Shown here in pieces: positions 1 through 64,000 of a stretch of DNA of 64,000 bases. Numbering within the stretch: position 1 is the first letter of the stretch; every line of letters begins with the position of its first letter. The notes below the pieces were generated by a model, which was given only the letters and a program-made list of their open reading frames with translations, made no database searches and was not told where the DNA came from. Source of the DNA: an uncultured Chitinophagales bacterium (GTDB lineage Bacteria; Bacteroidota; Bacteroidia; Chitinophagales; CAZNGA01); NCBI GenBank assembly GCA_964572485.1, contig CAZNGA010000005.1, positions 8,400 through 72,399 on the forward strand, in the 5' to 3' direction. The translations under genes and the position numbers were made by a program.

Positions 1-302
1 AGCTCGTATGGATTTTTATTGAAATCATAGACCTCTGTTTTGTAGTAGATATATGTGCCTCCCAGTCCAACCGCATATTCATCAGTGACCCAATACCCTA
101 GCAATGGTGAAATGTCAATAAAAGTAGTACTACCAAACCACAATCCAAAGTTGCCACCGGTAAAGATCCTATCCTTTGAAAATCCCTTTTTAGATTCTTG
201 ATCACCCAACGATTGAGCTTGCAGGTTGCCTCCTAAAACAAATAGGAGAACAACTACCGATAAACTCAGAATCCGGGTACTCGCTTTTTGGGGGAATGTC
301 AT
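1..302 (-). CDS. Partial (runs off window edge) secreted outer-membrane beta-barrel-like protein
   Basis: Not in ORF track. Manual minus-strand translation from ATG at 302 stays open to base 1: MTFPQKASTRILSLSVVVLLFVLGGNLQAQ (signal peptide) then ...KDRIFTGGNFGLWFGSTTFIDISPLLGYWVTDEYAVGLGGTYIYY, an alternating beta-strand pattern typical of Bacteroidota OMPs. Confidence 0.75.
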   Translation of the reverse strand, partial: MTFPQKASTRILSLSVVVLLFVLGGNLQAQSLGDQESKKGFSKDRIFTGGNFGLWFGSTTFIDISPLLGYWVTDEYAVGLGGTYIYYKTEVYDFNKNPYE

Positions 303-356
303 TTTCAAGTATTTCTTATTATCTAACCCTCTAGTAGGCTCATTTATTATGTTGAG

Positions 357-1844
357 CTAATTAAACTTATAGCACGGTGTACCTTTCCCTTTTGGCATTC
401 CCTTAGCTTTCCCTTTGCGACCCTTTCCTTCCGTGAAAAAAATGCGTAATGAAGCATAGATGTCAAAACCTGTGAACTTATGCTTAAAGAATAAACTGCT
501 AAAATTATCAGAACCAACGGTTAAATAACCAAGTCGTGCGGCCAATCCAAACCGCGGACGGGTGTACTCGTATAACAACAATGGTAAAGCTAACTCTAGC
601 CATTTCATTTCAAAACGAGGGGTAACTGATATCAAATTCCCCCTGTCAATACCAGGCCCTCTCTTGGGGATTCTTTGTACCCATGTCATATTAATAAAGA
701 TATAATCCCGGACTCTATAATCACCTTGCACGCTGATGGCTGAAGGTAATCCCATCCTAAAACTATTACCCCCCTTCGAGGAGGTCATATCATTATAAAT
801 TTTTACACTTATAACAGAATCAGCTTGTGAGATATTTTTAAATTTTGCAGTATCAACTCTTATCCATGTCCTTTGAGAATTATTCAAATTAAAACTTGAA
901 GCATCTGACTTAATATTAATACTCCCAATATCCATTAATGATGCCCCTATCCTCCACTTGTATTTGTCAGGGTCATCAACCATCTGTTCATAAGCCCCTC
1001 CTATTGAGATCCCATAACCTTGGCCCTTATTAATGCTGCCATTATCAAGTGTAGATGGATCTGTATATCCATAATCAAGGTCAACATTATATATAGATGC
1101 ATCTAATCGTTCAAATAAGATGGGATCTTGCTCAGTGATCTCATATTCAAGAATCCCATTATTAAAATAAGCGCCAAGATGACCATTTATATACTTTATT
1201 GTTGCCCCTCCCTTAATAAGATAGTCTTGATTTCTGGTAAAGACAGTAGCATAGGTCAACCCATATTCACTCCAACTTAATATATTGATCCTGAACTTAG
1301 GGGCAGAGAACTTCTCGAAGTGCTGATTACGATAGGGTAATCCTTCAAATGCATATTTGGCAATACTATGATGAACACCCACAATGCTGATATTTGTACG
1401 AACAGCAGTATGCAATGCAAAGCTGTGATCTTTGATTCTTATCATAAAAGATGGGCCCATCGCATGAGTGTTGAAATAAACATTCTTTCTAACAGATGAG
1501 TTTGTATATCCATCTTTTAATACAAAATCAGACATCTTTCCATCCTCATTTATATTCTTATTAGTATAGGCAAGCAAATCTTCTTCATTTTCAAAACGAC
1601 TCTTCAAAGACATCAAACTGTTATTGGGAATGTATAAATAGTTGTTCTCCAGAAAAAGGTCCGCAGTGATCAAATTGAACTCAAATACGAAGGGGGAGTT
1701 AGCAATGGAACTTGAATTGATCATGATACCGGCAGTTCCGGCGAAATTACTATTCACAATTCCAAGCATCTCTTGAGAAAAACCCAGATGTGTGAAAGCA
1801 ATAAATGTGATAGCAGCAATTAATGCTTTCAGCATAATTTTCAA
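357..1844 (-). CDS. DUF5723-like outer membrane protein
   Basis: 495 aa, signal peptide; motifs SNFAG..G...NSSSIA and RMGLPSAISVQGDY; C-terminal RLGYLTVGSDN...GFDIYASLR resemble DUF5723 (family recall). Confidence 0.65.
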   Translation of the reverse strand: MKIMLKALIAAITFIAFTHLGFSQEMLGIVNSNFAGTAGIMINSSSIANSPFVFEFNLITADLFLENNYLYIPNNSLMSLKSRFENEEDLLAYTNKNINEDGKMSDFVLKDGYTNSSVRKNVYFNTHAMGPSFMIRIKDHSFALHTAVRTNISIVGVHHSIAKYAFEGLPYRNQHFEKFSAPKFRINILSWSEYGLTYATVFTRNQDYLIKGGATIKYINGHLGAYFNNGILEYEITEQDPILFERLDASIYNVDLDYGYTDPSTLDNGSINKGQGYGISIGGAYEQMVDDPDKYKWRIGASLMDIGSINIKSDASSFNLNNSQRTWIRVDTAKFKNISQADSVISVKIYNDMTSSKGGNSFRMGLPSAISVQGDYRVRDYIFINMTWVQRIPKRGPGIDRGNLISVTPRFEMKWLELALPLLLYEYTRPRFGLAARLGYLTVGSDNFSSLFFKHKFTGFDIYASLRIFFTEGKGRKGKAKGMPKGKGTPCYKFN

Positions 1845-1943
1845 ATATAAACTAATACATTCTAAAATGCTGAATAAAAATGGTAAAAGTTATATACATT
1901 ACGAAATGACGTTACCCCATACCAGATAGTCATGAAGAATAAC

Positions 1944-3347
1944 TCATTCAAATATTTTTCCCGGATTCATGATCCCATTTGGATCAAACAGATCTTTTAT
2001 GCCCTTCATCAATTTCAATTGATCCTTAGTAAAGGCAATTTTCAAAAATTTCCTCTGAACAAAACCTATACCATGCTCTCCTGAAATGGTACCACCAAGT
2101 TGAACACACAACTGAAAAATTTCTTTTATACCCGGTTGAAGCTTCTCATTCCAATCAATATCACTCATATCACCTTTGACTATATTTACATGCAAATTCC
2201 CATCCCCTGCATGACCATAGCAAACTGACCTAAATCCATACCGCGTTCCGATCTCTTTTACCCCCTCCAGCAATTTAGGTAGTTCTGCCCTTGGTACAAC
2301 CGTATCCTCTTCTTTGTATAAGGAATATGCCTTTACAGCCTCTCCAACTATACTTCTTAACTTCATAAGATCATCTTTTTGCTTTGCAGAATCAGCCAGC
2401 AATATATCACCACAATCATATCCCTCTAAGACAGTAGTGATCGTTTCACAATCTTGCATCAATTGATCCATTTGATTCCCATCCACTTCAATTAATAAAT
2501 GAGCTCCAATATTGTCAGCGATACTGATACTTACAGTGGAATCATAATTCAATGCCAGGTCAATGGCATCACGCTCCATAAACTCTAACCCTGAAGGAGT
2601 AACCCCCTCCTTGAAGATTGCAGATACAGCCGAACAAGCATCAATTGATGAATTGAATGGAACCAGCATCAATAAACTATGCTTTGGATAAGGGATCAAA
2701 CGTAAAACAATTTTCGTAACAATACCTAAAGTGCCTTCACTCCCAACCATCAATTGCGTTAAATTATAACCTGTTGCGTTCTTTAGAACATTAGCTCCAG
2801 TCCAGATGACCTCACCTGTCGGCAATACCACCTCCAAATTGAGCACATAATCTTTCACCACACCATATTTCACTGCTTTTGGGCCACCGGAGTTCTCTGC
2901 AATGTTTCCACCAATAAAACAAGATCCTTTGCTCGCCGGATCAGGAGGATAGAAAAACCCTTTCTCAATTATCTCCTCCTGAAGCACCTGGGTAATGACC
3001 CCGGGCTCAACAATTACCTGATGATTTTGCTCATCGATATTTAGTATCTTATTCAATCGTTCAACACTTAGCAATACGCCTTTATGTACAGGTAGAGCAC
3101 CACCGCTTAAACCTGTACCACCGCCTCTTGGTGTAACGGGTATTTTGAGTTCATTGCAGAGCTTTAGGATTTGGCTGATCTCCTTAGTTGATCCGGGTAG
3201 AAGAACAATGTCAGGAATATAGGAGAGGTCCTCTGTTTCATCACGAGAATATTTCTCAAGTACCTCCCGGTCAACGGATAAATACTTATCCCCAACAATT
3301 TGTCTCAGTCTCTCAACGATTCCAAAAGTTATAGGTCCTAAACTCAT
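1944..3347 (-). CDS. FAD-linked oxidase, GlcD/D-lactate dehydrogenase family
   Basis: PRGGGTGLSGG FAD motif, PPDPAS, GSEGTLGIVT, GHAGDGNLH, ISGEHGIG, DPNGIMNPGK. Confidence 0.9.
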   Translation of the reverse strand: MSLGPITFGIVERLRQIVGDKYLSVDREVLEKYSRDETEDLSYIPDIVLLPGSTKEISQILKLCNELKIPVTPRGGGTGLSGGALPVHKGVLLSVERLNKILNIDEQNHQVIVEPGVITQVLQEEIIEKGFFYPPDPASKGSCFIGGNIAENSGGPKAVKYGVVKDYVLNLEVVLPTGEVIWTGANVLKNATGYNLTQLMVGSEGTLGIVTKIVLRLIPYPKHSLLMLVPFNSSIDACSAVSAIFKEGVTPSGLEFMERDAIDLALNYDSTVSISIADNIGAHLLIEVDGNQMDQLMQDCETITTVLEGYDCGDILLADSAKQKDDLMKLRSIVGEAVKAYSLYKEEDTVVPRAELPKLLEGVKEIGTRYGFRSVCYGHAGDGNLHVNIVKGDMSDIDWNEKLQPGIKEIFQLCVQLGGTISGEHGIGFVQRKFLKIAFTKDQLKLMKGIKDLFDPNGIMNPGKIFE

Positions 3348-3431
3348 ATTTTCTCCTTGGTTTTCATTTCCTTTGTAGGAACATTAAATATAGATATTTT
3401 CACAATAATGCTTAAAAATAGGTATGGTATC

Positions 3432-5660
3432 ATGAAAAACAAGATGAAAATTATTATCCCTCTCATTATTTATATGGTCTATTTGGGCACGGTCAATAAT
3501 ATTGTATATGCTCAAAGCTCAGAAACTACAATTACCCTGGATGATATATTCAACAAACGTAAATTTTCTGCCAAATATGTTTGGGGATTCAGATCATTGA
3601 AAGATGGCCTGCATTACTGCAAATTGCAAAGAAATAAGAATTCTGCTGCCACCGATATCCTTGAATATGAGATCGTTAGCGGAACACCTTCAGATACTAT
3701 ATTTAAAGGCGAATGGTTGAAACCTGTAACAGAAGAAGCTGATCCTAAAGTTATTCCCTTTGGGAATTATGCTTTCTGCGATGATGAATCGAAGATCCTT
3801 CTTTCCACAGCTTCTGAGACCATCTACCGTTATTCGACCAAGGAGTCCAACTATATTTGGGATAGGAAACAACAAAAGTTATCTCCCCTTTCAGAAGGAG
3901 GAAAACAGCGTTATGCTAAATTTTCACCTGACGGATCTATGGTAGCTTTTGTTAGAGATAATAATATCTTCATCAAAGATCTGGACAAGAACACAGAAAC
4001 TCAGGTAACTGCTGATGGAAAAAACAATGAAATTATAAATGGGGCTACAGATTGGGTATATGAAGAGGAATTTGGATTTACCAGGGCATTTTTCTGGGCG
4101 CCGGATGGCAGTAAGATCGCTTTTTATAGATTTGACGAAAGTAGGGTTAAGGAATATACTATGCCCAATTATGGAACTTTATACCCTGAAAACAATACAT
4201 TTAAATATCCAAAGGCCGGGGAAGAGAATGCCATAATCACTATTCATGTGTTTGACCTCAAACAAAATAAAACATCGACCATTGATATCGGAGCTGAAAA
4301 GGATCAATACATCCCTCGCATAAAGTGGACTCAAGATCCCTCAATGCTAGCAATTCAACGGATGAATCGGCACCAGAATCACCTGGAACTACTTTTCGCA
4401 GATATTTCAAATAATTCAACAAAGGTCATATTGACAGAAGAAAACAAAGCATACATAGACATAACCAATGATCTTACTTTCCTGAAAGACAACCAGCATT
4501 TCATATGGACGAGTGAAAAGAGCGGATATAATCATATCTATTTGTATTCGTTAGATGGGAAACTTGCCAATCAGATCACTCAAGGAGAATGGGAGGTGTC
4601 TTCCCTTTATGGAGTTGATGAAATAAAAGGTCTTGTCTTTTATCAGGCGTATGACAAATCCCCACTTGAGAAATATGTTTACAGTATTACCCTAGATGGA
4701 AAGAAGAAAACTCAATTGATGAAAAAAAAGGGGTACAATAGTGCAAAATTCATAGTTGATCACTCTAAATTCTTAGGTTATTTTTCAAATGTCACCACCC
4801 CTACTGAAGTTGCTTTATATACTTCCGATGGTGACAAACTGCGCATTTTGGAAGACAATGAGTCCTTAAAAGAAGTATTGGGAAAATATCCATTGACGAA
4901 AAAGGAATTCTTTGATTTTAAGACTTCTGAAGGTGTCCAATTAAATGGGTGGATGGTCAAACCCCACAATTTTGATCCTAAACAAAAATACCCTGTATTG
5001 ATGTACGTATATGGAGGTCCTGGCAGTCAGACGGTCACCAATCGTTTCGACAGCAGGGGTTATATGTGGTATCAACATCTGGCCCAAAAGGGATATATTA
5101 TTGTTTCGGTAGACAACCGTGGAACGGGAGGCAGAGGAGAAGACTTTAAAAAAATGACATACCTCAAACTAGGCCAATATGAAACCACAGATCAAATTGA
5201 AGCAGCAAAATATCTTTCCTCTCTTAAATATGTAGATCCGGAGAGAATAGGCATCTGGGGATGGAGTTATGGTGGGTACACCTCTGCCCTATGCATCACT
5301 AAGGGAGCAGATGTGTTTAAGATGGCTATAGCAGTAGCACCAGTCAGCCATTGGAAATTCTATGACACTATTTATACGGAAAGGTTCATGCGTACTCCGA
5401 AGGAAAATCCAGAAGGTTATGAAGCAGGTTCTCCATTGAACTTCACAGATAAGTTAAGAGGTAATTTTCTCATAATTCATGGCACGGCAGATGATAATGT
5501 GCATTTTCAAAATAGCGCTGAATTGATTGGTGCATTGGTGAAGTCAAATAAGCAGTTTGATATGGCCATTTATCCTGATAAGAATCACAGTATTTATGGA
5601 GGGGTTACCCGTTGGCAGTTGTATACCAAACTCACTAATTACATCCTGGAGAATTTATGA
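3432..5660 (+). CDS. dpp4: Dipeptidyl peptidase IV (S9B)
   Basis: DWVYEEE, GWSYGG nucleophile, HGTADDNVH (Asp), DKNHSI (His), signal peptide. ATG 3432 preferred over the track start at 3357. Confidence 0.93.
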   Translation: MKNKMKIIIPLIIYMVYLGTVNNIVYAQSSETTITLDDIFNKRKFSAKYVWGFRSLKDGLHYCKLQRNKNSAATDILEYEIVSGTPSDTIFKGEWLKPVTEEADPKVIPFGNYAFCDDESKILLSTASETIYRYSTKESNYIWDRKQQKLSPLSEGGKQRYAKFSPDGSMVAFVRDNNIFIKDLDKNTETQVTADGKNNEIINGATDWVYEEEFGFTRAFFWAPDGSKIAFYRFDESRVKEYTMPNYGTLYPENNTFKYPKAGEENAIITIHVFDLKQNKTSTIDIGAEKDQYIPRIKWTQDPSMLAIQRMNRHQNHLELLFADISNNSTKVILTEENKAYIDITNDLTFLKDNQHFIWTSEKSGYNHIYLYSLDGKLANQITQGEWEVSSLYGVDEIKGLVFYQAYDKSPLEKYVYSITLDGKKKTQLMKKKGYNSAKFIVDHSKFLGYFSNVTTPTEVALYTSDGDKLRILEDNESLKEVLGKYPLTKKEFFDFKTSEGVQLNGWMVKPHNFDPKQKYPVLMYVYGGPGSQTVTNRFDSRGYMWYQHLAQKGYIIVSVDNRGTGGRGEDFKKMTYLKLGQYETTDQIEAAKYLSSLKYVDPERIGIWGWSYGGYTSALCITKGADVFKMAIAVAPVSHWKFYDTIYTERFMRTPKENPEGYEAGSPLNFTDKLRGNFLIIHGTADDNVHFQNSAELIGALVKSNKQFDMAIYPDKNHSIYGGVTRWQLYTKLTNYILENL

Positions 5661-5708
5661 GCCTCATTTATAAGCTAGACTAGTTTTGAAACTCCAATAG
5701 AGTTTTAT

Positions 5709-5716
5709 TACCTTTG
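5709..5716 (+). promoter_or_regulatory. Bacteroidota -7 promoter box (TACCTTTG)
   Basis: Exact TAnnTTTG match 83 bp upstream of the POT transporter start. Confidence 0.55.
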
Positions 5717-5798
5717 CCAAACTAATTTAATAGATAGGCTATAGTAAGCACTCTAAAGAAGTTATTAAACAAAAATGTAATATTAACCCAAATTAATT

Positions 5799-7289
5799 AT
5801 GTCAGAAATTACAAAAACCGGCCATCCAAAAGGACTTTACACATTGTTTGCAACCGAAATGTGGGAAAGATTCAGTTACTACGGCATGCGTGCCCTTTTA
5901 ACTCTTTATCTAACCGCAAAATTGGTAAATGGAGGATTTGGCTTAGATCGCCAGGCTGCCCTTGAACTTTATGCTGTTTTTACAGGATTGGTATATCTTA
6001 CTCCTATTCTTGGAGGATGGGTTGCAGATAATTTTTTAGGAAAACGGAAAACTGTATTAATTGGTGGGATCGTAATGGCCATTGGCCAATTCCTCTTAGC
6101 AGCAAGTGCTTTTATGATCAATTCGCTTGATACTGAATCACGTTTATTTCTCTTCAATTTTGGGTTGGGTGTACTGATTATTGGAAATGGGTTCTTTAAA
6201 CCAAATATTTCAACAATAGTAGGTGATTTCTATGAGGATAATGATCCGAGAAAAGATTCTGCCTTCAATATTTTCTATATGGGAATCAACCTTGGCGCCA
6301 TTCTTGGGCCATTTATTGCAGGTTCCTTAGGAGAGAATGTTCACTGGGGATGGGGTTATTTTACTGCAGGCGTTGGTTTGATTTTAAGTGTTTTATGGCT
6401 CGCTGCCCGGGAAAAGACATTAGAACAACATGGGTTACCCCCTAAATCTTCCTCTGATAAATTTCTTTTAGATAAGAAAGACTGGATAGATATCATTCTT
6501 TACTCTATCGGTTTGGTTGTGGCAACTTATGGTGTCATCTACATTTGGGGGATGATACCAGACAGTATCACCAGTATCATTGTAACGATTGGATTTATTG
6601 CACTTCTCGCAGGTATGGCGGTTGTCATTGTCAGAGGCACTAAAAGTGCCGATGAGTGGAGTAGAATGATCGTAATTTTAGTACTTGCCTTCTTCAATAT
6701 TGTATTTTGGGCCGGTTTTGAACAAGCCGGTGGTACAATGAATCTATTCGCTTCTGAAAATACGAACCGAATGATTGGCTCTTGGGAAATTCCGGCTACA
6801 TGGTTTCAAAATATTAACCCAATGGCTATTTTGATTTTCGCTCCACTATTTTCAATACTGTGGTTAAAATTGGATGCCATTAAGTTCAATCCCCGCACTC
6901 CGATAAAATTTGCTTTAGGAATGTTCTTGGGTGCCCTTGCTTTTTGGATAATGACACTTGCAAATAATAATGCGCAAGGTGGTAATTTAGTTTCACCATT
7001 GTGGTTGGTAGCAGTTTACTTGTTTCTTACTTTAGGTGAATTGATGCTTTCTCCTATTGGATTATCCATGATCACCAAGTTGGCACCTGCTAAACTCGGC
7101 TCTTTTGTGATGGGTTTGTGGATGGCGAGTTTTGCCGCTGGAAATTATTTTGCGGGTGTTATGGAAGGTATTTTGCATAAATATGATCTTGAATTGTATC
7201 CCTTTATCACGATAATTATGTTAGGTACGGGAGTTGCCATCTTACTATTGTCCCCTTTACTTAACAGAGCGATGAAAGGTATCCATTAA
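5799..7289 (+). CDS. Proton-dependent oligopeptide transporter (POT/PTR, MFS)
   Basis: EMWERFSYYGMR (ExxERFxYY), GNGFFKPNIST, FYMGINLGA, FWAGFEQAGG, GELMLSPIGLS; many TM segments. Confidence 0.95.
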   Translation: MSEITKTGHPKGLYTLFATEMWERFSYYGMRALLTLYLTAKLVNGGFGLDRQAALELYAVFTGLVYLTPILGGWVADNFLGKRKTVLIGGIVMAIGQFLLAASAFMINSLDTESRLFLFNFGLGVLIIGNGFFKPNISTIVGDFYEDNDPRKDSAFNIFYMGINLGAILGPFIAGSLGENVHWGWGYFTAGVGLILSVLWLAAREKTLEQHGLPPKSSSDKFLLDKKDWIDIILYSIGLVVATYGVIYIWGMIPDSITSIIVTIGFIALLAGMAVVIVRGTKSADEWSRMIVILVLAFFNIVFWAGFEQAGGTMNLFASENTNRMIGSWEIPATWFQNINPMAILIFAPLFSILWLKLDAIKFNPRTPIKFALGMFLGALAFWIMTLANNNAQGGNLVSPLWLVAVYLFLTLGELMLSPIGLSMITKLAPAKLGSFVMGLWMASFAAGNYFAGVMEGILHKYDLELYPFITIIMLGTGVAILLLSPLLNRAMKGIH

Positions 7290-7373
7290 CCCTATGATCA
7301 TGTGAGTATATCTTGGGTCGAGTTTTTGCATTATTGAAAAAGAACCATTTTTATAATCAAGATTAGTATTTCT

Positions 7374-8066
7374 ATGAATTGCAAAACAATTATCCTGATC
7401 TCATTACCATTTCTGCTTTTCCAAAGTTGTAGTAATAATCCTGAAAGTTTTAATGTACAAGCCGTTGAAGCCAAAGAAGTTGTTCAGGCCGTTGAAACTA
7501 TGGAGGTCTATACTATTGATGCTGAAAAAAGTATTATCAAATGGGTAGGCACAAAAGTAATTGGCCAGCATAAAGGCATATTAAGATTGAATGAAGGAAA
7601 ACTCTCTGTTCAAAATGATCAAATTGAATCTGGAAATGTGATCATTGATATGCGTTCACTTAAAGTGACAGACATGAAAGAAAAGAGAGGTGTGAAGCTA
7701 ACCTCCCATCTTATGGATGACGATTTCTTTAATGTCGAAAAGTATCAAACAACAACTGTTGAGATACTTAAAGTTGTCCCAATCACTGCAAATACTTCCG
7801 AAGTGGATCCTGAAAAGCATGACGCTACCAACCAAAACCCCGCTACTCATGAAATAAGTGCGAACCTGACAATGATGGATTCTACAAAAATGATCACTTT
7901 CCCTGCTTTCATTGAATTACGCGATAATGAGATTGTGACCACTGCAAATTTCAATATCGATAGAACTCAATGGGGACTTCATTACAAGGCGGCTTCTTCA
8001 TTTGGTGATAAGAGGATCTATCCCATGGTGAATATTGAAATAGAGATATTCGCAGTCAAAGAGTAA
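7374..8066 (+). CDS. YceI-family lipid/polyisoprenoid-binding lipoprotein
   Basis: Lipobox-like FQSC; SIIKWVGTKVIGQHKG, LTSHLMDDDFFNVEKY, FNIDRTQWGLHY. Confidence 0.85.
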   Translation: MNCKTIILISLPFLLFQSCSNNPESFNVQAVEAKEVVQAVETMEVYTIDAEKSIIKWVGTKVIGQHKGILRLNEGKLSVQNDQIESGNVIIDMRSLKVTDMKEKRGVKLTSHLMDDDFFNVEKYQTTTVEILKVVPITANTSEVDPEKHDATNQNPATHEISANLTMMDSTKMITFPAFIELRDNEIVTTANFNIDRTQWGLHYKAASSFGDKRIYPMVNIEIEIFAVKE

Positions 8067-8125
8067 TTGTCCCCCAACTTTTTTCTCCTCGATCAAACAC
8101 TCACCCACATTCACACCTAACTTAG

Positions 8126-8217
8126 GTGTAACTTTTTAGCGAAAACTGTTTCTTTTTATTCGTTCAAAAAATCGTAATTTGTTGTGGGGGGATGTCCCGC
8201 TCCCCCAAGGGGAAAAA
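8126..8217 (+). repeat. 92-bp dispersed intergenic element, copy 1 (copy 2 at 30155-30246)
   Basis: Ungapped alignment with 30155-30246, 81/92 identical by manual count. 44-bp identical core GTAATTTGTTGTGGGGGGATGTCCCGCTCCCCCAAGGGGAAAAA at 8174-8217. Confidence 0.9.
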
Positions 8218-8425
8218 TAATAATTATTTGGCAACAGCCTTTCCTTTCTTCTCCTTTCCTCTTCTTTTTGACTTCCTTACTCATACACCCTCCTTGTCCT
8301 GTCCCTCAATTAGGAAATAATCAGCTCATATAATATTAGTCCTTTCTTGTGGCCAAAAATATATAGGGTCCAACGTAACTTCCACTAAAATATATCGTAA
8401 TTTGTTGAAAATAATTCCTGAAAGA

Positions 8426-10189
8426 ATGGAGATCAAATGTCTTTTTGATATTCCTGATTATCAATTAAATCATTTTGCTCAACCAGAAGCACTTGTAGCA
8501 AAAGAGAATGGGCAATGGAAGAAATATAGTACCCAGGATTTCATTGACCAAGCTAATAAAGTAAGTTCAGCCCTGATAAAACTTGGAATCCAAAAAGAGG
8601 ATAAAATTGCCATCATTTCAAATAATAGGCCGGAATGGAATTTTGTAGATATTGGAATCCTCCAAATTGGTGCTATCAATGTGCCAATTTACCCTACCAT
8701 AAGCGAGCAAGAGTTTAAGTTTATATTCAACCATGCCAATGTCAAGATCGTATTTGTCTCTGACCAGGAATTGTACCAGAAGGTCCAAAACATAAAAAGT
8801 GAGGTGCCTTCTCTAACAGCGATATATACATTTGATAAAATTGAAGGCGCAGATCATTGGACAAAATTCTTGAATGTTGCTGATGAGATCAACCACAAAG
8901 AAATCGACAATTCAAGAAAGTCTATCAAACCGGATGATCTGGCAACGATCATCTATACTTCTGGAACTACAGGAGAACCAAAAGGTGTAATGCTCTCCCA
9001 CAACAATATCATTAGTAATGTCGTGGCATGTACTCCCTTGCTTCCTATAGACAAACAACACCGTGTTCTCAGCTTTCTGCCACTCAACCATGTCTTTGAA
9101 AGAATGCTCACCTATCTTTATATGTCCCAAGGGGTTTCGATATATTATGCTGAATCAATGGAAACAATTGGTGAAAACCTAAAAGATGTAAAGCCTCACC
9201 TCTTTTCAACGGTTCCACGACTTCTGGAAAAGGTATATGACAAAATTCTAGCCAAAGGATTGGACCTGCATGGTATTAAGAAAACCTTGTTCTTCTGGGC
9301 ACTGAACATGGGATTGGAATACGAATATAATGGGAAAAATGGCTGGTGGTATGAGACAAAATTAAAAATAGCCAACAAACTGATATTTAGCAAATGGAGG
9401 GAAGCCCTTGGAGGGAACGTAATTACCATTGTATCAGGAAGTGCCGCATTGCAGCCTCGATTGGCTAGGGTCTTCACAGCTGGGAATATACATGTCCTTG
9501 AAGGATATGGCCTTACAGAAACATCTCCAGTAATATCGGTCAATAGGTATGAAGAGTATGACCGGCACTTTGGTACTGTGGGCCCCATCATAGATGATAT
9601 AGAAGTTGCCATTGCTCAAGATGGGGAAATACTCTGTAAAGGACCAAACATCATGCTAGGATATTATAAAAGACAAGATTTGACGGACGAAGTGATCGAC
9701 AAGGAGGGATGGTTCCATACAGGAGATATTGGCACCTTTATTGATGAGAAGTACCTGAAGATCACCGATAGGAAAAAGGAGATATTTAAAACTTCTGGCG
9801 GAAAATATGTAGCTCCCCAGTTGGTTGAAAACAAATTGAAAGAATCCTACTTCGTTGAGCAGTTGATCGTAGTGGGAGAATATAAGAAATTCGTTAGTGC
9901 CCTGATCATGCCAGCATTCGACAATTTAAAAGAATGGTGTGAAAAGAAGGGGATAAAAGTAAGTTCCCATGCTGAAATGGTGGGACATCCCACAGTCATT
10001 GAACGTTATGAAAAGGTGATGGAAAAGTACAACCCTAATTTCAACCGTGTAGAACAGATCAAGAAATTCAAATTGGTGGCTGATGAATGGTCTGTGAATA
10101 GTGGTGAGCTTACCCCTACCTTGAAACTGAAGAGGAAGATCATTCTTGAAAAATACAAAGAAGAAATAGATAAGATCTATGAAGATTAA
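8426..10189 (+). CDS. fadD: Long-chain fatty acid--CoA ligase
   Basis: IYTSGTTGEPKG, EGYGLTETSP, WFHTGDIG, DRKKEIFKTSGGKYVAP, ELTPTLKLKR. ATG 8426 preferred over TTG 8402. Confidence 0.92.
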   Translation: MEIKCLFDIPDYQLNHFAQPEALVAKENGQWKKYSTQDFIDQANKVSSALIKLGIQKEDKIAIISNNRPEWNFVDIGILQIGAINVPIYPTISEQEFKFIFNHANVKIVFVSDQELYQKVQNIKSEVPSLTAIYTFDKIEGADHWTKFLNVADEINHKEIDNSRKSIKPDDLATIIYTSGTTGEPKGVMLSHNNIISNVVACTPLLPIDKQHRVLSFLPLNHVFERMLTYLYMSQGVSIYYAESMETIGENLKDVKPHLFSTVPRLLEKVYDKILAKGLDLHGIKKTLFFWALNMGLEYEYNGKNGWWYETKLKIANKLIFSKWREALGGNVITIVSGSAALQPRLARVFTAGNIHVLEGYGLTETSPVISVNRYEEYDRHFGTVGPIIDDIEVAIAQDGEILCKGPNIMLGYYKRQDLTDEVIDKEGWFHTGDIGTFIDEKYLKITDRKKEIFKTSGGKYVAPQLVENKLKESYFVEQLIVVGEYKKFVSALIMPAFDNLKEWCEKKGIKVSSHAEMVGHPTVIERYEKVMEKYNPNFNRVEQIKKFKLVADEWSVNSGELTPTLKLKRKIILEKYKEEIDKIYED

Positions 10190-10212
10190 ATTGCAATAGT
10201 AATAACCCTATT

Positions 10213-12615
10213 ATGAATCACCATATAAAACAAGTAGCAATATTGGGATCCGGAATTATGGGATCACGCATTGCCTGTCACTTTGCAGGAATTGGTGTTA
10301 AAGTGCTCCTCCTTGATATATCTCCCAATGAACTCAACGATCTCGAAAAGAAAAAAGGGCATAAGATCTCTGATCCAATAGTAAAAAACAGGATCGTAAA
10401 TGATGCGCTAGCGAATTGCTTAAGCTCTAACCCGTCCCCTATTTACAAGTCTGGCTATGCTTCAAGGATAACTACCGGGAATTTTGAAGATAATATGCAG
10501 GACATTAAAGATGCTGACTGGATCATTGAAGCGGTTATAGAAAATCTGGAAATCAAAATCTCCATATTCGAAAAAGTCGATCAATTCAGGAAAGAAAACA
10601 GTTTTATCACCACTAATACCTCCGGAATTCCGGTGAATATGATGTTGAAAGGGAGGTCTGAAAACTTCCAGACTCATTTTTGTGGGACCCATTTTTTCAA
10701 CCCTCCCCGCTATCTCCAATTGTTGGAAATAATACCTTCAGAAAAAACCTCTCCAGAAACCCTGGAATTCCTGACCCATTATGGAGATCTTTTTCTTGGA
10801 AAAACTCCTGTTCAATGTAAAGATACACCCGCCTTTATCGCAAACAGGGTAGGTATGTTTTCCATTATGGCCATCTTCAACCTAATGAAGGAAATGGAAC
10901 TTACTGTTGAGGAAATAGATACCCTCACTGGTCCGGTAAGCGGTAAACCCAAGTCTGCCACATTTAGAACTAGCGATATTGTCGGGATGGATACTTTAGT
11001 AAAAGTGGCCAACGACATCTATGAAAACTGTCCGGATGACGAGCAAAGGGATATGTTCAAAGTGCCAGACTTTGCCAATAAACTGGTTGAAAATAAATGG
11101 CTTGGAGATAAAACAGGACAAGGATTCTATAAAAAGATAAAAAAAGATGGGAAAAGCGAGATCCTCGCATTGGACATCAAAACCTTTGAATACCAGCCCA
11201 AACAAAAAGCGAAATTCGCTACCATTGGTACTGCCAAGGGTATTGATGACCTAAAAGAACGATTGGCCGTACTATCCAAAGGAAAAGATAAAGCAGGTGA
11301 TTTCTATAGAAAGTTCTTAGGTCTTCTGTTTTTATATGTATCTCACCGGATACCTGAAATAGCGGATGAAGTGTATAAGATAGATGATGCAATGCGCTCT
11401 GGATTTGCATGGGAAGTGGGGCCATTTGAGCACTGGGATATTGTCGGCGTGAAAAAATCGCTGGAGATGATAGCTGCAAGCGGCCATAAACCTGCGAAAT
11501 GGGTAGAAGACATGGTGAAGGCAGGTTGCAAATCCTTCTATCAGATAAAAGATGGCAAGACACAATATTATGATCCTGGCTCTACTTCATACAAGGACAT
11601 CCCAGGGAAAGAGGAATTTGTACTTCTGGACAACTTAAAATCTAATAAAGTAGTTTGGCAAAATTCAGGGACCTCTGTAATTGATATTGGTGATGGAGTG
11701 ATTAACCTTGAATTCCATACCAAAATGAATACCATTGGAGGTGAAGTACTTGAGGGCATTAACAAGGCTATAGAAATAGCAGAATGTGATTTTAAAGGGT
11801 TGGTGGTAGGAAATGAAGGACAGAATTTCTCAGCCGGGGCGAATATCGGGATGATCTTCATGCTTGCTGCTGATCAGGAATATGATGAAATTGATGTGGC
11901 CATCAGGATGTTCCAAAATGCAATGATGCGCATCAAATACTCCCCTATTCCTGTGGTGGCAGCACCACATGGTTTAACCCTGGGTGGAGGCTGTGAGTTA
12001 TGCCTGCATGCTGACAAAGTTCAGGCAGCGGCTGAAACATATATTGGCCTTGTTGAAGTAGGGGTTGGATTGATACCCGCAGGCGGGGGCACAAAGGAAT
12101 TGGTGGTCCGTGCTTCGGATAACTTCTATGAAGGGGATACCAAATTACCAAATCTACAAAACTATCTACTTACCATTGCAACTGCAAAAGTAGCCACTTC
12201 AGCCCATGAGGCTTTTGACTTTAATATCTTTAAAAAAGGAAGGGATAGTATAACTATAAATAAAGATCGGCTGATCGCTACGGCAAAACAGGCAGTAATA
12301 GAAATGGCTGATAAAGGATACTCTCAACCTGCACCTAGAAATGATATTAAAGTGCTGGGGCAAGAGGCCCTGGGGGCATTTTTGGCTGGTGCCAACGGTT
12401 TTTTTATGGCAAATTACATGTCAGAACATGACAAATTAATAACTGAGAAGCTGGCCTACGTAATGAGTGGAGGTGATCTATCATCACCTACTCAAGTATC
12501 GGAACAATATTTATTGGATCTGGAAAGAGAAGCATTCTTGTCCTTAACTGGTGAAAAGAAGACATTGGAAAGGATACAAAGTATATTGACAACTGGAAAA
12601 CCATTGAGAAATTAA
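10213..12615 (+). CDS. fadN: 3-hydroxyacyl-CoA dehydrogenase/enoyl-CoA hydratase (FadN type)
   Basis: GSGIMG Rossmann motif, TNTSGIP, HFFNPPRYL, C-terminal crotonase domain (FSAGAN, LGGGCE, YIGLVEVGVGLIPAGGG). Confidence 0.92.
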   Translation: MNHHIKQVAILGSGIMGSRIACHFAGIGVKVLLLDISPNELNDLEKKKGHKISDPIVKNRIVNDALANCLSSNPSPIYKSGYASRITTGNFEDNMQDIKDADWIIEAVIENLEIKISIFEKVDQFRKENSFITTNTSGIPVNMMLKGRSENFQTHFCGTHFFNPPRYLQLLEIIPSEKTSPETLEFLTHYGDLFLGKTPVQCKDTPAFIANRVGMFSIMAIFNLMKEMELTVEEIDTLTGPVSGKPKSATFRTSDIVGMDTLVKVANDIYENCPDDEQRDMFKVPDFANKLVENKWLGDKTGQGFYKKIKKDGKSEILALDIKTFEYQPKQKAKFATIGTAKGIDDLKERLAVLSKGKDKAGDFYRKFLGLLFLYVSHRIPEIADEVYKIDDAMRSGFAWEVGPFEHWDIVGVKKSLEMIAASGHKPAKWVEDMVKAGCKSFYQIKDGKTQYYDPGSTSYKDIPGKEEFVLLDNLKSNKVVWQNSGTSVIDIGDGVINLEFHTKMNTIGGEVLEGINKAIEIAECDFKGLVVGNEGQNFSAGANIGMIFMLAADQEYDEIDVAIRMFQNAMMRIKYSPIPVVAAPHGLTLGGGCELCLHADKVQAAAETYIGLVEVGVGLIPAGGGTKELVVRASDNFYEGDTKLPNLQNYLLTIATAKVATSAHEAFDFNIFKKGRDSITINKDRLIATAKQAVIEMADKGYSQPAPRNDIKVLGQEALGAFLAGANGFFMANYMSEHDKLITEKLAYVMSGGDLSSPTQVSEQYLLDLEREAFLSLTGEKKTLERIQSILTTGKPLRN

Positions 12616-12637
12616 TTAGATAATTTACATTATAATA

Positions 12638-13810
12638 ATGGAAGCATATATAATAGCCGGATTTAGAACTGCAGTTGGGAAAGCCCTTCGAGGGGGATTC
12701 CGATTTACCCGTTCAGATGACCTGGCGGTGAACGTAATTCAACATTTAGTGGAATCAGTTCCTCAACTCGAAAAAGAAAAAGTGGATGATGTGATAGTTG
12801 GGAACGCTGTCCCTGAAGCAGAGCAAGGGTTACAGATAGGACGGATGATCTCTCTAATGGCCCTTGGGCAAGAAATGCCGGGTATGACGATCAACCGCTA
12901 TTGTGCTTCAGGAGTAGAGGCTATCGCAGTTGCTTCCGCAAAGATCAGGTCTTCGATGGCCGATTGTATTATTGCAGGGGGAACCGAATCAATGTCATTA
13001 GTTCCAACCGCAGGATGGAAAACTGCGCCCAACTATAATGTAGCCAAAAAGTTCCCTAACTACTATTTGAGCATGGGTTTAACTGCTGAAGAGGTGGCCA
13101 AAGATTATAAGATCTCAAGAGAAGATCAGGATGAATTTGCCTACCACTCGCACATGAAAGCTTTAAATGCTTTGGAAAAAGGGTACTTCAAAGATCAGAT
13201 ACTGCCCATTGAAGTTGAAGAGATCTTCATGGATCAAGGCAAAAAGAGTAAAAGATCATTTACAGTTGACACTGATGAGGGCCCCAGAGCCGATACGACT
13301 ATTGAAGCACTTGCAAAATTAAAGCCTGTCTTCGCGGCAAATGGTACAGTTACTGCTGGAAATTCTTCACAGATGTCAGATGGTGCTGCTTTTGTAATTG
13401 TTATGTCAGAGAAAATGGTAAAGGAACTCAAGATCAAGCCTTTGGCTAGATTAATTGTATCGGAAATAGCAGGTGTAGATCCTAGAATAATGGGTATAGG
13501 GCCCATATCAGCTGTCCCTCTCGCCCTTAAAAAAGCAGGATTGAAGCTTACGGATATTGACCTTATTGAATTGAATGAAGCATTTGCTTCACAATCATTG
13601 GCAGTGATCAGGGAATTGAATATGGATCCTGAAAAGGTAAATGTAAATGGTGGCGCTATAGCTTTAGGCCATCCCTTAGGATGTACCGGCTGCAAATTAA
13701 CAGTGCAACTAATTAATGAGCTGAGACGTAGAAACAAAAAATATGGAATGGTAACTGCCTGTGTTGGAGGTGGGCAAGGTGTTGCAGGGATCATAGAGCT
13801 GATAAATTAA
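12638..13810 (+). CDS. fadA: Acetyl-CoA C-acyltransferase (thiolase)
   Basis: NRYCASG (Cys), ELNEAFA, GGAIALGHPLG (His), TACVGGGQG. Confidence 0.95.
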   Translation: MEAYIIAGFRTAVGKALRGGFRFTRSDDLAVNVIQHLVESVPQLEKEKVDDVIVGNAVPEAEQGLQIGRMISLMALGQEMPGMTINRYCASGVEAIAVASAKIRSSMADCIIAGGTESMSLVPTAGWKTAPNYNVAKKFPNYYLSMGLTAEEVAKDYKISREDQDEFAYHSHMKALNALEKGYFKDQILPIEVEEIFMDQGKKSKRSFTVDTDEGPRADTTIEALAKLKPVFAANGTVTAGNSSQMSDGAAFVIVMSEKMVKELKIKPLARLIVSEIAGVDPRIMGIGPISAVPLALKKAGLKLTDIDLIELNEAFASQSLAVIRELNMDPEKVNVNGGAIALGHPLGCTGCKLTVQLINELRRRNKKYGMVTACVGGGQGVAGIIELIN

Positions 13811-13827
13811 AACTTAAATCAAATTTC

Positions 13828-15615
13828 ATGGAATCAAATGATAGTGGTATTCCGAAGGGTGGTGAATTTTTGATCAAAGAATCTGACCCCAAATCGGTGT
13901 ATATCCCTGAGGAAGTCAATGAAGAAGAGAAAATGATCGTTGATATGTGTGGTCAATTTCTTGATGCAGAAGTGTATCCCCACCTTGATAAGATCGACAA
14001 GCAAGAAAAAGGCCTGATGGTCTCATTAATGGAAAAAGCAGGGGAAATAGGATTGTTGGGTATTTCTGTACCAGAAGAATTTGGTGGATTTGGCAAAGAT
14101 TTTAACACCGGGACCATGGTAGCAGAAGCTTTAGGTGGGGGGCACTCATTTCCCGTTTCATATATGACCCATTGCGGAATCGGTACGTTACCCATCTTAT
14201 ATTTCGGTACCGAAGACCAAAAGAAGAAATACCTTCCTAAACTTGCATCCGGTGAATATAAAGCCAGCTATTGCCTCACGGAACCCAATTCAGGCTCTGA
14301 TGCCCTTGCCTCTACCACGATGGCAGCACCCACAAAGGATGGTAAGCATTACATACTCACAGGTCAAAAAATATGGATTACCAATGCCGGATTTGCAGAT
14401 ATCTTTATTGTATTTGCTCAGGTAGATGGTGACAAATTTACTGGATTCATCCTGGAACGTGAGATGGAAGGATTAACTGTAGGCGAAGAGGAGCATAAGA
14501 TGGGCATTAAAGGCTCTTCAACATGTGCTGTGTTCCTTGAAGATTGTAAAGTCCCTGCCGAAAACGTCTTAGGAGAGATCGGTAAAGGTCACCTGATTGC
14601 CTTTAATATTCTAAATATCGGTCGATTCAAACTCTGTGCAGCAGCTTTGGGTGGTGCAAAAAGAGCATCTTCATTATCTATTTCATATGCGAATGAGCGA
14701 AAACAATTTAAACAAGCGATCTCAGGATTTGGAGCGATCAAGCATAAACTTGCAGAACAGGCAATCAAAATATTTGCCATGGAATCTGCATTGTACCGCA
14801 CAAGTAATTATATAAACACTAAACGTAAAGATATACTGGATGAAGGGAAAAGCTATGGAGATGCCTTACTCGGCGGAGCCAAGGAATATGCTGTAGAATG
14901 TGCGATCCTGAAGGTCCTTGGTTCAGAGAATTTAGATTGGATCATCGACGAGGGAGTTCAGGTGTATGGGGGATATGGCTATTCAGAAGAATATCCCATG
15001 GCGCGGGCATACAGAGATGCAAGGATTAACCGAATCTTTGAAGGAACAAATGAAATTAATCGGCTTCTGATCGTGGACATGCTACTAAAAAGAGCTATGA
15101 AAGGGGAACTGGACCTGCTGGGAGGGGCTAAAGCTATACAAACTGAGTTAATGTCTATCCCTGATATGAGTGCAAGTACTGATGGGCCCTTCGATACACA
15201 GATAAAAATCGTTCAAAACCTTAAGAAAGCTGTTTTACTCACTGCTGGGGCTGCCGCGCAGAAATTCATGCAAAAGCTGAGCGGAGAGCAGGAGATCATA
15301 ACAGATATCGCTGATATGATCATAGCTACTTATGCCAGTGAATCTGCTTTATTAAGGTGCCAAAAACTGGTAGCCCAAAAATCAGAAAAAGAATGCGCTT
15401 TATATATTGACATGATGCAAGTATTCATTAATGATGCAAGCGCCCAGGTGAATGTGTCCGGCAGAAATGCTATCGCTTCATTTGCTGAAGGCGATGAGAT
15501 GCGCATGATGCTAATGGGCATAAAACGATTTACTAAAGCAGACCCCATCAATACCAAAGATGCCCGCCGAAGGGTTGCTGACAAGCTAATTGGTGAGAAC
15601 ATGTATTGTTTTTAG
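13828..15615 (+). CDS. fadE: Acyl-CoA dehydrogenase (long form)
   Basis: YCLTEPNSGSDA, KIWITNAG, KMGIKGSST, LNIGRFKL, QVYGGYGY, RIFEGTNEINR. Confidence 0.92.
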   Translation: MESNDSGIPKGGEFLIKESDPKSVYIPEEVNEEEKMIVDMCGQFLDAEVYPHLDKIDKQEKGLMVSLMEKAGEIGLLGISVPEEFGGFGKDFNTGTMVAEALGGGHSFPVSYMTHCGIGTLPILYFGTEDQKKKYLPKLASGEYKASYCLTEPNSGSDALASTTMAAPTKDGKHYILTGQKIWITNAGFADIFIVFAQVDGDKFTGFILEREMEGLTVGEEEHKMGIKGSSTCAVFLEDCKVPAENVLGEIGKGHLIAFNILNIGRFKLCAAALGGAKRASSLSISYANERKQFKQAISGFGAIKHKLAEQAIKIFAMESALYRTSNYINTKRKDILDEGKSYGDALLGGAKEYAVECAILKVLGSENLDWIIDEGVQVYGGYGYSEEYPMARAYRDARINRIFEGTNEINRLLIVDMLLKRAMKGELDLLGGAKAIQTELMSIPDMSASTDGPFDTQIKIVQNLKKAVLLTAGAAAQKFMQKLSGEQEIITDIADMIIATYASESALLRCQKLVAQKSEKECALYIDMMQVFINDASAQVNVSGRNAIASFAEGDEMRMMLMGIKRFTKADPINTKDARRRVADKLIGENMYCF

Positions 15616-16067
15616 AGATTCCAATTCCCCCTTCTGATCCCTTATCAAGACGATCACCATAAATATTCAGAATCTTACATATGTAAGACTTTGTAATAAA
15701 TAGTGTGACTCAGAAAATATAATAGTAATATAATTACAAATTAATTGAACTAAACCAAAAACTAGCATTTTGAGAATAGTTACTAAAATTAGAGTACAAA
15801 AGAACCCACTTCGTGCAATTTTTCAAGGCAAAATTCCCACACTTCAATTCTTTGCAAACAACCGTGCCATTATATTATTTGCATTTTATCTCTTCCTTAT
15901 CCTTATCAACATTATTATATTTACCTCTTAAGAGTTATCTTGAAGTAAATTCAGTCCACTTTATTATTCAGCAGAACACATTAGCATCATAAAACTATAT
16001 GATTAAATTTGTGCTGAATAAAAATTATCTGATATAACAACGTTGAAAAGACGTTGATAGTAAAATC

Positions 16068-16454
16068 TTGTATAGTATGGATGATTCAAAGAAGTTCTCA
16101 GTAGCCAATATTGTACGGTATTTCTCAAGGATCGCATTGTTGGCCCTGAGCATCTTGGTTTTTACTTTTGCCTTGCTCTCAGGATCTGAGGGTTTTGGTG
16201 GTGGTTTGGGAGGTGTCATTAAAAATAGCCCCAATGCTTTACCTTGGTTGGTCCTGTTGGCATTTAATTACGTTGCATGGAAATGGGAATTGATAGGAGG
16301 AATCATCATTACTCTACTGGGCTTTGGCATGTTATATTTTTTCAATTTCCATGGGAACAATTTCTTTGTAAGCACATTTGTCTTAACCCTTCTTATCATC
16401 GCACTGGGAGTGTTATTTATTATTAGCTGGTATTTAAGAAAAGATAATAAGTAA
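16068..16454 (+). CDS. Small integral membrane hypothetical protein
   Basis: 128 aa, about 4 hydrophobic segments, co-oriented with the DUF1801 gene; start may be ATG 16077. Confidence 0.7.
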   Translation: MYSMDDSKKFSVANIVRYFSRIALLALSILVFTFALLSGSEGFGGGLGGVIKNSPNALPWLVLLAFNYVAWKWELIGGIIITLLGFGMLYFFNFHGNNFFVSTFVLTLLIIALGVLFIISWYLRKDNK

Positions 16455-16508
16455 CCCTTTTACCGGTCATTATTGAACTATCCAAAAGTATTCCATGTTT
16501 ACTAGGTA

Positions 16509-16964
16509 ATGCAAATAAAAACAACAACTGTAAAGGATTATATTGAACAAATCCCTGTAGAAAGAATTGCCTCTTTCAATAAACTCAGGGAGACCATACT
16601 CAACAATCTTCCCAAGGGCTTCATTGAGCAAATGAATTATGGTATGATAGGGTATATTGTGCCTCACGATCTGTATCCTTCTGGCTATCATTGCAAACCA
16701 TCTGACCCATTACCCTTTGCGAATATTGCTTCCCAGAAGCATTTCATTGGGTTTTACCATATGGGCATGTATGCTTCACCAATTCTATACGATTGGTTTA
16801 CAACTGAATATGCAAAACAATGCTCTCATAAGCCGGATATGGGTAAAAGTTGCGTGCGTTTCAAAAAAATGGACGAAATACCTTACCAATTGATCGGCGA
16901 GCTGATGAAAAAAATGTCAGTGGACGATTGGGTGAATTTATATGAAGAAAAGTATAAGAAGTAA
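16509..16964 (+). CDS. DUF1801 (YdhG-like) protein
   Basis: MNYGMIGYIVPH..YP.GYHC.P..PLPF..IASQK...DMGKSCVRFKK signature. Confidence 0.85.
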   Translation: MQIKTTTVKDYIEQIPVERIASFNKLRETILNNLPKGFIEQMNYGMIGYIVPHDLYPSGYHCKPSDPLPFANIASQKHFIGFYHMGMYASPILYDWFTTEYAKQCSHKPDMGKSCVRFKKMDEIPYQLIGELMKKMSVDDWVNLYEEKYKK

Positions 16965-16990
16965 TCAAAAAGGGTTTCTTCAATAAACGA

Positions 16991-18886
16991 TCACATTGCC
17001 CCTCCCTTGATATCTTCCACTACATCAGGGTTCAGCAAAGTAGACGTATCACCAAGATCTGAAGTATTTCCTTCTGCCACTTTTCGTAAAATGCGCCTTA
17101 TTATCTTACCGGAACGGGTTTTGGGAAGCCCTTCTACAAATTGTATCTTATCTGGCCTTGCAATCGGGCCTATGATCTCATTGACAATGGTATTGATCTC
17201 TCCACGCATAGTATCTTCGCTCCCAGGTTGCTCATAACATACTACATAGGCATAGATCCCCTGCCCTTTTATGTCATGGGGGAATCCCACTACAGCGGTC
17301 TCGCAAACACTATCATGCTCATCTATTGCATTTTCCACTTCTGCTGTACCGATCCGGTGGCCGGAGATATTCATCACATCATCCACCCTGCCGGTGATGC
17401 GATAAAATCCATCTTCATCACGCTTACAACCATCTCCCGTAAAATATTTGCCGGGATAAGCACTAAAATAAGTCTCTTTGAACCGCTCATGATCTCCATA
17501 TAATGTTCTGGTCAGTCCAGGCCAATGATCTATCATGCAAAGGTTCCCTTCAATATCATTCCCCTCGAGAATGTTGCCACTGTGATCTACAATGGCAGGT
17601 TGAATTCCGGGTAGTGGTAAGGTTGCAAATGATGGTTTCAAAGGTGTGATCCCAGCTAATGGGGAGATCAAGATACCACCTGTCTCTGTCTGCCACCAGG
17701 TGTCTACAATAGGGCATCTCTCTTTACCTACATACTTATGATACCATTGCCATGCTTCTTCATTGATAGGCTCCCCTACTGTTCCCAATATTCTTAGTGA
17801 ATCCAACTCCTTTCCCTGTACATATTCCAATCCATATGCCTGCAAAGCACGAATGGCTGTTGGGGCAGTATAGAAAATAGAAACATTATACTTGGCCACC
17901 ACATCCCAAAATCTGCCTGCATCAGGATAGGTGGGTATTCCTTCAAACATTAACGTAGTCGCCCCATTGAGCAATGGCCCATACACTATATAAGAGTGGC
18001 CAGTGATCCACCCAATGTCAGCAGTGCACCAATAGATGTCGTTGGGCTCATATTGAAATACATTCAAAAAAGAATAGGCCGCATATACCATATAACCTGC
18101 GGTAGTATGTAATATCCCTTTGGGCTTTCCGGTAGAGCCGGATGTGTAAAGGATAAACAATGGGTCTTCAGCATCAACAACTACAACTTCGTGGTCAGCA
18201 GATGCATCTTTCATTTCATCGTGATACCATATATCTCTTCCTTCTTTCATAGATATTTCAGTGAACGTCCGCTGCAATACGATACATGTCTTGATGGAAG
18301 GGGTGTTGTTCATAGCTTCATCAGAGATTCTTTTCAAATCCACTTCCTTTGAGCCACGCATTGTGCCATCAGCAGTTATCAATAGAGCACAAGATGCGTC
18401 ATTGATCCTGTCTGCCAGAGATTTTGCGGAGAATCCGCCAAATACTACTGAATGTATTGCGCCAATCCTGGCACATGCCAGTACAGCAATTGCCAACTCA
18501 GGAACCATTGGCATGTATATGCAAACCCGATCTCCTTTTTTAACTCCATTATTCAAAAGCACATTAGAGAATTTACATACCTCTGTATGCAATTCTCTGT
18601 AACTCAATTTGATCCCTTCTTCATCAGGGTTGTTGGGCTCCCAAATAATCGCCGCTTTGTCCTCTTGTGTATCCAAATGCCGATCCAAACAGTTTTCTGA
18701 AATATTTAACTTCCCACCCTTAAACCATGAAATATTCAAATCAGAAAAATCTCCGGAACGGACAGTGTCCCATTTTTGTCTCCATTTAAATTGGTCAGCA
18801 ATAACTGCCCAAAATCCATCCGGATCTTCCAGGCTTCTTTTATACTCTGCATGGTATTCCTCCATAGAGGTTATCTTGGGGATCAT
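16991..18886 (-). CDS. acs: Acetyl-CoA synthetase
   Basis: YTSGSTGKPKG, ADIGWITGHSY, VDTWWQTETGG, TGDG, LPKTRSGKIIRR with the acetylation-site Lys. Confidence 0.97.
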   Translation of the reverse strand: MIPKITSMEEYHAEYKRSLEDPDGFWAVIADQFKWRQKWDTVRSGDFSDLNISWFKGGKLNISENCLDRHLDTQEDKAAIIWEPNNPDEEGIKLSYRELHTEVCKFSNVLLNNGVKKGDRVCIYMPMVPELAIAVLACARIGAIHSVVFGGFSAKSLADRINDASCALLITADGTMRGSKEVDLKRISDEAMNNTPSIKTCIVLQRTFTEISMKEGRDIWYHDEMKDASADHEVVVVDAEDPLFILYTSGSTGKPKGILHTTAGYMVYAAYSFLNVFQYEPNDIYWCTADIGWITGHSYIVYGPLLNGATTLMFEGIPTYPDAGRFWDVVAKYNVSIFYTAPTAIRALQAYGLEYVQGKELDSLRILGTVGEPINEEAWQWYHKYVGKERCPIVDTWWQTETGGILISPLAGITPLKPSFATLPLPGIQPAIVDHSGNILEGNDIEGNLCMIDHWPGLTRTLYGDHERFKETYFSAYPGKYFTGDGCKRDEDGFYRITGRVDDVMNISGHRIGTAEVENAIDEHDSVCETAVVGFPHDIKGQGIYAYVVCYEQPGSEDTMRGEINTIVNEIIGPIARPDKIQFVEGLPKTRSGKIIRRILRKVAEGNTSDLGDTSTLLNPDVVEDIKGGAM

Positions 18887-18988
18887 AAGCTAAATTTATT
18901 CATGAATGATATTGGTCACAACTCATCTTTCTAAGATGTAAAACAAATAAAAATCTCCTCCTTTTCAAAAATGGTGAAGGAAAAGCAG

Positions 18989-21883
18989 CTACAATTTTAA
19001 CAACTTATGCAGTATGTTTAATTCGCCTGAAGTGACTTTTAAGAAATAGATGCCTGCCGGTAGGTCGGCCACATCAAATTTTACTGAAACGTCAGCACTA
19101 TTCTCATTATTTGAAGTAAAAGAGGCAATACGCTCTCCTGAAATATCGATCAAGGTAAATACAGCTTTCGATGTTAAAGGGCGATTGAATGTGAGGTGAA
19201 TATCATTAACAAAAGGATTGGGGGTTGCTGAAATAATAGTAGTAGGCTGCTCATCAATGTTTTCAACTGCAATAATATCTGAAAATGACTCACTATTATC
19301 AAGATCAATAGATTTCAATCTGTAATAAGTAATTCTGCTTTTTACACTATGATCCTTATAATGATAATGCCTATCTTCAGTTGAATTGCTTGCACCTTGA
19401 ATAAAGGCAACAAAACTAAAATCCTTGCCATTATCTGCTTTCTGCAATTGGAATCCTCTATGGTTGCTTTCCGTTGATGTTATCCAACTAAGCAGATTGT
19501 AATTCCCTTTTGATCGCCCTTCAAAGCTGGCCAAGGTAATTGGTAACGCTGATCCACTGCTTGCTGAAAATGAATTGGAAAAGAATAATCCCCTTCCATG
19601 GGTTGCTGCGATCATAGAACTATCAGATGATCTTATTTGCAGCATATCTGTTCGCACGTTGGCAAATCCTCCATTTGAGGGCTGCCAGTTGGTTGAACCC
19701 CCATTTAGGTTATTGGTCGACCAAATTCCTAACTCAGTAGCTACTAATGCCTGGGTAGAGCTAATAGGGCTAAATAATGCCCAGCGAATTGGCATGTCGG
19801 GCAAGTTCCCTTCAACGGATGTCCAACTTGAACCATTATCGGTTGATTCCCAAACAGAATTGACTCCATAGTTAGAAAATGTAACCAACATGTGGTTTTC
19901 ATCTCCATCTTCAATTTCAATGCTTGATACTGTAGATGATGAAGGCATGGAGCCAGAAGTAAGATTAGTTCCTGACTTAGAAGCACCCGTGTTGGCTCCT
20001 GTAACTTTAACGATCCTGCCATTCTCAAGGCCAAAGTATACATTATTATCGATATTGGGCGAAACGGTAACCGCCGACACATAGCCACTGCTAAACTGCG
20101 AAACTGAAACATTGTTCTTGGTAGTTCCCGATTGGGGATTGTTCCACCTTAGATAATATCCTGCCCAGTGAGCTGAGTACATCTTATTTTGGGTATTATC
20201 ATAATCGCTTGGATTGATGAATTGTCCGGTATAGCCCAAACTAATATATGACCAGTTGGTTCCGCTATTGGTAGACCTAAAGAAATTATTGTACACATAA
20301 GAGGCAAACTGGTAATTCGTTTGATTTTGATCAATATGGCAAAAAGCTCCGTCACCTCCGGTAGCTTCAGTGGTTCCTTGTATCCCTACAGATGAAAACG
20401 ACTGTGTACCATTATCCTGGGCTCCTGCTAAAAAATAATTGGAATTCCGGGTCGGATGCATCGCGCAAGCATAGAATTGTGTAGTACGGTATGTTGAGTC
20501 CTTTCTAGTAATAGTTGGTGTACTTGCAGAACCATTTACACTCATATACACGCCTCCGTCATTTCCGAAATAGACTGTGTCGGATTGGTTAGGTGCGAAA
20601 ATGATAGCATGTTGGTCGGCATGTACATATTGAAAACAACTACTTGCCCAATTCGATATCTGCGACCAGGTGCTCCCCCCATCAGAAGAAGCCATGATGT
20701 CAACGCCGCCTACCATCACCCTATCTTCATCATTGGGATCAACAGCAGCAGCAAGGTCATACCATCCCTGGCTTCTGGTAAAATCAGAGGAGGTACTACT
20801 ACAACTTCCTTGATCATGCCACGTTGGTTTTGTTACAGCTGTCCAACCACTTCCACCGTTAATTGTCTTGTAAATATTGAATAAACCATAAGTAGATCCT
20901 CTTTGCGTAACAGCATATACTACATCCGAATTGGAGGGTGCACAAGCGAGTTCTATACGCTGTGCATTTGAGTTGGACCATACATTTGTCCAACTGCTTC
21001 CTGAGTTCGTAGATTTATAGATACCATCAGAATACATGATCCCAAAACTTGCATATATGTCTCCATTGGCAGCAATTTCAACATCTGCAGCTCCATCCGG
21101 AGAAGTTCCATCGCCATCATACCGTGTCCATGAAGTGCCTCCATTTGAAGACATCATGATACCACCTAATGAGTTGGTATTACTCCTTGTTGCCGCATAT
21201 ATTTTACTGCTCCCATCGATCACTATCTTCTGTACAAATTCAAAATTTGAAACTCCTGCAGTGCTTGAAAGTTGTGTCCATGTGGAGCCACCATCAGTAG
21301 ATTTCCATATTCCATCCCCGGTCACTGCATCTCCGTTATACCAACCTTCCCCAGTGCCGAAATACATGGTTGTATGACTGGAGGGATCCTGTACAATGGT
21401 GGTAATGGCCAAGTTATCGAAAAAATTATTTACTGGTGTCCAATCAGGACTAGAAGCTGTGATATCAGAAGTTTTCCACAACCCACCTCCTACTCCTCCA
21501 GCCCACACAGTTTTGTGCGTGTTATCTGACAGGTCTATCCATATTGCCCTGGTCCGTCCTCCTACATTATTAGGTCCACGCTCTTGCCAACTGAGTCCGG
21601 TAATTGCAGCTTTTCCATCCGTGTTATTTCTTAATTCCTCAGCGTACAAAAATGCCTGGTATAATCTCTCTCTAGGGACATACCCTAAAACAGGATCCTT
21701 CGTCCTGTCAAACTCCTGTTGCATGGCAAGGTCCATCCTATCACGCTTAGGTATTGTAAAGGTTGGGGAAGAGGTTGGAACCACTTCAACTGTTTCATAA
21801 GTATGGATATACAGAGAAGTTACAGCTATCCAACCGATAAATAGATAAAGGGAAAAACGATATACGAATTTAGTTCCTAGCAC
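18989..21883 (-). CDS. T9SS-secreted BNR/Asp-box beta-propeller protein (VPS10/YCF48-like)
   Basis: Repeated S/T-x-D/N-x-G-x-x-W boxes (STDGGSTW, SSNGGTSW, STNSGSSW, SSDGGSTW, STDNGSSW), RGPNNVGGRTRA, LPITLASFEG domain and C-terminal T9SS domain (PNPF...LPAGIYFLKV). Confidence 0.85.
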   Translation of the reverse strand: MLGTKFVYRFSLYLFIGWIAVTSLYIHTYETVEVVPTSSPTFTIPKRDRMDLAMQQEFDRTKDPVLGYVPRERLYQAFLYAEELRNNTDGKAAITGLSWQERGPNNVGGRTRAIWIDLSDNTHKTVWAGGVGGGLWKTSDITASSPDWTPVNNFFDNLAITTIVQDPSSHTTMYFGTGEGWYNGDAVTGDGIWKSTDGGSTWTQLSSTAGVSNFEFVQKIVIDGSSKIYAATRSNTNSLGGIMMSSNGGTSWTRYDGDGTSPDGAADVEIAANGDIYASFGIMYSDGIYKSTNSGSSWTNVWSNSNAQRIELACAPSNSDVVYAVTQRGSTYGLFNIYKTINGGSGWTAVTKPTWHDQGSCSSTSSDFTRSQGWYDLAAAVDPNDEDRVMVGGVDIMASSDGGSTWSQISNWASSCFQYVHADQHAIIFAPNQSDTVYFGNDGGVYMSVNGSASTPTITRKDSTYRTTQFYACAMHPTRNSNYFLAGAQDNGTQSFSSVGIQGTTEATGGDGAFCHIDQNQTNYQFASYVYNNFFRSTNSGTNWSYISLGYTGQFINPSDYDNTQNKMYSAHWAGYYLRWNNPQSGTTKNNVSVSQFSSGYVSAVTVSPNIDNNVYFGLENGRIVKVTGANTGASKSGTNLTSGSMPSSSTVSSIEIEDGDENHMLVTFSNYGVNSVWESTDNGSSWTSVEGNLPDMPIRWALFSPISSTQALVATELGIWSTNNLNGGSTNWQPSNGGFANVRTDMLQIRSSDSSMIAATHGRGLFFSNSFSASSGSALPITLASFEGRSKGNYNLLSWITSTESNHRGFQLQKADNGKDFSFVAFIQGASNSTEDRHYHYKDHSVKSRITYYRLKSIDLDNSESFSDIIAVENIDEQPTTIISATPNPFVNDIHLTFNRPLTSKAVFTLIDISGERIASFTSNNENSADVSVKFDVADLPAGIYFLKVTSGELNILHKLLKL

Positions 21884-22119
21884 TACTTTTTAGACATACT
21901 TTCAATTAAAATTAGAAAAAAAACACCTCGTATCCTAATTAATAAAGCCCTAATTATCAACAATAGTTCAGATTTCGTCACATAAAAAGGTGACTTCATC
22001 GAAAAATACAGATGAAATGAACAATAGTCCTTTGCTATAAAAAGTGGCCAATTTATCCATTTATCCTTTATAATACTCACCATTTATTAATACCTTTATA
22101 AGGTAAATATGCACACTGT

Positions 22120-23334
22120 ATGAAATTAGTAGAAGTAAAGGATAGCAGATCAGTAAAGCTCTTTTTGGATTGCGTGTCCACCATATATAGGAATGATGAT
22201 GTTTACGTAAGGCCATTAGATAACGAGTTGGAAGGCGTATTTGATCCGGAAAGAAATGTTTTTCTGAAGGAAGGAAAAGCGGCTCGCTGGATATTGGTGA
22301 ATGAGAACGATAACCCAATAGGCCGTGTGGCTGCATTTATCAATGCAAAGAAAGCCCATACATTTGATCAGCCCACCGGCGGCATGGGTTTCTTTGAGTG
22401 TATCAATGACCAAAAAGCAGCTTTCATGCTCTTTGATCAATGCAAGAAATGGTTGAATGAAAATGGAATGGAAGCGATGGACGGGCCTATCAATTTTGGC
22501 GAGAATGATCGGTTTTGGGGATTACTGGTTCACGGCTTCACTCATCCAGGATATGGACTCAACTATAATCCACCCTATTATCAAAAGCTATTTGAAGATT
22601 ATGGTTTCGAGTTCTATTTTGAACAGCTGAGCAATCACTTGGACATCACAAAGCCCCTTACAGAGCGATTTACCAAGATAGCGAACTGGGTAGCTAGTAA
22701 GCCCGGTTATTCCTTGGAACACTTTAAGTTAAGTGAAACTGAGCGTTTTGTCAGTGATTTTGTAGAGGTGTATAACGTTGCATGGCAGTTTCATGAGAGT
22801 TTCACTGCCATTGACCCGGTTGACGTGCGTAGAAGTCTTTCGAAATTGAAACCCATTTTAGAAGAGAAGTTCATTTGGTTTGCCTATTTCGAAGGGAAAC
22901 CCATTGCCTTCATGGTAATGATACCTGATGTAAACCAGATCCTCAAATATTTGAATGGGAAATCCAATTGGTGGGCTAAGGTTAAATTTGCATGGTACAA
23001 ATGGCGCAAAGTGATCAACAGGTCAAGGATCGTTATATTGGGAGTGTTGCCCAAATATCAAAAAAGCGGTATTGAATCAGCTTTGATAAATAATGCTGCC
23101 AAATCCATTTATGCGAAGGGTTATTATAAAGAAGTAGAATTGTCATGGGTAGGAGATTTTAATCCCAAGATGAGAGCATTGCATGAATCAGCCGGAGCCA
23201 TATTGGGAAAAAAACATTTTACTTATAGGAAGTTGTTCCAGGAAGATTCTTCCCATAAACGTTCCACCATAATAGCCCGCGACACCAAAGAACAAGCATT
23301 GCGCCAGGAAAAAGAGAAAGATCCTCAAAGTTAA
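22120..23334 (+). CDS. GNAT-fold acyltransferase, YghO-like family
   Basis: IGRVAAFIN, GMGFFECIND, DGPINF, NYNPPYYQKLFE, LGVLPKYQKSGI, ELSWVGDFN. Confidence 0.75.
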   Translation: MKLVEVKDSRSVKLFLDCVSTIYRNDDVYVRPLDNELEGVFDPERNVFLKEGKAARWILVNENDNPIGRVAAFINAKKAHTFDQPTGGMGFFECINDQKAAFMLFDQCKKWLNENGMEAMDGPINFGENDRFWGLLVHGFTHPGYGLNYNPPYYQKLFEDYGFEFYFEQLSNHLDITKPLTERFTKIANWVASKPGYSLEHFKLSETERFVSDFVEVYNVAWQFHESFTAIDPVDVRRSLSKLKPILEEKFIWFAYFEGKPIAFMVMIPDVNQILKYLNGKSNWWAKVKFAWYKWRKVINRSRIVILGVLPKYQKSGIESALINNAAKSIYAKGYYKEVELSWVGDFNPKMRALHESAGAILGKKHFTYRKLFQEDSSHKRSTIIARDTKEQALRQEKEKDPQS

Positions 23335-23399
23335 TTTTCAGTGGAACAAAAGTTCCAGGACATTGAGAAAATGAGAAATTTTTGCACGTTCATATAACA

Positions 23400-23930
23400 A
23401 TGAATAGTTACAAATTCAAGGCCTCTCAAGATGTTTTTTCGTTGATTCTTACCTGGGTCTATTTAGGTGGTCTCAGTTACCTTGGGTACTACTTTATTAC
23501 TTTAATTATAAATGAGGAATGGTCATTAGTTCAAATTACAAATATTGGGATCATATTGACCCTATTGTTAGTAGTTGCGATCATTTGTTTTCTATATAGC
23601 CCACAGAGTTATCAAATAACTGACAAATTAGTCGTTATCAGACCATTGAAACCAAAAGTATTTGACTTTAAAGAAATTGACTCTGTCAGAGTGCTCGATA
23701 AAAGTGAGATGAAAGGTTTAATGATGACAGGTGCTAATGGCGGATTATTTGGATACTGGGGCAACTTTTACAATAAAACATTTAGGGACATGAAGTTCTA
23801 TGCCACGCAACGGAAAAATTTGATCCTGATCAAGATCAAAGATGGCAAAAAGATCGTTATCTCTCCCAATGATATTTCTATGGCAGATAAATTAAAGGAG
23901 CGTATTCAAGTAATTACTGTGGGGCAATAG
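23400..23930 (+). CDS. Bacterial PH-domain membrane protein
   Basis: Two N-terminal TM helices then GANGGLFGYWGNFY...MKFYATQRKNLILI...IVISPND. ATG 23400 preferred over TTG 23382. Confidence 0.75.
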   Translation: MNSYKFKASQDVFSLILTWVYLGGLSYLGYYFITLIINEEWSLVQITNIGIILTLLLVVAIICFLYSPQSYQITDKLVVIRPLKPKVFDFKEIDSVRVLDKSEMKGLMMTGANGGLFGYWGNFYNKTFRDMKFYATQRKNLILIKIKDGKKIVISPNDISMADKLKERIQVITVGQ

Positions 23931-23941
23931 GTTTATGACCT

Positions 23942-26188
23942 TTATTTTATCTTATAGCGAAATCCAAAATACACATTCCTACCAAAGATCGGCCCCCAGA
24001 TCAAAGAGCTGTCAAAATATTTGCTAAAGGGTAGTTCACTGGACAATATAGGATCTTTCTGTACATAACCCAACAGGTTCTCTACACCACCATATAATTC
24101 AAACTTCTCCTTCCAGGTCTTGCTGATATGCCCATTCATTAGCACAAATTGAGGTGACTTTTCAGGCAATTGATATTCCACCTGATTGCTTCCTGTAAAA
24201 GGGATCCTCTTTTCACCCTGCCAGTTGACCGTGTAATCAAACTTCCAATGATCATTTGTCTCATAACCAATGTTCAGAAAAGAACGATGCGTTGCCACAA
24301 AAGGTTTTTGCATTAATTTTCCATTATAAGTGGTTTGCACCTCATACCAGCGATAAGCCAGCCGCACATTCAGTTTCTCGATCACTTCATAATCCACCTG
24401 TAACTGAAAGCTGTTGGAGTACGAAACACCTTGTAAATTGTAGAAGTAAACTTCCTGTGGGCTTTGGTCCAGGTCCATTACGGCCTGATTCTCAAAATCT
24501 GTTCGGTAATAATCAAAGCTGATGCTACCCTTCCTGTGATCGACCCTAAAATACTGCGTCAGATCCAATCCATAGTTCCAGGCTACTTCAGGATTCAATC
24601 CGTAAGGCCTGTCACCGCCATCTCCTAATATGATGACCCGCCTGGAGCTTGCCAACAGGCCACTGTTCTCAGAAAGGATATTGGCAGTGCGCTGACCACG
24701 TCCCCCGGAAGTTCTTAATATGGTTTTTTCTGTGATGGCATATCGAATATGCAACCTTGGTGTTACAAACGATCCAAAATGATTATGATGGTCTGCTCTT
24801 ACACCAGCAACTGCATTGAACTTTTCCAAATAGGAGTAAGTATACTCAAAATACACCCCAGGAACCATTTCTGTACGATCATAAGTTGTAAAATTCAGTC
24901 TTTCATTATATTCATCATATTGAAAAGTAGCTCCTATCCAAAACTTATAATCCTCTGATCCGAGATGGCTTTTATACATAAAATTAGCGTACCCGCTATG
25001 TTGGGTAGCATAATAATTATTTGCACCGAAGAGGTTGTCCTGGCTGTGGCCTGTACCAGAAAGCTACAATCCAACCGTTTTCCAAGGCATATCTTCAAAT
25101 ACTCTTCCTATCTTAGCCCACCCTTCAATCCTTTGCATATTCATTTGCATTCCCCAGATACCTTGGTTAGTGTTATTGATATTAGGTTCAAAGCCCATCT
25201 GCCCCCCTTCATTATCAATATAGGTCCCTTTCACCCCAATCTTGGCACGCAGACCTTTTGCACCAATATATTTCCACCTGTTCAACCCAATGAATTCACT
25301 GCTCAATGGTTTATCAATAAAATTATCTCCATTTCTGTCCCATTTCGTTGTATTGTTCCTGCCATGTAATAACAGTGCTGTTGACAATTTTTTATTCTTA
25401 AATCTATGGACCAAATTTGCATTTGCCTCCCTCCTGCCACCTTCATTACCAAATCCGTTCAAATACAACCGATCAGCGTCTTCCGGCTTTCGTAACTCCA
25501 CATTTATTTGTCCGGCGATGCTTTCATATCCATTAACTACTGATCCAGGTCCTTTGACCAACTGTATGCCTTCAACCCAAGTCCCGGGAATAAATGAAAG
25601 TCCATAGATGGCAGACAATCCTCTTACATCCACCATTTTCTCTCTCGTTATCTGTGTATATGGCCCTGCAAGCCCAAGCATTTGTATTTGACGAGTATCT
25701 GTAACAGCATCAGTAAAGGAGACATCTACACTTGGATTGGTTTCAAAACTTTCACTCAGATTGCAGCAAGCGGCTTTTTGCAACTCCTTCTCACCAATAT
25801 TCTCAACCTTACTGGGATTTATATTAGAGATCTCCGTTGACTTCTTTTTTTCAATTATTTCAACCTTATCCAGGTTTATGATCGCTTTCAATGCCACTGT
25901 TAAATAATCCTTCACCCCTATCTCAATAGTATCATTCTGATATCCAATATAACTCACAACGAGCTTATGGGTTAAATTAATCCATTCAATCCTGAATTCC
26001 CCATTCTCATCGGTGACAACGCCAATAGTAGTACCCAACCAGTATACATTGACAGCAAAAAGTGGGACAGTTTTACCTTCATCTGTCACTTCAAACACCT
26101 TCCCCTCAAGGTACTCTTTAGCATTCTGACCGCTCAAGTATCCCGGGAGAACAAGAAGAAGGAATAATATTACTTTCAATAGCTTCAT
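23942..26188 (-). pseudogene. TonB-dependent receptor interrupted by one in-frame TAG (25064-25066)
   Basis: Track ORFs 25064-26212 and 23942-24979 share a frame (84 nt between them) and the bridge is open: TVGL*LSGTGHSQDNLFGANNYYATQHSGYANFMYK. N-part has CarboxypepD-like and plug motifs (AACCNLSESFETNP); C-part is barrel strands ending GRNVYFGFRYKIK. Confidence 0.85.
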
Positions 26189-26379
26189 AAAACAATAATG
26201 CAAAATACGCAAATTATTGCATCGTCGTCGGAAGCTTTGTCAGTAAACCCTTTCTGCTTAATACTTGAGTCGTTACTCAACTATTGAAAAATTACGGACA
26301 TATTAAATATGTTGACATAAGTAACAGGAAATACTGCTATATTTGAGTTCATAAGTAAAGAGAAAATCAGTAGAAGGTT

Positions 26380-27198
26380 ATGCAAGAAATCCGGCAGATA
26401 GGTGATAGAAATTGGTCTATTGATGAAATAAAAGTATCAATAACTGAATTCTTAGATTTATATGAGAAAAGGCCTATTCCTGACAATGGAGGGGGTATGT
26501 TATCTCCACATATGTTTGCCACATGGTTTTTCCTAAAGAAACTTAACCCTGTAAATGTAATTGAAAGCGGTGTATGGAAAGGTCAGGGAACATGGTTGAT
26601 TGAAAATACTCTACCGGAAGCCAATGTTTATAGTATTGACATCAATTTAAACTTTAGAGAATATATATCTGATAAGGTAACTTATTTTGACAAAGATTTT
26701 AACATGATTGATTGGTCATTTTTAAAAGATAAGGATAGCACGTTACTATTTTTTGACGATCATCAAAATGCTGTTGAAAGAATAAAGAAGGGGAAGAGCA
26801 TGGGATTTACCCATTTCATCTTTGAGGATAACTATCCTGAAAAGCAAGGAGATTGCTACTCATTAAAAAAAGCATTTCAACATGCAGGCTATAAACCAAT
26901 TGTATCAAACACTCCTTTGAAATCATTCATCCAACGAATTTTATGGCCAAGAAAATATAAAACCATTAGATCGAATGGCAAGAACGCAGCATATTTAAAG
27001 AAGGTGTTAGATATCTACTTTGAATTCCCACCTGTCTTCAAGAAAGAAAAGACCCGCTGGAGAGATCGCTGGAACGAAGAAGAATATCCCACTTCACCTC
27101 CATTATACACGGAGATGGCCCATGATTATCTTCAAATATTTGATCAGGACGCACTACATTATACGTGGATATGCTTTGCAAAAGTAAAGAAAAGTTAG
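26380..27198 (+). CDS. Hypothetical protein, probable class I SAM-methyltransferase-like fold
   Basis: 272 aa; VIESGVWKGQGTW resembles SAM motif I, YSIDI motif II, LLFFDDH motif IV. Confidence 0.55.
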   Translation: MQEIRQIGDRNWSIDEIKVSITEFLDLYEKRPIPDNGGGMLSPHMFATWFFLKKLNPVNVIESGVWKGQGTWLIENTLPEANVYSIDINLNFREYISDKVTYFDKDFNMIDWSFLKDKDSTLLFFDDHQNAVERIKKGKSMGFTHFIFEDNYPEKQGDCYSLKKAFQHAGYKPIVSNTPLKSFIQRILWPRKYKTIRSNGKNAAYLKKVLDIYFEFPPVFKKEKTRWRDRWNEEEYPTSPPLYTEMAHDYLQIFDQDALHYTWICFAKVKKS

Positions 27199-27271
27199 GT
27201 TGTTAAGAGAACAGTAATTCCTTTACTAGTCATTCAACCCAATTTTTCCTTCTATAGTTCAAGATGGTTGT

Positions 27272-28522
27272 TCATGCATGTTCTTCCCAAACAATTCCAA
27301 GGTTGATGATCGTTTCTGCGGATTTTGCGAGGTCCTGAGCTGAGATCCATTCCATTTTAGAATGAAAAGCATGCTCACCGGCAAAAATATTGGGAGTTGG
27401 CAATCCCATAAAGGAGAGTTTTGAACCATCGGTCCCACCACGAACACTCTTCATAAAGTAATCAATCCCTGCTCTTTTCATGGCTTCCTTGGCATGCTCA
27501 ATGACTTCAGGGTGTTTATCCAGTATTATCTTCATATTTCGATACTGTTCTTCAACCTCAAAATCAACGGATGACCCTTTATAATTATTTGCCACCTTTT
27601 TAGCTACATCTTCCAAATAGGATTCCAATTTCTTTAATCCCTCTTCAGTAAAATCACGAATAATAAATTTTATCACTACTTTTTCTACCATGCCATTGAT
27701 GGTGAGGGGATGGATAAATCCTTCCCTACCTTCAGTGGTTTCAGGTGAAAGTTTATCTTTAGGAAGTTGATCAATGATCTCAGAGGCCATCTTTATGGCG
27801 CTCTCCAGTTTCCCCTTTGCAAATCCGGGATGAGCGCTTACACCATGAACAGTAATGGTGGCCCCATCTGCAGAAAAGGTTTCATCCTCAAGGCATCCCA
27901 GGGAATCGCCATCAATGGTATAACCAAATTCAGCACCCAGCTTTTCAATGTCTACCTTATCAGCACCTCTTCCGATCTCTTCATCGGGAGTAAATAAGAT
28001 CCTGATTGTACCATGCTTCACTTCGGGATGGGTTATATAAAAGTTAGTGGCATCCATGATCGCCGCGATCCCTGCCTTATTATCAGCTCCTAAAAGTGTA
28101 GTCCCATCAGCGGTGATCACATCATTCCCTTTTTGATTCAAAAGATCAGGGTGGTCACCTGTTTTTATAATCTGGGCTGTATCATTAGGTAATACAATAT
28201 CAGTACCATCATAGTTCTCATGGATCACTGGATTCACATTTGCGCCACTACAGTCAGGAGAGGTATCCATATGAGCGCAAACACAGATCACAGGTACCTT
28301 TTTATCCGAGTTTCCTTCTATAGTGGCATATACATAACCATGCTCATCCATGTGTGCATCAGAAACACCCATTTCCTGTAATTCATTAACCAAATAAGCT
28401 CCCAGATCCTTTTGCTTATCTGTTGAGGGACAAGTATCAGAATCAGGGTCAGATTGGGTATCAAATTTTACATATTTCAAAAACCTTTCTTTGGCAGTGT
28501 GTTCAATTGTGAATGAGCTCAT
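27272..28522 (-). CDS. pepT: Peptidase T (M20B tripeptidase)
   Basis: AHMDTSPD, LLGADNKAG, FTPDEEIGRG, HPGFAKG, VRGGTDG, PTPNIFAGEHAFH. Confidence 0.96.
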   Translation of the reverse strand: MSSFTIEHTAKERFLKYVKFDTQSDPDSDTCPSTDKQKDLGAYLVNELQEMGVSDAHMDEHGYVYATIEGNSDKKVPVICVCAHMDTSPDCSGANVNPVIHENYDGTDIVLPNDTAQIIKTGDHPDLLNQKGNDVITADGTTLLGADNKAGIAAIMDATNFYITHPEVKHGTIRILFTPDEEIGRGADKVDIEKLGAEFGYTIDGDSLGCLEDETFSADGATITVHGVSAHPGFAKGKLESAIKMASEIIDQLPKDKLSPETTEGREGFIHPLTINGMVEKVVIKFIIRDFTEEGLKKLESYLEDVAKKVANNYKGSSVDFEVEEQYRNMKIILDKHPEVIEHAKEAMKRAGIDYFMKSVRGGTDGSKLSFMGLPTPNIFAGEHAFHSKMEWISAQDLAKSAETIINLGIVWEEHA

Positions 28523-28664
28523 AATCTCTAAGTTTAGTAAATAAAAATGAAGGTTAAAGTTCAGAAAAAAAGGGGGGAAATAGAAGCAAATGAAGACTCA
28601 ATTTATTGAAACTTAAATATGTGAAAATCGTTAAATATCGAATTATCAATGATCAAAACCTATT

Positions 28665-30092
28665 ATGAGTGTATTTAAACAATGGATCACCCTATTACTA
28701 TGCACTTTTCTCCTTACAATAGCTGCCAGTGCCCAGTTGACCAAATTTCAAAAATGGAATGAGCCGTCCTATTTTAGGGGATTTAACATTAAGCTATGGG
28801 ATAATGTAAATAATCGTACCGTCAACCAACAAGATTACTATGATCTAAAAGCAACAGGGGCAAATCTTGCTATTATGCAGATTTGGGGCAGTCGGTCAGA
28901 TACCGCTCCATACGCACCAACTCTATGGTGGACAAATGGGATTGACACTTCCTATTATATCAGCAAGTTGGATAGTATGGTCAAATATGCCCAAAATGCA
29001 GGGATCTACTATGTGATCTGTATTCGCCAAGGGCCCGGCAGAAGGGATGTAGGTTGGTCCAATCCCCTTCCTAACACACTATGGCAAGACACTGTAGAAC
29101 AAAATGAATATGCAGGGATGCTAAAAGACATGGCCCAAAGATACTTGCCGGATAGTTTATTTGTAGGCATTGATATGATCCAGGAGCCTAATCCCGGAAA
29201 TCCTTCGTGGTCAGGTATAGAAGTAAACCGTTATGAAGATTCCATGCAGTTCTATAATATTGATATCAATGGTTTATATACAAAGTGCATCGACTCGATC
29301 AGAACAGTAGCCCCTGGCCTGCCTCTTTTGGTACAGGGTGTACACTGGTCAAATGCAGAATACTTTGGGATGACAACTAAGCAAGCAGACAATAAGATAG
29401 TGTATAATGTTCACACGTATATTCCAAGGCCATTTGCTGCCCATGATAGTTTGAATGACGTGAATATGCATTATCCGGATACCTTTTGGAATAATCGGTT
29501 GGAGAAATATGGGTACATGGATAAAGAATACATCCGTGATACATTGCTATTTGTTGTAGACTCCTTTAAAAATGCCAACAATGTGCCAATCCTGATAGGT
29601 GAATTTGGCCTTGCCATACCTCAAAATGACGGGATCACCTACTTGATGGATATGGCTGACATATTTTGTGAAGAGGGTTATCACTATGCTTATTGGATAT
29701 TTGGCGGGGAGCCCACTTACAATTACCAATACTTCGACGATTCAATTATGGGGGGAGCTACTGCCTATATGGACTCTGTAATTGAGTCATTTAACTGTAG
29801 AGATTCAATGATAAGCAGTATTGAGTATGTATCACATTCAAATATTTCTATTTATCCAAATCCGGCAGGTGAATATTTCAATATTATTTTAGATAAACCA
29901 TTTAAAGGAACCTTAAGGGTAAAGATCTATGACATTTTAGGAAAAGAAATAGGTATGATAATGGAGCCAACGATTTCTGAAAGAAATAAAGAGATCAGTG
30001 TGAATATATCACAACTTTCACCTGGAATTTATTTTGTGTCATGTGAAAATAATAGATCTGCTTTCAGAGAAACGTTGGTAGTTATCAAGTAG
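28665..30092 (+). CDS. T9SS-secreted glycoside hydrolase family 5-like protein
   Basis: Signal peptide; RGFN strand 1; IDMIQEP (E174 acid/base); NVHTYIP; ILIGEFG (E313 nucleophile); C-terminal IYPNPA...LSPGIYFV T9SS domain. Confidence 0.78.
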   Translation: MSVFKQWITLLLCTFLLTIAASAQLTKFQKWNEPSYFRGFNIKLWDNVNNRTVNQQDYYDLKATGANLAIMQIWGSRSDTAPYAPTLWWTNGIDTSYYISKLDSMVKYAQNAGIYYVICIRQGPGRRDVGWSNPLPNTLWQDTVEQNEYAGMLKDMAQRYLPDSLFVGIDMIQEPNPGNPSWSGIEVNRYEDSMQFYNIDINGLYTKCIDSIRTVAPGLPLLVQGVHWSNAEYFGMTTKQADNKIVYNVHTYIPRPFAAHDSLNDVNMHYPDTFWNNRLEKYGYMDKEYIRDTLLFVVDSFKNANNVPILIGEFGLAIPQNDGITYLMDMADIFCEEGYHYAYWIFGGEPTYNYQYFDDSIMGGATAYMDSVIESFNCRDSMISSIEYVSHSNISIYPNPAGEYFNIILDKPFKGTLRVKIYDILGKEIGMIMEPTISERNKEISVNISQLSPGIYFVSCENNRSAFRETLVVIK

Positions 30093-30154
30093 CCCAAAGA
30101 GTTTCTTCCCTTCTTTTCCTTCTTCTCTTTCCTTCCTTGACTATTTGCGCTTGC

Positions 30155-30246
30155 GTGTAACTAAATTGCGAAAACTGTTTCTTTCTCTATGCTCAAAAAA
30201 CAGTAATTTGTTGTGGGGGGATGTCCCGCTCCCCCAAGGGGAAAAA
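30155..30246 (+). repeat. 92-bp dispersed intergenic element, copy 2
   Basis: See 8126-8217. Identical core at 30203-30246; this copy lies between convergent genes. Confidence 0.9.
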
Positions 30247-30295
30247 ATCAAAAATTGATCTCATTTGAAAATTGTAAAGGAACGATAAAATTTTT

Positions 30296-31207
30296 CTAGC
30301 GCCTTTTCAACTCATTTGCATATCTGACACCTAGATCCTCTTTATTATTTTTGGCCCATTCCGAAAATAGTGTGATACCTGTAGGCTTTGATTCAGTGCA
30401 AAGCAGATCAGACATTAGTCCATCGATCTCCTCCCTGGTTATCACAACGTCTCCGACAAAAGCACCTAATAATCTACCGCACCAGTAACCCAGTCCCGGA
30501 TTGATGTGAGTGATCATCCTCTTTTTACCCAATATTTCCATTATTGTAAGGACCAAATCCCTATAACTGTAGGTTTCGGGTCCAATTGCATCTATGATCA
30601 CATTCTTATCATTCGATGCCCATTCAACTGCCAATTTTGCCATATCCTCCACAAAAATGGGTTGTAAACGATATTCACCCTTACCAAAAATGCCAAAGGT
30701 GGGTAGATGCCTGATCATCCATGCAATATTATTGATCAGGATATCCTCCTTTCCAAAAAGTACAGCCGGCCTTAAAATTGCATATGAAAGACCTAATTGC
30801 TTCAATGCTTTCTCCAATTTTGCCTTCCCGGAAAAGTACTCTAACCTTGAATCTATTGAGGGATTCGTAATGCTGACATGCACAATCCTTTTAACACCTG
30901 CTTTCTGCGCAGCCCTAAATAATTTCAAGGTATTCTCAACAGCAATGGAGTGCTTAAATCTTTTGTGGTTAAATCTTACCCAATAGGTGTTATATAAGAC
31001 ATCTACATTCTGTAAAGAATCTCTCAATTTATCCTGATCGTCAAAATGAAAAGGATGTACCTCAATTTGACCTTCAAATGGATTATTTCTATGTAAAGAA
31101 TTCGTAAGTGTACCAACATGATACCCCTCGGCTAATAATTGGTGTGCAATATACTTACCCAAATATCCAAAAGCTCCGGTAACGACATGAATACTATTTC
31201 CTCTCAT
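30296..31207 (-). CDS. NAD(P)-binding atypical SDR, NDUFA9/NmrA-like
   Basis: VTGAFGYLG, YFSGKAKLE (YxxxK), ILRPAVLFG, LQPIFVED. Confidence 0.85.
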   Translation of the reverse strand: MRGNSIHVVTGAFGYLGKYIAHQLLAEGYHVGTLTNSLHRNNPFEGQIEVHPFHFDDQDKLRDSLQNVDVLYNTYWVRFNHKRFKHSIAVENTLKLFRAAQKAGVKRIVHVSITNPSIDSRLEYFSGKAKLEKALKQLGLSYAILRPAVLFGKEDILINNIAWMIRHLPTFGIFGKGEYRLQPIFVEDMAKLAVEWASNDKNVIIDAIGPETYSYRDLVLTIMEILGKKRMITHINPGLGYWCGRLLGAFVGDVVITREEIDGLMSDLLCTESKPTGITLFSEWAKNNKEDLGVRYANELKRR

Positions 31208-31226
31208 AATTATATATTTTCAATTC

Positions 31227-31244
31227 TTTCAGAATATTATGAAA
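31227..31244. promoter_or_regulatory. Candidate operator TTTCA-N8-TGAAA upstream of the SDR gene
   Basis: tttca-gaatatta-tgaaa, 20-37 bp upstream of ATG 31207; matches the site at 31796-31817. Confidence 0.55.
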
Positions 31245-31260
31245 CTTACTTTCAAAAAAA

Positions 31261-31770
31261 TTATTTACTGATCAATTTCATGAAGGTGCTCAAGAACCAA
31301 TTCTCTTCAGACCGTGTGATCCTATCCAAAGTTTTATCGGCCTGCTCGGCAAATCCTTTTATATCCTTTATTCTTTTGGAAAACTTCTTAGCTTCCTTTT
31401 TGTGCTTAGGATCATCCACATGTTCAAGATCCTTGAGCATCATCAACATTGGCTCCAGCTCCCTTTGCCTTCTTACGTTGATCACTTTTCGGGTAATAAA
31501 CCAAATATCCTTCTCTCCAATGAAAAACTCCCTTCTCTCTCCTTGCTTATATTGCTTATAGATCAATCCCCAATCGATCAATGTTCTAACATTCATATTT
31601 ACATTTCCTCTTGACATGCTTAGATGCTTCATAATGTCTTCAGCGCTCAAGGGGTCATCTGTGATAAGAAATAGTGCGTGGATCTGAGCCATAGTCCTAT
31701 TGATACCCCACTTTGAGCCCAGACTGCCCCAAGATTGTATAAACCGCTCTTTTGATTCCTGTAACTTCAT
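31261..31770 (-). CDS. GbsR/MarR-family transcriptional regulator
   Basis: FIQSWGSLGSKWGINRTMAQIHALFL, LSMSRGNVNMNVRTLIDWGL winged-HTH signature. Confidence 0.9.
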   Translation of the reverse strand: MKLQESKERFIQSWGSLGSKWGINRTMAQIHALFLITDDPLSAEDIMKHLSMSRGNVNMNVRTLIDWGLIYKQYKQGERREFFIGEKDIWFITRKVINVRRQRELEPMLMMLKDLEHVDDPKHKKEAKKFSKRIKDIKGFAEQADKTLDRITRSEENWFLSTFMKLISK

Positions 31771-31795
31771 GCTGTAAAGTTACACAAACTTTTAT

Positions 31796-31817
31796 ACTTT
31801 CAAATATTTCTGAAAGT
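31796..31817. promoter_or_regulatory. Candidate autoregulatory operator ACTTTCA-N8-TGAAAGT
   Basis: Perfect 7-bp inverted arms 26-47 bp upstream of the regulator ATG. Confidence 0.65.
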
Positions 31818-31957
31818 TAATTTTGTGCTTTTTACTCAATACTTAGACTTTAATGAATTTATGATAAGTAGAAAAACTATTTGAGGTATGAAATATTGAA
31901 GTATTTTACAGTCTCGAAACAACGATTACTTTTTTCTCCGAATAAACAAAATTGCTT

Positions 31958-32516
31958 CTAGCAATTTTTTCTCCTAGTTGCATAAATGCTTTAGAATGTA
32001 AACAAGCAGGGCATATCTCTAAAACTTCTTCCGGTTCATAGACATGTTCGCAGTTCAAACATTTCCACCACACCTTACCATCCCTGATAACACTTTACCC
32101 TCTGAAATATTTTGCAATAGTTTCAAGTATTTAAGTTCATTCTCCGCTTCTACTTTTACTATCAAATTGAATACAGTGGCAACTTCTGCAAATTTCGGAT
32201 ATAGTGTAGCCCATTTCTTCATTTTCCCCTTCGGCAGCTGCTTATAAACTATCTTTTTTGGTTCCAATAACTCCGGCAGGATAATTTGCCATTATTTCGC
32301 TTTCCCTCCTTCCAGAAAATTATTGAACCGTTTTGCATCTTCTTTTCCTGATTCGCTATTTCTTGAAAAATGGCTGCAATTTGTTCGTAATATTCTTTTT
32401 TAGCAACAGTAGCAAAAAATCGTAGCGATTCCTTGCCTACGATTTACCTGCAATTCGCCTGCGAATGCTTTTAATAAATCCTGTTCTGTTTTCGATCCTT
32501 TTACTGAGCATAACAT
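31958..32516 (-). pseudogene. rbr: Rubrerythrin pseudogene (several frameshifts, a stop and an internal deletion)
   Basis: Fragments in changing frames: SVKGSKTEQDLLKAFAGE / NRYDFFATVAKKEYYEQIAAIFQEIANQEKEDAKRF..FLEGG / NYPAGVIGT..SL*AAAEGENEE / WATLYPKFAEVA / VEAENE..YLKLLQNI / WWKCLNCEHVY....ICPACLHSKAF. Track ORF 32055-32267 is one fragment. Confidence 0.9.
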
Positions 32517-32535
32517 AGCTATTGCAATTCATATA

Positions 32536-33213
32536 TTAAACTTCAATAAAATCTGCTTTGCTTGCTCCGCAAACAGGACATTCCCAATCATCAGGCAAGT
32601 CTGCAAACTCAATTCCTTCCTCATTTTCATCATGAATATATTCGCAAATTGTGCATTTGTATTTACCAGTTTTTGTTGGAATCGCAGAGGTTGCTAATTT
32701 TGACTTATCTATATAAGTTGGTGCATTTTTTGGAGCAACACCTTTTTTGACTTGGCGATAATATGCATAAGTTATCGGCTCATTGATTTCATCTAATATT
32801 TGTGCATCAATTAATTCACCAACAAATAGCCAATGTGTCCCTATATCAAACTTTTGAACAACTTTACATTCCAAATATGCAATACTGTCATTCAGAACGA
32901 TCGGAGTACCGGTTATGCCATATTTTACATTCAAACCTTCTAATTTCCTAAACTCCTTACCGTTTTTATAACCCAACTTGCTAATTAGGTCTGATTCTGC
33001 CTTTTCGTGTAGGACGGAGACAGAAAAATGATCGCTTTTTTCAATAATTTCACAAGTATAATTGTCTTTATTACAGCAAGTGGCAAATCTTGGGGGATCT
33101 GACGTTACTTGAAATACAGTATTTGCTATAAATCCGTTACCGCTATCTTTTTCGCCTGCACAAACAATATATAGTCCGTAAGTTATTTTAAATAACGCTT
33201 CAAAATTGATCAT
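32536..33213 (-). CDS. hrb: Flavin reductase-rubredoxin fusion (high-molecular-weight rubredoxin)
   Basis: ITYGLYIV...[13 protein letters not shown] and [10 protein letters not shown] flavin-reductase domain, [17 protein letters not shown] linker, C-terminal KYKCTICEY...[11 protein letters not shown] rubredoxin. Confidence 0.9.
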
Positions 33214-33353
33214 ATCTATTATTTAGTTACAATTATTCGTAGTGGATTTTCTCTCAGCCTATTTTTTTCAAAAAGTTTTACTTATTATTACCCTCGAGTG
33301 CAATTCTTTGAAAGAATAATGCAATGGGTAATATTATTACTATTACTAAATAA

Positions 33354-35624
33354 TTAAACTAATGTTCCATTACCTTTGATCTTATTTAAAGCACTACCCG
33401 CCTTAAACCACTCTATCTGACTCTCATTATACGTATGATTCACCACTATCTTATCATCAGACCCATCAGAATGATGCAGGACTATTGTCAATGGCTGTTC
33501 AGGAGAAAAGGTGGTCAAACCCAAAATATCTATCGTATCATCTTCAACTACCTTGTCATAATCACCCGGATCATCGAAAGTTAAAGCAAGCATCCCCTGT
33601 TTTTTTAAATTGGTCTCATGAATCCTGGCAAAGGATCTTACAACAACGGCCCTTACACCTAAATGGCGCGGCTCCATAGCAGCGTGTTCTCGTGATGAAC
33701 CTTCACCATAATTCTCATCTCCAAATACTACTGAGCCAAAGCCAGCTTCCTTATAAGAACGGGCAACTTTTGAAATATTTTCAATAGTGCCGGTCAACAT
33801 ATTTTTCACTTCCCCGATCTTAGCATTAAAAGCATTGGCCACCCCAAGGAATAAGTTGTCAGAGATATTATCTAGGTGGCCTCGAAAACGTAACCAAGGC
33901 CCAGCCATAGAAATATGGTCGGTGGTACACTTCCCTTTTGCCTTGACCAACAATTTTAAATTGCGCAGGTCATGCCCATCCCAGGCGGCAAATGGGTCCA
34001 ATATTTGTATTCTTTTGGAAGCGGGATCCACATTAACGGAGATATCCTCTCCTGATTCCGCAGGAGCCACATACCCTGATTCACCGGCTTCAAAGCCCTT
34101 TTCCGGCAAAGCAACTCCTTGAGGTTCATCCAGAGTAACCTGTTCTCCATCTGTATTAGTAAGAGAGTCCGTCATCGGATTAAAGCAAAGATCCCCTGAA
34201 AGGATCATAGCAGTCACGATCTCAGGAGAAGCCACAAAGGCATAAGTATTTGGATCACCATCATTACGCTTGGCAAAATTTCTATTGTAAGAGGTGAGGA
34301 TAGAATTCTTTGGATTCTCGCTCACCCTACCTCTCTCCCACTGACCAATACACGGGCCGCAGGCATTTGCCAATACTATTCCGCCGATCTTCTCAAAATC
34401 ACCCAGTAGCCCATCCCGTTCAGTTGTAGCTCTTATCCGCTCTGATCCCGGTGTGACGATCAATGAAGAGTCCACCTGGATCTTCTTTTCAACTGCTTGG
34501 CGAGCAATAGAAGCCGCCCTGGTAAGATCCTCGTAGGAAGAATTCGTACACGAACCGATCAATCCTGCCTCTAAATTTTGTGGATAGTCATGCTCTTTTA
34601 CTGCTGCTGCAAATTCAGAGATTGGCCACGCCTTATCAGGAGTGAAGGGGCCGTTAATATGTGGCTCCAACTTTGAAAGATCTATCTCGATCAATTGGTC
34701 ATAATACTTTTCAGGGTCATCAAGCACTTCGCTATCGGACCTTAGATTTTCGCTCACCTTTTCAGCTAAATCAGCTACATCTTCCCTGCCTGTAGCAGTA
34801 AGGTATTCAGAGGTTTTGTCATCATATCCAAAAACAGAAGTGGTAGCACCAATTTCTGCTCCCATATTACAAATAGTCGCTCTTCCTGTGCAAGAAATAT
34901 TTTCAATCCCATCTCCAAAATACTCAAGGATAAATCCAGTACCACCCTTAACGGTCAACATTCCAGCGATCTTTAGAATGATATCCTTTGCGGAAACCCA
35001 TCCACTCAGCTTACCAGTCAATTTTATGCCAAGCAGTTTTGGCATCTTTAGCTCCCATGGCATGCCCACCATGACATCCACAGCATCTGCCCCGCCAACC
35101 CCTATTGCTATCATTCCCAGGCCTCCAGCATTTGGCGTATGAGAGTCTGTTCCCAGCATCATACCCCCAGGAAAAGCATAATTCTCAAGAATGACTTGAT
35201 GAATGATCCCTGCTCCCGGCTTCCAAAATCCGATCCCATATTTCTGTGATACAGAGGATAGAAAGTCATATACTTCCTTGTTAGTGGTTTGTGCACTCTT
35301 AAGATCTTCATCGGCTCCTTTCCTTGCCTGTATCAAATGATCACAATGGACTGTAGATGGCACTGCCACTTGCTTCTTATTTGCCAAAATAAACTGTAGT
35401 AATGCCATTTGAGCTGTAGCATCTTGCATGGCAACACGGTCAGGGGCAAAGTCAACATAAGAGCTGCCACGATCATATGGTTGAACAGACGAGACATTGA
35501 ACAAATGCGTATACAATATTTTTTCAACAAGTGTGAGTGGCCGATTCAATACTGGCCTGATGGATTTTATGCTATAAGCCAGTTTCTCATAGTTCCCTTT
35601 GATCATTTCAATATCAAATGCCAT
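33354..35624 (-). CDS. acn: Aconitate hydratase (mitochondrial-like type)
   Basis: [70 protein letters not shown] 35624 (MAFDIEMIK) preferred. Confidence 0.95.
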
Positions 35625-35784
35625 AATTTTGTACTTTTGATGAGTTTGAAGTTTCTTTGTGTGCTCTAAAAGAGTAACAATTTGCAACCCAATTATACTG
35701 CGAAATTAATACTTTTTAATGATTTCAAGATCCTTTATACTTGCTAATTATGATAAATAATTGAATTGAACAAGTTACTGCAAA

Positions 35785-37011
35785 ATGGCCATCTATGAGG
35801 ACATAAAAATTGCGCTCAGAGGAATTCGCGGATCTCTCCTGAGGACCATTCTCACCTGCCTGATCATTTCCTTCGGGATCATGGCATTAGTTGGGATTCT
35901 CACCGCAACTGATGTAATGAAAGCAGCAATAGAGCAGAACTTCACGTTCATGGGAGCAAATAGCTTTAAGATAAGGTTGCAGCGGCAAAGCCATCAAAGA
36001 GGTGAGAGCAGCACGAAACGAATTCCGATCAAATATAAACAAGCTATGGCCTTTAAGGAACGATATGAGTTCCCGGCTACAGTTAGTGTATCTACCTTTG
36101 CGACCGGGCTGGCTACTTTAAAACGAAAATCAAAAAAAACACACCCCAATGTTTTTGTGAGCGGCGTTGATGAAAATCACCTATTTGTGAACGGCTTTGG
36201 TCTCGTAGCCGGTAGAAATTTTTCTAACCAAGAGTTATTTTCAGGCAGCCAGGTAGTGATCCTTGGCAATACCATAAAAGAGAAACTCTTTGAGAAACAG
36301 GATTCAGTACTAAATCAGATGATATCCATCGGAAGTACAAAATACAAAGTGATCGGGATCATGGACTTCCAAGGTTCTAGTACATTCATGAATGTTGACA
36401 ACCAAGCACTGGTCCCGGTAGCCAATGCAAAAAGGGTTTTTGTAGGTGCCGACCAATCATACGTGATCTCTGTGGCTGTTGAGAATGTAGAGCAAATGAA
36501 TCCGGCAGTTATGGAAGCCAAAGGTTTGTTAAGGAATATTCGGAAATTAAAACTTAATGAAGAAGATGACTTTAGGATCGTAAAGAGTGATAAGATCGTA
36601 AAAGCACTGATAGAGAGCATCTCTTATTTCGTTATTGCCTCATCTGTCATTGGATTTATAACCTTGATAAGCTCAGCCATCGGCTTGATGAACATCATGC
36701 TTGTCTCAGTATCTGAAAGGACTCGTGAAATAGGCATCAGTAAGGCAATAGGAGCAACAAAAAAGACGATCAGGATTCAATTTCTAACTGAAGCAGTTGT
36801 AATATGCCAGATAGGAGGGGCTGTTGGTATTCTTCTTGGCATCTTCGTAGGCAACATACTTTCATTGATTTTCGGCATCCAGTTTATCATCCCCTGGTTA
36901 TGGATCTTTACAGGTTTTATCTTCTGCTTTATTGTAGGCCTTGCCTCAGGCATCTATCCTGCCATAAGAGCCTCAAAACTAGACCCAATCGAAGCATTAA
37001 GACATGAATGA
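35785..37011 (+). CDS. ABC transporter permease, MacB/FtsX family
   Basis: [56 protein letters not shown]. No adjacent ATPase. Confidence 0.92.
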
Positions 37012-37041
37012 TAATTGAGGAAAATGGGAGGTCAAAGGTGT

Positions 37042-37488
37042 CTACTCAGGAACAACTTCGAAGTTCAACTCAATGACTATATCCTTATGAAGATCAATAG
37101 TGGCCTGAAAAGTACCTAAGTTCTTAACTTCCTCAGGTATGGTGATCTTTTTGCGGTCTACTTCAATACCTTCTTGCTTTTTGATGGCATCAATAAGCTG
37201 GTGTGTAGTTACTGAACCAAATATTTTTCCGGTAGTACCGACTTTAGCTCCTATCTTAATTTTGGCCTTATTAAGCTTGTCAGCAACAAGTTGATATTCT
37301 TCCATCAACTTCTTCTCTTTTACCTCTTGATGTTTTCTCCTTTCCTCGTGGACCTTCCGATTTGAATCATTAGCTAATAGTGCAATCCCTTTAGGTATAA
37401 GGTAATTTCTTCCATAACCGCCCTTTACCTTGACGATGTCATTTACTACCCCCAATCCTTCAAAGTCTTTCAATAAAATAACTTCCAT
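37042..37488 (-). CDS. rplI: 50S ribosomal protein L9
   Basis: LG...DIVKVKGGYGRNYLIPKG, GKIFGSVT. Confidence 0.97.
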   Translation of the reverse strand: MEVILLKDFEGLGVVNDIVKVKGGYGRNYLIPKGIALLANDSNRKVHEERRKHQEVKEKKLMEEYQLVADKLNKAKIKIGAKVGTTGKIFGSVTTHQLIDAIKKQEGIEVDRKKITIPEEVKNLGTFQATIDLHKDIVIELNFEVVPE

Positions 37489-37496
37489 GAGATATA

Positions 37497-37766
37497 CTAT
37501 TTTAAAAGGTCGGTTACATTAGGCAACAAGGCTAATTGCCGTGCTTTCTTGATCGCAATACCTACTTTACGTTGGTATTTTAAAGAGTTTCCTGATAATC
37601 TTCTGGGCAGTATCTTACCTTGCTCATTCAAAAACTTCATTAAAAAGTCTACCCCTTTATAGTCAATGTACTTGATCTTGCTCTTTTTAAAGCGACAATA
37701 CTTTTTCTGTCTTTCTCCTATATTCGGGGAAGTCAGGAATTTAATATCTTCATTTCTAGTGCCCAT
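37497..37766 (-). CDS. rpsR: 30S ribosomal protein S18 (Bacteroidota type)
   Basis: [41 protein letters not shown]. Confidence 0.96.
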
Positions 37767-37769
37767 AAA

Positions 37770-38486
37770 TTAACTATCCTGTTTTTCTTTTGAATCAATG
37801 GTCTCTTCTTTTTCTTCTTCAGATGCTGAATCCTCCACAGGTGGAGTTTCTGTTTCTTTAGCATCAGTTTCCTTGGTATCTGCTTCCTTAGCATCGACCT
37901 CTTTTAAAGGAGCGTCCTTTTCTTTAGTAGCAGCATCTTCAGGGGTCGAAGAAGTGTCCTCTTTCGGTCCTTTATCAGATGAAGCTTCTGTTGGTTCTGT
38001 CTTAGCATCTACAACACTCTTTTCCTCTTTAAGGGTAGCGGCTTCCTTATTACTATCATCTGCTTTTACAATCTTTTCCTCAATCTTTCCCTTTACTTCT
38101 TCCTTTTCCTCTACTTTATCTGCCTTATCATCCTTATTATCGGGTTTTCCTTTACCTATTAAGCCCTTTCTCTTCCTGTCATTATAGTCAATAGCGTACT
38201 TATCCAGCTTTGTGGTTAAAAACCGCATAATACTCTCGTCACGACTAAATTCCTTCTCTAACAAAGCGATAACCTCTGGCTCAGCCTTATACTCAAACAA
38301 ATAGTAATATCCAGTTGTCTTTTTCTTGATTGGATATGCCAATTGCTTAAGTCCCCATTTCTCCTCATGGATGATCTCTGCCTTATTCTTCTTTAAAAAC
38401 GCGATATAATTGTCATACGTCTTTTTAAGATCTTCCTCAGAAAGAACAGGTGTTACAATAATTACTGTTTCGTATTGCCTCTGCAT
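37770..38486 (-). CDS. rpsF: 30S ribosomal protein S6 with long acidic C-terminal extension
   Basis: YETVIIVTPVLSE, WGLKQLAYPIKKK..GYY, IMRFLTTKLD; residues about 111-238 are low complexity. Confidence 0.95.
   Translation of the reverse strand: MQRQYETVIIVTPVLSEEDLKKTYDNYIAFLKKNKAEIIHEEKWGLKQLAYPIKKKTTGYYYLFEYKAEPEVIALLEKEFSRDESIMRFLTTKLDKYAIDYNDRKRKGLIGKGKPDNKDDKADKVEEKEEVKGKIEEKIVKADDSNKEAATLKEEKSVVDAKTEPTEASSDKGPKEDTSSTPEDAATKEKDAPLKEVDAKEADTKETDAKETETPPVEDSASEEEKEETIDSKEKQDS
37851..37904 (-). repeat. Imperfect 15-bp tandem repeat inside the rpsF tail
   Basis: tgtttctttagcatc / agtttccttggtatc / tgcttccttagcatc / gacctcttt, encoding KEVDA-KEADT-KETDA-KET. Confidence 0.75.
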
Positions 38487-38519
38487 TACATTTAATATTC
38501 AAATATGAAAAACGGACTG

Positions 38520-38527
38520 CAAAGATA
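38520..38527 (-). promoter_or_regulatory. -7 promoter box (TATCTTTG) for rpsF-rpsR-rplI
   Basis: caaagata on plus strand, 34 bp upstream of the rpsF start. Confidence 0.65.
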
Positions 38528-38611
38528 GAAAATTATTAGATAATAATCTATTATTGTATTTTATTTTCAGTAAAATTTGTATCCAAAAATATAACTTTCT
38601 AAATTTATTCC

Positions 38612-40465
38612 ATGGATAGTTTTGTCGTCTCGGCTAGAAAATACAGACCCTCGAAGTTTGATGAAGTGGTTGGTCAGCAACTGATCACCACAACTCTTAA
38701 GAATTCAATCAAGAATAACCATTTGGCACAGTCTTTCCTTTTTTGCGGCCCTAGAGGTGTTGGAAAAACAACTTGTGCCCGAATTCTTGCTAAAATAATC
38801 AACTGCGCTCATCACACAGAAGAGGTGGAAGCTTGTAATGAGTGCGATTCATGCAAATCATTTAATCAAAATAGCTCTTTTAATATCCACGAACTTGATG
38901 CAGCATCCAATAATTCGGTTGATGATATAAGAAATTTGATCGACCAGGTACGCTATCCTCCCCAGTCAGGTAAATATAAAATATACATAATTGATGAAGT
39001 CCATATGCTCTCCCAAAGTGCTTTTAATGCTTTTTTAAAAACACTCGAAGAACCACCTTCTTATGCAATATTCATATTGGCTACTACCGAAAAGCAAAAG
39101 ATCATCCCTACCATCTTGTCAAGGTGCCAGATCTTTGATTTTAACAGAATTCAACAAGATGATATTTATGGCCACCTAGACAAAATAAGCCAAAAGGAAA
39201 ACGTATCGTATGAAGCTGAAGGATTGCATATTATTGCTCAAAAAGCAGATGGCTCCTTACGGGATGCCCTTTCTATCTTTGATAGACTCGTAAGTTATTC
39301 AAGTGGGAAGATCATTTATGTGGATGTTCTGGATAACCTTAACGTACTTGATTACGATTACTATTTTAAACTTACGGCCTTCTTCCTATCGGAAAATACC
39401 TCGGGTGCACTCAATCTATTTAATGAAATTCTTCAAAAAGGTTTCGATGGAGATGTATTTATTAATGGAATGGCTGCCCATTACCGAGATCTACTAATTT
39501 GCAAGGATCCTGAGACAATAGACCTGCTACATGTAAGTGAAGCCCTTAAAGGTAAGTATGAAGAACAAGCCGCTATTACCCCTACTTCATTTTTGATCAA
39601 TGCGATCAATATTTGCAACCAATGTGATGTTCATTACAGGATGAGCAAAAATCAACGACTGCACGTTGAGTTGAGTTTAATTAAGTTAGCTTACCTGAAT
39701 GCTACAATAGACATGGGAGCAACAATGATTCTGCAAGAAGGAGATCTAAAAAAAAAACAACCAACTCCCAAAGCAAACCTGATTGAAACTAAACCGTCTC
39801 CACCCGGGCAAGCTGCAACCTCAAGCTCATCTGAAAAAGATTTGAAATCCATAGAAAAAAGTGATGGTCCCAAAGAGGGTAAGGTCATTGAAGAAAAAAA
39901 GCAAGAGGAAAAATCTACTCCTCAAGCTACCAATGATCCTGAAGAAGAAAGCACTTATTCTTCTGTAAAGATCACTTCACTTGAAGAACTGAACTCAAAG
40001 ATTGATCAAACTAATACTGAAAATAATAATAAAGAAGAAACCAAAGAGGATCAGGATGAAAATGAAGATCAGCAAGGTTCAGCAGTTCAAATTGATGAAG
40101 CAGCCTTGGTAGAGCATTGGAGGGCCTTTAGTGAAAAAGTAAAGGGTCAAAACAAAATGAGTTTGTACTCATTACTTCACAATACAACACCTTCTGTTAA
40201 AGATAAAAATATCGTTGAGGTAGTTGTGGAGAATAAGCTCATGGAACAGCATCTTAAGGAAACCAAACAGGACTTGCTTGACTTCTTAAGAAATGAGTTA
40301 AACGAGGAACATCTTAAAATAGAGATCCGCTTAATGGAAAGAGAGAAAAATGAGGGCTCAGAAAAGCAACCCTATACCGCCAGAGAGAAGTTTGATTACA
40401 TGGCCAAACAAAATCCTGAAATAAAAAAAATGGTGAAAAAGTTGGATTTAGAACTTGAATTATAG
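38612..40465 (+). CDS. dnaX: DNA polymerase III subunit gamma/tau
   Basis: ARKYRP, GPRGVGKTT, CNECDSC, ELDAASNN, IDEVHML, TILSRCQ, GSLRDA; charged linker and C-terminal domain. Confidence 0.97.
   Translation: MDSFVVSARKYRPSKFDEVVGQQLITTTLKNSIKNNHLAQSFLFCGPRGVGKTTCARILAKIINCAHHTEEVEACNECDSCKSFNQNSSFNIHELDAASNNSVDDIRNLIDQVRYPPQSGKYKIYIIDEVHMLSQSAFNAFLKTLEEPPSYAIFILATTEKQKIIPTILSRCQIFDFNRIQQDDIYGHLDKISQKENVSYEAEGLHIIAQKADGSLRDALSIFDRLVSYSSGKIIYVDVLDNLNVLDYDYYFKLTAFFLSENTSGALNLFNEILQKGFDGDVFINGMAAHYRDLLICKDPETIDLLHVSEALKGKYEEQAAITPTSFLINAINICNQCDVHYRMSKNQRLHVELSLIKLAYLNATIDMGATMILQEGDLKKKQPTPKANLIETKPSPPGQAATSSSSEKDLKSIEKSDGPKEGKVIEEKKQEEKSTPQATNDPEEESTYSSVKITSLEELNSKIDQTNTENNNKEETKEDQDENEDQQGSAVQIDEAALVEHWRAFSEKVKGQNKMSLYSLLHNTTPSVKDKNIVEVVVENKLMEQHLKETKQDLLDFLRNELNEEHLKIEIRLMEREKNEGSEKQPYTAREKFDYMAKQNPEIKKMVKKLDLELEL
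39748..39757 (+). other. A10 run in dnaX, candidate recoding (slippage) site
   Basis: CT-AAAAAAAAAA-C at codons 379-382; both shifted frames stop within 10 codons. Confidence 0.6.
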
Positions 40466-40554
40466 TAATTGCGACAAATTTGCTACTACAAGTTGCTCTT
40501 AGTACCAGTTGCATTCAAAACCTATCTTAATTAGATAAAGTCGAAATTAAATTC

Positions 40555-42618
40555 ATGAAATCAATTATCATTATCATTACTATGCTTTTTTTAGGGTATG
40601 TGCAACTTTATGGAGTAGATACAAAGAGAGATATAAAGGGAGCTGAAAAGTTGATTAACAAAGCAGACAAGCTTTTGGAGAAGAATTATCTGCCACTGTA
40701 TAGCCAAGCACTAGAATTATATTTGGAAGCCATTAAACTGGATACAAAAAATGCAATGCTCAATTTCAAAATTGGGGCCTGTTATATCAGCTCGATTGAA
40801 AAGTCAAAAGCATTGCCCTACTTCTTAAAAGCTCTGGAACTTGATCCTCAAGTAAATGATGAGACTTATTTTTTGGTGGGTAAGATCTACCATCTAAATT
40901 ACAAATTTGATAAAGCAATATCTTACTATAACAAGTATAAGGCTATTCTTACACCTATAGAGCTAACAAATAAAAAGGTATTAAGGATCATCTCTGAAGC
41001 GATAAGAGGGTATAAACCCTTTGAATTATCAGAAGAGGTGGAGATAAAGAATATCGTTAAGATCATTGAAAAAAGGGTCTACGAATGTGAAAGTGGGAAA
41101 AAATTCTTTGAAAATCCCGTCGAAGCCATTGTTACCAATGTCAGCTCAAGACTTAATTCATCTTATCCCGATTACGTTCCTGTAATTTCTGCTGATGAAT
41201 CTGTAATGTATTTTACTTCAAGAAAAAGCACTACTACCGGGGGGAAAAGAGATAAATTCGATGGCAATTTCTTTGAGGACATATATGTTTCTCATCGCCA
41301 CCAAAGACAATGGAGTGAACCAAAAAATCTCGGCCCCCCTATTAATACTGAATCTCATGATGCTGCAGTTGGCCTATCTCATGATGGTCAGATATTGTAC
41401 ATTTTTAAAGATGAAAACCGTGGAGATATTTTCGAATGTAACCTTCAGGGAACTGAGTGGAGCAAACCAAGAAGTATGAAAGAGATCAATTCTAAATACA
41501 AAGAGGGTTCGGCAGCTATCTCCGCCGATGGTAAAAAGTTCTTTTTCACTAGCAATAGAGAAGGGACCTATGGGGGCATGGATATTTATATTTGCGGGTT
41601 AATGGAAAATGGGAAGTGGGGCGAACCCACCAATATGGGACCTAATATTAACACCGAATATGATGAAGATGGTGTTTTCTTTCATCCCAATGGAAAAACC
41701 TTATATTTTAGCTCAACGGGCCATAATTCTATGGGTGAATACGATATCTTCAAAGCCGATTTTATTGGTGATACGATGTGGACCAAACCGGTAAACCTGG
41801 GATATCCTATTAATACTACCGGTGATGACATTTTTTATGTCCTTTCTGCCAGCGGCCTACATGGCTACTATTCATCGTCCCGCAAAGGTGGGTCCGGTGA
41901 AAAAGATATCTATATGATCACCATGCCCCAGGAAATGAGTATCAAGGGAAAAGATATTGAACGGGACCCTGTTAATCCTCTAACTCTCGTAAAAGGTATT
42001 ATAGTTGACGCCGTAACTCAGGTTCCAATTGAGGCAGATATCGAAGTGACAAATAATAGTATGATAAAGGTCATCTCCAAACTGAAGTCAAATAGTAAAA
42101 CAGGGAAGTATATTATCGCCCTCCCCTCGGGAAAAAACTATGGGATCTCTGTAAAAAAAGCGGGATACCTTTTCCACTCTGAAAATTTCAATATCGACCC
42201 CTCTACCGATTATAGAGAAGTAGTCATTAAGATCGAATTAAAAAAATTAGAAGTTGGCTCTAAGGTGGTTCTAAAGAATTGCTTCTTTGATTTTGGTAAT
42301 GCTGTCCTTACCGTGGAATCTGTGGCCGAACTGAATAGGTTGATCACCTTGCTACGAGAAGTACCTGAAATGAAAATTGAAGTCTCAGGCCATACAGATG
42401 ATAAAGGTAGTGCAGAGTTCAACAAGGAACTATCAACTAAAAGAGCCCAGGCAGTTGTGGATTTCCTTGTGGAATATGGAATTGATCGCAGCAGACTAAC
42501 TGCTGTAGGTTATGGTGAAGAAAAGCCGGTGACATTAAATACCAACATTGATGGAAGTGATAACCCTGATGGAAGACAGATAAATAGACGAGTTGAATTT
42601 GAAATAATTGAAAATTAG
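40555..42618 (+). CDS. TPR + PD40 + OmpA-C domain protein (PorE-like architecture)
   Basis: N-terminal TPRs, repeated P.ISADG/PFFHPNG PD40 units, C-terminal SGHTDDKG...NRRVEFEI peptidoglycan-binding domain. Confidence 0.85.
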   Translation: MKSIIIIITMLFLGYVQLYGVDTKRDIKGAEKLINKADKLLEKNYLPLYSQALELYLEAIKLDTKNAMLNFKIGACYISSIEKSKALPYFLKALELDPQVNDETYFLVGKIYHLNYKFDKAISYYNKYKAILTPIELTNKKVLRIISEAIRGYKPFELSEEVEIKNIVKIIEKRVYECESGKKFFENPVEAIVTNVSSRLNSSYPDYVPVISADESVMYFTSRKSTTTGGKRDKFDGNFFEDIYVSHRHQRQWSEPKNLGPPINTESHDAAVGLSHDGQILYIFKDENRGDIFECNLQGTEWSKPRSMKEINSKYKEGSAAISADGKKFFFTSNREGTYGGMDIYICGLMENGKWGEPTNMGPNINTEYDEDGVFFHPNGKTLYFSSTGHNSMGEYDIFKADFIGDTMWTKPVNLGYPINTTGDDIFYVLSASGLHGYYSSSRKGGSGEKDIYMITMPQEMSIKGKDIERDPVNPLTLVKGIIVDAVTQVPIEADIEVTNNSMIKVISKLKSNSKTGKYIIALPSGKNYGISVKKAGYLFHSENFNIDPSTDYREVVIKIELKKLEVGSKVVLKNCFFDFGNAVLTVESVAELNRLITLLREVPEMKIEVSGHTDDKGSAEFNKELSTKRAQAVVDFLVEYGIDRSRLTAVGYGEEKPVTLNTNIDGSDNPDGRQINRRVEFEIIEN

Positions 42619-42655
42619 AGAATCCCCTTCTTACTTTGACAAGTTTTCCTATGGA

Positions 42656-42949
42656 TTAATAGAAGCTTATTTTCAAGATACAATTGATAGGGATATGAAT
42701 TCCTCCTTTCAGCGTGATGTTCTTTTCAGTAACCGCCCAGATGGTTGTTTCAACTTGCTTGATGCCCTTGAGTGTCTTAAATATAACCTTTACCTTGCGC
42801 CTGAAGGAATTACCAAGAATCAATGCCTTGTGTAAATTTAGATCCCGATGTTCAACATCCATACCGGAATCCAATACTTCATTATCTGGAAAGTTAAAGT
42901 CGGTTACTGATTCTTTTTCTATGACTTCGAAAGATTTAGTTTCAGCCAT
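42656..42949 (-). CDS. Conserved Bacteroidota hypothetical protein
   Basis: 97 aa; LGN..RRKVKVIF...VETTIWAVT...ITLKGGIHIPINCI matches a small family recalled from Bacteroidota. Confidence 0.7.
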   Translation of the reverse strand: MAETKSFEVIEKESVTDFNFPDNEVLDSGMDVEHRDLNLHKALILGNSFRRKVKVIFKTLKGIKQVETTIWAVTEKNITLKGGIHIPINCILKISFY

Positions 42950-43070
42950 TTATACCTCCTTTTTAAATTACTAAATGGAAGATGGTCAAAGGACACAACT
43001 ACTATTTTACTAAAATAACTCCATGAACATTGAATTATTCTAAATAAACTAATGTTATAAAATGTAGTAG

Positions 43071-43078
43071 TATCTTTG
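43071..43078 (+). promoter_or_regulatory. -7 promoter box (TATCTTTG)
   Basis: Exact TAnnTTTG 61 bp upstream of the CoA-binding protein start. Confidence 0.6.
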
Positions 43079-43138
43079 CCTGTGCTATATTAAAGTTAAT
43101 CAAATAAAATTAATAATCAAAATAAATTACCAGGAATC

Positions 43139-43501
43139 ATGACAAAGAAAACGATTGTAATTGGCGCATCAACTAATCCTGAAAGATACTCCTACAAGGC
43201 TGTCACGCAATTGAAAGAACATAATGTTGAGGTGATCCCCTTTGGTGTTAAAAAGGGTGAGATACAAGGGGTAGCCATACAAAATGAATTAAAAGATTTT
43301 GAAGATATACATACCATTACCCTCTATCTAAATCAAGAAAGACAACAGCAATACTATGACTATATTATTTCGCTTCACCCAAAACGTATAATTTTCAATC
43401 CGGGTGCAGAGAATGCTGAGTTTAAACAATTGGCCAATGAACAAGGTATTGAGACGGTTGAAGCGTGCACATTGGTAATGCTTTCTACAGGACAATTCTA
43501 A
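43139..43501 (+). CDS. CoA-binding protein (YccU-like)
   Basis: TIVIGASTNPERYSY, TITLYL, RIIFNPGAEN, EACTLVMLSTGQF. Confidence 0.92.
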   Translation: MTKKTIVIGASTNPERYSYKAVTQLKEHNVEVIPFGVKKGEIQGVAIQNELKDFEDIHTITLYLNQERQQQYYDYIISLHPKRIIFNPGAENAEFKQLANEQGIETVEACTLVMLSTGQF

Positions 43502-43583
43502 AAATATACCCCTTCCTTTCAATTTATTTTCTCTTTATATTTATGGAATCATTGCTATTGGAACATCTAATCAATAAAAAGTT

Positions 43584-45185
43584 ATGAAAAGATCAATTAT
43601 TCTAACCATTATTTTCTTTGCCTCTTTTCAAAGTTTTGCTGAAGGCAAGAAAACCGCGACAACCAAACTTTCATCTGTAACTGTTTATAGAAGAGGTGCA
43701 GAGATCAATAGATCATCAAAAGTGAAAGTATCCCCCGGGATCTCAAGGATCATATTTGAGGGGTTATCCCAAAAGGTGAACCAAAGGTCAATACAATTAA
43801 GCAGTTCAACGAACATTACCATTTTATCGGTTGAATATCAACTTAATTACCTCAGTTCAAAAAGAAAGTCTAAGAAATATATTGCTGTTGAAGATTCTTT
43901 GGAATTGGTGAAGTATAACCTGGCCGTCATTGGCAATCATAAATTTGTTTTGAAATCTGAAGAGGATATGCTGCGCGCCAATCAAAAAATTGGAGGTATA
44001 AACACAGGTGTATCAGTTACTGAACTTCAACGTGCCATTGAATATTTCAGAACCAGAATGGTAAAATTGAAAGAGGACCTTTTGGGTCTATTGAAAAAAG
44101 AGAAAACCCTGAACGAGCTTACAGCTAAATTGCAAAAGCAGTTGAATGAATTGAATGAGAAGATCAATCAACCAACCGGTGAGGTGGTCGCACTTATTTC
44201 TTCTAAAGCTTCAGCTACAGTTGACTTTAAAATCAGCTATTTGATCAGTGAAGCCGGCTGGTCACCCATGTATGACCTTAGGGCTCAAAGTATTAAAAAA
44301 CCTGTACAACTCACCTATAAAGCCAATGTATACCAAAATTCAGGGGTGAATTGGGATCATGTAAACATGACTATTTCTACAGGCAATCCGACAGTGAACG
44401 CTACTAAACCGGTTTTACGTACCTGGTTCATAGATTTTGTCACTTACCCAAAGGACGCCTCCTTACAACAAAAAGGATCTCGTTTAATGAACATGGCCAA
44501 CACTGCCGGAAGATACTTTGACGAAGAGGAGATAGTAGATGCATCTGTTTCCAATTATACAACAGTAACGGAATCACAATTGAGTACAACTTTTGAGATC
44601 GATCTGCCTTACGACATACCATCAGATGGCAAGGCTCATATGGTAGCCATGAAAGAATATGAGCTTCCTGCAGTTTACAAGTACTTTGCTGTACCTAAAT
44701 TGGATAGAGATGCTTTTTTACTGGCACGAGTTACGAAATGGGAGAAGTTGAGTTTACTACCCGGACAGGCAAATATTTTCTTTGAAGAAGCATTTGTAGG
44801 CAACTCACTAATAGATCCTAGAACTGCCACAAATGATACTTTAGATTTCTCTCTTGGCAGAGATAAGAAGATCATCATTAAAAGGGAGTTAGTCCAGGAT
44901 TTAACTCATAAAAAGGTAATAGGAGCTAATAAAAAGGAAACTATGACCTATGAGATCAGCATCCGTAACACCAAAAAAGATGATATTAATATCATCATTC
45001 TTGACCAATTACCTATCTCAAAGAACAAAGAGATACAGGTCGCATTGATAGAGAATAGTGATGCTACATACAATGAATCAAAAGGCGAACTGTCCTGGAA
45101 TATTAAGGTGCAGCCAACGGAGCGTAGAAAGATAAAATTTGCATATTTCGTAAAATATCCAAAGGGTAAGACCATTAATCATTAA
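43584..45185 (+). CDS. DUF4140/DUF4139 (MuiA-like) secreted protein
   Basis: SVTVYRRGAEINR, AGWSPMYDLRA, YFAVPKLD..AFLLA, LLPGQANIFFE, DFSLGRD. Confidence 0.9.
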   Translation: MKRSIILTIIFFASFQSFAEGKKTATTKLSSVTVYRRGAEINRSSKVKVSPGISRIIFEGLSQKVNQRSIQLSSSTNITILSVEYQLNYLSSKRKSKKYIAVEDSLELVKYNLAVIGNHKFVLKSEEDMLRANQKIGGINTGVSVTELQRAIEYFRTRMVKLKEDLLGLLKKEKTLNELTAKLQKQLNELNEKINQPTGEVVALISSKASATVDFKISYLISEAGWSPMYDLRAQSIKKPVQLTYKANVYQNSGVNWDHVNMTISTGNPTVNATKPVLRTWFIDFVTYPKDASLQQKGSRLMNMANTAGRYFDEEEIVDASVSNYTTVTESQLSTTFEIDLPYDIPSDGKAHMVAMKEYELPAVYKYFAVPKLDRDAFLLARVTKWEKLSLLPGQANIFFEEAFVGNSLIDPRTATNDTLDFSLGRDKKIIIKRELVQDLTHKKVIGANKKETMTYEISIRNTKKDDINIIILDQLPISKNKEIQVALIENSDATYNESKGELSWNIKVQPTERRKIKFAYFVKYPKGKTINH

Positions 45186-45208
45186 GCTAATACCAAGGTT
45201 TTATTATT

Positions 45209-46021
45209 ATGAATATCATAGAGTTTCTTCAAGAACTTCATCCTATTACGCAGGCCCTTATTGCCACCATATTTACATGGCTGGTCACTGCTGCAGGAGC
45301 CTCCATTGTGTTCCTTAAAAAAAATATGAGCCGAATGGTATTGGATGGCATGCTGGGTTTTGCAGGTGGTGTTATGATCGCTGCTAGTTACTGGTCATTA
45401 CTGGCACCTGCAATTGAGATGTCAAAGGGGAAATTGCTCCCTGTTTGGTTTCCACCTGCTGTTGGGTTCTTGTTAGGTGCATTATTCCTTTTCTTGCTAG
45501 ATAAAATTCTACCTCACCTGCATATCAATTTTCAGGAATCTGAAAAAGAGGGATTACCCACACAATGGAAAAGGACTACATTGCTTGTTCTTGCAATTAC
45601 ATTGCACAATATCCCGGAAGGATTAGCAGTTGGAGTTGCATTTGGAGCAGCAGCGACCGGATCAGCAAATATAGGGGCTGCCGTTGCATTAGCTATTGGA
45701 ATAGGGTTACAGAATTTCCCGGAAGGCATTGCTGTGGCCATACCTTTAAGACGACTAGGCTTGAGCAGAATAAAAAGTTTTTGGTACGGTCAATTATCAG
45801 GAATGGTGGAACCCCTTGCTGGAATAGCAGGGGCAGCAGCCGTCTTCTATATTGAACCTCTGCTTCCCTATGCGCTCTCCTTTGCTGCAGGTGCTATGAT
45901 CTATGTTGTAGTAGAAGAAGTGATCCCTGAGACCCAAAGAGATAAGTATACCGACATAGCTACACTAGGGCTGATCATAGGATTTATTATTATGATGATA
46001 TTAGATGTTGGGTTAGGGTAG
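45209..46021 (+). CDS. ZIP-family divalent metal transporter (ZupT/GufA-like)
   Basis: GFAGGVMIAAS, ITLHNIPEGLAVG, GIGLQNFPEG, AAGAMIYVVVEEVIPE. Confidence 0.93.
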   Translation: MNIIEFLQELHPITQALIATIFTWLVTAAGASIVFLKKNMSRMVLDGMLGFAGGVMIAASYWSLLAPAIEMSKGKLLPVWFPPAVGFLLGALFLFLLDKILPHLHINFQESEKEGLPTQWKRTTLLVLAITLHNIPEGLAVGVAFGAAATGSANIGAAVALAIGIGLQNFPEGIAVAIPLRRLGLSRIKSFWYGQLSGMVEPLAGIAGAAAVFYIEPLLPYALSFAAGAMIYVVVEEVIPETQRDKYTDIATLGLIIGFIIMMILDVGLG

Positions 46022-46047
46022 CAAAATTATATATTAGCGTTTTATCC

Positions 46048-46055
46048 TAAATTTG
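46048..46055 (+). promoter_or_regulatory. -7 promoter box (TAAATTTG) for smpB
   Basis: Exact match 16 bp upstream of the ATG. Confidence 0.55.
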
Positions 46056-46070
46056 CATTGATAGGGTATC

Positions 46071-46520
46071 ATGGATATAAATATTGTAAATAAAAAAGCC
46101 GGCTTTGAGTTCCATTTATTGGAAAAATTCATTGCAGGGCTTGTATTGACCGGTACAGAGATCAAATCCGTCCGACAAGGAAAAGCAAGTATCAAAGAGG
46201 CGTATTGTCTGTTTCAAAGGGGTGAGCTATGGATTAGGAAAATGCATATTACAGAATATGACAAAGGCACACATTACAATCATGAGCCTACCAGGGAAAG
46301 AAAATTACTACTCGGTAAAAGGGAATTGCGAAAATTAGAAGTAAAGGTCACGGAAAAGGGATTGACCATTATCCCTATCAAATTGTTCATATCTGAAAGA
46401 GGGTTCGCAAAATTGGAGATATCATTGGCAAAAGGCAAGAAAGTCTATGACAAACGACATTCTATCAAGGAAAAAGACCTGAAAAGGGAGATGAAGCGAG
46501 CAGGGAAGCATACCTTCTGA
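46071..46520 (+). CDS. smpB: SsrA-binding protein
   Basis: AGLVLTGTEIKSVR, NHEPTRERKLLL, LAKGKKVYDKR. Confidence 0.97.
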   Translation: MDINIVNKKAGFEFHLLEKFIAGLVLTGTEIKSVRQGKASIKEAYCLFQRGELWIRKMHITEYDKGTHYNHEPTRERKLLLGKRELRKLEVKVTEKGLTIIPIKLFISERGFAKLEISLAKGKKVYDKRHSIKEKDLKREMKRAGKHTF

Positions 46521-46532
46521 ATAAAGCAAAGA

Positions 46533-46570
46533 AACCCTTTTGAAGCAAATTTCTTCACCTCAAAAGGGTT
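46533..46570. terminator. Hairpin between convergent smpB and OMP genes (likely bidirectional terminator)
   Basis: Perfect 11-bp arms aacccttttga / tcaaaagggtt. Confidence 0.65.
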
Positions 46571-46600
46571 ATATATTGAATATTATTTAGCTAATCTAAC

Positions 46601-47290
46601 CTAGAAATACCATCCTAGTGTTACGAATGCACCACCATTTCCAATAGTCATTGTAGAAACTTTGCTTCCTTTGTCTACATCAACATTAGTTGTAGTACCT
46701 CCAGCAACGGTCGTAGAAGTATACTTTCCTACTTTAGCAGTATAATTAGTTAGTCCCCAACTTAATTCAGCACCAATGGCTAAATGATCAGTGAAGAAAA
46801 ATCTAAATCCGCCTAAAACGTTGAAAGTAATTGTTGTAGATCCGCCAGTTTCTCTACTAGATTCATAAGTAGAACTAGCAGCTGCAGATGAAGCTGTGGT
46901 GTCTAATGATGCTTTCCCGCCCATAACGAAACCGAGCTCAGCACCAGTGTAAACATCCAGTTTGTCGCCACCACCTAACACTTTTTCTACTCCTGCTGAG
47001 AGACCAATGCCAGTACCGGTTTTGGATTTAAACTCAGTAGAATCATCTGGAGTAGTAGTTGTACTACCGGTTGCTACACCAAGACTAACTCTAAGTGCCA
47101 TGTCGTCAGCGAGGTAATACCTGAACCCAAGGGTATTCATATTAGATGAACCCCCAACAGTACCGGTAATAAAGTTCGCTAATCCGGCAACAAGCCCTTT
47201 AGAACCGCTTGCTGGTTTTTGGGCAAAAGCGATCATACCAATAAGTACAAAAGCAACTACCAAGAAAGAAATCTTTTTAATGATTTGCAT
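46601..47290 (-). CDS. Small outer-membrane beta-barrel protein
   Basis: Signal peptide, LGFRYYLADDMALR, GGFRFFFTDHLAIGAE, terminal GWYF (BAM signal). Confidence 0.8.
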   Translation of the reverse strand: MQIIKKISFLVVAFVLIGMIAFAQKPASGSKGLVAGLANFITGTVGGSSNMNTLGFRYYLADDMALRVSLGVATGSTTTTPDDSTEFKSKTGTGIGLSAGVEKVLGGGDKLDVYTGAELGFVMGGKASLDTTASSAAASSTYESSRETGGSTTITFNVLGGFRFFFTDHLAIGAELSWGLTNYTAKVGKYTSTTVAGGTTTNVDVDKGSKVSTMTIGNGGAFVTLGWYF

Positions 47291-47527
47291 AACCTAAAAT
47301 TTTAGTTAAATAATTCTTTTTCCATTATTCGAAGATAATAGCAATATTAATTTATAGCCATATCTTTTTTAATCAGCACAAATTTATATTAAAAGATAGG
47401 AAATAAGCAAATAAATTTTATCTTTTTATCAAATATAACGATGTGGATAACTTGGTATTATGGAGTAATTAATAGATGATGTGCCCGCAAATGCTTCTGT
47501 CACTCACTCACACAATCCATGTAATTA

Positions 47528-48172
47528 TTACCACACTTTGCCTTTTAACATTGGAACAAACTTAAAATAATCCCACTCTTCCCGCTTTTGCTCATTATTT
47601 GTGCTTTTTATGATTCTCACCATCTTCTGAATCTTTTTATTGCCGAGAGGAATCACCAAAAAACCATTCACCTTCATTTGAGTAATTAATTGAATGGGTA
47701 TTTCCGTTGAAGCGGCCGTGACAATAATCTTGTCAAAAGGTGCAAATGCAGGTAATCCTTCATGTCCATCCCCAAAGACTACCTTAACATTATATCCCAA
47801 CAGGTCCAACATCTTTTTTGACCGCTCAAATAAAGCTTTCTGCCGTTCTATACTATATACTCTTGCCCCCAACTCAGCTAATACACTTGCCTGATATCCT
47901 GATCCTGTTCCAATTTCCAGCACTTTATCCCCTTCTTTAATATTAAGAAGTTGTGTTTGATATGCTACAGTAAAAGGTTGGGAAATAGTTTGCCCTTCGC
48001 CTATCGGAAATGCTTTATCCTTATATGAAGACTCTACAAATGCATTGTCAAGAAAAAAGTGCCTGGGAATCTTCTCGATGGCTTTCAGAACTGCTTCGTC
48101 TTTTATTCCTTTCTCCCTGATTATCTTTACCAATTTTTTGCGTAATCCCTTATGGCGATAGGTGTCCTTCAT
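47528..48172 (-). CDS. pcm: Protein-L-isoaspartate O-methyltransferase
   Basis: GQTISQP, VLEIGTGSGYQ, APFDKIIVTA, FVPML. Confidence 0.95.
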   Translation of the reverse strand: MKDTYRHKGLRKKLVKIIREKGIKDEAVLKAIEKIPRHFFLDNAFVESSYKDKAFPIGEGQTISQPFTVAYQTQLLNIKEGDKVLEIGTGSGYQASVLAELGARVYSIERQKALFERSKKMLDLLGYNVKVVFGDGHEGLPAFAPFDKIIVTAASTEIPIQLITQMKVNGFLVIPLGNKKIQKMVRIIKSTNNEQKREEWDYFKFVPMLKGKVW

Positions 48173-48190
48173 TGTCCTTTTTATTATCTG

Positions 48191-50443
48191 CTAAATATTG
48201 AACCAATAAATAACTTTAATGACCAAAGCTCGATCCTTGATCCTCAAATAGGATAACTCCTCGTCTGGGAAAAGATAGTTATCAGTATATACAATGTAAA
48301 TATCAGACATAGGTTTAAAGCGATACTGGAATCTGCTGTTCACATTAATTTTGCTCGTTTGTGTGTTGTATTGAATAAATGTCGTGAAAAATACACTTTT
48401 AGTAAAGGAAAATTCCAGTTTTGAGCCTAATAGCGTCAATGTTTCATCACTATAACCCTTAGGCAGGTTGATTTCGTCCCTATTTAGCGACACTGAAAAT
48501 ATACCCCAGGGTTGCATTTTCAATGATAGTTCCCCCCTGTACGAAAATTTCGCACCTAAATAATAGCTGCCATTCACAGCTAAAAGTGAATAATAGAGTT
48601 TTTTTCTTAGATCTGATTCGTATTTGATCATCCCATTTCGGTAGCTATATCCTCCGGCAGGGATATTGGGAGCATCCGTAAAGGTAACATCCGTATCATA
48701 GGGCAGCTTTGTGTATATCTCATGATAATGAATCTCTAAAGAACTTGTATTCTGAAAATTGATGATGTAATGTGGCATGATCAATTCCTCTGTGGTAATA
48801 AAATCGTTGTTCATATAATTGTCTACATATAATGCAGGACCATGCTTATTGATCACCTTTGACTTTGGATAGAACATATATTTGATAAATGGTTCCAGCC
48901 GCCAATAAGTTTGCTGGACTATCTTATCATTGACAACATCATAAATTTTATTTCTTGGAACAAATCCTACACCTGCCCTATAATCTCTTCCTACATATTC
49001 ATGGTTCCACATGGCAAATAAATTCTTCGAACTGTATAGTAACCAGCTGGCATGAGCGTAATTGGCCGCAAAGTTCTCAGGTGTTATCGAAGTATGATAA
49101 AACACTTTTCCTGTCCATTTATCATTTTTTGAGGCAAAATTAAAATCCATCCCAGCGATCCGGCTATACTCATTATGGATCAGATCATACTCATTAAAGC
49201 CTTGTTTATTGACAAATATGGCTGCAATATTTGATCGGTCAAACACTCTTCTTTGAATCGCTGCCACCGTATAATTCTGACTATTTACATCTAACTCCCC
49301 TACTCTTTCTGTTTGAATGCTCATTAAGCCGATCCTCCAGTCTTTATTGAGCTTACCGGTCAGCCTGGCACCTCCAATGATGGGTATTCTTTCGGTATCA
49401 TGCAATCCGATCCTCCTTGAAAAAAAAGGTCTTATCTGCCTAAATCCAAAATCCCCGAATAGATCATTATTCTCAAGGAAGAAGGTTCGCTTTTCAGGAT
49501 AAAAAAGATCGTATAGTGTTAAGTTTGATTGTTGGGCATCAACCTCTACCTGAGAAAAATCAGGATTGATAGTAAGGTCTAAATTTAAAGATGAAGTGAC
49601 TGCAACCTTTGCATCTAATCCGCCGCTAATATCAGTATCCTCCGTATTACTATCGTAATCATTATACGACCCGCCAATTGTGTATGGGATCAGGGAAATA
49701 TTCGAGCCCGCTTTTTTCAGGGGAGCATCCCATAACAACTCTCCGGTATAAGCTAAACTGGTAACAATAAAGTTATAGGGAATCGGGGCCCATGTAGAAT
49801 GTTCATTCCTCTTCAGGTCATTCCTCGAAAAGTTGATCCTCCATTTTTGCACCCCCTCTTTATATCGAAGGGTCTTGAAGGGGATCGCAATCTCAACGAT
49901 CCACCTATCAGCATAATTAGTGACCTCAGCAAACCACTTATCGTCCCAATCCGAATGAAATCCAAATTGGCCACCCCCTCCAGAGATCAATCCTTCCATT
50001 TGCACACCGAAAGGATTAACTGCAAATCCATACCCATTTGTCTTATCATAAAAAGGATCGATCACGACTCCAAATACATCATTTAAAGAATAGTCATAAT
50101 CCCGCTTTAACGATGTGATCACATAATCCCCCGGGAGCTCATCATAACAAACAGCTCCTATATAAAGGTACTTATCATCATAGGTCAGCCTTACTTCTGT
50201 TTTTGTATTTGCAAAAGAGGTGTCAGAAGGATATTTCTGATAAAAATTGGTGGCAACCTCCGATTTGGTCCAATCCAACTCTTCCAGTACACCATCAATA
50301 ACGATATCCCCTGTTGCTTTTCTTATATGGATACCATACTCTTTTTCTCCAGCAGACTGTCCAATGACACTGAAAGTGATTATTAGAGATAATATAAATA
50401 AATAGTACTTCTTTATGCTCAAAACAATTTCAAAATGCAGCAC
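48191..50443 (-). CDS. CBM9-like/DUF5916 outer membrane protein
   Basis: IDGVLEELDW CBM9-like N-terminus, DLTINPDFSQVEVD, FYPEKRTFFLEN, FFSRRIG, terminal YWFNI. Confidence 0.85.
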   Translation of the reverse strand: MLHFEIVLSIKKYYLFILSLIITFSVIGQSAGEKEYGIHIRKATGDIVIDGVLEELDWTKSEVATNFYQKYPSDTSFANTKTEVRLTYDDKYLYIGAVCYDELPGDYVITSLKRDYDYSLNDVFGVVIDPFYDKTNGYGFAVNPFGVQMEGLISGGGGQFGFHSDWDDKWFAEVTNYADRWIVEIAIPFKTLRYKEGVQKWRINFSRNDLKRNEHSTWAPIPYNFIVTSLAYTGELLWDAPLKKAGSNISLIPYTIGGSYNDYDSNTEDTDISGGLDAKVAVTSSLNLDLTINPDFSQVEVDAQQSNLTLYDLFYPEKRTFFLENNDLFGDFGFRQIRPFFSRRIGLHDTERIPIIGGARLTGKLNKDWRIGLMSIQTERVGELDVNSQNYTVAAIQRRVFDRSNIAAIFVNKQGFNEYDLIHNEYSRIAGMDFNFASKNDKWTGKVFYHTSITPENFAANYAHASWLLYSSKNLFAMWNHEYVGRDYRAGVGFVPRNKIYDVVNDKIVQQTYWRLEPFIKYMFYPKSKVINKHGPALYVDNYMNNDFITTEELIMPHYIINFQNTSSLEIHYHEIYTKLPYDTDVTFTDAPNIPAGGYSYRNGMIKYESDLRKKLYYSLLAVNGSYYLGAKFSYRGELSLKMQPWGIFSVSLNRDEINLPKGYSDETLTLLGSKLEFSFTKSVFFTTFIQYNTQTSKINVNSRFQYRFKPMSDIYIVYTDNYLFPDEELSYLRIKDRALVIKVIYWFNI

Positions 50444-50606
50444 CTTTTCAAAAACTCATTGTTAGGTACAACGATCTTTCAAGGCAATTTAAATAAATTA
50501 ACTCATCCACACACTGTAATCCGTGACAAACATAGTGGATTTTACAATCATTATAAAAATCACTAAAAATTACTATCTACATCCTATTTTAATAATGGAA
50601 ATTTAC

Positions 50607-50614
50607 TACCTTTG
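50607..50614 (+). promoter_or_regulatory. -7 promoter box (TACCTTTG)
   Basis: Exact match 45 bp upstream of ATG 50659. Confidence 0.55.
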
Positions 50615-50658
50615 ATTGCTACAAAAATTTCATCGTTTTTTAATTAAATAATTGCATC

Positions 50659-51486
50659 ATGAAAAGAATTATTGGTATTTTATTCCTTTTATTGTTAATA
50701 GGAAATTCCGCTTTTTCTCTTAATCCTTCCAGGAAATATGAAATCAAACCTGAAGATTATGGAATGGCTTATGAAAAGTTAACTATTCCTACTGAAGATG
50801 AATTGGTCAATCTTCATGCCTGGTATTTTACACCTAGTGAAGCAACCAAAAGGATTGTCATCATAAGTGATGATGGAGTCGGGAATATGGCTGACAACAT
50901 TGAGTTGGTTAGCCAATGGCTTTCATTGGGGTATCACGTGATATGTTATGATTATAGAGGGTTTGGCGAAAGTAGTGATTTCAACATCAATCCTAAATTT
51001 TACATTTATTCGGAGTTCATGAAAGATCTGACCCATGTGATCAATTATGTAAAAAAATACCATGCGAAACTAACCGTGGTAGACCTTTATGGAATTGGAA
51101 TTGGAGCAGGCTTATCAATGGCTGTTGGATGTAATAATATAAATATCAAAAGAGTTTTGGCAGATGCACCTTATTACTCATTGGAGCATATGAAGAACAG
51201 GATCAAGGATATTCAAGGAGAAACGGTGATCATGCCCCTTGGATATAATAAGTATTTTATGGAACCTAAATATGCTCTTACAGAGCATGGCAAACACCTT
51301 TATGGTATATTGATCATTGTTGGAGAAACAGACCCTGTCATTGGTCCTGTTGAATATAAAATGTTCGCAAAAGGATCTATACCTAAAGTTTCAGTTTATA
51401 TAGCGGAAGGTGTTGTTAACGACCAGAATTTTTCCTCTAATAAAGATGAGTACTTTAACCAGATCAAGAAATTCTTGAAACTGTAA
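50659..51486 (+). CDS. Secreted alpha/beta-hydrolase-fold protein lacking the catalytic Ser
   Basis: LHAWYF, YDYRGFGES, elbow reads YGIGIGAG, IIVGETDPV; signal peptide. Confidence 0.8.
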   Translation: MKRIIGILFLLLLIGNSAFSLNPSRKYEIKPEDYGMAYEKLTIPTEDELVNLHAWYFTPSEATKRIVIISDDGVGNMADNIELVSQWLSLGYHVICYDYRGFGESSDFNINPKFYIYSEFMKDLTHVINYVKKYHAKLTVVDLYGIGIGAGLSMAVGCNNINIKRVLADAPYYSLEHMKNRIKDIQGETVIMPLGYNKYFMEPKYALTEHGKHLYGILIIVGETDPVIGPVEYKMFAKGSIPKVSVYIAEGVVNDQNFSSNKDEYFNQIKKFLKL

Positions 51487-51522
51487 TACGGTTACTTCTT
51501 CTTTGATACAAACATATTTTAC

Positions 51523-51549
51523 AAGGAAGTCATTTTGGCTTCCTTTTTT
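51523..51549 (+). terminator. Intrinsic terminator
   Basis: aaggaagtc-atttt-ggcttcctt followed by tttt, 37 bp after stop 51486. Confidence 0.65.
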
Positions 51550-51580
51550 ATTAATTGATACGATATTGTAATTTGCAGAA

Positions 51581-52984
51581 ATGGATGAAATAACATTTGG
51601 AACGGATGGTTGGCGTGCAATTATTGACAAAGATTATACAGTTGATAATGTTGCCAGGGTTGCCACGGGGACAGCTATTTGGCTCAATAAAAATTATGAG
51701 CATCCAACTGTCACATTGGGTCATGACACACGATCAGGAGGAGAATTGTATGCTGAAGCAGTTGCCAGAGTATTATGTGCTCACAAAATAAAAGTATTTC
51801 TTGCAAAAGAATTTGTTTCTACACCAATGGTATGTCTAGGTATCTTAAAGTTCGAAACAAATATTGGCATCGTAATTACAGCCAGTCATAATCCTCCAAC
51901 ATATAATGGATTTAAATTGAAAGGGGATTTTGGCGGCCCACTCTATCCTGAACATATTAGTGAAGTTGAAAGTTTGATCCCTGATGCAGGGCAAGTCCCT
52001 GATGAGACCATCGAAGCCTACGAAAAGATGGGCATGGTCCAATATGTTGACCTCGAAGGTGAATATTGTCAAGCTATCCAACAAGAGTTTGACCTAAAAG
52101 CAATTCATGAGTCAGGAATCGTGTTGGGATATGATGCGATGTATGGTGCAGGGCAGAATGTAATTAAAAAGCTCTTTCCTGATGCTAAACTGCTTCATTG
52201 CGAAAATGACCCCTCCTTTAAGGGGCAAGCCCCGGAACCTATATCAAAGAATTTATCAGCTCTTTCAGCATTGATCAAGGACTCAGATATTAGCTTTGGA
52301 TTAGCTACTGATGGAGATGCTGACAGGATCGGTATCTGTGACCATGAGGGCAACTTTATTGATTCTCATCACACGATCCTATTGATGATCCACTATCTAC
52401 ACAAATACAAACAGATAAAAGGGAAAGTGGTGGTTGCATTTTCTACTTCTGTAAAGATCAAAAAGTTATGTGAAGCATATGGGATTCCTTACGAGGTAAC
52501 AAAGATCGGATTTAAATATATTGGCAGCAAAATGGTGGATGAAGATGTATTGCTCGGCGGAGAAGAATCTGGCGGAATTGCAATTAAGGGTCACCTACCC
52601 GAACGTGATGGGATATGGAGTGGGATCGTGTTACTTGAGTTCATGGCAAAAACAGGCAAAACTATCCCTGAGCTGATCCATGAGATCTATGATATTGTCA
52701 GCCCATTTGCATATGACCGAAATGATCTGCATATCGATAATGATCTAAAGCTATCCATTATTGCTGATTGTAAAAATGACAAATTTGATAACTTCGGACA
52801 ATTCAAAGTAAAAAGTGTGGAAAAGATTGATGGGTATAAATACTTTTTAGAAGATGATGCTTCTGTGATGATCCGGCCTTCCGGAACAGAGCCTGTGCTG
52901 AGAATTTATGCTGAGGCAATTGATAAAGCTTCAGTCAATGAAATTCTGGAAGCAACAACTTCAACCCTTTTGGAAAAATCTTGA
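51581..52984 (+). CDS. Phosphoglucomutase/phosphomannomutase
   Basis: FGTDGWR, ITASHNP (phospho-Ser), DGDADRIG, GGEESGG, RPSGTEP. Confidence 0.95.
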   Translation: MDEITFGTDGWRAIIDKDYTVDNVARVATGTAIWLNKNYEHPTVTLGHDTRSGGELYAEAVARVLCAHKIKVFLAKEFVSTPMVCLGILKFETNIGIVITASHNPPTYNGFKLKGDFGGPLYPEHISEVESLIPDAGQVPDETIEAYEKMGMVQYVDLEGEYCQAIQQEFDLKAIHESGIVLGYDAMYGAGQNVIKKLFPDAKLLHCENDPSFKGQAPEPISKNLSALSALIKDSDISFGLATDGDADRIGICDHEGNFIDSHHTILLMIHYLHKYKQIKGKVVVAFSTSVKIKKLCEAYGIPYEVTKIGFKYIGSKMVDEDVLLGGEESGGIAIKGHLPERDGIWSGIVLLEFMAKTGKTIPELIHEIYDIVSPFAYDRNDLHIDNDLKLSIIADCKNDKFDNFGQFKVKSVEKIDGYKYFLEDDASVMIRPSGTEPVLRIYAEAIDKASVNEILEATTSTLLEKS

Positions 52985-53053
52985 ACTTTATTATTAAATA
53001 ATATTTGCTCATTTTCATCGCGTACAATTACATTATAATACTTTGTTTCTAAA

Positions 53054-54004
53054 ATGAGGTTTTTATTGTCTTTCATGGTCTTGTTGATGATCTTGTTTTC
53101 CCAACCAAGATCATATGGTCAGCAAGATACTTCCAACTTCCTGAGGACTGCAAAAAGCTACAATGCTAAAAGAGCATGGTTAATTGGCATTTCCGGGGTT
53201 ACAATATATTCAGGTGTTATGGTCGGGCTGAATTCCCTATGGTATAAGGACTATCCACGTTCAAATTTTCACTTTTTTAATGATAATAAGGGGTGGCTTC
53301 AACAAGATAAAGTAGGACACCTCTATACCGCATATTTTACCGGAAAATGGGGGCTAGAAGTATTGAAATGGGCAGGCGTAAAAAATAAAAAAGCGATTTG
53401 GATCGGGGGCTCTTTAGGATCCGTCTTCTTAACCTCCATTGAAATATTAGACGGCTTCTCAGCCGAATGGGGTGCATCGCCTGGCGATTTGATAGCAAAT
53501 ACCTCCGGCTCTTTGTTAATGATCGGCCAGGAACTGATTTGGGAAGAGCAAAGGATCCTTGTAAAATTTTCTTTTCACCCCCCGAATTATGAAGCTATCG
53601 CGGAAAAAAGAGCTGAGAATTTATATGGCAGCACTTTCCGGGAACAACTCATTAAAGATTATAATGGTCAAACTTTTTGGTTATCATGGAATGTGTATTC
53701 ATTTATCAGATCAACTTCAAAATTCCCTAAATGGCTGAATATTTCTTTGGGTTATGGAGCAGAAAATATGTTGGGTGCGGAAAGTAACTTGGTTGCTGAA
53801 AAATCTATTGTTGTAGAAAATTATTCACAATTCCATAGAGAGAGGCAATACTATTTGTCACTTGACATAGATCTTACCAGGATAAGAACAAAATCTCAAA
53901 TACTTAGAACCCTATTTGGATTCATTACTATTCTAAAGATCCCTGCCCCGGCTTTGGAAATTAATAGCCAAGGGAAATTACAGTTCCATCCCATTTATTA
54001 TTGA
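53054..54004 (+). CDS. DUF2279 (YfiM-like) protein
   Basis: HFFNDN.GWLQQDKVGH, EILDGFSAEWGASPGDLIAN, KDYNGQTFWLS, YYLSLDIDLTRI. Confidence 0.85.
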   Translation: MRFLLSFMVLLMILFSQPRSYGQQDTSNFLRTAKSYNAKRAWLIGISGVTIYSGVMVGLNSLWYKDYPRSNFHFFNDNKGWLQQDKVGHLYTAYFTGKWGLEVLKWAGVKNKKAIWIGGSLGSVFLTSIEILDGFSAEWGASPGDLIANTSGSLLMIGQELIWEEQRILVKFSFHPPNYEAIAEKRAENLYGSTFREQLIKDYNGQTFWLSWNVYSFIRSTSKFPKWLNISLGYGAENMLGAESNLVAEKSIVVENYSQFHRERQYYLSLDIDLTRIRTKSQILRTLFGFITILKIPAPALEINSQGKLQFHPIYY

Positions 54005-54654
54005 CCGGTCTTTTCAACCAACAAGAGGTAATAACTAAATAGAAAGTCCCTTTTCAATGTGATCCTTTTCCTTATCGAGCAATTCTTTTCAATCCACATT
54101 TTCTCATAATCTTCTATCGAATATTGGTGAGGATGGAGGATGTCAAAGGGGACCCCTCGAAACAAGAGCTTCATCATCTTATAATTGTGTGCATCAATTG
54201 AGATCAATATCTTGCTTCCGGTTTTGGCTGCACCAACGATATTTGAAATAGACAACCTGATATCATCAACATGATTCAGTGCATTGATACAAAAAATGAT
54301 ATCATATTTCCTGCTTTTTTCCATTCCTTCGATCGATCCGGTGACAAACGTCACTCCGGGATATTCCCTTTTTGAAAAAATGGTTAGTTCATCTTCATAC
54401 GAATCCAACAGGGGGTCAATTGCATCAACAGAATTTTCATTTAGGATCATAAAGATCCCTGCAGGCCCGCATCCTGCATCTAAGATCACATGACCGCTAT
54501 TTAAGGAAAGGTCATCACTTACCCTGGCAAAAAATTCCTTCCAGTATTCCTTTTTCCACTTTAAATAAGTTTGCGCATCCTGCGCCCTCAAATATTTCTT
54601 CCACCACCTGATCTCAGCTTGCTGCGCAACTTTCCATTTCAGGGTTTTTCTCAT
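53998..54654 (-). CDS. Class I SAM-dependent methyltransferase
   Basis: ILDAGCGPAG motif I, YDIIFCINALNHV. Confidence 0.85.
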   Translation of the reverse strand: MRKTLKWKVAQQAEIRWWKKYLRAQDAQTYLKWKKEYWKEFFARVSDDLSLNSGHVILDAGCGPAGIFMILNENSVDAIDPLLDSYEDELTIFSKREYPGVTFVTGSIEGMEKSRKYDIIFCINALNHVDDIRLSISNIVGAAKTGSKILISIDAHNYKMMKLLFRGVPFDILHPHQYSIEDYEKMWIEKNCSIRKRITLKRDFLFSYYLLLVEKTGQ

Positions 54655-54727
54655 AAAGTAACCTTAACTTCGTAAATTAATAATTGCCCAAAGCTGGGTT
54701 AATAAATTCATCATCTCTACAATTCAG

Positions 54728-55522
54728 GTGAAAAATAAACAACAAAACAAGAATAACCAAAACCGGATCTATCTAGCCATGGAGCCGGTACATGAAAAAG
54801 AGGAGATAACGTATTATAAGATACACCTCGTCAACACTGCTTTGTCCGACATCTCCTTTGAATATGTATTCCATTTAAAAGACCGGTTGGATTTCATCTA
54901 TAAGAACATAGTGCCAAAATCCTCTGCCTTTTTTCTAAATACCATACAATTTATAGATCTAAATGACAATCCGGTGCTGGATCTCTCTATCACAAGTAAG
55001 GAAATAGGGCTGAAGATAAAAAAAACGATCAAAATAAAACCAAAGGACCTATCAAGGAAATTACGATATATCCCTGAAATAGATCATGAAGGATATCTTC
55101 TGATCATCCATCAAAAAACAACAGAGAGAAAAGGAGAGGAAATTGTAAATGTGAAGGAAATGGATATTGATCACCTCAAAGAAATGATGCTGGAATCCAA
55201 ATTCATTAAACACACATCCTTACAACAGATGGCTGGCCCTAGTTATAAGATCATCGACCTGCACATTGAGCAACTCCATCCTGGTCACAAAAGGATGAGC
55301 AATGATGAGATCATTCACCACCAGTTAACCTATTTGCAAAAACAGCTTGACAAAGCACTGGAAGAAGGCCTTTCAAAAATGTATGTTGTGCATGGTCTTG
55401 GGAAAGGGAAATTGAAAAACGAGATCTTTGATATCTTATCAACTTACCCTGGAGTACAATCCTATGATAACAGTTATGATAAACGCTTTGGTTTCGGTGC
55501 AACTGAAATAATTTTTAAGTAA
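54728..55522 (+). CDS. Smr-domain protein with DUF2027-like N-terminus
   Basis: IDLHIEQL, VVHGLGKGKLK, GFGATEIIF. Confidence 0.85.
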   Translation: MKNKQQNKNNQNRIYLAMEPVHEKEEITYYKIHLVNTALSDISFEYVFHLKDRLDFIYKNIVPKSSAFFLNTIQFIDLNDNPVLDLSITSKEIGLKIKKTIKIKPKDLSRKLRYIPEIDHEGYLLIIHQKTTERKGEEIVNVKEMDIDHLKEMMLESKFIKHTSLQQMAGPSYKIIDLHIEQLHPGHKRMSNDEIIHHQLTYLQKQLDKALEEGLSKMYVVHGLGKGKLKNEIFDILSTYPGVQSYDNSYDKRFGFGATEIIFK

Positions 55523-55541
55523 TTTTACATAAAATAGAGTT

Positions 55542-55997
55542 GCAGGCTGTTCTATCGCTCTGAACAATGCATGCCATTGATCAGGGAGGAAAGTCCGGAC
55601 AACACAGAGCGCCGCACCTCCTAACAGGAGGGCCTTGAATATTAAAGATCAAAGAGGTGTGTTTACATACCTTAATGATTTCAAGGACAGCAAGTGCCAC
55701 AGAAAATAACCTCCAAATCCGCCGAATGGCGGACGGGAAGGGTGAAAAGGTGGGGTAAGAGCCCACCCTTGTTTCGGGTAACCGTTTCATGGGGCAAACC
55801 TTGCGGGTTGAAAAGCTAAATAGATCCCGATTCGTTAAGTAAGAACTTTGTTCTTGCGTAGAATAGAATCGCTCGTTCAAATTTTCCAATATTTGGAAAT
55901 GTCGGGAAGGGTAAGCTGTTTGACCCTGTTGGTGACAACAGGGCTAGAGAAATGATAGAAGCCCTTCGGGGTAACAGAATCCGGCTTACAGGCCTGT
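55542..55997 (+). ncRNA. rnpB: RNase P RNA (bacterial type A)
   Basis: GAGGAAAGTCCGG at 55586-55598, AGTGCCACAGAAA, GGTAAGAGCCC, GGCAAACC, AACAGAATCCGGCTTAC at 55973-55989; P1 formed by gcaggctgt and acaggcctgt. Confidence 0.95.
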
Positions 55998-56040
55998 GGC
56001 TTTTATTTTTGCAATTTACTAACACTAAAGAGACGATCAC

Positions 56041-56820
56041 ATGAAAAAGATGGTGCTTCTTCTGTTATTGGCATTCCCAACCTATATTATTGCACAACAA
56101 CCCCTCGTTAAACAAACGAAGAACGACACTTTATTCTTTGCCGTTTTGGATGATCCGGGGCTACAAAGAATGGAGATCTATTACGCCAAAGGGATCTTAT
56201 ATGCATCAGGTAACGTGACTCAGGATATGCATCTAAAGGTGGGTATATGGAGAACCTATAGCCTCACTGGTAAATTGACAAAGATTGAAGAATATGCTAA
56301 TGATGTATTGAGTGGATTGTTTCTGTTGTTTAGTCCTAGTGGGTGCCTAATCAAAGAAGAGAATTACAAATCAGGGGAAAAGCATGGAGCGACCAAGACA
56401 TATATAAGTGGTGGAAACTTAATATTTGAAGGTAATTATGTTGATGGAAACTTAGATGGCGTGCGAAAGTTGTATTATGATAACTTTAGTTTGCAGGAAG
56501 AGAGCATTTGGAAAAGTGGTATAAGAAGCGGATTGACAAAATGGTACTACCTGAATGGCAAACTTGCAGCAGAGTTCTATTATAAAGATGGTGAAATGGA
56601 GGGATTGCAGAAAACTTTTTACGAGAGTGGGGCAATCAGAAGTGAACTCTGGTATTCAAAAAAATTGCTTCATGGCTCATGGAAAGAGTTTTTTGAGAAT
56701 GGGCAAGTAAGCATGGAGGGCGAATATGTGAATGGCTATAAAGAAGGGGTATGGAAGGAATACGATGAAAATGGCAAACTGCTGAGTACCAAGAAATTTA
56801 AAAAAGGCATTGAAAAATAA
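56041..56820 (+). CDS. MORN-variant repeat protein (YwqK-like)
   Basis: Signal peptide and repeated G.W..YY.NG.L..E..Y..G units of about 24 aa. Confidence 0.85.
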   Translation: MKKMVLLLLLAFPTYIIAQQPLVKQTKNDTLFFAVLDDPGLQRMEIYYAKGILYASGNVTQDMHLKVGIWRTYSLTGKLTKIEEYANDVLSGLFLLFSPSGCLIKEENYKSGEKHGATKTYISGGNLIFEGNYVDGNLDGVRKLYYDNFSLQEESIWKSGIRSGLTKWYYLNGKLAAEFYYKDGEMEGLQKTFYESGAIRSELWYSKKLLHGSWKEFFENGQVSMEGEYVNGYKEGVWKEYDENGKLLSTKKFKKGIEK

Positions 56821-56884
56821 TATTTAGGAATCCCTAAAATAACTTCTCTAATAACCATATATTTAAACGCAAATAATTGAGATA

Positions 56885-58243
56885 ATGGCAGAAATTCTGA
56901 TCATTGATGATGAAAAGAGTATTCGGAAAACCCTTAGGGAAATTCTCGAATATGAAAAATATAGTGTGACGGATGCCGCTGATGGGCTGGATGGGTTAAA
57001 GAAGATGAGAGCGAATCCTTATGACGTGATCCTGCTGGATATTAAGATGCCGAAAATGGATGGCATGGAAGTGCTCGAGAAGGCATTACAGGAAATGCCC
57101 GATATACCCATCATTATGATCTCCGGCCACGGAACCATTGAAACAGCTGTAGAAGCAGTACGAAATGGTGCCTACGATTTTATCTCAAAACCTCCTGACC
57201 TTAACCGTTTATTGATCTCTATCAGAAATGCACTTGATAAATCAGACTTGATCACTGAAACCAAAGTACTGAAAAGGAAAATTGGAAAGACCAGAGAGAT
57301 CATTGGTGAGTCACCTGGCATCTCCAAGATCAAAGAAACCATTGACCGGGTAGCTCCTACAGATGCACGAGTACTTATTACTGGTGAGAACGGAACAGGG
57401 AAAGAACTGGTAGCTCGTTGGATACATGAAAAAAGTAATAGGGCAACAGGGCCCATTGTTGAAGTGAACTGTGCTGCTATACCTACAGAATTGATAGAAA
57501 GTGAACTTTTTGGGCATGAGAAAGGTGCCTTTACTTCTGCAATGCAACAAAGGATTGGGAAATTCGAACACGCCAATACCGGCACATTATTTCTGGACGA
57601 GATCGGAGACATGAGTCTTTCCGCACAAGCAAAAGTACTCAGGGTACTTCAGGAAAATAAGATCTCAAGAGTGGGTGGGGACAAAGAGATACCTGTTGAT
57701 GTTCGGGTGATCGCTGCTAGTAACAAAAACCTGTCACAAGAGATCGATAATGGTAATTTCAGAATGGATCTTTACCATCGGTTAAGTGTTATTTTGATCC
57801 ATGTACCTTCATTGAATGAGCGGAAAGCAGATATTGCTCTCCTAGCAGAACGGTTTGTCAAGGAGATCTGTGAAGATTATGGCATTCCAAAGAAATCCAT
57901 TTCGCCTAAAGCGCTCCAAGAGCTGCAAAATTATAACTGGACCGGGAATATTCGTGAATTGAAAAATGTCATTGAACGATTGATCATTCTGAGTGAAGAA
58001 AATATCACCGAAACTGACGTGAACAATTTTGCTACCAATGATCAGCAGTCAGAAATGATGTATGGCTCTATTGATAAATTCGACAAGTTTCAAGATTATA
58101 AAGACCATATGGAGAAGCGGTTTATTGAAAATAAATTGAAGATGAATAATTGGAACGTATCAAAAACTGCTGATATGATCTCTATTCAAAGAAGCCACTT
58201 ATATAATAAGATCGAAAAATATGGTTTAGCACGTACCAAATGA
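56885..58243 (+). CDS. NtrC/NtrX-family response regulator (REC-AAA+-HTH)
   Basis: IIDDE and LLDIKMP receiver, GENGTGKE Walker A, ESELFGHEKGAFTSA, LFLDE, WTGNIREL, C-terminal Fis HTH. Confidence 0.93.
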   Translation: MAEILIIDDEKSIRKTLREILEYEKYSVTDAADGLDGLKKMRANPYDVILLDIKMPKMDGMEVLEKALQEMPDIPIIMISGHGTIETAVEAVRNGAYDFISKPPDLNRLLISIRNALDKSDLITETKVLKRKIGKTREIIGESPGISKIKETIDRVAPTDARVLITGENGTGKELVARWIHEKSNRATGPIVEVNCAAIPTELIESELFGHEKGAFTSAMQQRIGKFEHANTGTLFLDEIGDMSLSAQAKVLRVLQENKISRVGGDKEIPVDVRVIAASNKNLSQEIDNGNFRMDLYHRLSVILIHVPSLNERKADIALLAERFVKEICEDYGIPKKSISPKALQELQNYNWTGNIRELKNVIERLIILSEENITETDVNNFATNDQQSEMMYGSIDKFDKFQDYKDHMEKRFIENKLKMNNWNVSKTADMISIQRSHLYNKIEKYGLARTK

Positions 58244-58306
58244 TGAACTCCTGGTCATAAGAAACCCTAGCCAAAAAGATCTTTCAATTCTACATTCAAT
58301 TGTACT

Positions 58307-59233
58307 CTACTCATTAAACAAAGGAATATGAAACCGCTCACCTTCTGTAGCAAGTGAAGTATTGTCAAAAACGGATTGAGCCTCCTTTAATAAATGTTCG
58401 TGATCTTTATATTTAGCTGAAAAGTGTCCGATAAGCAGGTGGTCAACCTCCGCTTTCTTGGCTAGCATCCCTGCTTGCATGGCAGTAGAATGGTAGGTCT
58501 CTTTTGCCCTTTGTTTTGAATCCTCGCCAAATGTAGCTTCGTGATACAATAAATTTACTTTCGAGATCATTGGGATAATGTTTTCATCATAAGCTGTATC
58601 AGAGCAGCACGCATAACTTCTGGTTAACGGGGGATGTGTTGTAAGTTGGTCATTGCTTATTACTGTTCCGTTACTATCCACAAAATCTTCTCCTAACCTC
58701 AATGAAGGAATAAAAGAATGAGGGACTTTATGTTCTTTGAGCTTTTCACCAATTATTTTTCTTCCCTGCCGCTTTTCCCGAAACAAAAATCCACAGCAAG
58801 ATATCCTATGATTCATAGGAATAGTAGTTACAGCGATGTCATCATTTTCAAATATCTGCTTATGCTTCCTTCCATCAATAGGGTGAAATATTAACTCATA
58901 CAACAACCGGGTCTTAGAGTGTTTTAATTGAAGATCGATGATCTCCTTTACTCCCTTCAACCCATAAATGTGCAAAGGAGCAGATCGTCTAACAAGATGG
59001 TATGATGTTATCAAACCAATTAGACCATAATAATGGTCACCATGCAGATGAGTGATAAAAATATGATCGATCTTGCTTCTCCTGATCTTGTATTTTGATA
59101 GTTGCATCTGCGTGCCTTCTCCGCAGTCAACCATATACAGTTGATCTCTTATATTGATAATTTGGGAAGTGGGGTGTCTTTTATGAGCAGGAATGGCAGA
59201 ATTGCTGCCAAGAATAGTGATCTCAAAGGTCAT
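58307..59233 (-). CDS. rnz: Ribonuclease Z
   Basis: ILGSNSAIP, DCGEGTQ, THLHGDH, SDTAY, LYHEATF, HST, GHFSAKY. Confidence 0.95.
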   Translation of the reverse strand: MTFEITILGSNSAIPAHKRHPTSQIINIRDQLYMVDCGEGTQMQLSKYKIRRSKIDHIFITHLHGDHYYGLIGLITSYHLVRRSAPLHIYGLKGVKEIIDLQLKHSKTRLLYELIFHPIDGRKHKQIFENDDIAVTTIPMNHRISCCGFLFREKRQGRKIIGEKLKEHKVPHSFIPSLRLGEDFVDSNGTVISNDQLTTHPPLTRSYACCSDTAYDENIIPMISKVNLLYHEATFGEDSKQRAKETYHSTAMQAGMLAKKAEVDHLLIGHFSAKYKDHEHLLKEAQSVFDNTSLATEGERFHIPLFNE

Positions 59234-59261
59234 GAGGTATTATCCACCCAAAGTGTTGGGC

Positions 59262-59648
59262 TTACTTTTTTTCACCTTCTTTCACTTCTCTTTCCATTTC
59301 CTCCATAATTATGAGGTCAGAAGCTTCAGAAACGGTTGCAGTTACATTTAAAATACTATCTAATTGTGAGATCTTAATGAGCTTTAGTACATTATCCTGA
59401 ACATTAGAAATAACAAAACTCCCATCACTGGAAGCACAAAGTCTATTTCCAATTAATATTGCACTTAATCCTGATGAATCTACGAATTTAACACTCTCCA
59501 TATCCAAGATAATATTGCTAACACCATCAGAATTCAATACCACTAGTTCAGTCTTGAGTTCCGGTGCACATATTGAATTCAGCTTTTCTTCATTCAATTT
59601 AACAATGTGAAAACGTTCCTTCTTATCAACTGAAAATTTCAATGTCAT
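59262..59648 (-). CDS. STAS-domain protein (anti-sigma-factor antagonist-like)
   Basis: IILDMESVKFVDSSGLSAIL with the phosphorylatable Ser, KLIKISQLD. Confidence 0.9.
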   Translation of the reverse strand: MTLKFSVDKKERFHIVKLNEEKLNSICAPELKTELVVLNSDGVSNIILDMESVKFVDSSGLSAILIGNRLCASSDGSFVISNVQDNVLKLIKISQLDSILNVTATVSEASDLIIMEEMEREVKEGEKK

Positions 59649-59881
59649 TCTTCGTAATTTTATTAATGATTTCGCGAATTATTTGATCAATATATACAAA
59701 TTTAACAAAAGAAGAGATATCATTAGGCATTTATTGGAATTTATTTAACAATTGGAGTGTTGATATGTATTACAGGCCAATTCTCAAAAAACTTTTTTTT
59801 TTGTGGAATACTTTATAAATTACGGCCAAAAGTCAATAATCCTCGTACAAAGGTATATTAACGGATAAACAATATCGTAAA

Positions 59882-62464
59882 ATGGAAGATGCAAAATTTT
59901 CAAAAAAGGTAAAAGAAGTGATCACCTTCAGTCGTGAAGAGGCTTTAAGGTTGGGGCATGATTATTTAGGGATAGAGCACTTATTACTTGGTTTGCTGAG
60001 AGGTAAAGAGAATTTGGTGATCCAGTTATTGGAGTCACTCAATGTAGATATTGTTCTTTTACGTAAGAATATAGAAGATACTATTAAAGATAAGGCTACC
60101 CCTCATAATTATAGCGCTAACAGCCTGCCTTTGACCAAGCAAGCTGAAAAAATATTAAGGATCACTTACCTTGAAGCGAAACTTGCGAAAAGTAATATCA
60201 TAGGTACTGAGCACTTGATGCTTTCCATCCTTAAGAATAAGGACAGTTTTGTTACTATAATGATGGGCAATCAGTACGAGGTCGATTATGATATCTTTAA
60301 AGGTGAAATAGATATGTACCAACAAGAGATCACTGATGAATTGACCAACGATCCTGATGAGGACGAACCATTCCCAGATGAAGGCAGGGAAAAAATCCCC
60401 GGAAGCGGAAGGCGTGGTGGTGCTTCAAAATCAAAGACACCTGTACTGGATAATTTTGGCAGAGATGTCACAAAACTCGCGGTTGATGATGAATTGGACC
60501 CTATTGTAGGCAGGGATATCGAAATTGAAAGAGTTTCCCAGATCCTGAGCAGAAGAAAGAAAAACAACCCTATTCTCATCGGGGAACCCGGTGTTGGGAA
60601 AACTGCAATTGTTGAAGGTCTTGCTTTAAGAATTGTGAGCAGAAAGGTATCCAGAGTGCTATTCGACAAAAGAATTGTGATGCTCGATCTGGCAGCCTTA
60701 GTTGCCGGGACAAAATACAGAGGGCAATTTGAAGAAAGGATGAAAGCCATTATGAATGAGCTTGAAAAAAATAGGGATGTAATTTTATTTATTGATGAGA
60801 TACATACTATCGTAGGAGCAGGTGGAGCTACTGGCTCGCTTGATGCATCTAATATCTTTAAACCTGCACTCGCAAGAGGAGAATTACAATGTATTGGAGC
60901 TTCAACACTGGATGAGTATCGCCAATATATCGAGAAAGATGGGGCACTGGATAGAAGGTTTCAAAAGGTACTTATTGAACCACCTTCTCCTGAAGAAACG
61001 ATCACTATACTGGAAAATATCAAAGGACGATATGAGGAATATCATAACGTGATCTATAAAAAAGGAGCCATTGAATCATGCGTTAAATTAAGCAATCGCT
61101 ATATCACTGATCGGCTACTTCCTGATAAGGCCATTGATGTAATGGATGAGGTGGGTGCAAGGATCCATTTGAAGAATATTCACGTTCCTCAAAACATCCT
61201 TGATCTAGAAAATAAGATAGAAGATATAAAGTTGCAGAAAAATCAGGTGGTTAAAAGTCAAAGGTATGAAGAGGCCGCAAGGTTAAGAGATAGCGAGAAA
61301 AAGCTATTGGAGGACCTCGAAACTGCAAAACAACAATGGGAAGAAGAGGTGAAGGTCAAAAGATATCCTGTAAGCGAAGACACTGTAGCTGAAGTTGTGG
61401 CAATGATGACAGGAGTTCCGGTGAAGAGAATAGCCCAAAGTGAAAGCACACGGTTGCTGCATATGAATGAGGATCTGATGAAAGAAGTGGTCGGGCAAAA
61501 TGAAGCAATTGTAAAAATAACCAAAGCGATACAACGAAATAGAGTTGGCCTTAAAGATCCAAAGAAACCAATTGGTTCATTTATTTTCCTGGGACCCACA
61601 GGTGTAGGAAAAACTGAATTAGCCAGAGCTCTAGCCAAATATTTATTTGATAGTGATGATGCACTTATCAGAATGGACATGAGTGAATACATGGAAAAAT
61701 TCTCAGTGACTAGATTGATCGGCGCCCCTCCAGGGTATGTGGGATATGAAGAAGGTGGCCAGCTTACAGAAAAAGTGAGACGTAAACCCTATTCAGTTAT
61801 ATTGTTTGACGAGATAGAAAAGGCACACCCAGATGTATATAATATTCTTTTGCAGGTCCTTGATGATGGTCTACTGACAGATGGTTTAGGTAGAAGAGTA
61901 GATTTTAAGAATACGATGATCATCATGACATCAAATATTGGAGCTCGCCAACTTAAAGATTTTGGTGAGGGAATTGGTTTCTCAACTACTGCTCAAAAAG
62001 AAGATCCTGATTCTCACTCAAAAAGCGTAATTGCTAAAGCATTGAAAAGAACATTCTCCCCTGAATTCCTCAATAGGATCGATGATGTTATGATCTTTAA
62101 TTCTCTGAAAAAAGAACATATTTTCATGATCATTGATATCGCATTGAGAGATGTGCTTAAGAGAATCGATGCACTTGGCTTTAAATTAGATCTAACAAAT
62201 AGTGCTAAAGATTTCCTTGCAGAGAAAGGATATGATCCGCAATTTGGTGCGCGGCCATTGCATCGGGCTATTCAAAAATACCTTGAAGATCCATTAGCAG
62301 AAGAAATGCTAAAGACAAATATAAAGAAGGGTCAATTGCTACATATTGACCTTGATAAAAAAGCAGATGCTCTCAAGATCACTATCAAGGTGCCAAAAAA
62401 GAGTTCTGAAAAATCTTCCGAGTCAACAAAGCCTACTACATCAACAGATAAGAAAAGCAAATAG
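59882..62464 (+). CDS. clpC: ATP-dependent Clp protease ATPase ClpC
   Basis: Two Clp-N repeats, GEPGVGKT and GPTGVGKT Walker A motifs, UVR coiled coil, IGF ClpP-docking loop, FGARPL. Confidence 0.96.
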   Translation: MEDAKFSKKVKEVITFSREEALRLGHDYLGIEHLLLGLLRGKENLVIQLLESLNVDIVLLRKNIEDTIKDKATPHNYSANSLPLTKQAEKILRITYLEAKLAKSNIIGTEHLMLSILKNKDSFVTIMMGNQYEVDYDIFKGEIDMYQQEITDELTNDPDEDEPFPDEGREKIPGSGRRGGASKSKTPVLDNFGRDVTKLAVDDELDPIVGRDIEIERVSQILSRRKKNNPILIGEPGVGKTAIVEGLALRIVSRKVSRVLFDKRIVMLDLAALVAGTKYRGQFEERMKAIMNELEKNRDVILFIDEIHTIVGAGGATGSLDASNIFKPALARGELQCIGASTLDEYRQYIEKDGALDRRFQKVLIEPPSPEETITILENIKGRYEEYHNVIYKKGAIESCVKLSNRYITDRLLPDKAIDVMDEVGARIHLKNIHVPQNILDLENKIEDIKLQKNQVVKSQRYEEAARLRDSEKKLLEDLETAKQQWEEEVKVKRYPVSEDTVAEVVAMMTGVPVKRIAQSESTRLLHMNEDLMKEVVGQNEAIVKITKAIQRNRVGLKDPKKPIGSFIFLGPTGVGKTELARALAKYLFDSDDALIRMDMSEYMEKFSVTRLIGAPPGYVGYEEGGQLTEKVRRKPYSVILFDEIEKAHPDVYNILLQVLDDGLLTDGLGRRVDFKNTMIIMTSNIGARQLKDFGEGIGFSTTAQKEDPDSHSKSVIAKALKRTFSPEFLNRIDDVMIFNSLKKEHIFMIIDIALRDVLKRIDALGFKLDLTNSAKDFLAEKGYDPQFGARPLHRAIQKYLEDPLAEEMLKTNIKKGQLLHIDLDKKADALKITIKVPKKSSEKSSESTKPTTSTDKKSK

Positions 62465-62493
62465 GAATATTGAATTTTTCTTTATTCATCAAG

Positions 62494-62941
62494 CTATCTT
62501 TTCTCTGAGATGCCAACAGCGACTCCTTTTCCTTCAGCTTTATTAGGCATATAGATCAGGGTGATGCTTGACGATTTTAAGTGCCACTCGTAATTGATCA
62601 TAAATCCTAGATCAGTCTTCTTGGGGCTCTCCATACTTCTTTGTCAAAATTCCGAGGAGCTTCTCCAGGTCTTTATCATAGAAGCCCAAATTTACACCCT
62701 TGAAAATATCCTTCTTAAAACCGTAGGTTATCGAATGAGGAGTTACACCCTCATAACTAAAGTTCTCATCCTTTTTGTCATATCCCTTATAAGGTGGCAC
62801 TTTATTAGTTGATCTTATAAATTCGCCATCCATTTCTGTCATAGGTGTTCCCCAAAGAACTCCCCTAAAGCCGGTAATATCATCTTGAGCATAGAGTTGC
62901 CCAATAAAAAGAATGGTTAAAATCGTTACTAGTGCTTTCAT
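62494..62941 (-). pseudogene. Secreted hypothetical protein with an apparent 1-nt insertion at 62623-62626
   Basis: Track ORF stops at KYGEPQED*. Removing one C from CCCC gives KYGEPKKTDLGFMINYEWHLKSSSITLIYMPNKAEGKGVAVGISEKR*, 148 aa. Confidence 0.55.
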
Positions 62942-62944
62942 TTT

Positions 62945-63766
62945 TTAATCATTTTCAGGGTCAAATAAATTCATAACCGCATCACTTACACCCACGGAGC
63001 TAAGGCCACCATCATGAAACAGATTCTGCATGGTAACCATTCTTGTTAGATCCGAAAACATCGCAATGCAGAAATTTGCACAATCATCCGCTGAAGCATT
63101 TCCTAAAGGAGACATTTTATCTGAATAAGAGAGGAATTTTTCAAATCCTGGTACATTCGATCCGGCAATGGTGTATGTTGGAGATTGCGAAATGGTATTC
63201 ACACGTACCTTTTTCTTTAATCCATAATGGTAACCGAAAGATCTGGCAATCGATTCCAATGCAGCTTTTGCTTCTGCCATATCACTATATCCAGGGAATG
63301 TTCTTTGCGCTGCAATGTATGAAAGCCCAACTACCGACCCCCACTCGTTAAAAGCATCTACATCTATAGCTACTTGAAGTAATTTATGTAGTGAGAATGC
63401 AGAAATATCAAAGGTCTTAACCATCAGGTCATAATTCAGGTCAGTATACTTATTCTTATGCCTAACGTTTGGAGACATGGCAATGGAGTGAAGCACAAAA
63501 TCAAGGTTCCCTCCAAGAGTATCCATTGATTGAGTAACAAGTGTTTTTAACTCCTCAACTTTAGTAGCGTCGGCCGGGATCAACTCAACCCCAAGCTTTT
63601 CAGCAAGATCCTTAATGTTACCCATCCTTATCCCTACAGGAGTATTGGTCAATGTAATTTTTGCTCCCTCTTCAATAGCTCGTTCAGCTACTTTCCAGGC
63701 AATAGATTTTTCATCCAGCGCCCCGAAGATGATGCCTCTTTTTCCGGCAAGTAAATTGTTTTTCAT
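62945..63766 (-). CDS. fabI: Enoyl-ACP reductase
   Basis: GALDEKSIAW, LHSIAMS, YxxMxxAK (YSDMAEAK), RVNTISQSPT, QNLFHDGG. Confidence 0.92.
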   Translation of the reverse strand: MKNNLLAGKRGIIFGALDEKSIAWKVAERAIEEGAKITLTNTPVGIRMGNIKDLAEKLGVELIPADATKVEELKTLVTQSMDTLGGNLDFVLHSIAMSPNVRHKNKYTDLNYDLMVKTFDISAFSLHKLLQVAIDVDAFNEWGSVVGLSYIAAQRTFPGYSDMAEAKAALESIARSFGYHYGLKKKVRVNTISQSPTYTIAGSNVPGFEKFLSYSDKMSPLGNASADDCANFCIAMFSDLTRMVTMQNLFHDGGLSSVGVSDAVMNLFDPEND

Positions 63767-64000
63767 AGAATCAATTTATTAATGTATAATTCAGACTCCC
63801 CTCTAATTTCAAAAAAACACCAAAAATAGGCAAAAGATTTCATCTGAGAGGAGGAATATTGAAAATCATAGTTAAATAACACCCATTTATCATCATAAAT
63901 GCTGCAAATGCTTGAGAAATAGATGCGCATTGACAGACAACAAAAGATAAAAGGTGCTCATTATAACAAATTCCTTTGGTGATTTCATATATTTGCTTGT

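What the first reader, a model, noticed from the sequence alone, without database searches (positions are those of the whole stretch)
8126..8217. 92-bp intergenic element duplicated 22 kb away with an invariant hairpin core: candidate new sRNA or repeat family
Seen: 8126-8217 and 30155-30246 align without gaps at 81/92, with all 11 mismatches in the first 48 nt and a 44-nt identical 3' core. The core starts with a -7-like box (GTAATTTG) and folds as GGGGGA-TGTCCCGC-TCCCCC followed by AAGGGGAAAAA. Both copies follow the stop of a plus-strand secreted-protein gene in the same orientation. Copy 2 faces a convergent gene, so it cannot be the leader of an annotated CDS. No transposase, terminal inverted repeats or target duplication are visible. 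Inference: a promoter plus short structured RNA, or a REP/MITE-like family. Each copy also opens a small ORF starting MSRSPKGK (42 aa at 8192-8320; 15 aa at 30221-30268), but the G-rich context is poor for Bacteroidota initiation.
Basis: partly seen in the sequence, partly recalled or inferred. Interest (0 to 1): 0.68.

Follow-up and report, generated by a model that had tools for sequence, protein, structure and literature searches.

The report
Modular intergenic repeat with promoter-like core
The two 92-97 bp copies are real and belong to a small, lineage-specific family of modular intergenic repeats in an uncultured Bacteroidota bacterium; each unit looks like a terminator followed by a promoter and a G/C-rich stem-loop, which is a new family of an ordinary kind of bacterial repeat, not a new kind of system.

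Summary
Window 8126-8217 and 30155-30246 match at 81/92, and the last 44 nt are identical.

It is not a two-copy oddity. An independent assembly of the same microbial-mat metagenome carries at least four more full units, two diverged units and two hairpin-only fragments on three further contigs, some in tandem with a 176-nt period.

The family is a mosaic of four modules:
- A: about 70 nt, promoter-like.
- B: about 27 nt, G/C hairpins followed by an A-run.
- C: a CT-rich tract.
- D: a CACACCC-rich tract.

All copies are intergenic. No transposase, terminal inverted repeats or target duplication were found. There is no match in Rfam, plasmid records or phage records, and two exact-pattern scans of 185,579 species genomes found nothing real.

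Three features bear on function:
- The core box TAATTTGT exactly fits the experimentally supported flavobacterial box TAnnTTGY, which predicts transcription starts at 8187 and 30216.
- Two diverged copies keep the box spacing although the spacer sequence has changed.
- The 5' edge carries a co-varying hairpin followed by a T-run, which looks like a terminator.

The G/C hairpins show no covariation and fold no better than shuffled sequence.

The most likely reading is a BOX- or BrickBuilt-like repeat that acts as a portable terminator/promoter cassette. A multi-copy sRNA or a tiny peptide is not excluded. No transcript data exist.

The parts
8067..8120 (+). Leader of the copy-1 array. It contains a possible decayed B fragment (TGTCCCCCAAC, 8069-8079), a short CT tract (8080-8091) and a CA-rich 'D' tract (CAAACACTCACCCACATTCACAC).
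   Evidence: By eye against the L011/L012 arrays, which have the order C-D-(A)-B. The D tract is complementary to TGTGGGGGGATGT (I2). Tentative.
8113..8137 (+). Terminator-like hairpin ACACCTA-ACT-TAGGTGT followed by AACTTTTT, at the 5' edge of unit 1.
   Evidence: Flagged by the terminator scan. A hairpin in the same register is present in the other copies with different, complementary arms: total stem length 37 against a null of 21.2 +/- 5.9, P = 0.003.
8121..8217 (+). Repeat unit copy 1 (modules A + B, 97 nt).
   Evidence: nhmmer E = 5e-32.
8141..8155 (+). Invariant block GAAAACTGTTTCTTT, a candidate upstream (-33 region) promoter element.
   Evidence: Identical in all 6 full copies and largely kept in 2 diverged copies at the same distance (21-22 nt) from the box.
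8175..8182 (+). TAATTTGT, an exact match to the flavobacterial SM5 promoter box TAnnTTGY (-12 to -5). Predicted transcription start at G 8187.
   Evidence: Sequence; motif definition from PMC9723704; invariant in 6 copies.
8186..8213 (+). Module B: G6 run, AUG, CCCG, C5 run and G4 run. It can form GUGGGG/UCCCGC plus UCCCC-CAA-GGGGA, or alternatively GGGGGA/UCCCCC, and is followed by an A-run.
   Evidence: Fold (not better than shuffles). Stems are invariant and loops vary between copies.
8192..8320 (+). Small ORF MSRSPKGK... (42 aa). Its tail is read from the CT tract.
   Evidence: Tail length and sequence are not conserved between copies (9-60 aa).
8237..8282 (+). CT-rich tract (module C) after unit 1, possibly followed by a decayed second A module (about 8283-8352).
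   Evidence: It is one of only four such tracts in the 64 kb, and two of them flank the copies. The same order B-spacer-C is seen in L010, L011 and L012. The collinear alignment to the L010 inter-unit is marginal, p about 0.05.
8394..8407 (+). Second copy of ATCGTAATTTGTTG, 18 nt upstream of the fadD ATG (8426). It is a candidate proximal fadD promoter of the same box type.
30099..30146 (+). CT-rich tract (module C) preceding unit 2.
30145..30160 (+). Weak left-edge hairpin TTGCGC-TTGC-GTGTAA. No T-run follows in this copy.
30150..30246 (+). Repeat unit copy 2 (modules A + B, 97 nt).
30204..30211 (+). TAATTTGT box of copy 2. Predicted start at G 30216, pointing into the 3' end of the convergent epimerase gene.
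30215..30242 (+). Module B of copy 2 (G/C hairpins).

Best explanation
The finding is one unit of a lineage-specific, non-coding, modular intergenic repeat family. Its modules are A (about 70 nt), B (about 27 nt), C (a CT-rich, (CTTT)n-like tract) and D (a CACACCC-rich tract). Units occur singly or in short head-to-tail arrays with a period of about 176 nt, at several intergenic sites of one uncultured Bacteroidota genome.

Shown: multiplicity, modular structure, strictly intergenic location, and stronger conservation of the core than of the left part.

Inferred: each full unit works as a transcription-punctuation cassette with three parts.
1. A short hairpin plus T-run at its 5' edge ends the transcript of the co-directional upstream gene.
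2. About 50 nt further on, a promoter fires. It consists of the conserved GAAAACTGTTTCTTT block, 19 nt (22 nt counted from the end of GAAAACTGTTTC), and the SM5-type box TAATTTGT.
3. The new transcript starts in the G run (8187/30216) and begins with a G/C-rich stem-loop, which could protect its 5' end.

Depending on the site, this transcript would run into a downstream gene (fadD operon; the LamG/T9SS gene in L010) or antisense into a convergent gene (the epimerase at copy 2).

Spread is most likely by tandem duplication and recombination, or by a transposase acting in trans that was not seen.
For: Family and modularity:
- A HMMER search with the translated element found two spurious ORFs. 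Their contigs, plus a third, carry more units: L012 313-219, L010 10160-10066 and 9984-9891 (tandem), and L011 1637-1545, all with E < 1e-25.
- B-only fragments lie at L011 1431-1404 and L012 105-84. Diverged units lie at L010 8617-8503 and 9816-9702.
- The GC content of these contigs (0.38-0.39) equals that of the window.
- In the raw-run unitigs of a microbial-mat metagenome, the element is covered at summed depth 20-37 against 2.3 for the flanks. A tandem junction and the variant tail of L010 copy 4 are recovered independently.

Constraint:
- 17 of 48 columns vary in the left part against 4 of 40 in the core (p = 0.006).

Promoter:
- TAATTTGT is an exact TAnnTTGY. This box was defined from mapped transcription starts and confirmed by mutagenesis in Flavobacterium psychrophilum (PMC9723704).
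- Two diverged copies keep the arrangement GAAAACTGTTT(C) - 21/22 nt - TAA(A/T)TT - 4-6 nt - G run, although the spacer sequence has changed.
- The same 14-mer sits 18 nt upstream of the fadD start codon, a normal promoter-to-ATG distance.

Terminator:
- The left-edge hairpin has different but complementary arms in different copies (P = 0.003). It is followed by T5-6 in 5 of 8 copies.
- In 4 of 5 loci the array starts just after a co-directional gene.
Against: - There are no transcript data of any kind. No RNA run holds the sequence.
- TAnnTTGY is a low-information motif: 78 matches in the window and only 1.8-fold enrichment in intergenic DNA.
- The candidate -33 region is not a clean TTTG.
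- The G/C hairpins show no compensatory change and fold no better than shuffles.
- In 3 of 5 loci the putative promoter points at a convergent gene, so it serves no mRNA there.
- Copies 2 and 4 lack the T-run.
- B-only fragments have no promoter, so module B may have a role of its own.
- High identity of the core could reflect recent spread or gene conversion instead of selection.
- All evidence comes from one community.
Confidence: 0.5

Rival explanations
1. A multi-copy small RNA gene family. Each unit would be an independent sRNA gene whose product begins GGGGGAUGUCCCGCUCCCCCAAGGGGAAAAA and continues into an AU-rich and then CU-rich tail. It would act through the G/C stem-loop or through the CU-rich tract, by base pairing or protein binding.
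For: The promoter evidence is the same as for the best explanation. The most conserved part of the unit lies just downstream of the predicted start. The only substitutions in the stems keep pairing (G-C to G-U), and the variation in hairpin 2 is confined to the loop. CT tracts follow module B in 5 of 6 full units. Copies that face convergent genes cannot be mRNA leaders.
Against: There is no conserved terminator or 3' end. The sequence after module B is unrelated between copies. There are no compensatory changes. Folding energy equals that of shuffles. There is no Rfam match even at E < 10. No relative was found outside one metagenome. CT tracts vary in length like microsatellites.
Confidence: 0.2
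2. A family of tiny, nearly leaderless genes. The AUG at 8192/30221 lies 5 nt after the predicted start and opens MSRSPKGK, followed by a hydrophobic tail read from the CT tract. This resembles the repeated small hydrophobic toxins of type I toxin-antitoxin loci, or a regulatory leader peptide.
For: The ATG and the first 5 codons are identical in all 6 full units and in the B-only copy of L011. The two single-base differences in this stretch (CGC>CGT, CCC>CCT) are synonymous. In 4 of 6 units the ORF continues for 26-60 aa with an F/L/S/P-rich tail.
Against: ORF length is 9, 15, 26, 35, 42 and 60 aa, and the tails are unrelated. Any frame through a CT tract is free of stop codons and hydrophobic, so the tails carry no information. 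Two units stop after 9 and 15 aa. The gene caller of the metagenome called none of them. Two synonymous changes are not significant. A protein search in another + frame (frame a, not the MSRSPKGK frame) found nothing; the MSRSPKGK frame itself was not searched.
Confidence: 0.07
3. A selfish or neutral repeat with no transcriptional role. It could be a MITE-like or IS200/IS605-end-like (PATE/REP-like) element moved in trans by a transposase that recognises the hairpins. In that case the promoter and terminator resemblances are incidental.
For: The right boundary is sharp, 11 nt after the G/C hairpin. There are no terminal inverted repeats and no target duplication, as in IS200/IS605-type ends (the comparison rests on my knowledge of that family). 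Copies are dispersed at unrelated loci. The element is absent upstream of fadD in the two closest relatives. Copies are nearly identical, which suggests recent spread.
Against: No transposase, RAYT or integrase is present in the 64-kb window or on the three other contigs. The left boundary is ragged and modular instead of a fixed end. Tandem arrays with microsatellite-like spacers fit duplication and slippage better than transposition. Spacing is conserved in the diverged copies.
Confidence: 0.18
4. Direct repeats left by site-specific integration (attL/attR) of a 22-kb island, or a neutral local duplication or assembly artefact.
For: There are two direct copies 22,029 bp apart, with an identical core and an abrupt loss of similarity on one side.
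Against: The 22 kb between them holds only housekeeping genes (the fadD-fadB-fadA-fadE operon, acetyl-CoA synthetase, a TonB receptor, an M20 peptidase) and no integrase. The fad operon is syntenic in a relative. Further copies exist at unrelated loci. Both copies are reproduced in a second assembly.
Confidence: 0.02

Closest known systems
BrickBuilt MITE-like element of Porphyromonas gingivalis (Klein et al. 2015, PMC4596501)
   Same: It is also in Bacteroidota and built from modules: a leader, a tandemly repeated middle and a tail. It is always intergenic, has a low copy number (19 per genome) and is restricted to one species. Segments carry promoter activity (abstract read).
   Different: BrickBuilt has small inverted-repeat ends and a spacer-less 23-nt minisatellite. 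The present family has no inverted ends, a 97-nt unique unit, and CT- and CA-rich tracts as the variable middle. Sequence similarity to BrickBuilt was not tested.
BOX elements of Streptococcus pneumoniae and BIME/REP mosaics of enterobacteria (from my own knowledge)
   Same: Both are mosaics of a few short modules in variable number and order. They are confined to intergenic DNA, often just after genes, and are able to form stem-loops. They can alter expression or stability of neighbouring transcripts, and no transposase is encoded in the element.
   Different: There is no sequence relation. REPs are 20-40-nt palindromes, often in inverted pairs, with hundreds of copies and a RAYT gene. Here all modules lie in one orientation, the copy number is roughly ten, and no RAYT was seen.
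SM5-type promoters (TAnnTTGY at -12 to -5) of Flavobacterium psychrophilum (Guerin et al. 2021, PMC9723704)
   Same: TAATTTGT fits the box exactly. It has TA and TTG one base closer than in the sigma-A consensus TAnnTTTG, G at -6 and a pyrimidine at -5. A purine start lies 5 nt downstream.
   Different: The motif was defined in another class of Bacteroidota. Which sigma factor reads it is unknown. Its use in this organism is untested, and the motif alone is common by chance.
Correia elements of Neisseria and other promoter-carrying MITEs (from my own knowledge; review PMC10969869 was listed but not read)
   Same: These are short non-autonomous intergenic repeats that bring promoters, terminators or RNA-processing sites to neighbouring genes.
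   Different: Correia elements have 26-nt terminal inverted repeats and a TA target duplication. Neither is present here.
Repeated type I toxin loci (Ibs/Sib, Ldr/Rdl) first noticed as intergenic repeats in E. coli (from my own knowledge)
   Same: Intergenic direct or tandem repeats, each with its own promoter and a very small hydrophobic ORF.
   Different: Those peptides are conserved in length and sequence and have an antisense RNA partner. Here the ORF tails are not conserved.

Membership tests
MITE (miniature inverted-repeat transposable element) | Terminal inverted repeats at both ends | tested here: not met
   No inverted pair joins the two ends of either unit. Only short internal or flanking matches of 8-17 nt at 76-100% were found. 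There was none of at least 25 nt in the window-wide scan.
MITE (miniature inverted-repeat transposable element) | Target-site duplication flanking each copy | tested here: not met
   The flanks of 6 full copies share no direct repeat across the unit (alignment, sequences). The left boundary is ragged.
MITE (miniature inverted-repeat transposable element) | Related autonomous IS with a transposase in the same genome | not testable with these tools
   No transposase is present in the window or on L010-L012, but the rest of the genome is not available.
REP/BIME with RAYT | Short (20-40 nt) imperfect palindrome, commonly in inverted pairs | tested here: not met
   Module B is a short G/C palindrome-like stretch, but all copies at a locus lie in the same orientation.
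REP/BIME with RAYT | Cognate RAYT (Y1 transposase-like) gene | not testable with these tools
   None is present in about 90 kb of available sequence (Pfam scans; gene lists). The whole genome is not available.
Any Rfam RNA family | Covariance-model score at or above the gathering threshold | tested here: not met
   The only hit in the window is RNase P at 55539-56004. At E up to 10 there are only chance-level hits below 16 bits on both element regions.
Structured sRNA | Base pairs supported by compensatory substitutions | tested here: not met
   0 of 15 (+ strand) and 0 of 18 (- strand) predicted pairs show a double change among 6 copies. The copies are too similar for a strong test.
Structured sRNA | A discrete transcript | not testable with these tools
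   No RNA run holds the sequence. Only one DNA run does.
Bacteroidota SM5-type promoter | TAnnTTGY box | tested here: met
   TAATTTGT at 8175-8182 and 30204-30211, invariant in 6 copies. Motif definition from PMC9723704.
Bacteroidota SM5-type promoter | Mapped transcription start 5 nt downstream of the box, and activity lost on mutating TA or TTG | not testable with these tools
   Needs 5'-end mapping or a reporter assay.
Bacteroidota sigma-A promoter (TTTG -33 / TAnnTTTG -7) | TAnnTTTG box | tested here: not met
   TAATTTG has only one base between TA and TTTG. The regular-expression scan does not report it.
attL/attR of an integrated element | Integrase and mobile-element genes between the repeats | tested here: not met
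   Only metabolic and housekeeping genes lie in 8218-30149.
Diversity-generating retroelement (TR/VR pair) | Mismatches confined to adenines of one copy; VR inside a gene; RT nearby | tested here: not met
   The mismatches are of all kinds (A/G, G/C, T/A, T/C, C/A). Both copies are intergenic. There is no RT in the window.

The most novel reading that the evidence does not exclude
The units are active, self-contained transcription modules that the lineage has multiplied. Each launches, from an alternative (SM5-type) promoter, a short RNA that starts with an invariant G/C switch (the C run can pair with either G run) around a near-leaderless AUG. Its body is a hypervariable (CTTT)n/CA tract. 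This would be a repeat family that generates phase-variable small RNAs or small hydrophobic peptides and antisense transcripts at many loci.
Probability: 0.12. Interest if true: 0.6.

Novelty: new member of a known kind. Interest (0 to 1): 0.36.

Why it matters
Interspersed intergenic repeats that carry transcription signals can rewire the expression of neighbouring genes. They also break metagenome assemblies. Very few such repeats have been described in Bacteroidota; BrickBuilt in Porphyromonas is the main example.

This family would be a second, structurally different case, in an environmental lineage whose closest relatives found here share only 66-73% FadD protein identity. It would also extend the TAnnTTGY promoter type beyond Flavobacterium.

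In practical terms, it explains the odd, low-complexity YceI-fadD intergenic region. It also warns that ORFs called across it, such as P0121-P0123, are spurious.

Tried and rejected
- Exact 21-mer of the hairpin in 185,579 species genomes: no hit. In JGI metagenome contigs: one chance hit in a high-GC contig.
- Promoter-plus-G-run pattern in genomes: two chance hits inside a Muricauda/Flagellimonas coding gene.
- A 22-mer in viral contigs: none.
- BLASTN of the copy-1 array against plasmid and phage records: none.
- Orthologous fadD loci of the closest relatives (73% and 66% protein identity): no element.
- MarR-operator idea: the MarR near copy 2 is not the orthologue of the MarR inside the relative's fad operon (24% identity over 55 aa), and most copies have no regulator nearby. 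Dropped.
- Island/att idea: dropped because there is no integrase.
- DGR idea: dropped because of the mismatch spectrum.
- Minus-strand ORF FSPWGSGTSPHNKL...: it is open in all copies and was useful as a search handle. It has no conserved start, its N-termini are low-complexity read from the CT tract, and the variable DNA positions give mostly non-synonymous changes. It is not a gene.
- Plus-frame translation as a search handle: nothing.
- Extending the genome beyond the window through edge proteins: no record.
- A third copy inside the window by nhmmer with 2- and 8-sequence profiles: none.
- Read laying could not show the variant letters of the short unitigs.

Full report
**1. The observation**

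Window 8126-8217 and 30155-30246 align without gaps at 81/92, and every mismatch lies in the first 48 positions. Ungapped similarity extends to 97 nt (8121-8217 / 30150-30246, 87%). The 44-nt core occurs exactly twice on the + strand. None is expected by chance, and there is no third copy at up to 3 mismatches. The clustering of the mismatches is non-random (2e-4).

Copy 1 lies between a YceI-like gene and a fadD-fadB-fadA-fadE operon. Copy 2 lies between a GH5/T9SS gene and a convergent epimerase-MarR pair. Both copies are reproduced base for base on two contigs of JGI metagenome 3300002231, so they are not an artefact of the window's assembly. The predicted hairpins fold no better than shuffled sequence. 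Rfam gives nothing at the gathering threshold or at E < 10.

**2. Looking for relatives**

Exact-pattern scans found nothing real. This covers the hairpin 21-mer in the GTDB species genomes and JGI metagenome contigs, a 22-mer in viral contigs, and a promoter-plus-G-run pattern in the species genomes. Plasmid and phage records have no match.

The organism is isolated. The best FadD homologues are 73% and 66% identical, in Bacteroidota/Cytophagales MAGs. Their fadD upstream regions lack the element.

A clue came from the one public run that holds the organism, a 2011 microbial-mat metagenome. The single-copy flanks have a word depth of 2.3. The element is covered by several short variant unitigs with a summed depth of 20-37. 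They include a tandem junction and a variant tail.

I then used the one frame that is open through the whole element, on the minus strand, as a protein handle. HMMER against 1.84 billion representative proteins returned two small proteins at E = 1e-12. A profile search added a third. All three are spurious ORFs on further contigs of the same metagenome: L010, L011 and L012. Their GC content of 0.38-0.39 equals that of the window.

**3. Anatomy of the family**

nhmmer and inspection give the following copies.
- Six full units: the two in the window; L010 10160-10066 and 9984-9891, in tandem with a 176-nt period; L011 1637-1545; and L012 313-219.
- Two diverged units: L010 8617-8503 and 9816-9702.
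- Two fragments that hold only the 3' hairpin module: L011 1431-1404 and L012 105-84.

The family is a mosaic of four modules.
- A: (G)TGTAACT-5 nt-G(C/T)GAAAACTGTTTCTTT-9 nt-CAAAAAA-2 nt-GTAATTTGTTGTGGGGGG.
- B: GATGTCCCG(C/T)TCCCC-loop-GGGGA-A run.
- C: a CT-rich, partly (CTTT)n tract of 45-90 nt.
- D: a CACACCC-rich tract.

The orders seen are C-A-B (copy 2); (B')-C-D-A-B-C-(A') (copy 1); A-B-C-A-B-C-A' (L010); A-B-C-D-B (L011); and C-A-B-C-D-B-C-A... (L012).

CT tracts of this kind are rare. There are four in the 64-kb window, and two of them flank the copies. They always lie on the element's strand.

All copies are intergenic. In 4 of 5 loci the array starts right after a co-directional gene. 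In 3 of 5 loci the next gene is convergent.

No transposase, integrase or RAYT is encoded in the window or on the three contigs. There are no terminal inverted repeats and no target duplications.

**4. Signs of constraint**

Among the six full units, 17 of 48 columns vary in the left part against 4 of 40 in the core (p = 0.006). CCCG(C/T) varies, and the loop of the second hairpin is CAA, TAA, CATA or CAAA, while its stem UCCCC/GGGGA never changes.

No predicted pair on either strand shows a compensatory change. The copies are too alike for that to count strongly against structure.

The left edge is different. The 3' arm (..GTGT, just before AAC-T5) is part of the conserved unit. The 5' arm lies in otherwise unalignable DNA, yet it is complementary in each copy: ACACCTA/TAGGTGT, ACAC/GTGT and ACAAGCAGA/TTTGCTTGT. 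The summed stem length is 37 against 21.2 +/- 5.9 for shuffled upstream sequence (P = 0.003). With the T5-6 run that follows in 5 of 8 copies, this looks like a weak intrinsic terminator.

**5. The promoter question**

TAATTTG is not the sigma-A box TAnnTTTG, because it is one base short. It does exactly fit TAnnTTGY, the SM5 box of Flavobacterium psychrophilum. That box was defined from mapped 5' ends, occupies -12 to -5, and was supported by promoter mutagenesis (PMC9723704). This places the start at G 8187 / 30216, in the G run.

Three further points support a promoter.
- The invariant block GAAAACTGTTTCTTT covers the -33 region.
- The two diverged units keep GAAAACTGTTT(C) - 21/22 nt - TAA(A/T)TT - 4-6 nt - G run, although the spacer has diverged.
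- The same 14-mer ATCGTAATTTGTTG lies 18 nt upstream of the fadD ATG.

Against it, the box is a low-information motif: 78 matches in the window, and only 1.8-fold enrichment in intergenic DNA. There are also no RNA data.

**6. Coding potential**

The minus-strand frame is open in all copies. It has no conserved start, and it changes mostly non-synonymously at the variable sites. It is not a gene.

The plus-strand ORF MSRSPKGK starts 5 nt after the predicted transcription start. Its first codons are conserved, and the two differences in them are synonymous. However, its length is 9-60 aa, and its tails are simply the CT tract read in whatever frame follows. I keep it as a low-probability rival.

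**7. Verdict**

The finding is a real, multi-copy, lineage-specific modular intergenic repeat. In kind it is closest to BrickBuilt of Porphyromonas gingivalis (PMC4596501) and to BOX/BIME mosaics. It does not meet the definitions of MITE or REP.

The best-supported mechanism is a portable terminator-promoter cassette with a G/C-rich 5' stem-loop (confidence 0.5). A multi-copy sRNA (0.2), a purely selfish element (0.18) and a tiny peptide (0.07) remain open. The att/duplication/artefact readings are refuted.

It is a new family of a known kind and of modest interest. The link to the TAnnTTGY promoter type and the microsatellite-like tracts downstream of the putative start are the parts worth an experiment.

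Noticed in passing
window 55539-56004 (+): Bacterial RNase P RNA class A, full length, 241.9 bits. It is the only Rfam hit in the window.
   Followed up: no
window 23942-26212 (-): A TonB-dependent receptor is split into two ORFs: Plug/CarboxypepD_reg at 25064-26212 and the beta-barrel at 23942-24979. A translation across both contains a stop. The two JGI contigs that tile the window also meet near 23,940. This is either a pseudogene or a sequencing or assembly problem.
   Followed up: partly
L002 and L003 compared with window 8426-15615 and 27272-31207: In the JGI assembly many genes that are intact in the window are broken into pieces (fadD into 136 + 461 aa, fadB into three, the M20 peptidase and the epimerase into two). 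This is typical of homopolymer errors, so single-base length differences in G, C and A runs between element copies from that assembly should be treated with caution.
   Followed up: partly
L004 5408-5848 and 8401-8772 (closest relative, GCA_028278085.1): The relative's fad operon contains a MarR-family gene between fadD and fadB, and an Avd-like (23S_rRNA_IVP) gene between fadB and fadA. The window's operon has neither. The window's MarR (31261-31770) is not its orthologue.
   Followed up: partly
window 8097-8109 vs 8183-8195; L011 and L012 D tracts: The CA-rich D tract (CACCCACA / CACACCC repeats) is complementary to the TGTGGGGGG junction of modules A and B. A transcript or single strand containing both could therefore form a long-range stem. 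In the hairpin-only fragments, D directly replaces module A.
   Followed up: no
L011 about 1470-1530 (-) and L012 about 130-200 (-): The CT tracts include perfect (CTTT)n runs (about 8 units in L011). These are tetranucleotide repeats that could change length by slippage.
   Followed up: no
window 38072-38112 and 59265-59304: The only two other pyrimidine-rich tracts of this strength in the window. By coordinate, the first lies inside the ORF 37770-38486 (-), the S6-family gene by its position in L003, and the second overlaps the 3' end of the STAS-domain ORF 59262-59648 (-). They are not associated with the repeat.
   Followed up: no
P0121, P0122, P0123 (L010 10001-10192, L011 1461-1679, L012 18-384): Three 'proteins' in the public protein collections are translations of the minus strand of this repeat (FSPWGSGTSPHNKL plus E/K/R-rich low complexity from the CT tract). 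They are almost certainly not genes.
   Followed up: yes

Follow-up and report, generated by a model that had tools for sequence, protein, structure and literature searches.

The A10 run in the dnaX gene of the window (the whole stretch of DNA analysed here, 64,000 nucleotides long) is, judged from its sequence and from that of its relatives, most probably a site of programmed transcriptional slippage like that in Thermus thermophilus dnaX. Once the ten A residues have been transcribed, the RNA-DNA hybrid would consist of A:T pairs alone and could realign, giving a mixed set of dnaX mRNAs whose runs measure A9, A10, A11, A12 and beyond. Those with A10 (or with A7 or A13) would be translated into full-length tau of 617 +/- 1 aa, comprising domains I-III, the linker and the C-terminal domain. 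Messages with other run lengths would lead the ribosome to one of two TGA codons, 23-29 nt past the run, and yield a gamma of 389-391 aa that has domains I-III and a short tail, without the C-terminal domains. In E. coli it is through its linker and C-terminal domain that tau binds DnaB helicase and the alpha subunit of Pol III. We infer that slippage by the polymerase of the window organism is frequent enough to be useful, and that the cell makes and uses both proteins.

The dnaX gene and its predicted products

The dnaX ORF occupies positions 38612-40465 of the plus strand, and its unshifted reading gives a 617-aa tau, a component of the DNA polymerase III clamp loader. In a profile search the ORF matched NCBIfam NF011531 (799 bits, residues 1-615), and the Pfam domains DNA_pol3_delta2, DNAX_ATPase_lid and DNA_pol3_gamma3 were identified in it. 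Clamp-loader domains I-III, which are common to tau and gamma, correspond to codons 1-360 (38612-39691, plus strand). Residues 3-360 aligned with residues 2-357 of E. coli DnaX (8giy_B, 1jr3_A and others; E = 6e-67), and TIGR02397 (dnaX_nterm) matched residues 6-359. The part that belongs to tau only (39758-40462, plus strand) begins with a charged low-complexity linker, which is followed by a conserved C-terminal domain at about codons 486-617 (40067-40462) lying in frame 0 in the window. When residues 486-617 were used as the query in tblastn, a homologue of this region was found in 45 related loci. The match to Pfam DnaX_C was weak (residues 498-587, E = 0.002), and the region is also contained in the full-length NF011531 match.

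The slippage-prone run (39748-39757, plus strand) is formed by the third base of the CTA codon of Leu379 and the three AAA codons of Lys380-382, the sequence at 39746-39760 being CTA AAA AAA AAA CAA (codons 379-383, L K K K Q). Any A10 run contains an A_AAA_AAA heptamer in phase. The initial annotation had placed the run where the clamp-loader domains end; by the alignment with E. coli DnaX it lies about 20 residues beyond the end of domain III, in agreement with that placement. It had also been called the longest homopolymer in any CDS, and this proved correct for the whole window, in which the only other run of ten, a T10 at 59793-59802, is intergenic. Upstream, a Shine-Dalgarno-like hexamer, AAGGAG, was recognized by sequence at 39738-39743 (plus strand) with a 4-nt spacer to the run; these bases may simply be codons for E-G-D. 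Under a model of independent bases, about 0.44 A runs of at least ten are expected by chance per 64 kb at 38.6% GC. On base composition, then, a lone A10 in 64 kb is unremarkable, and its significance is the conservation at the same site in orthologues.

The products expected from messages of different run length were derived in silico. The A11 mRNA gave 391 aa ending in KKKTTNSQSKPD before the TGA at 39784-39786, the A9 mRNA gave 389 aa ending in KKNNQLPKQT before the TGA at 39780-39782, and the A12 and A8 mRNAs both gave 390 aa. Full-length proteins of 616, 617 and 618 aa were obtained with A7, A10 and A13, respectively. The TGA at 39780-39782 (plus strand, +1 frame) would end gamma from A9 or A12 mRNA (389 or 390 aa), and that at 39784-39786 (plus strand, -1 frame) would end gamma from A11 or A8 mRNA (391 or 390 aa) or from a -1 ribosomal shift. 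The two off-frame TGAs lie 23 and 27 nt past the run. These distances are among the longest in the family (median 6 nt), and for a lone AT-rich gene they are ordinary. Re-reading of the sequence together with the in silico run lengths reproduced the sequence, the A10 coordinates, the 617-aa tau and the 389- and 391-aa products first described.

Conservation of the run among Bacteroidota dnaX genes

The comparison set consisted of 81 Bacteroidota dnaX genes, from 80 species and the window, with related loci searched in genome contigs. An uninterrupted A9-A13 run was present at the homologous site in 67 of the 81 genes and was exactly A10 in 58, and the run-bearing species span several Bacteroidota classes. 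The initial annotation had let its reading depend on whether orthologues break the run with AAG; in these 67 genes it is unbroken. The run lies 6-80 nt past domain III in the run-bearing genes, one of which has it at 284 nt. Only 18 other A or T runs of at least nine were found in 573 kb of the same loci. The run is retained even in genomes of 54-62% GC, in which AAA accounts for a minority of Lys codons (fraction 0.21-0.44). Given the AAA/AAG usage of each gene, the joint probability of all codons being AAA is about 1e-31, a figure of the upper-bound kind calculated over species that are not independent. The codon phase of the run was 0, 1 and 2 in 8, 36 and 23 genes, respectively (n = 67). 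Because the phase varies, the conserved unit is the nucleotide homopolymer and not a KKK peptide or an in-phase heptamer.

The reading frames downstream of the run were equally regular. In all 67 run-bearing genes only one frame stays open to the end of tau (about 525-680 codons), and both other frames are closed within 45 nt after the run, within 21 nt in 90% of the genes. At random positions in the same genes, both frames were closed within 45 nt in 44% and within 21 nt in 17.5% of cases. The tau frame was 0 in 54 genes, including that of the window, -1 in 11 and +1 in two (L051 and L066), and at least seven switches of the tau frame were counted on the DnaX tree. The 13 species that encode tau in the -1 or +1 frame consequently depend on a shift at the run to make it. 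A two-ORF arrangement, in which the zero frame ends just past the run and the C-terminal part of tau lies elsewhere, was seen in 13 relatives and not in the window. In the sequences compared, most of the run-bearing genes of the phylum are of the single-ORF form (54 of 67), and this form and the two-ORF form interconvert. We also infer that A10 and A11 transcripts are about equally abundant, which would fit tau working in either the 0 or the -1 frame with A10 fixed.

Other arrangements were found in lineages lacking the run. The relative L021, which has no long run, possesses all parts of an E. coli-like cassette: A_AAA_AAG with an SD-like sequence and a hairpin. A clade of Bacteroidales from rumen and gut carries in its dnaX, in place of the run, a UAG that is in frame and conserved, together with a 30-nt 3' element. 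No suppressor tRNA was detected on the 19 UAG-type contigs, and the element 3' of the UAG matched no Rfam family; in the hairpin that follows the UAG, the search pattern itself dictated the 5' arm. Reassignment of the genetic code was considered for the in-frame TAG in L058 and rejected, the apparent TAG-interrupted plus-strand ORFs being antisense to a long minus-strand gene. Reassignment is also contradicted by several genes of the clade that end in TAG, including tau in L094, L108 and L144.

A joint reading of these lineages is offered tentatively, as somewhat less probable than its opposite: A10 slippage would be the ancestral, near-universal and 'frame-agnostic' gamma route in Bacteroidota, and the run-less lineages would have swapped in other recoding signals (the L021 cassette and the Bacteroidales UAG). 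With A10 and A11 messages similar in abundance, the tau frame could drift among 0, -1 and +1 by neutral indels (at least seven times in 67 species), with selection holding exactly ten A residues. If this reading is true, the UAG type would lead to tau by read-through of a stop codon, a route unlike any of the three to gamma that PMC4756838 names.

Run length in RNA and alternative explanations

The length of the run in RNA and DNA was compared for L062, a freshwater relative that is distant from the window and of the two-ORF type (A10, tau in the -1 frame). Its metatranscriptome contigs contained A11 in sequencing runs X1, X2 and X10 and A12 in X6, ended inside the A run in X3 and X6, and contained A10 in two sequencing runs, X4 and X8. 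DNA contigs of 0.2-25 kb from eight sequencing runs (seven studies) all crossed the A run unbroken as A10. Among sequencing runs with a crossing contig, forms other than A10 were thus present in 4/6 for RNA vs 0/8 for DNA (Fisher p = 0.015), in a comparison between different studies that is based on assembled contigs and not on reads, so that proportions are not derivable from it. A co-occurring strain with a genomic A11 may be an alternative source of the RNA forms, and reverse-transcriptase slippage on A10 may account for some of the RNA indels. L062 contigs ended short of the A run in X7 and X11, and no contig of the site was found in X5, X9 and X12 or in eight further metatranscriptomes. 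The single-ORF relative L036 (a Lake Mendota Chitinophagaceae) was found in DNA runs only, with no contig in four freshwater metatranscriptomes. The window sequence had no match in public sequencing runs. The identical window protein is encoded only by one metagenome contig from JGI, which in all likelihood belongs to the source assembly. Conservation of the run, the frame switches and the L062 RNA contigs support the initial proposal that in this lineage the two subunits arise through transcriptional slippage or through frameshifting on the A run.

Between these two mechanisms, gamma could be made by -1 programmed ribosomal frameshifting on A_AAA_AAA (39748-39754), perhaps with help from AAGGAG, terminating at the TGA at 39784-39786 and leaving the mRNA at its templated length. 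The heptamer is in the X_XXY_YYZ phase, -1 ribosomal frameshifting is used by E. coli dnaX (PMC5009743), and the L021 relative has a convincing cassette for it. The position of AAGGAG, 4 nt 5' of the run, has parallels in the family: upstream of the runs, SD-like motifs show an enrichment of about 4-fold, with tetramers of this kind within 15 nt in 23 of the 67 orthologues vs 8% of random 15-mers from the same genes, figures that are uncorrected for phylogeny and amino-acid content. Bacteroidota ribosomes, however, make little use of SD pairing, which counts against ribosomal frameshifting.

No stable structure was found beside the run, and the folds of 39758-39830 (z = +0.17) and 39758-39880 (z = +1.18) were no stabler than those of shuffled sequences; the earlier remark that no downstream stimulatory hairpin is visible was thereby confirmed, and no pseudoknot was seen in the window either. 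The Rfam DnaX frameshift element gave no match in the window at the gathering score, nor at E <= 10 in 39600-39950. The lack of both a stimulatory hairpin and the Rfam element favours transcriptional slippage over ribosomal frameshifting. The A_AAA_AAG heptamer is absent from the window site, as the A10 contains no AAG, and A_AAA_AAA is much less shift-prone than A_AAA_AAG in E. coli (PMC5009743). Selection retains ten A residues in all three phases although seven would suffice for a ribosomal site, tau in the +1 frame (L051 and L066) could not be served by a -1 shift, and extra A residues are present in the RNA contigs of L062. Shifts in both directions were used by Antonov et al. 2013 as a criterion for transcriptional realignment (PMC3711429). 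On this balance a ribosomal shift is unlikely to be the source of gamma at the window site; it may contribute alongside slippage.

It is very unlikely that the run has no recoding function and is only the Lys-rich start of a charged linker in an AT-rich genome, with off-frame stops placed by chance. Some features of the window gene by itself would fit such an explanation: about 0.4 A runs of at least ten are expected per 64 kb, AAA is the commoner Lys codon in this dnaX (13 AAA vs 10 AAG), and the distance to its off-frame stops (23-27 nt) differs little from the null median of 28 nt. The family speaks against it: the run is uninterrupted in 67 of 81 species from several classes, in GC-rich genomes and in varying phase, the off-frame stops are family-wide far nearer than chance would place them, and in some species tau depends entirely on a shift at the run. 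Similarly improbable is that the run is a variable tract at the DNA level (phase-variable through slipped-strand mispairing) or was miscounted in assembly, with tau and gamma coming from different cells or genomes: long homopolymers are classical contingency loci, and A9, A11, A12 or A13 in a few relatives may be real DNA variation or assembly error, but dnaX is essential and a cell without tau is not expected to be viable, A10 keeps the window tau in frame and is the exact length in 58 of 67 genes, and DNA of the L062 lineage is fixed at A10 in 8/8 metagenome runs with long unbroken contigs.

If transcriptional slippage operates at the window site, its annotation comprises one dnaX with two predicted products, and a gamma of 389-391 aa is never listed by ordinary gene callers. 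That a phylum keeps a mutagenic tract of ten A residues in a gene as essential as this one, even where GC reaches 62%, speaks strongly for a functional requirement for gamma. Such genes would also be a natural system for measuring how slippage rates of RNA polymerase are tuned.

Comparison with known recoding systems

The window site is most likely, from its sequence features, a further case of known dnaX slippage, of which the A9 of Thermus and the two-ORF A10 of Bacteroidetes/Chlorobi are examples. As described for T. thermophilus by Larsen et al. 2000 (as cited in PMC1088944 and PMC5009743), dnaX has an A9 run with transcriptional slippage and stops in both alternative frames. Both genes encode tau in a single ORF and have a sense-strand A homopolymer at least as long as the RNA-DNA hybrid. 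In both, near stops in the two alternative frames mean that any length change other than a multiple of three gives gamma, and RNA structure is unneeded. The window differs in having A10 instead of A9, in the position of the run just past domain III (codon 380 of 617) with a gamma of 389-391 aa, and in belonging to Bacteroidota at 38.6% GC; slippage in the window is the predicted counterpart of that in Thermus.

An A10 run in two-ORF dnaX was reported in Flavobacterium, Cytophaga, Capnocytophaga, Chlorobi and Coraliomargarita (Antonov et al. 2013, PMC3711429, GeneTack cluster, Fig. S3). Eleven of the loci compared here are of this type, for example L032, L050, L057, L060-L062, L064, L065, L068 and L074. 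They share with the window the phylum-level group, the A10 at the same place in the gene and the proposed mechanism. In the two-ORF genes the zero frame ends right past the run, so gamma is the default and tau needs a slip, whereas in the window tau would be the default and gamma would need the slip. Single-ORF slippage sites are undetectable by searches for disrupted ORFs (PMC4066793, PMC1088944), and published surveys therefore listed only the two-ORF Bacteroidetes/Chlorobi cases.

The -1 frameshifting of E. coli dnaX (A_AAA_AAG, upstream SD and 3' stem-loop; Rfam DnaX element) resembles the window in its gene and in the outcome predicted here, a gamma of domains I-III with a short new tail; Lys codons form the shift site in each, and the window has an SD-like hexamer upstream. 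The SD spacer is 4 nt in the window vs about 10 nt in E. coli. In contrast to E. coli, the window has no A_AAA_AAG, 3' stem-loop or Rfam match, what is conserved is a homopolymer of 10 nt irrespective of phase, and extra A residues are present in the RNA of a relative. In Caulobacter crescentus, gamma is produced from tau by ClpXP processing according to Vass & Chien 2013, as cited in PMC4756838. Two DnaX forms from one gene are thus common to Caulobacter and, by prediction, to the window, but the Caulobacter route is post-translational and involves no recoding signal. Slippage is needed for the longer product in Shigella flexneri mxiE and in transposases of IS elements (PMC1088944). These are other genes, in which, by the same mechanism as in the two-ORF relatives, two ORFs are joined through a base absent from the template, whereas slippage in the window would shorten the product.

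The dnaX gene of the window and its A10 run

The A10 run (39748-39757, + strand) lies in an ORF of 617 aa (38612..40465, + strand) that is assigned as dnaX from its profile matches. The NCBIfam model NF011531 (DNA polymerase III subunit gamma/tau) covered residues 1-615 with 799 bits, TIGR02397 (dnaX_nterm) matched residues 6-359, and DNA_pol3_delta2, the ATPase lid and domain III were recognized by Pfam. An identical protein is encoded on a single contig from a JGI metagenome, most likely the source assembly of the window. On a tree of DnaX N-terminal parts the gene adjoined Saprospiraceae and Aureispira, and the closest whole-length identity in 185,579 species genomes was only about 51%. The ribosomal protein cluster rpsF-rpsR(-rplI) (37497-38486, - strand) is located upstream and divergent; in its bS6, about 120 residues form a long acidic extension at the C-terminus. 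The next gene downstream of dnaX (40555-42618, + strand) encodes 687 aa with TPR, PD40 and OmpA domains, and a full-length bacterial class A RNase P RNA was also identified in the window (55539-56004, + strand, 241.9 bits).

The run takes up the last base of the Leu379 codon and the whole of codons Lys380-382 (39740-39763, GGA GAT CTA AAA AAA AAA CAA CCA). As residues 3-360 align with residues 2-357 of E. coli DnaX, known from solved clamp-loader structures, the run begins about 20 residues past the last helix of domain III. This agrees with the initial annotation, which had put it at the end of the clamp-loader domains, and is the expected branch point of gamma and tau. When the ORF was rebuilt with altered run lengths, the A11 version was predicted to give 391 aa ending in KKKTTNSQSKPD (TGA 39784-86), the A9 version 389 aa ending in KKNNQLPKQT (TGA 39780-82), A8 and A12 390 aa, and A7 and A13 the full-length protein with one Lys fewer or one more, respectively. 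The rebuilt ORF reproduced every coordinate and peptide first reported for this site. The run is also, as first described, the longest homopolymer in any CDS of the window, since the sole other 10-mer, T10 at 59793-59802, is intergenic. An independent-bases model predicts about 0.4 A runs of at least 10 nt per 64 kb, and within the window alone the run is not beyond chance.

Conservation of the run and the frame of tau

In order to compare related genes, 80 Bacteroidota dnaX loci were picked by protein similarity only, one genome per species, giving 81 with the window. An uninterrupted run of A9-A13 was found shortly after domain III in 67 of the 81 genes (A10 in 58, A9 in five, A11 in two, A12 and A13 in one each), while only 18 further A/T runs of at least 9 nt occurred across the 573 kb that these loci span. 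The run was present at high GC content (62% in the Hymenobacter polaris locus, 59% in another) and persisted in genes preferring AAG for Lys, bearing out the proposal that orthologues would keep AAA-only Lys codons. Given the AAA/AAG usage of each gene, the probability that all Lys codons of the runs are AAA was about 1e-31, a value overstated by the non-independence of the species but clear in direction. The first A occupied codon position 1, 2 and 3 in 8, 36 and 23 genes, respectively, and because this phase varies the conserved unit is the nucleotide homopolymer rather than a KKK peptide or an in-phase heptamer.

Each of the 67 genes with the run had a single frame that remained open past it, for about 200-290 more codons until tau ends. 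The two remaining frames were closed within 45 nt in every gene and within 21 nt in 90%, compared with 44% and 17.5% at random positions of the same genes; a common arrangement was A10-NN-CTGA, resembling that of Thermus. Tau kept the N-terminal reading frame in 54 of the 67 genes, the window included; it lay in the -1 frame in 11, where one added A is required for tau, and in the +1 frame in 2. Miscounted homopolymers were considered as the cause of out-of-frame tau and rejected, since the run in these genes is still A10, except for A12 in L068 and A13 in L038. By parsimony on a neighbour-joining tree, the tau frame changed at least seven times among run-bearing genes. Judged from these predicted frames, the single-ORF form, in which a slip would give gamma, is the majority state (54/67), and it has interconverted repeatedly with the two-ORF form, in which tau needs the slip.

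Transcriptional slippage and ribosomal frameshifting

The initial annotation had proposed that tau and gamma are made by slippage or frameshifting on the A run, and the conservation, the frames and RNA contigs of a relative support this. Of the two mechanisms, slippage during transcription is very probable. Transcript heterogeneity predicts a device that serves any tau frame and acts in both directions, and by the same criterion Antonov et al. favoured transcriptional realignment over ribosomal frameshifting (PMC3711429).

A mainly ribosomal mechanism is improbable. It would accord with the in-phase A_AAA_AAA included in every A10 run and with AAGGAG 4 nt upstream of the window run (39738-39743). 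The 15 nt preceding the run contained SD-like tetramers (GGAG, GAGG, AGGA) in 23 of 67 loci (34%), compared with 8% of random 15-mers taken from these genes, an approximately 4-fold enrichment in a raw comparison that ignores kinship and Gly/Glu codon content. GAGGGAG likewise precedes the run of Thermus. Against such a mechanism, 10 A's are conserved although 7 suffice, and some species have tau in the +1 frame. Sequences flanking the window run had predicted folds that were not more stable than those of shuffled controls (z = +0.17 to +1.18), in line with the earlier remark that no stimulatory hairpin was seen, and the Rfam DnaX element was absent from the run region even at E <= 10.

Extra A's in RNA also argue against it. 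The window sequence had no match in any public sequencing run; the RNA contigs come from L062. In this Flavobacteriia lineage from fresh water the run is A10 (4100-4109), and tau lies in the -1 frame. A11, the form bringing tau into frame, was found in metatranscriptomes X1 (two contigs, one of 260 nt otherwise identical), X2 and X10 (150 nt, otherwise identical), and A12 in X6, where two more contigs terminated within the run. In X3 contigs ended and started at the run, and X4 and X8 showed A10. Eight metagenomic runs from seven studies showed A10 without indels, on contigs of 0.2-25 kb. Among sequencing runs with a contig across the A run, an insertion was found in 4 of 6 from RNA and in 0 of 8 from DNA (Fisher p = 0.015), in RNA and DNA samples that were unmatched and with reverse transcription able to introduce some indels. 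Public metatranscriptomes contain extra A's at the L062 run; these are assembled contigs keeping the dominant path, from which proportions are not derivable.

Relatives without the run and comparison with known systems

The run was absent in 14 of the 81 genes. In L021, a Bacteroidota MAG, GGAGGG is followed after 9 nt by an in-phase A_AAA_AAG (4128-4134) and, 5 nt further, by a predicted hairpin (-16.9 kcal/mol, z = -2.7; whole arrangement 4113-4165), with a -1 frame TGA directly past the heptamer (4137-4139). Although without an Rfam match, this arrangement is like the -1 frameshift cassette of E. coli. It shows the form of a ribosomal frameshift cassette in this phylum; neither an A_AAA_AAG nor a stable hairpin occurs at the window run. 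Pontibacter rugosus (L010) has a shortened run, A7 only (1267-1273, TCA AAA AAA GCT AAG), with a -1 frame TAA directly after and no significant downstream structure (z = -0.3); this run may act through slippage or through a shift of the ribosome. In L072 (4077-4200) the zero frame terminates (SREC*) and tau goes on in the +1 frame. Homopolymers at this junction do not exceed A5, and the gene may have another type of recoding site, be a pseudogene or contain an assembly error. Four single-ORF genes of gut Bacteroidaceae (L024, L027, L042 and L059) share GGG(GCG)TAG about 40-60 nt past domain III, the TAG being in the -1 frame right behind a G run (G7 in L027); this may reflect only a conserved G-R-S-P peptide.

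Two further genes (L052:2788-2835 and L058:4099-4146) carry an in-frame TAG directly past domain III, with tau continuing beyond it without a change of frame. Scanning metagenomes with 17 nt of TAG context brought such genes to 19 distinct ones without an A run, in a rumen and gut Bacteroidales clade (L052, L058, L088, L094, L096, L107, L108, L119, L131, L132, L144, L146, L159, L160, L165, L175, L180, L186 and L190), with about 200-250 open codons past TAG where the contig permits. The element reads TAG ATTGCAAGGTCGCC NN AGGCGG RGCACGG and has a small predicted hairpin. Pairwise identity among 15 non-redundant sequences was 82% over the 15 nt past the search pattern, with AGGCGG invariant, compared with 58% over the 30 nt upstream and 36% farther downstream. 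Three of these genes use TAG as the ordinary stop of tau, and neighbouring genes of L058 gave no sign of a reassigned code. The in-frame UAG looks like a candidate for programmed read-through giving tau. Frameshifting, slippage and proteolysis are the three described routes to gamma (PMC4756838), and no paper describing UAG read-through in dnaX was found.

For the A10 run, the mechanism, the gene and the phylum-level occurrence are already on record. Antonov et al. (2013) listed 17 two-ORF dnaX genes with tau needing a shift, 9 of them with 10 A's, and aligned Flavobacterium johnsoniae, F. psychrophilum, Cytophaga hutchinsonii, Capnocytophaga ochracea, several Chlorobi and Coraliomargarita (PMC3711429). 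Searches for disrupted or extended ORFs overlook product-shortening shifts (Baranov et al. 2005, PMC1088944; Sharma et al. 2014, PMC4066793), and no survey of single-ORF A10 dnaX in Bacteroidota was found in the literature searched. What is added here is the single-ORF majority, the repeated interconversion and the extra A's in public metatranscriptomes. In T. thermophilus, an A9 run with stops in both other frames yields gamma from slipped transcripts (PMC1088944; PMC5009743).
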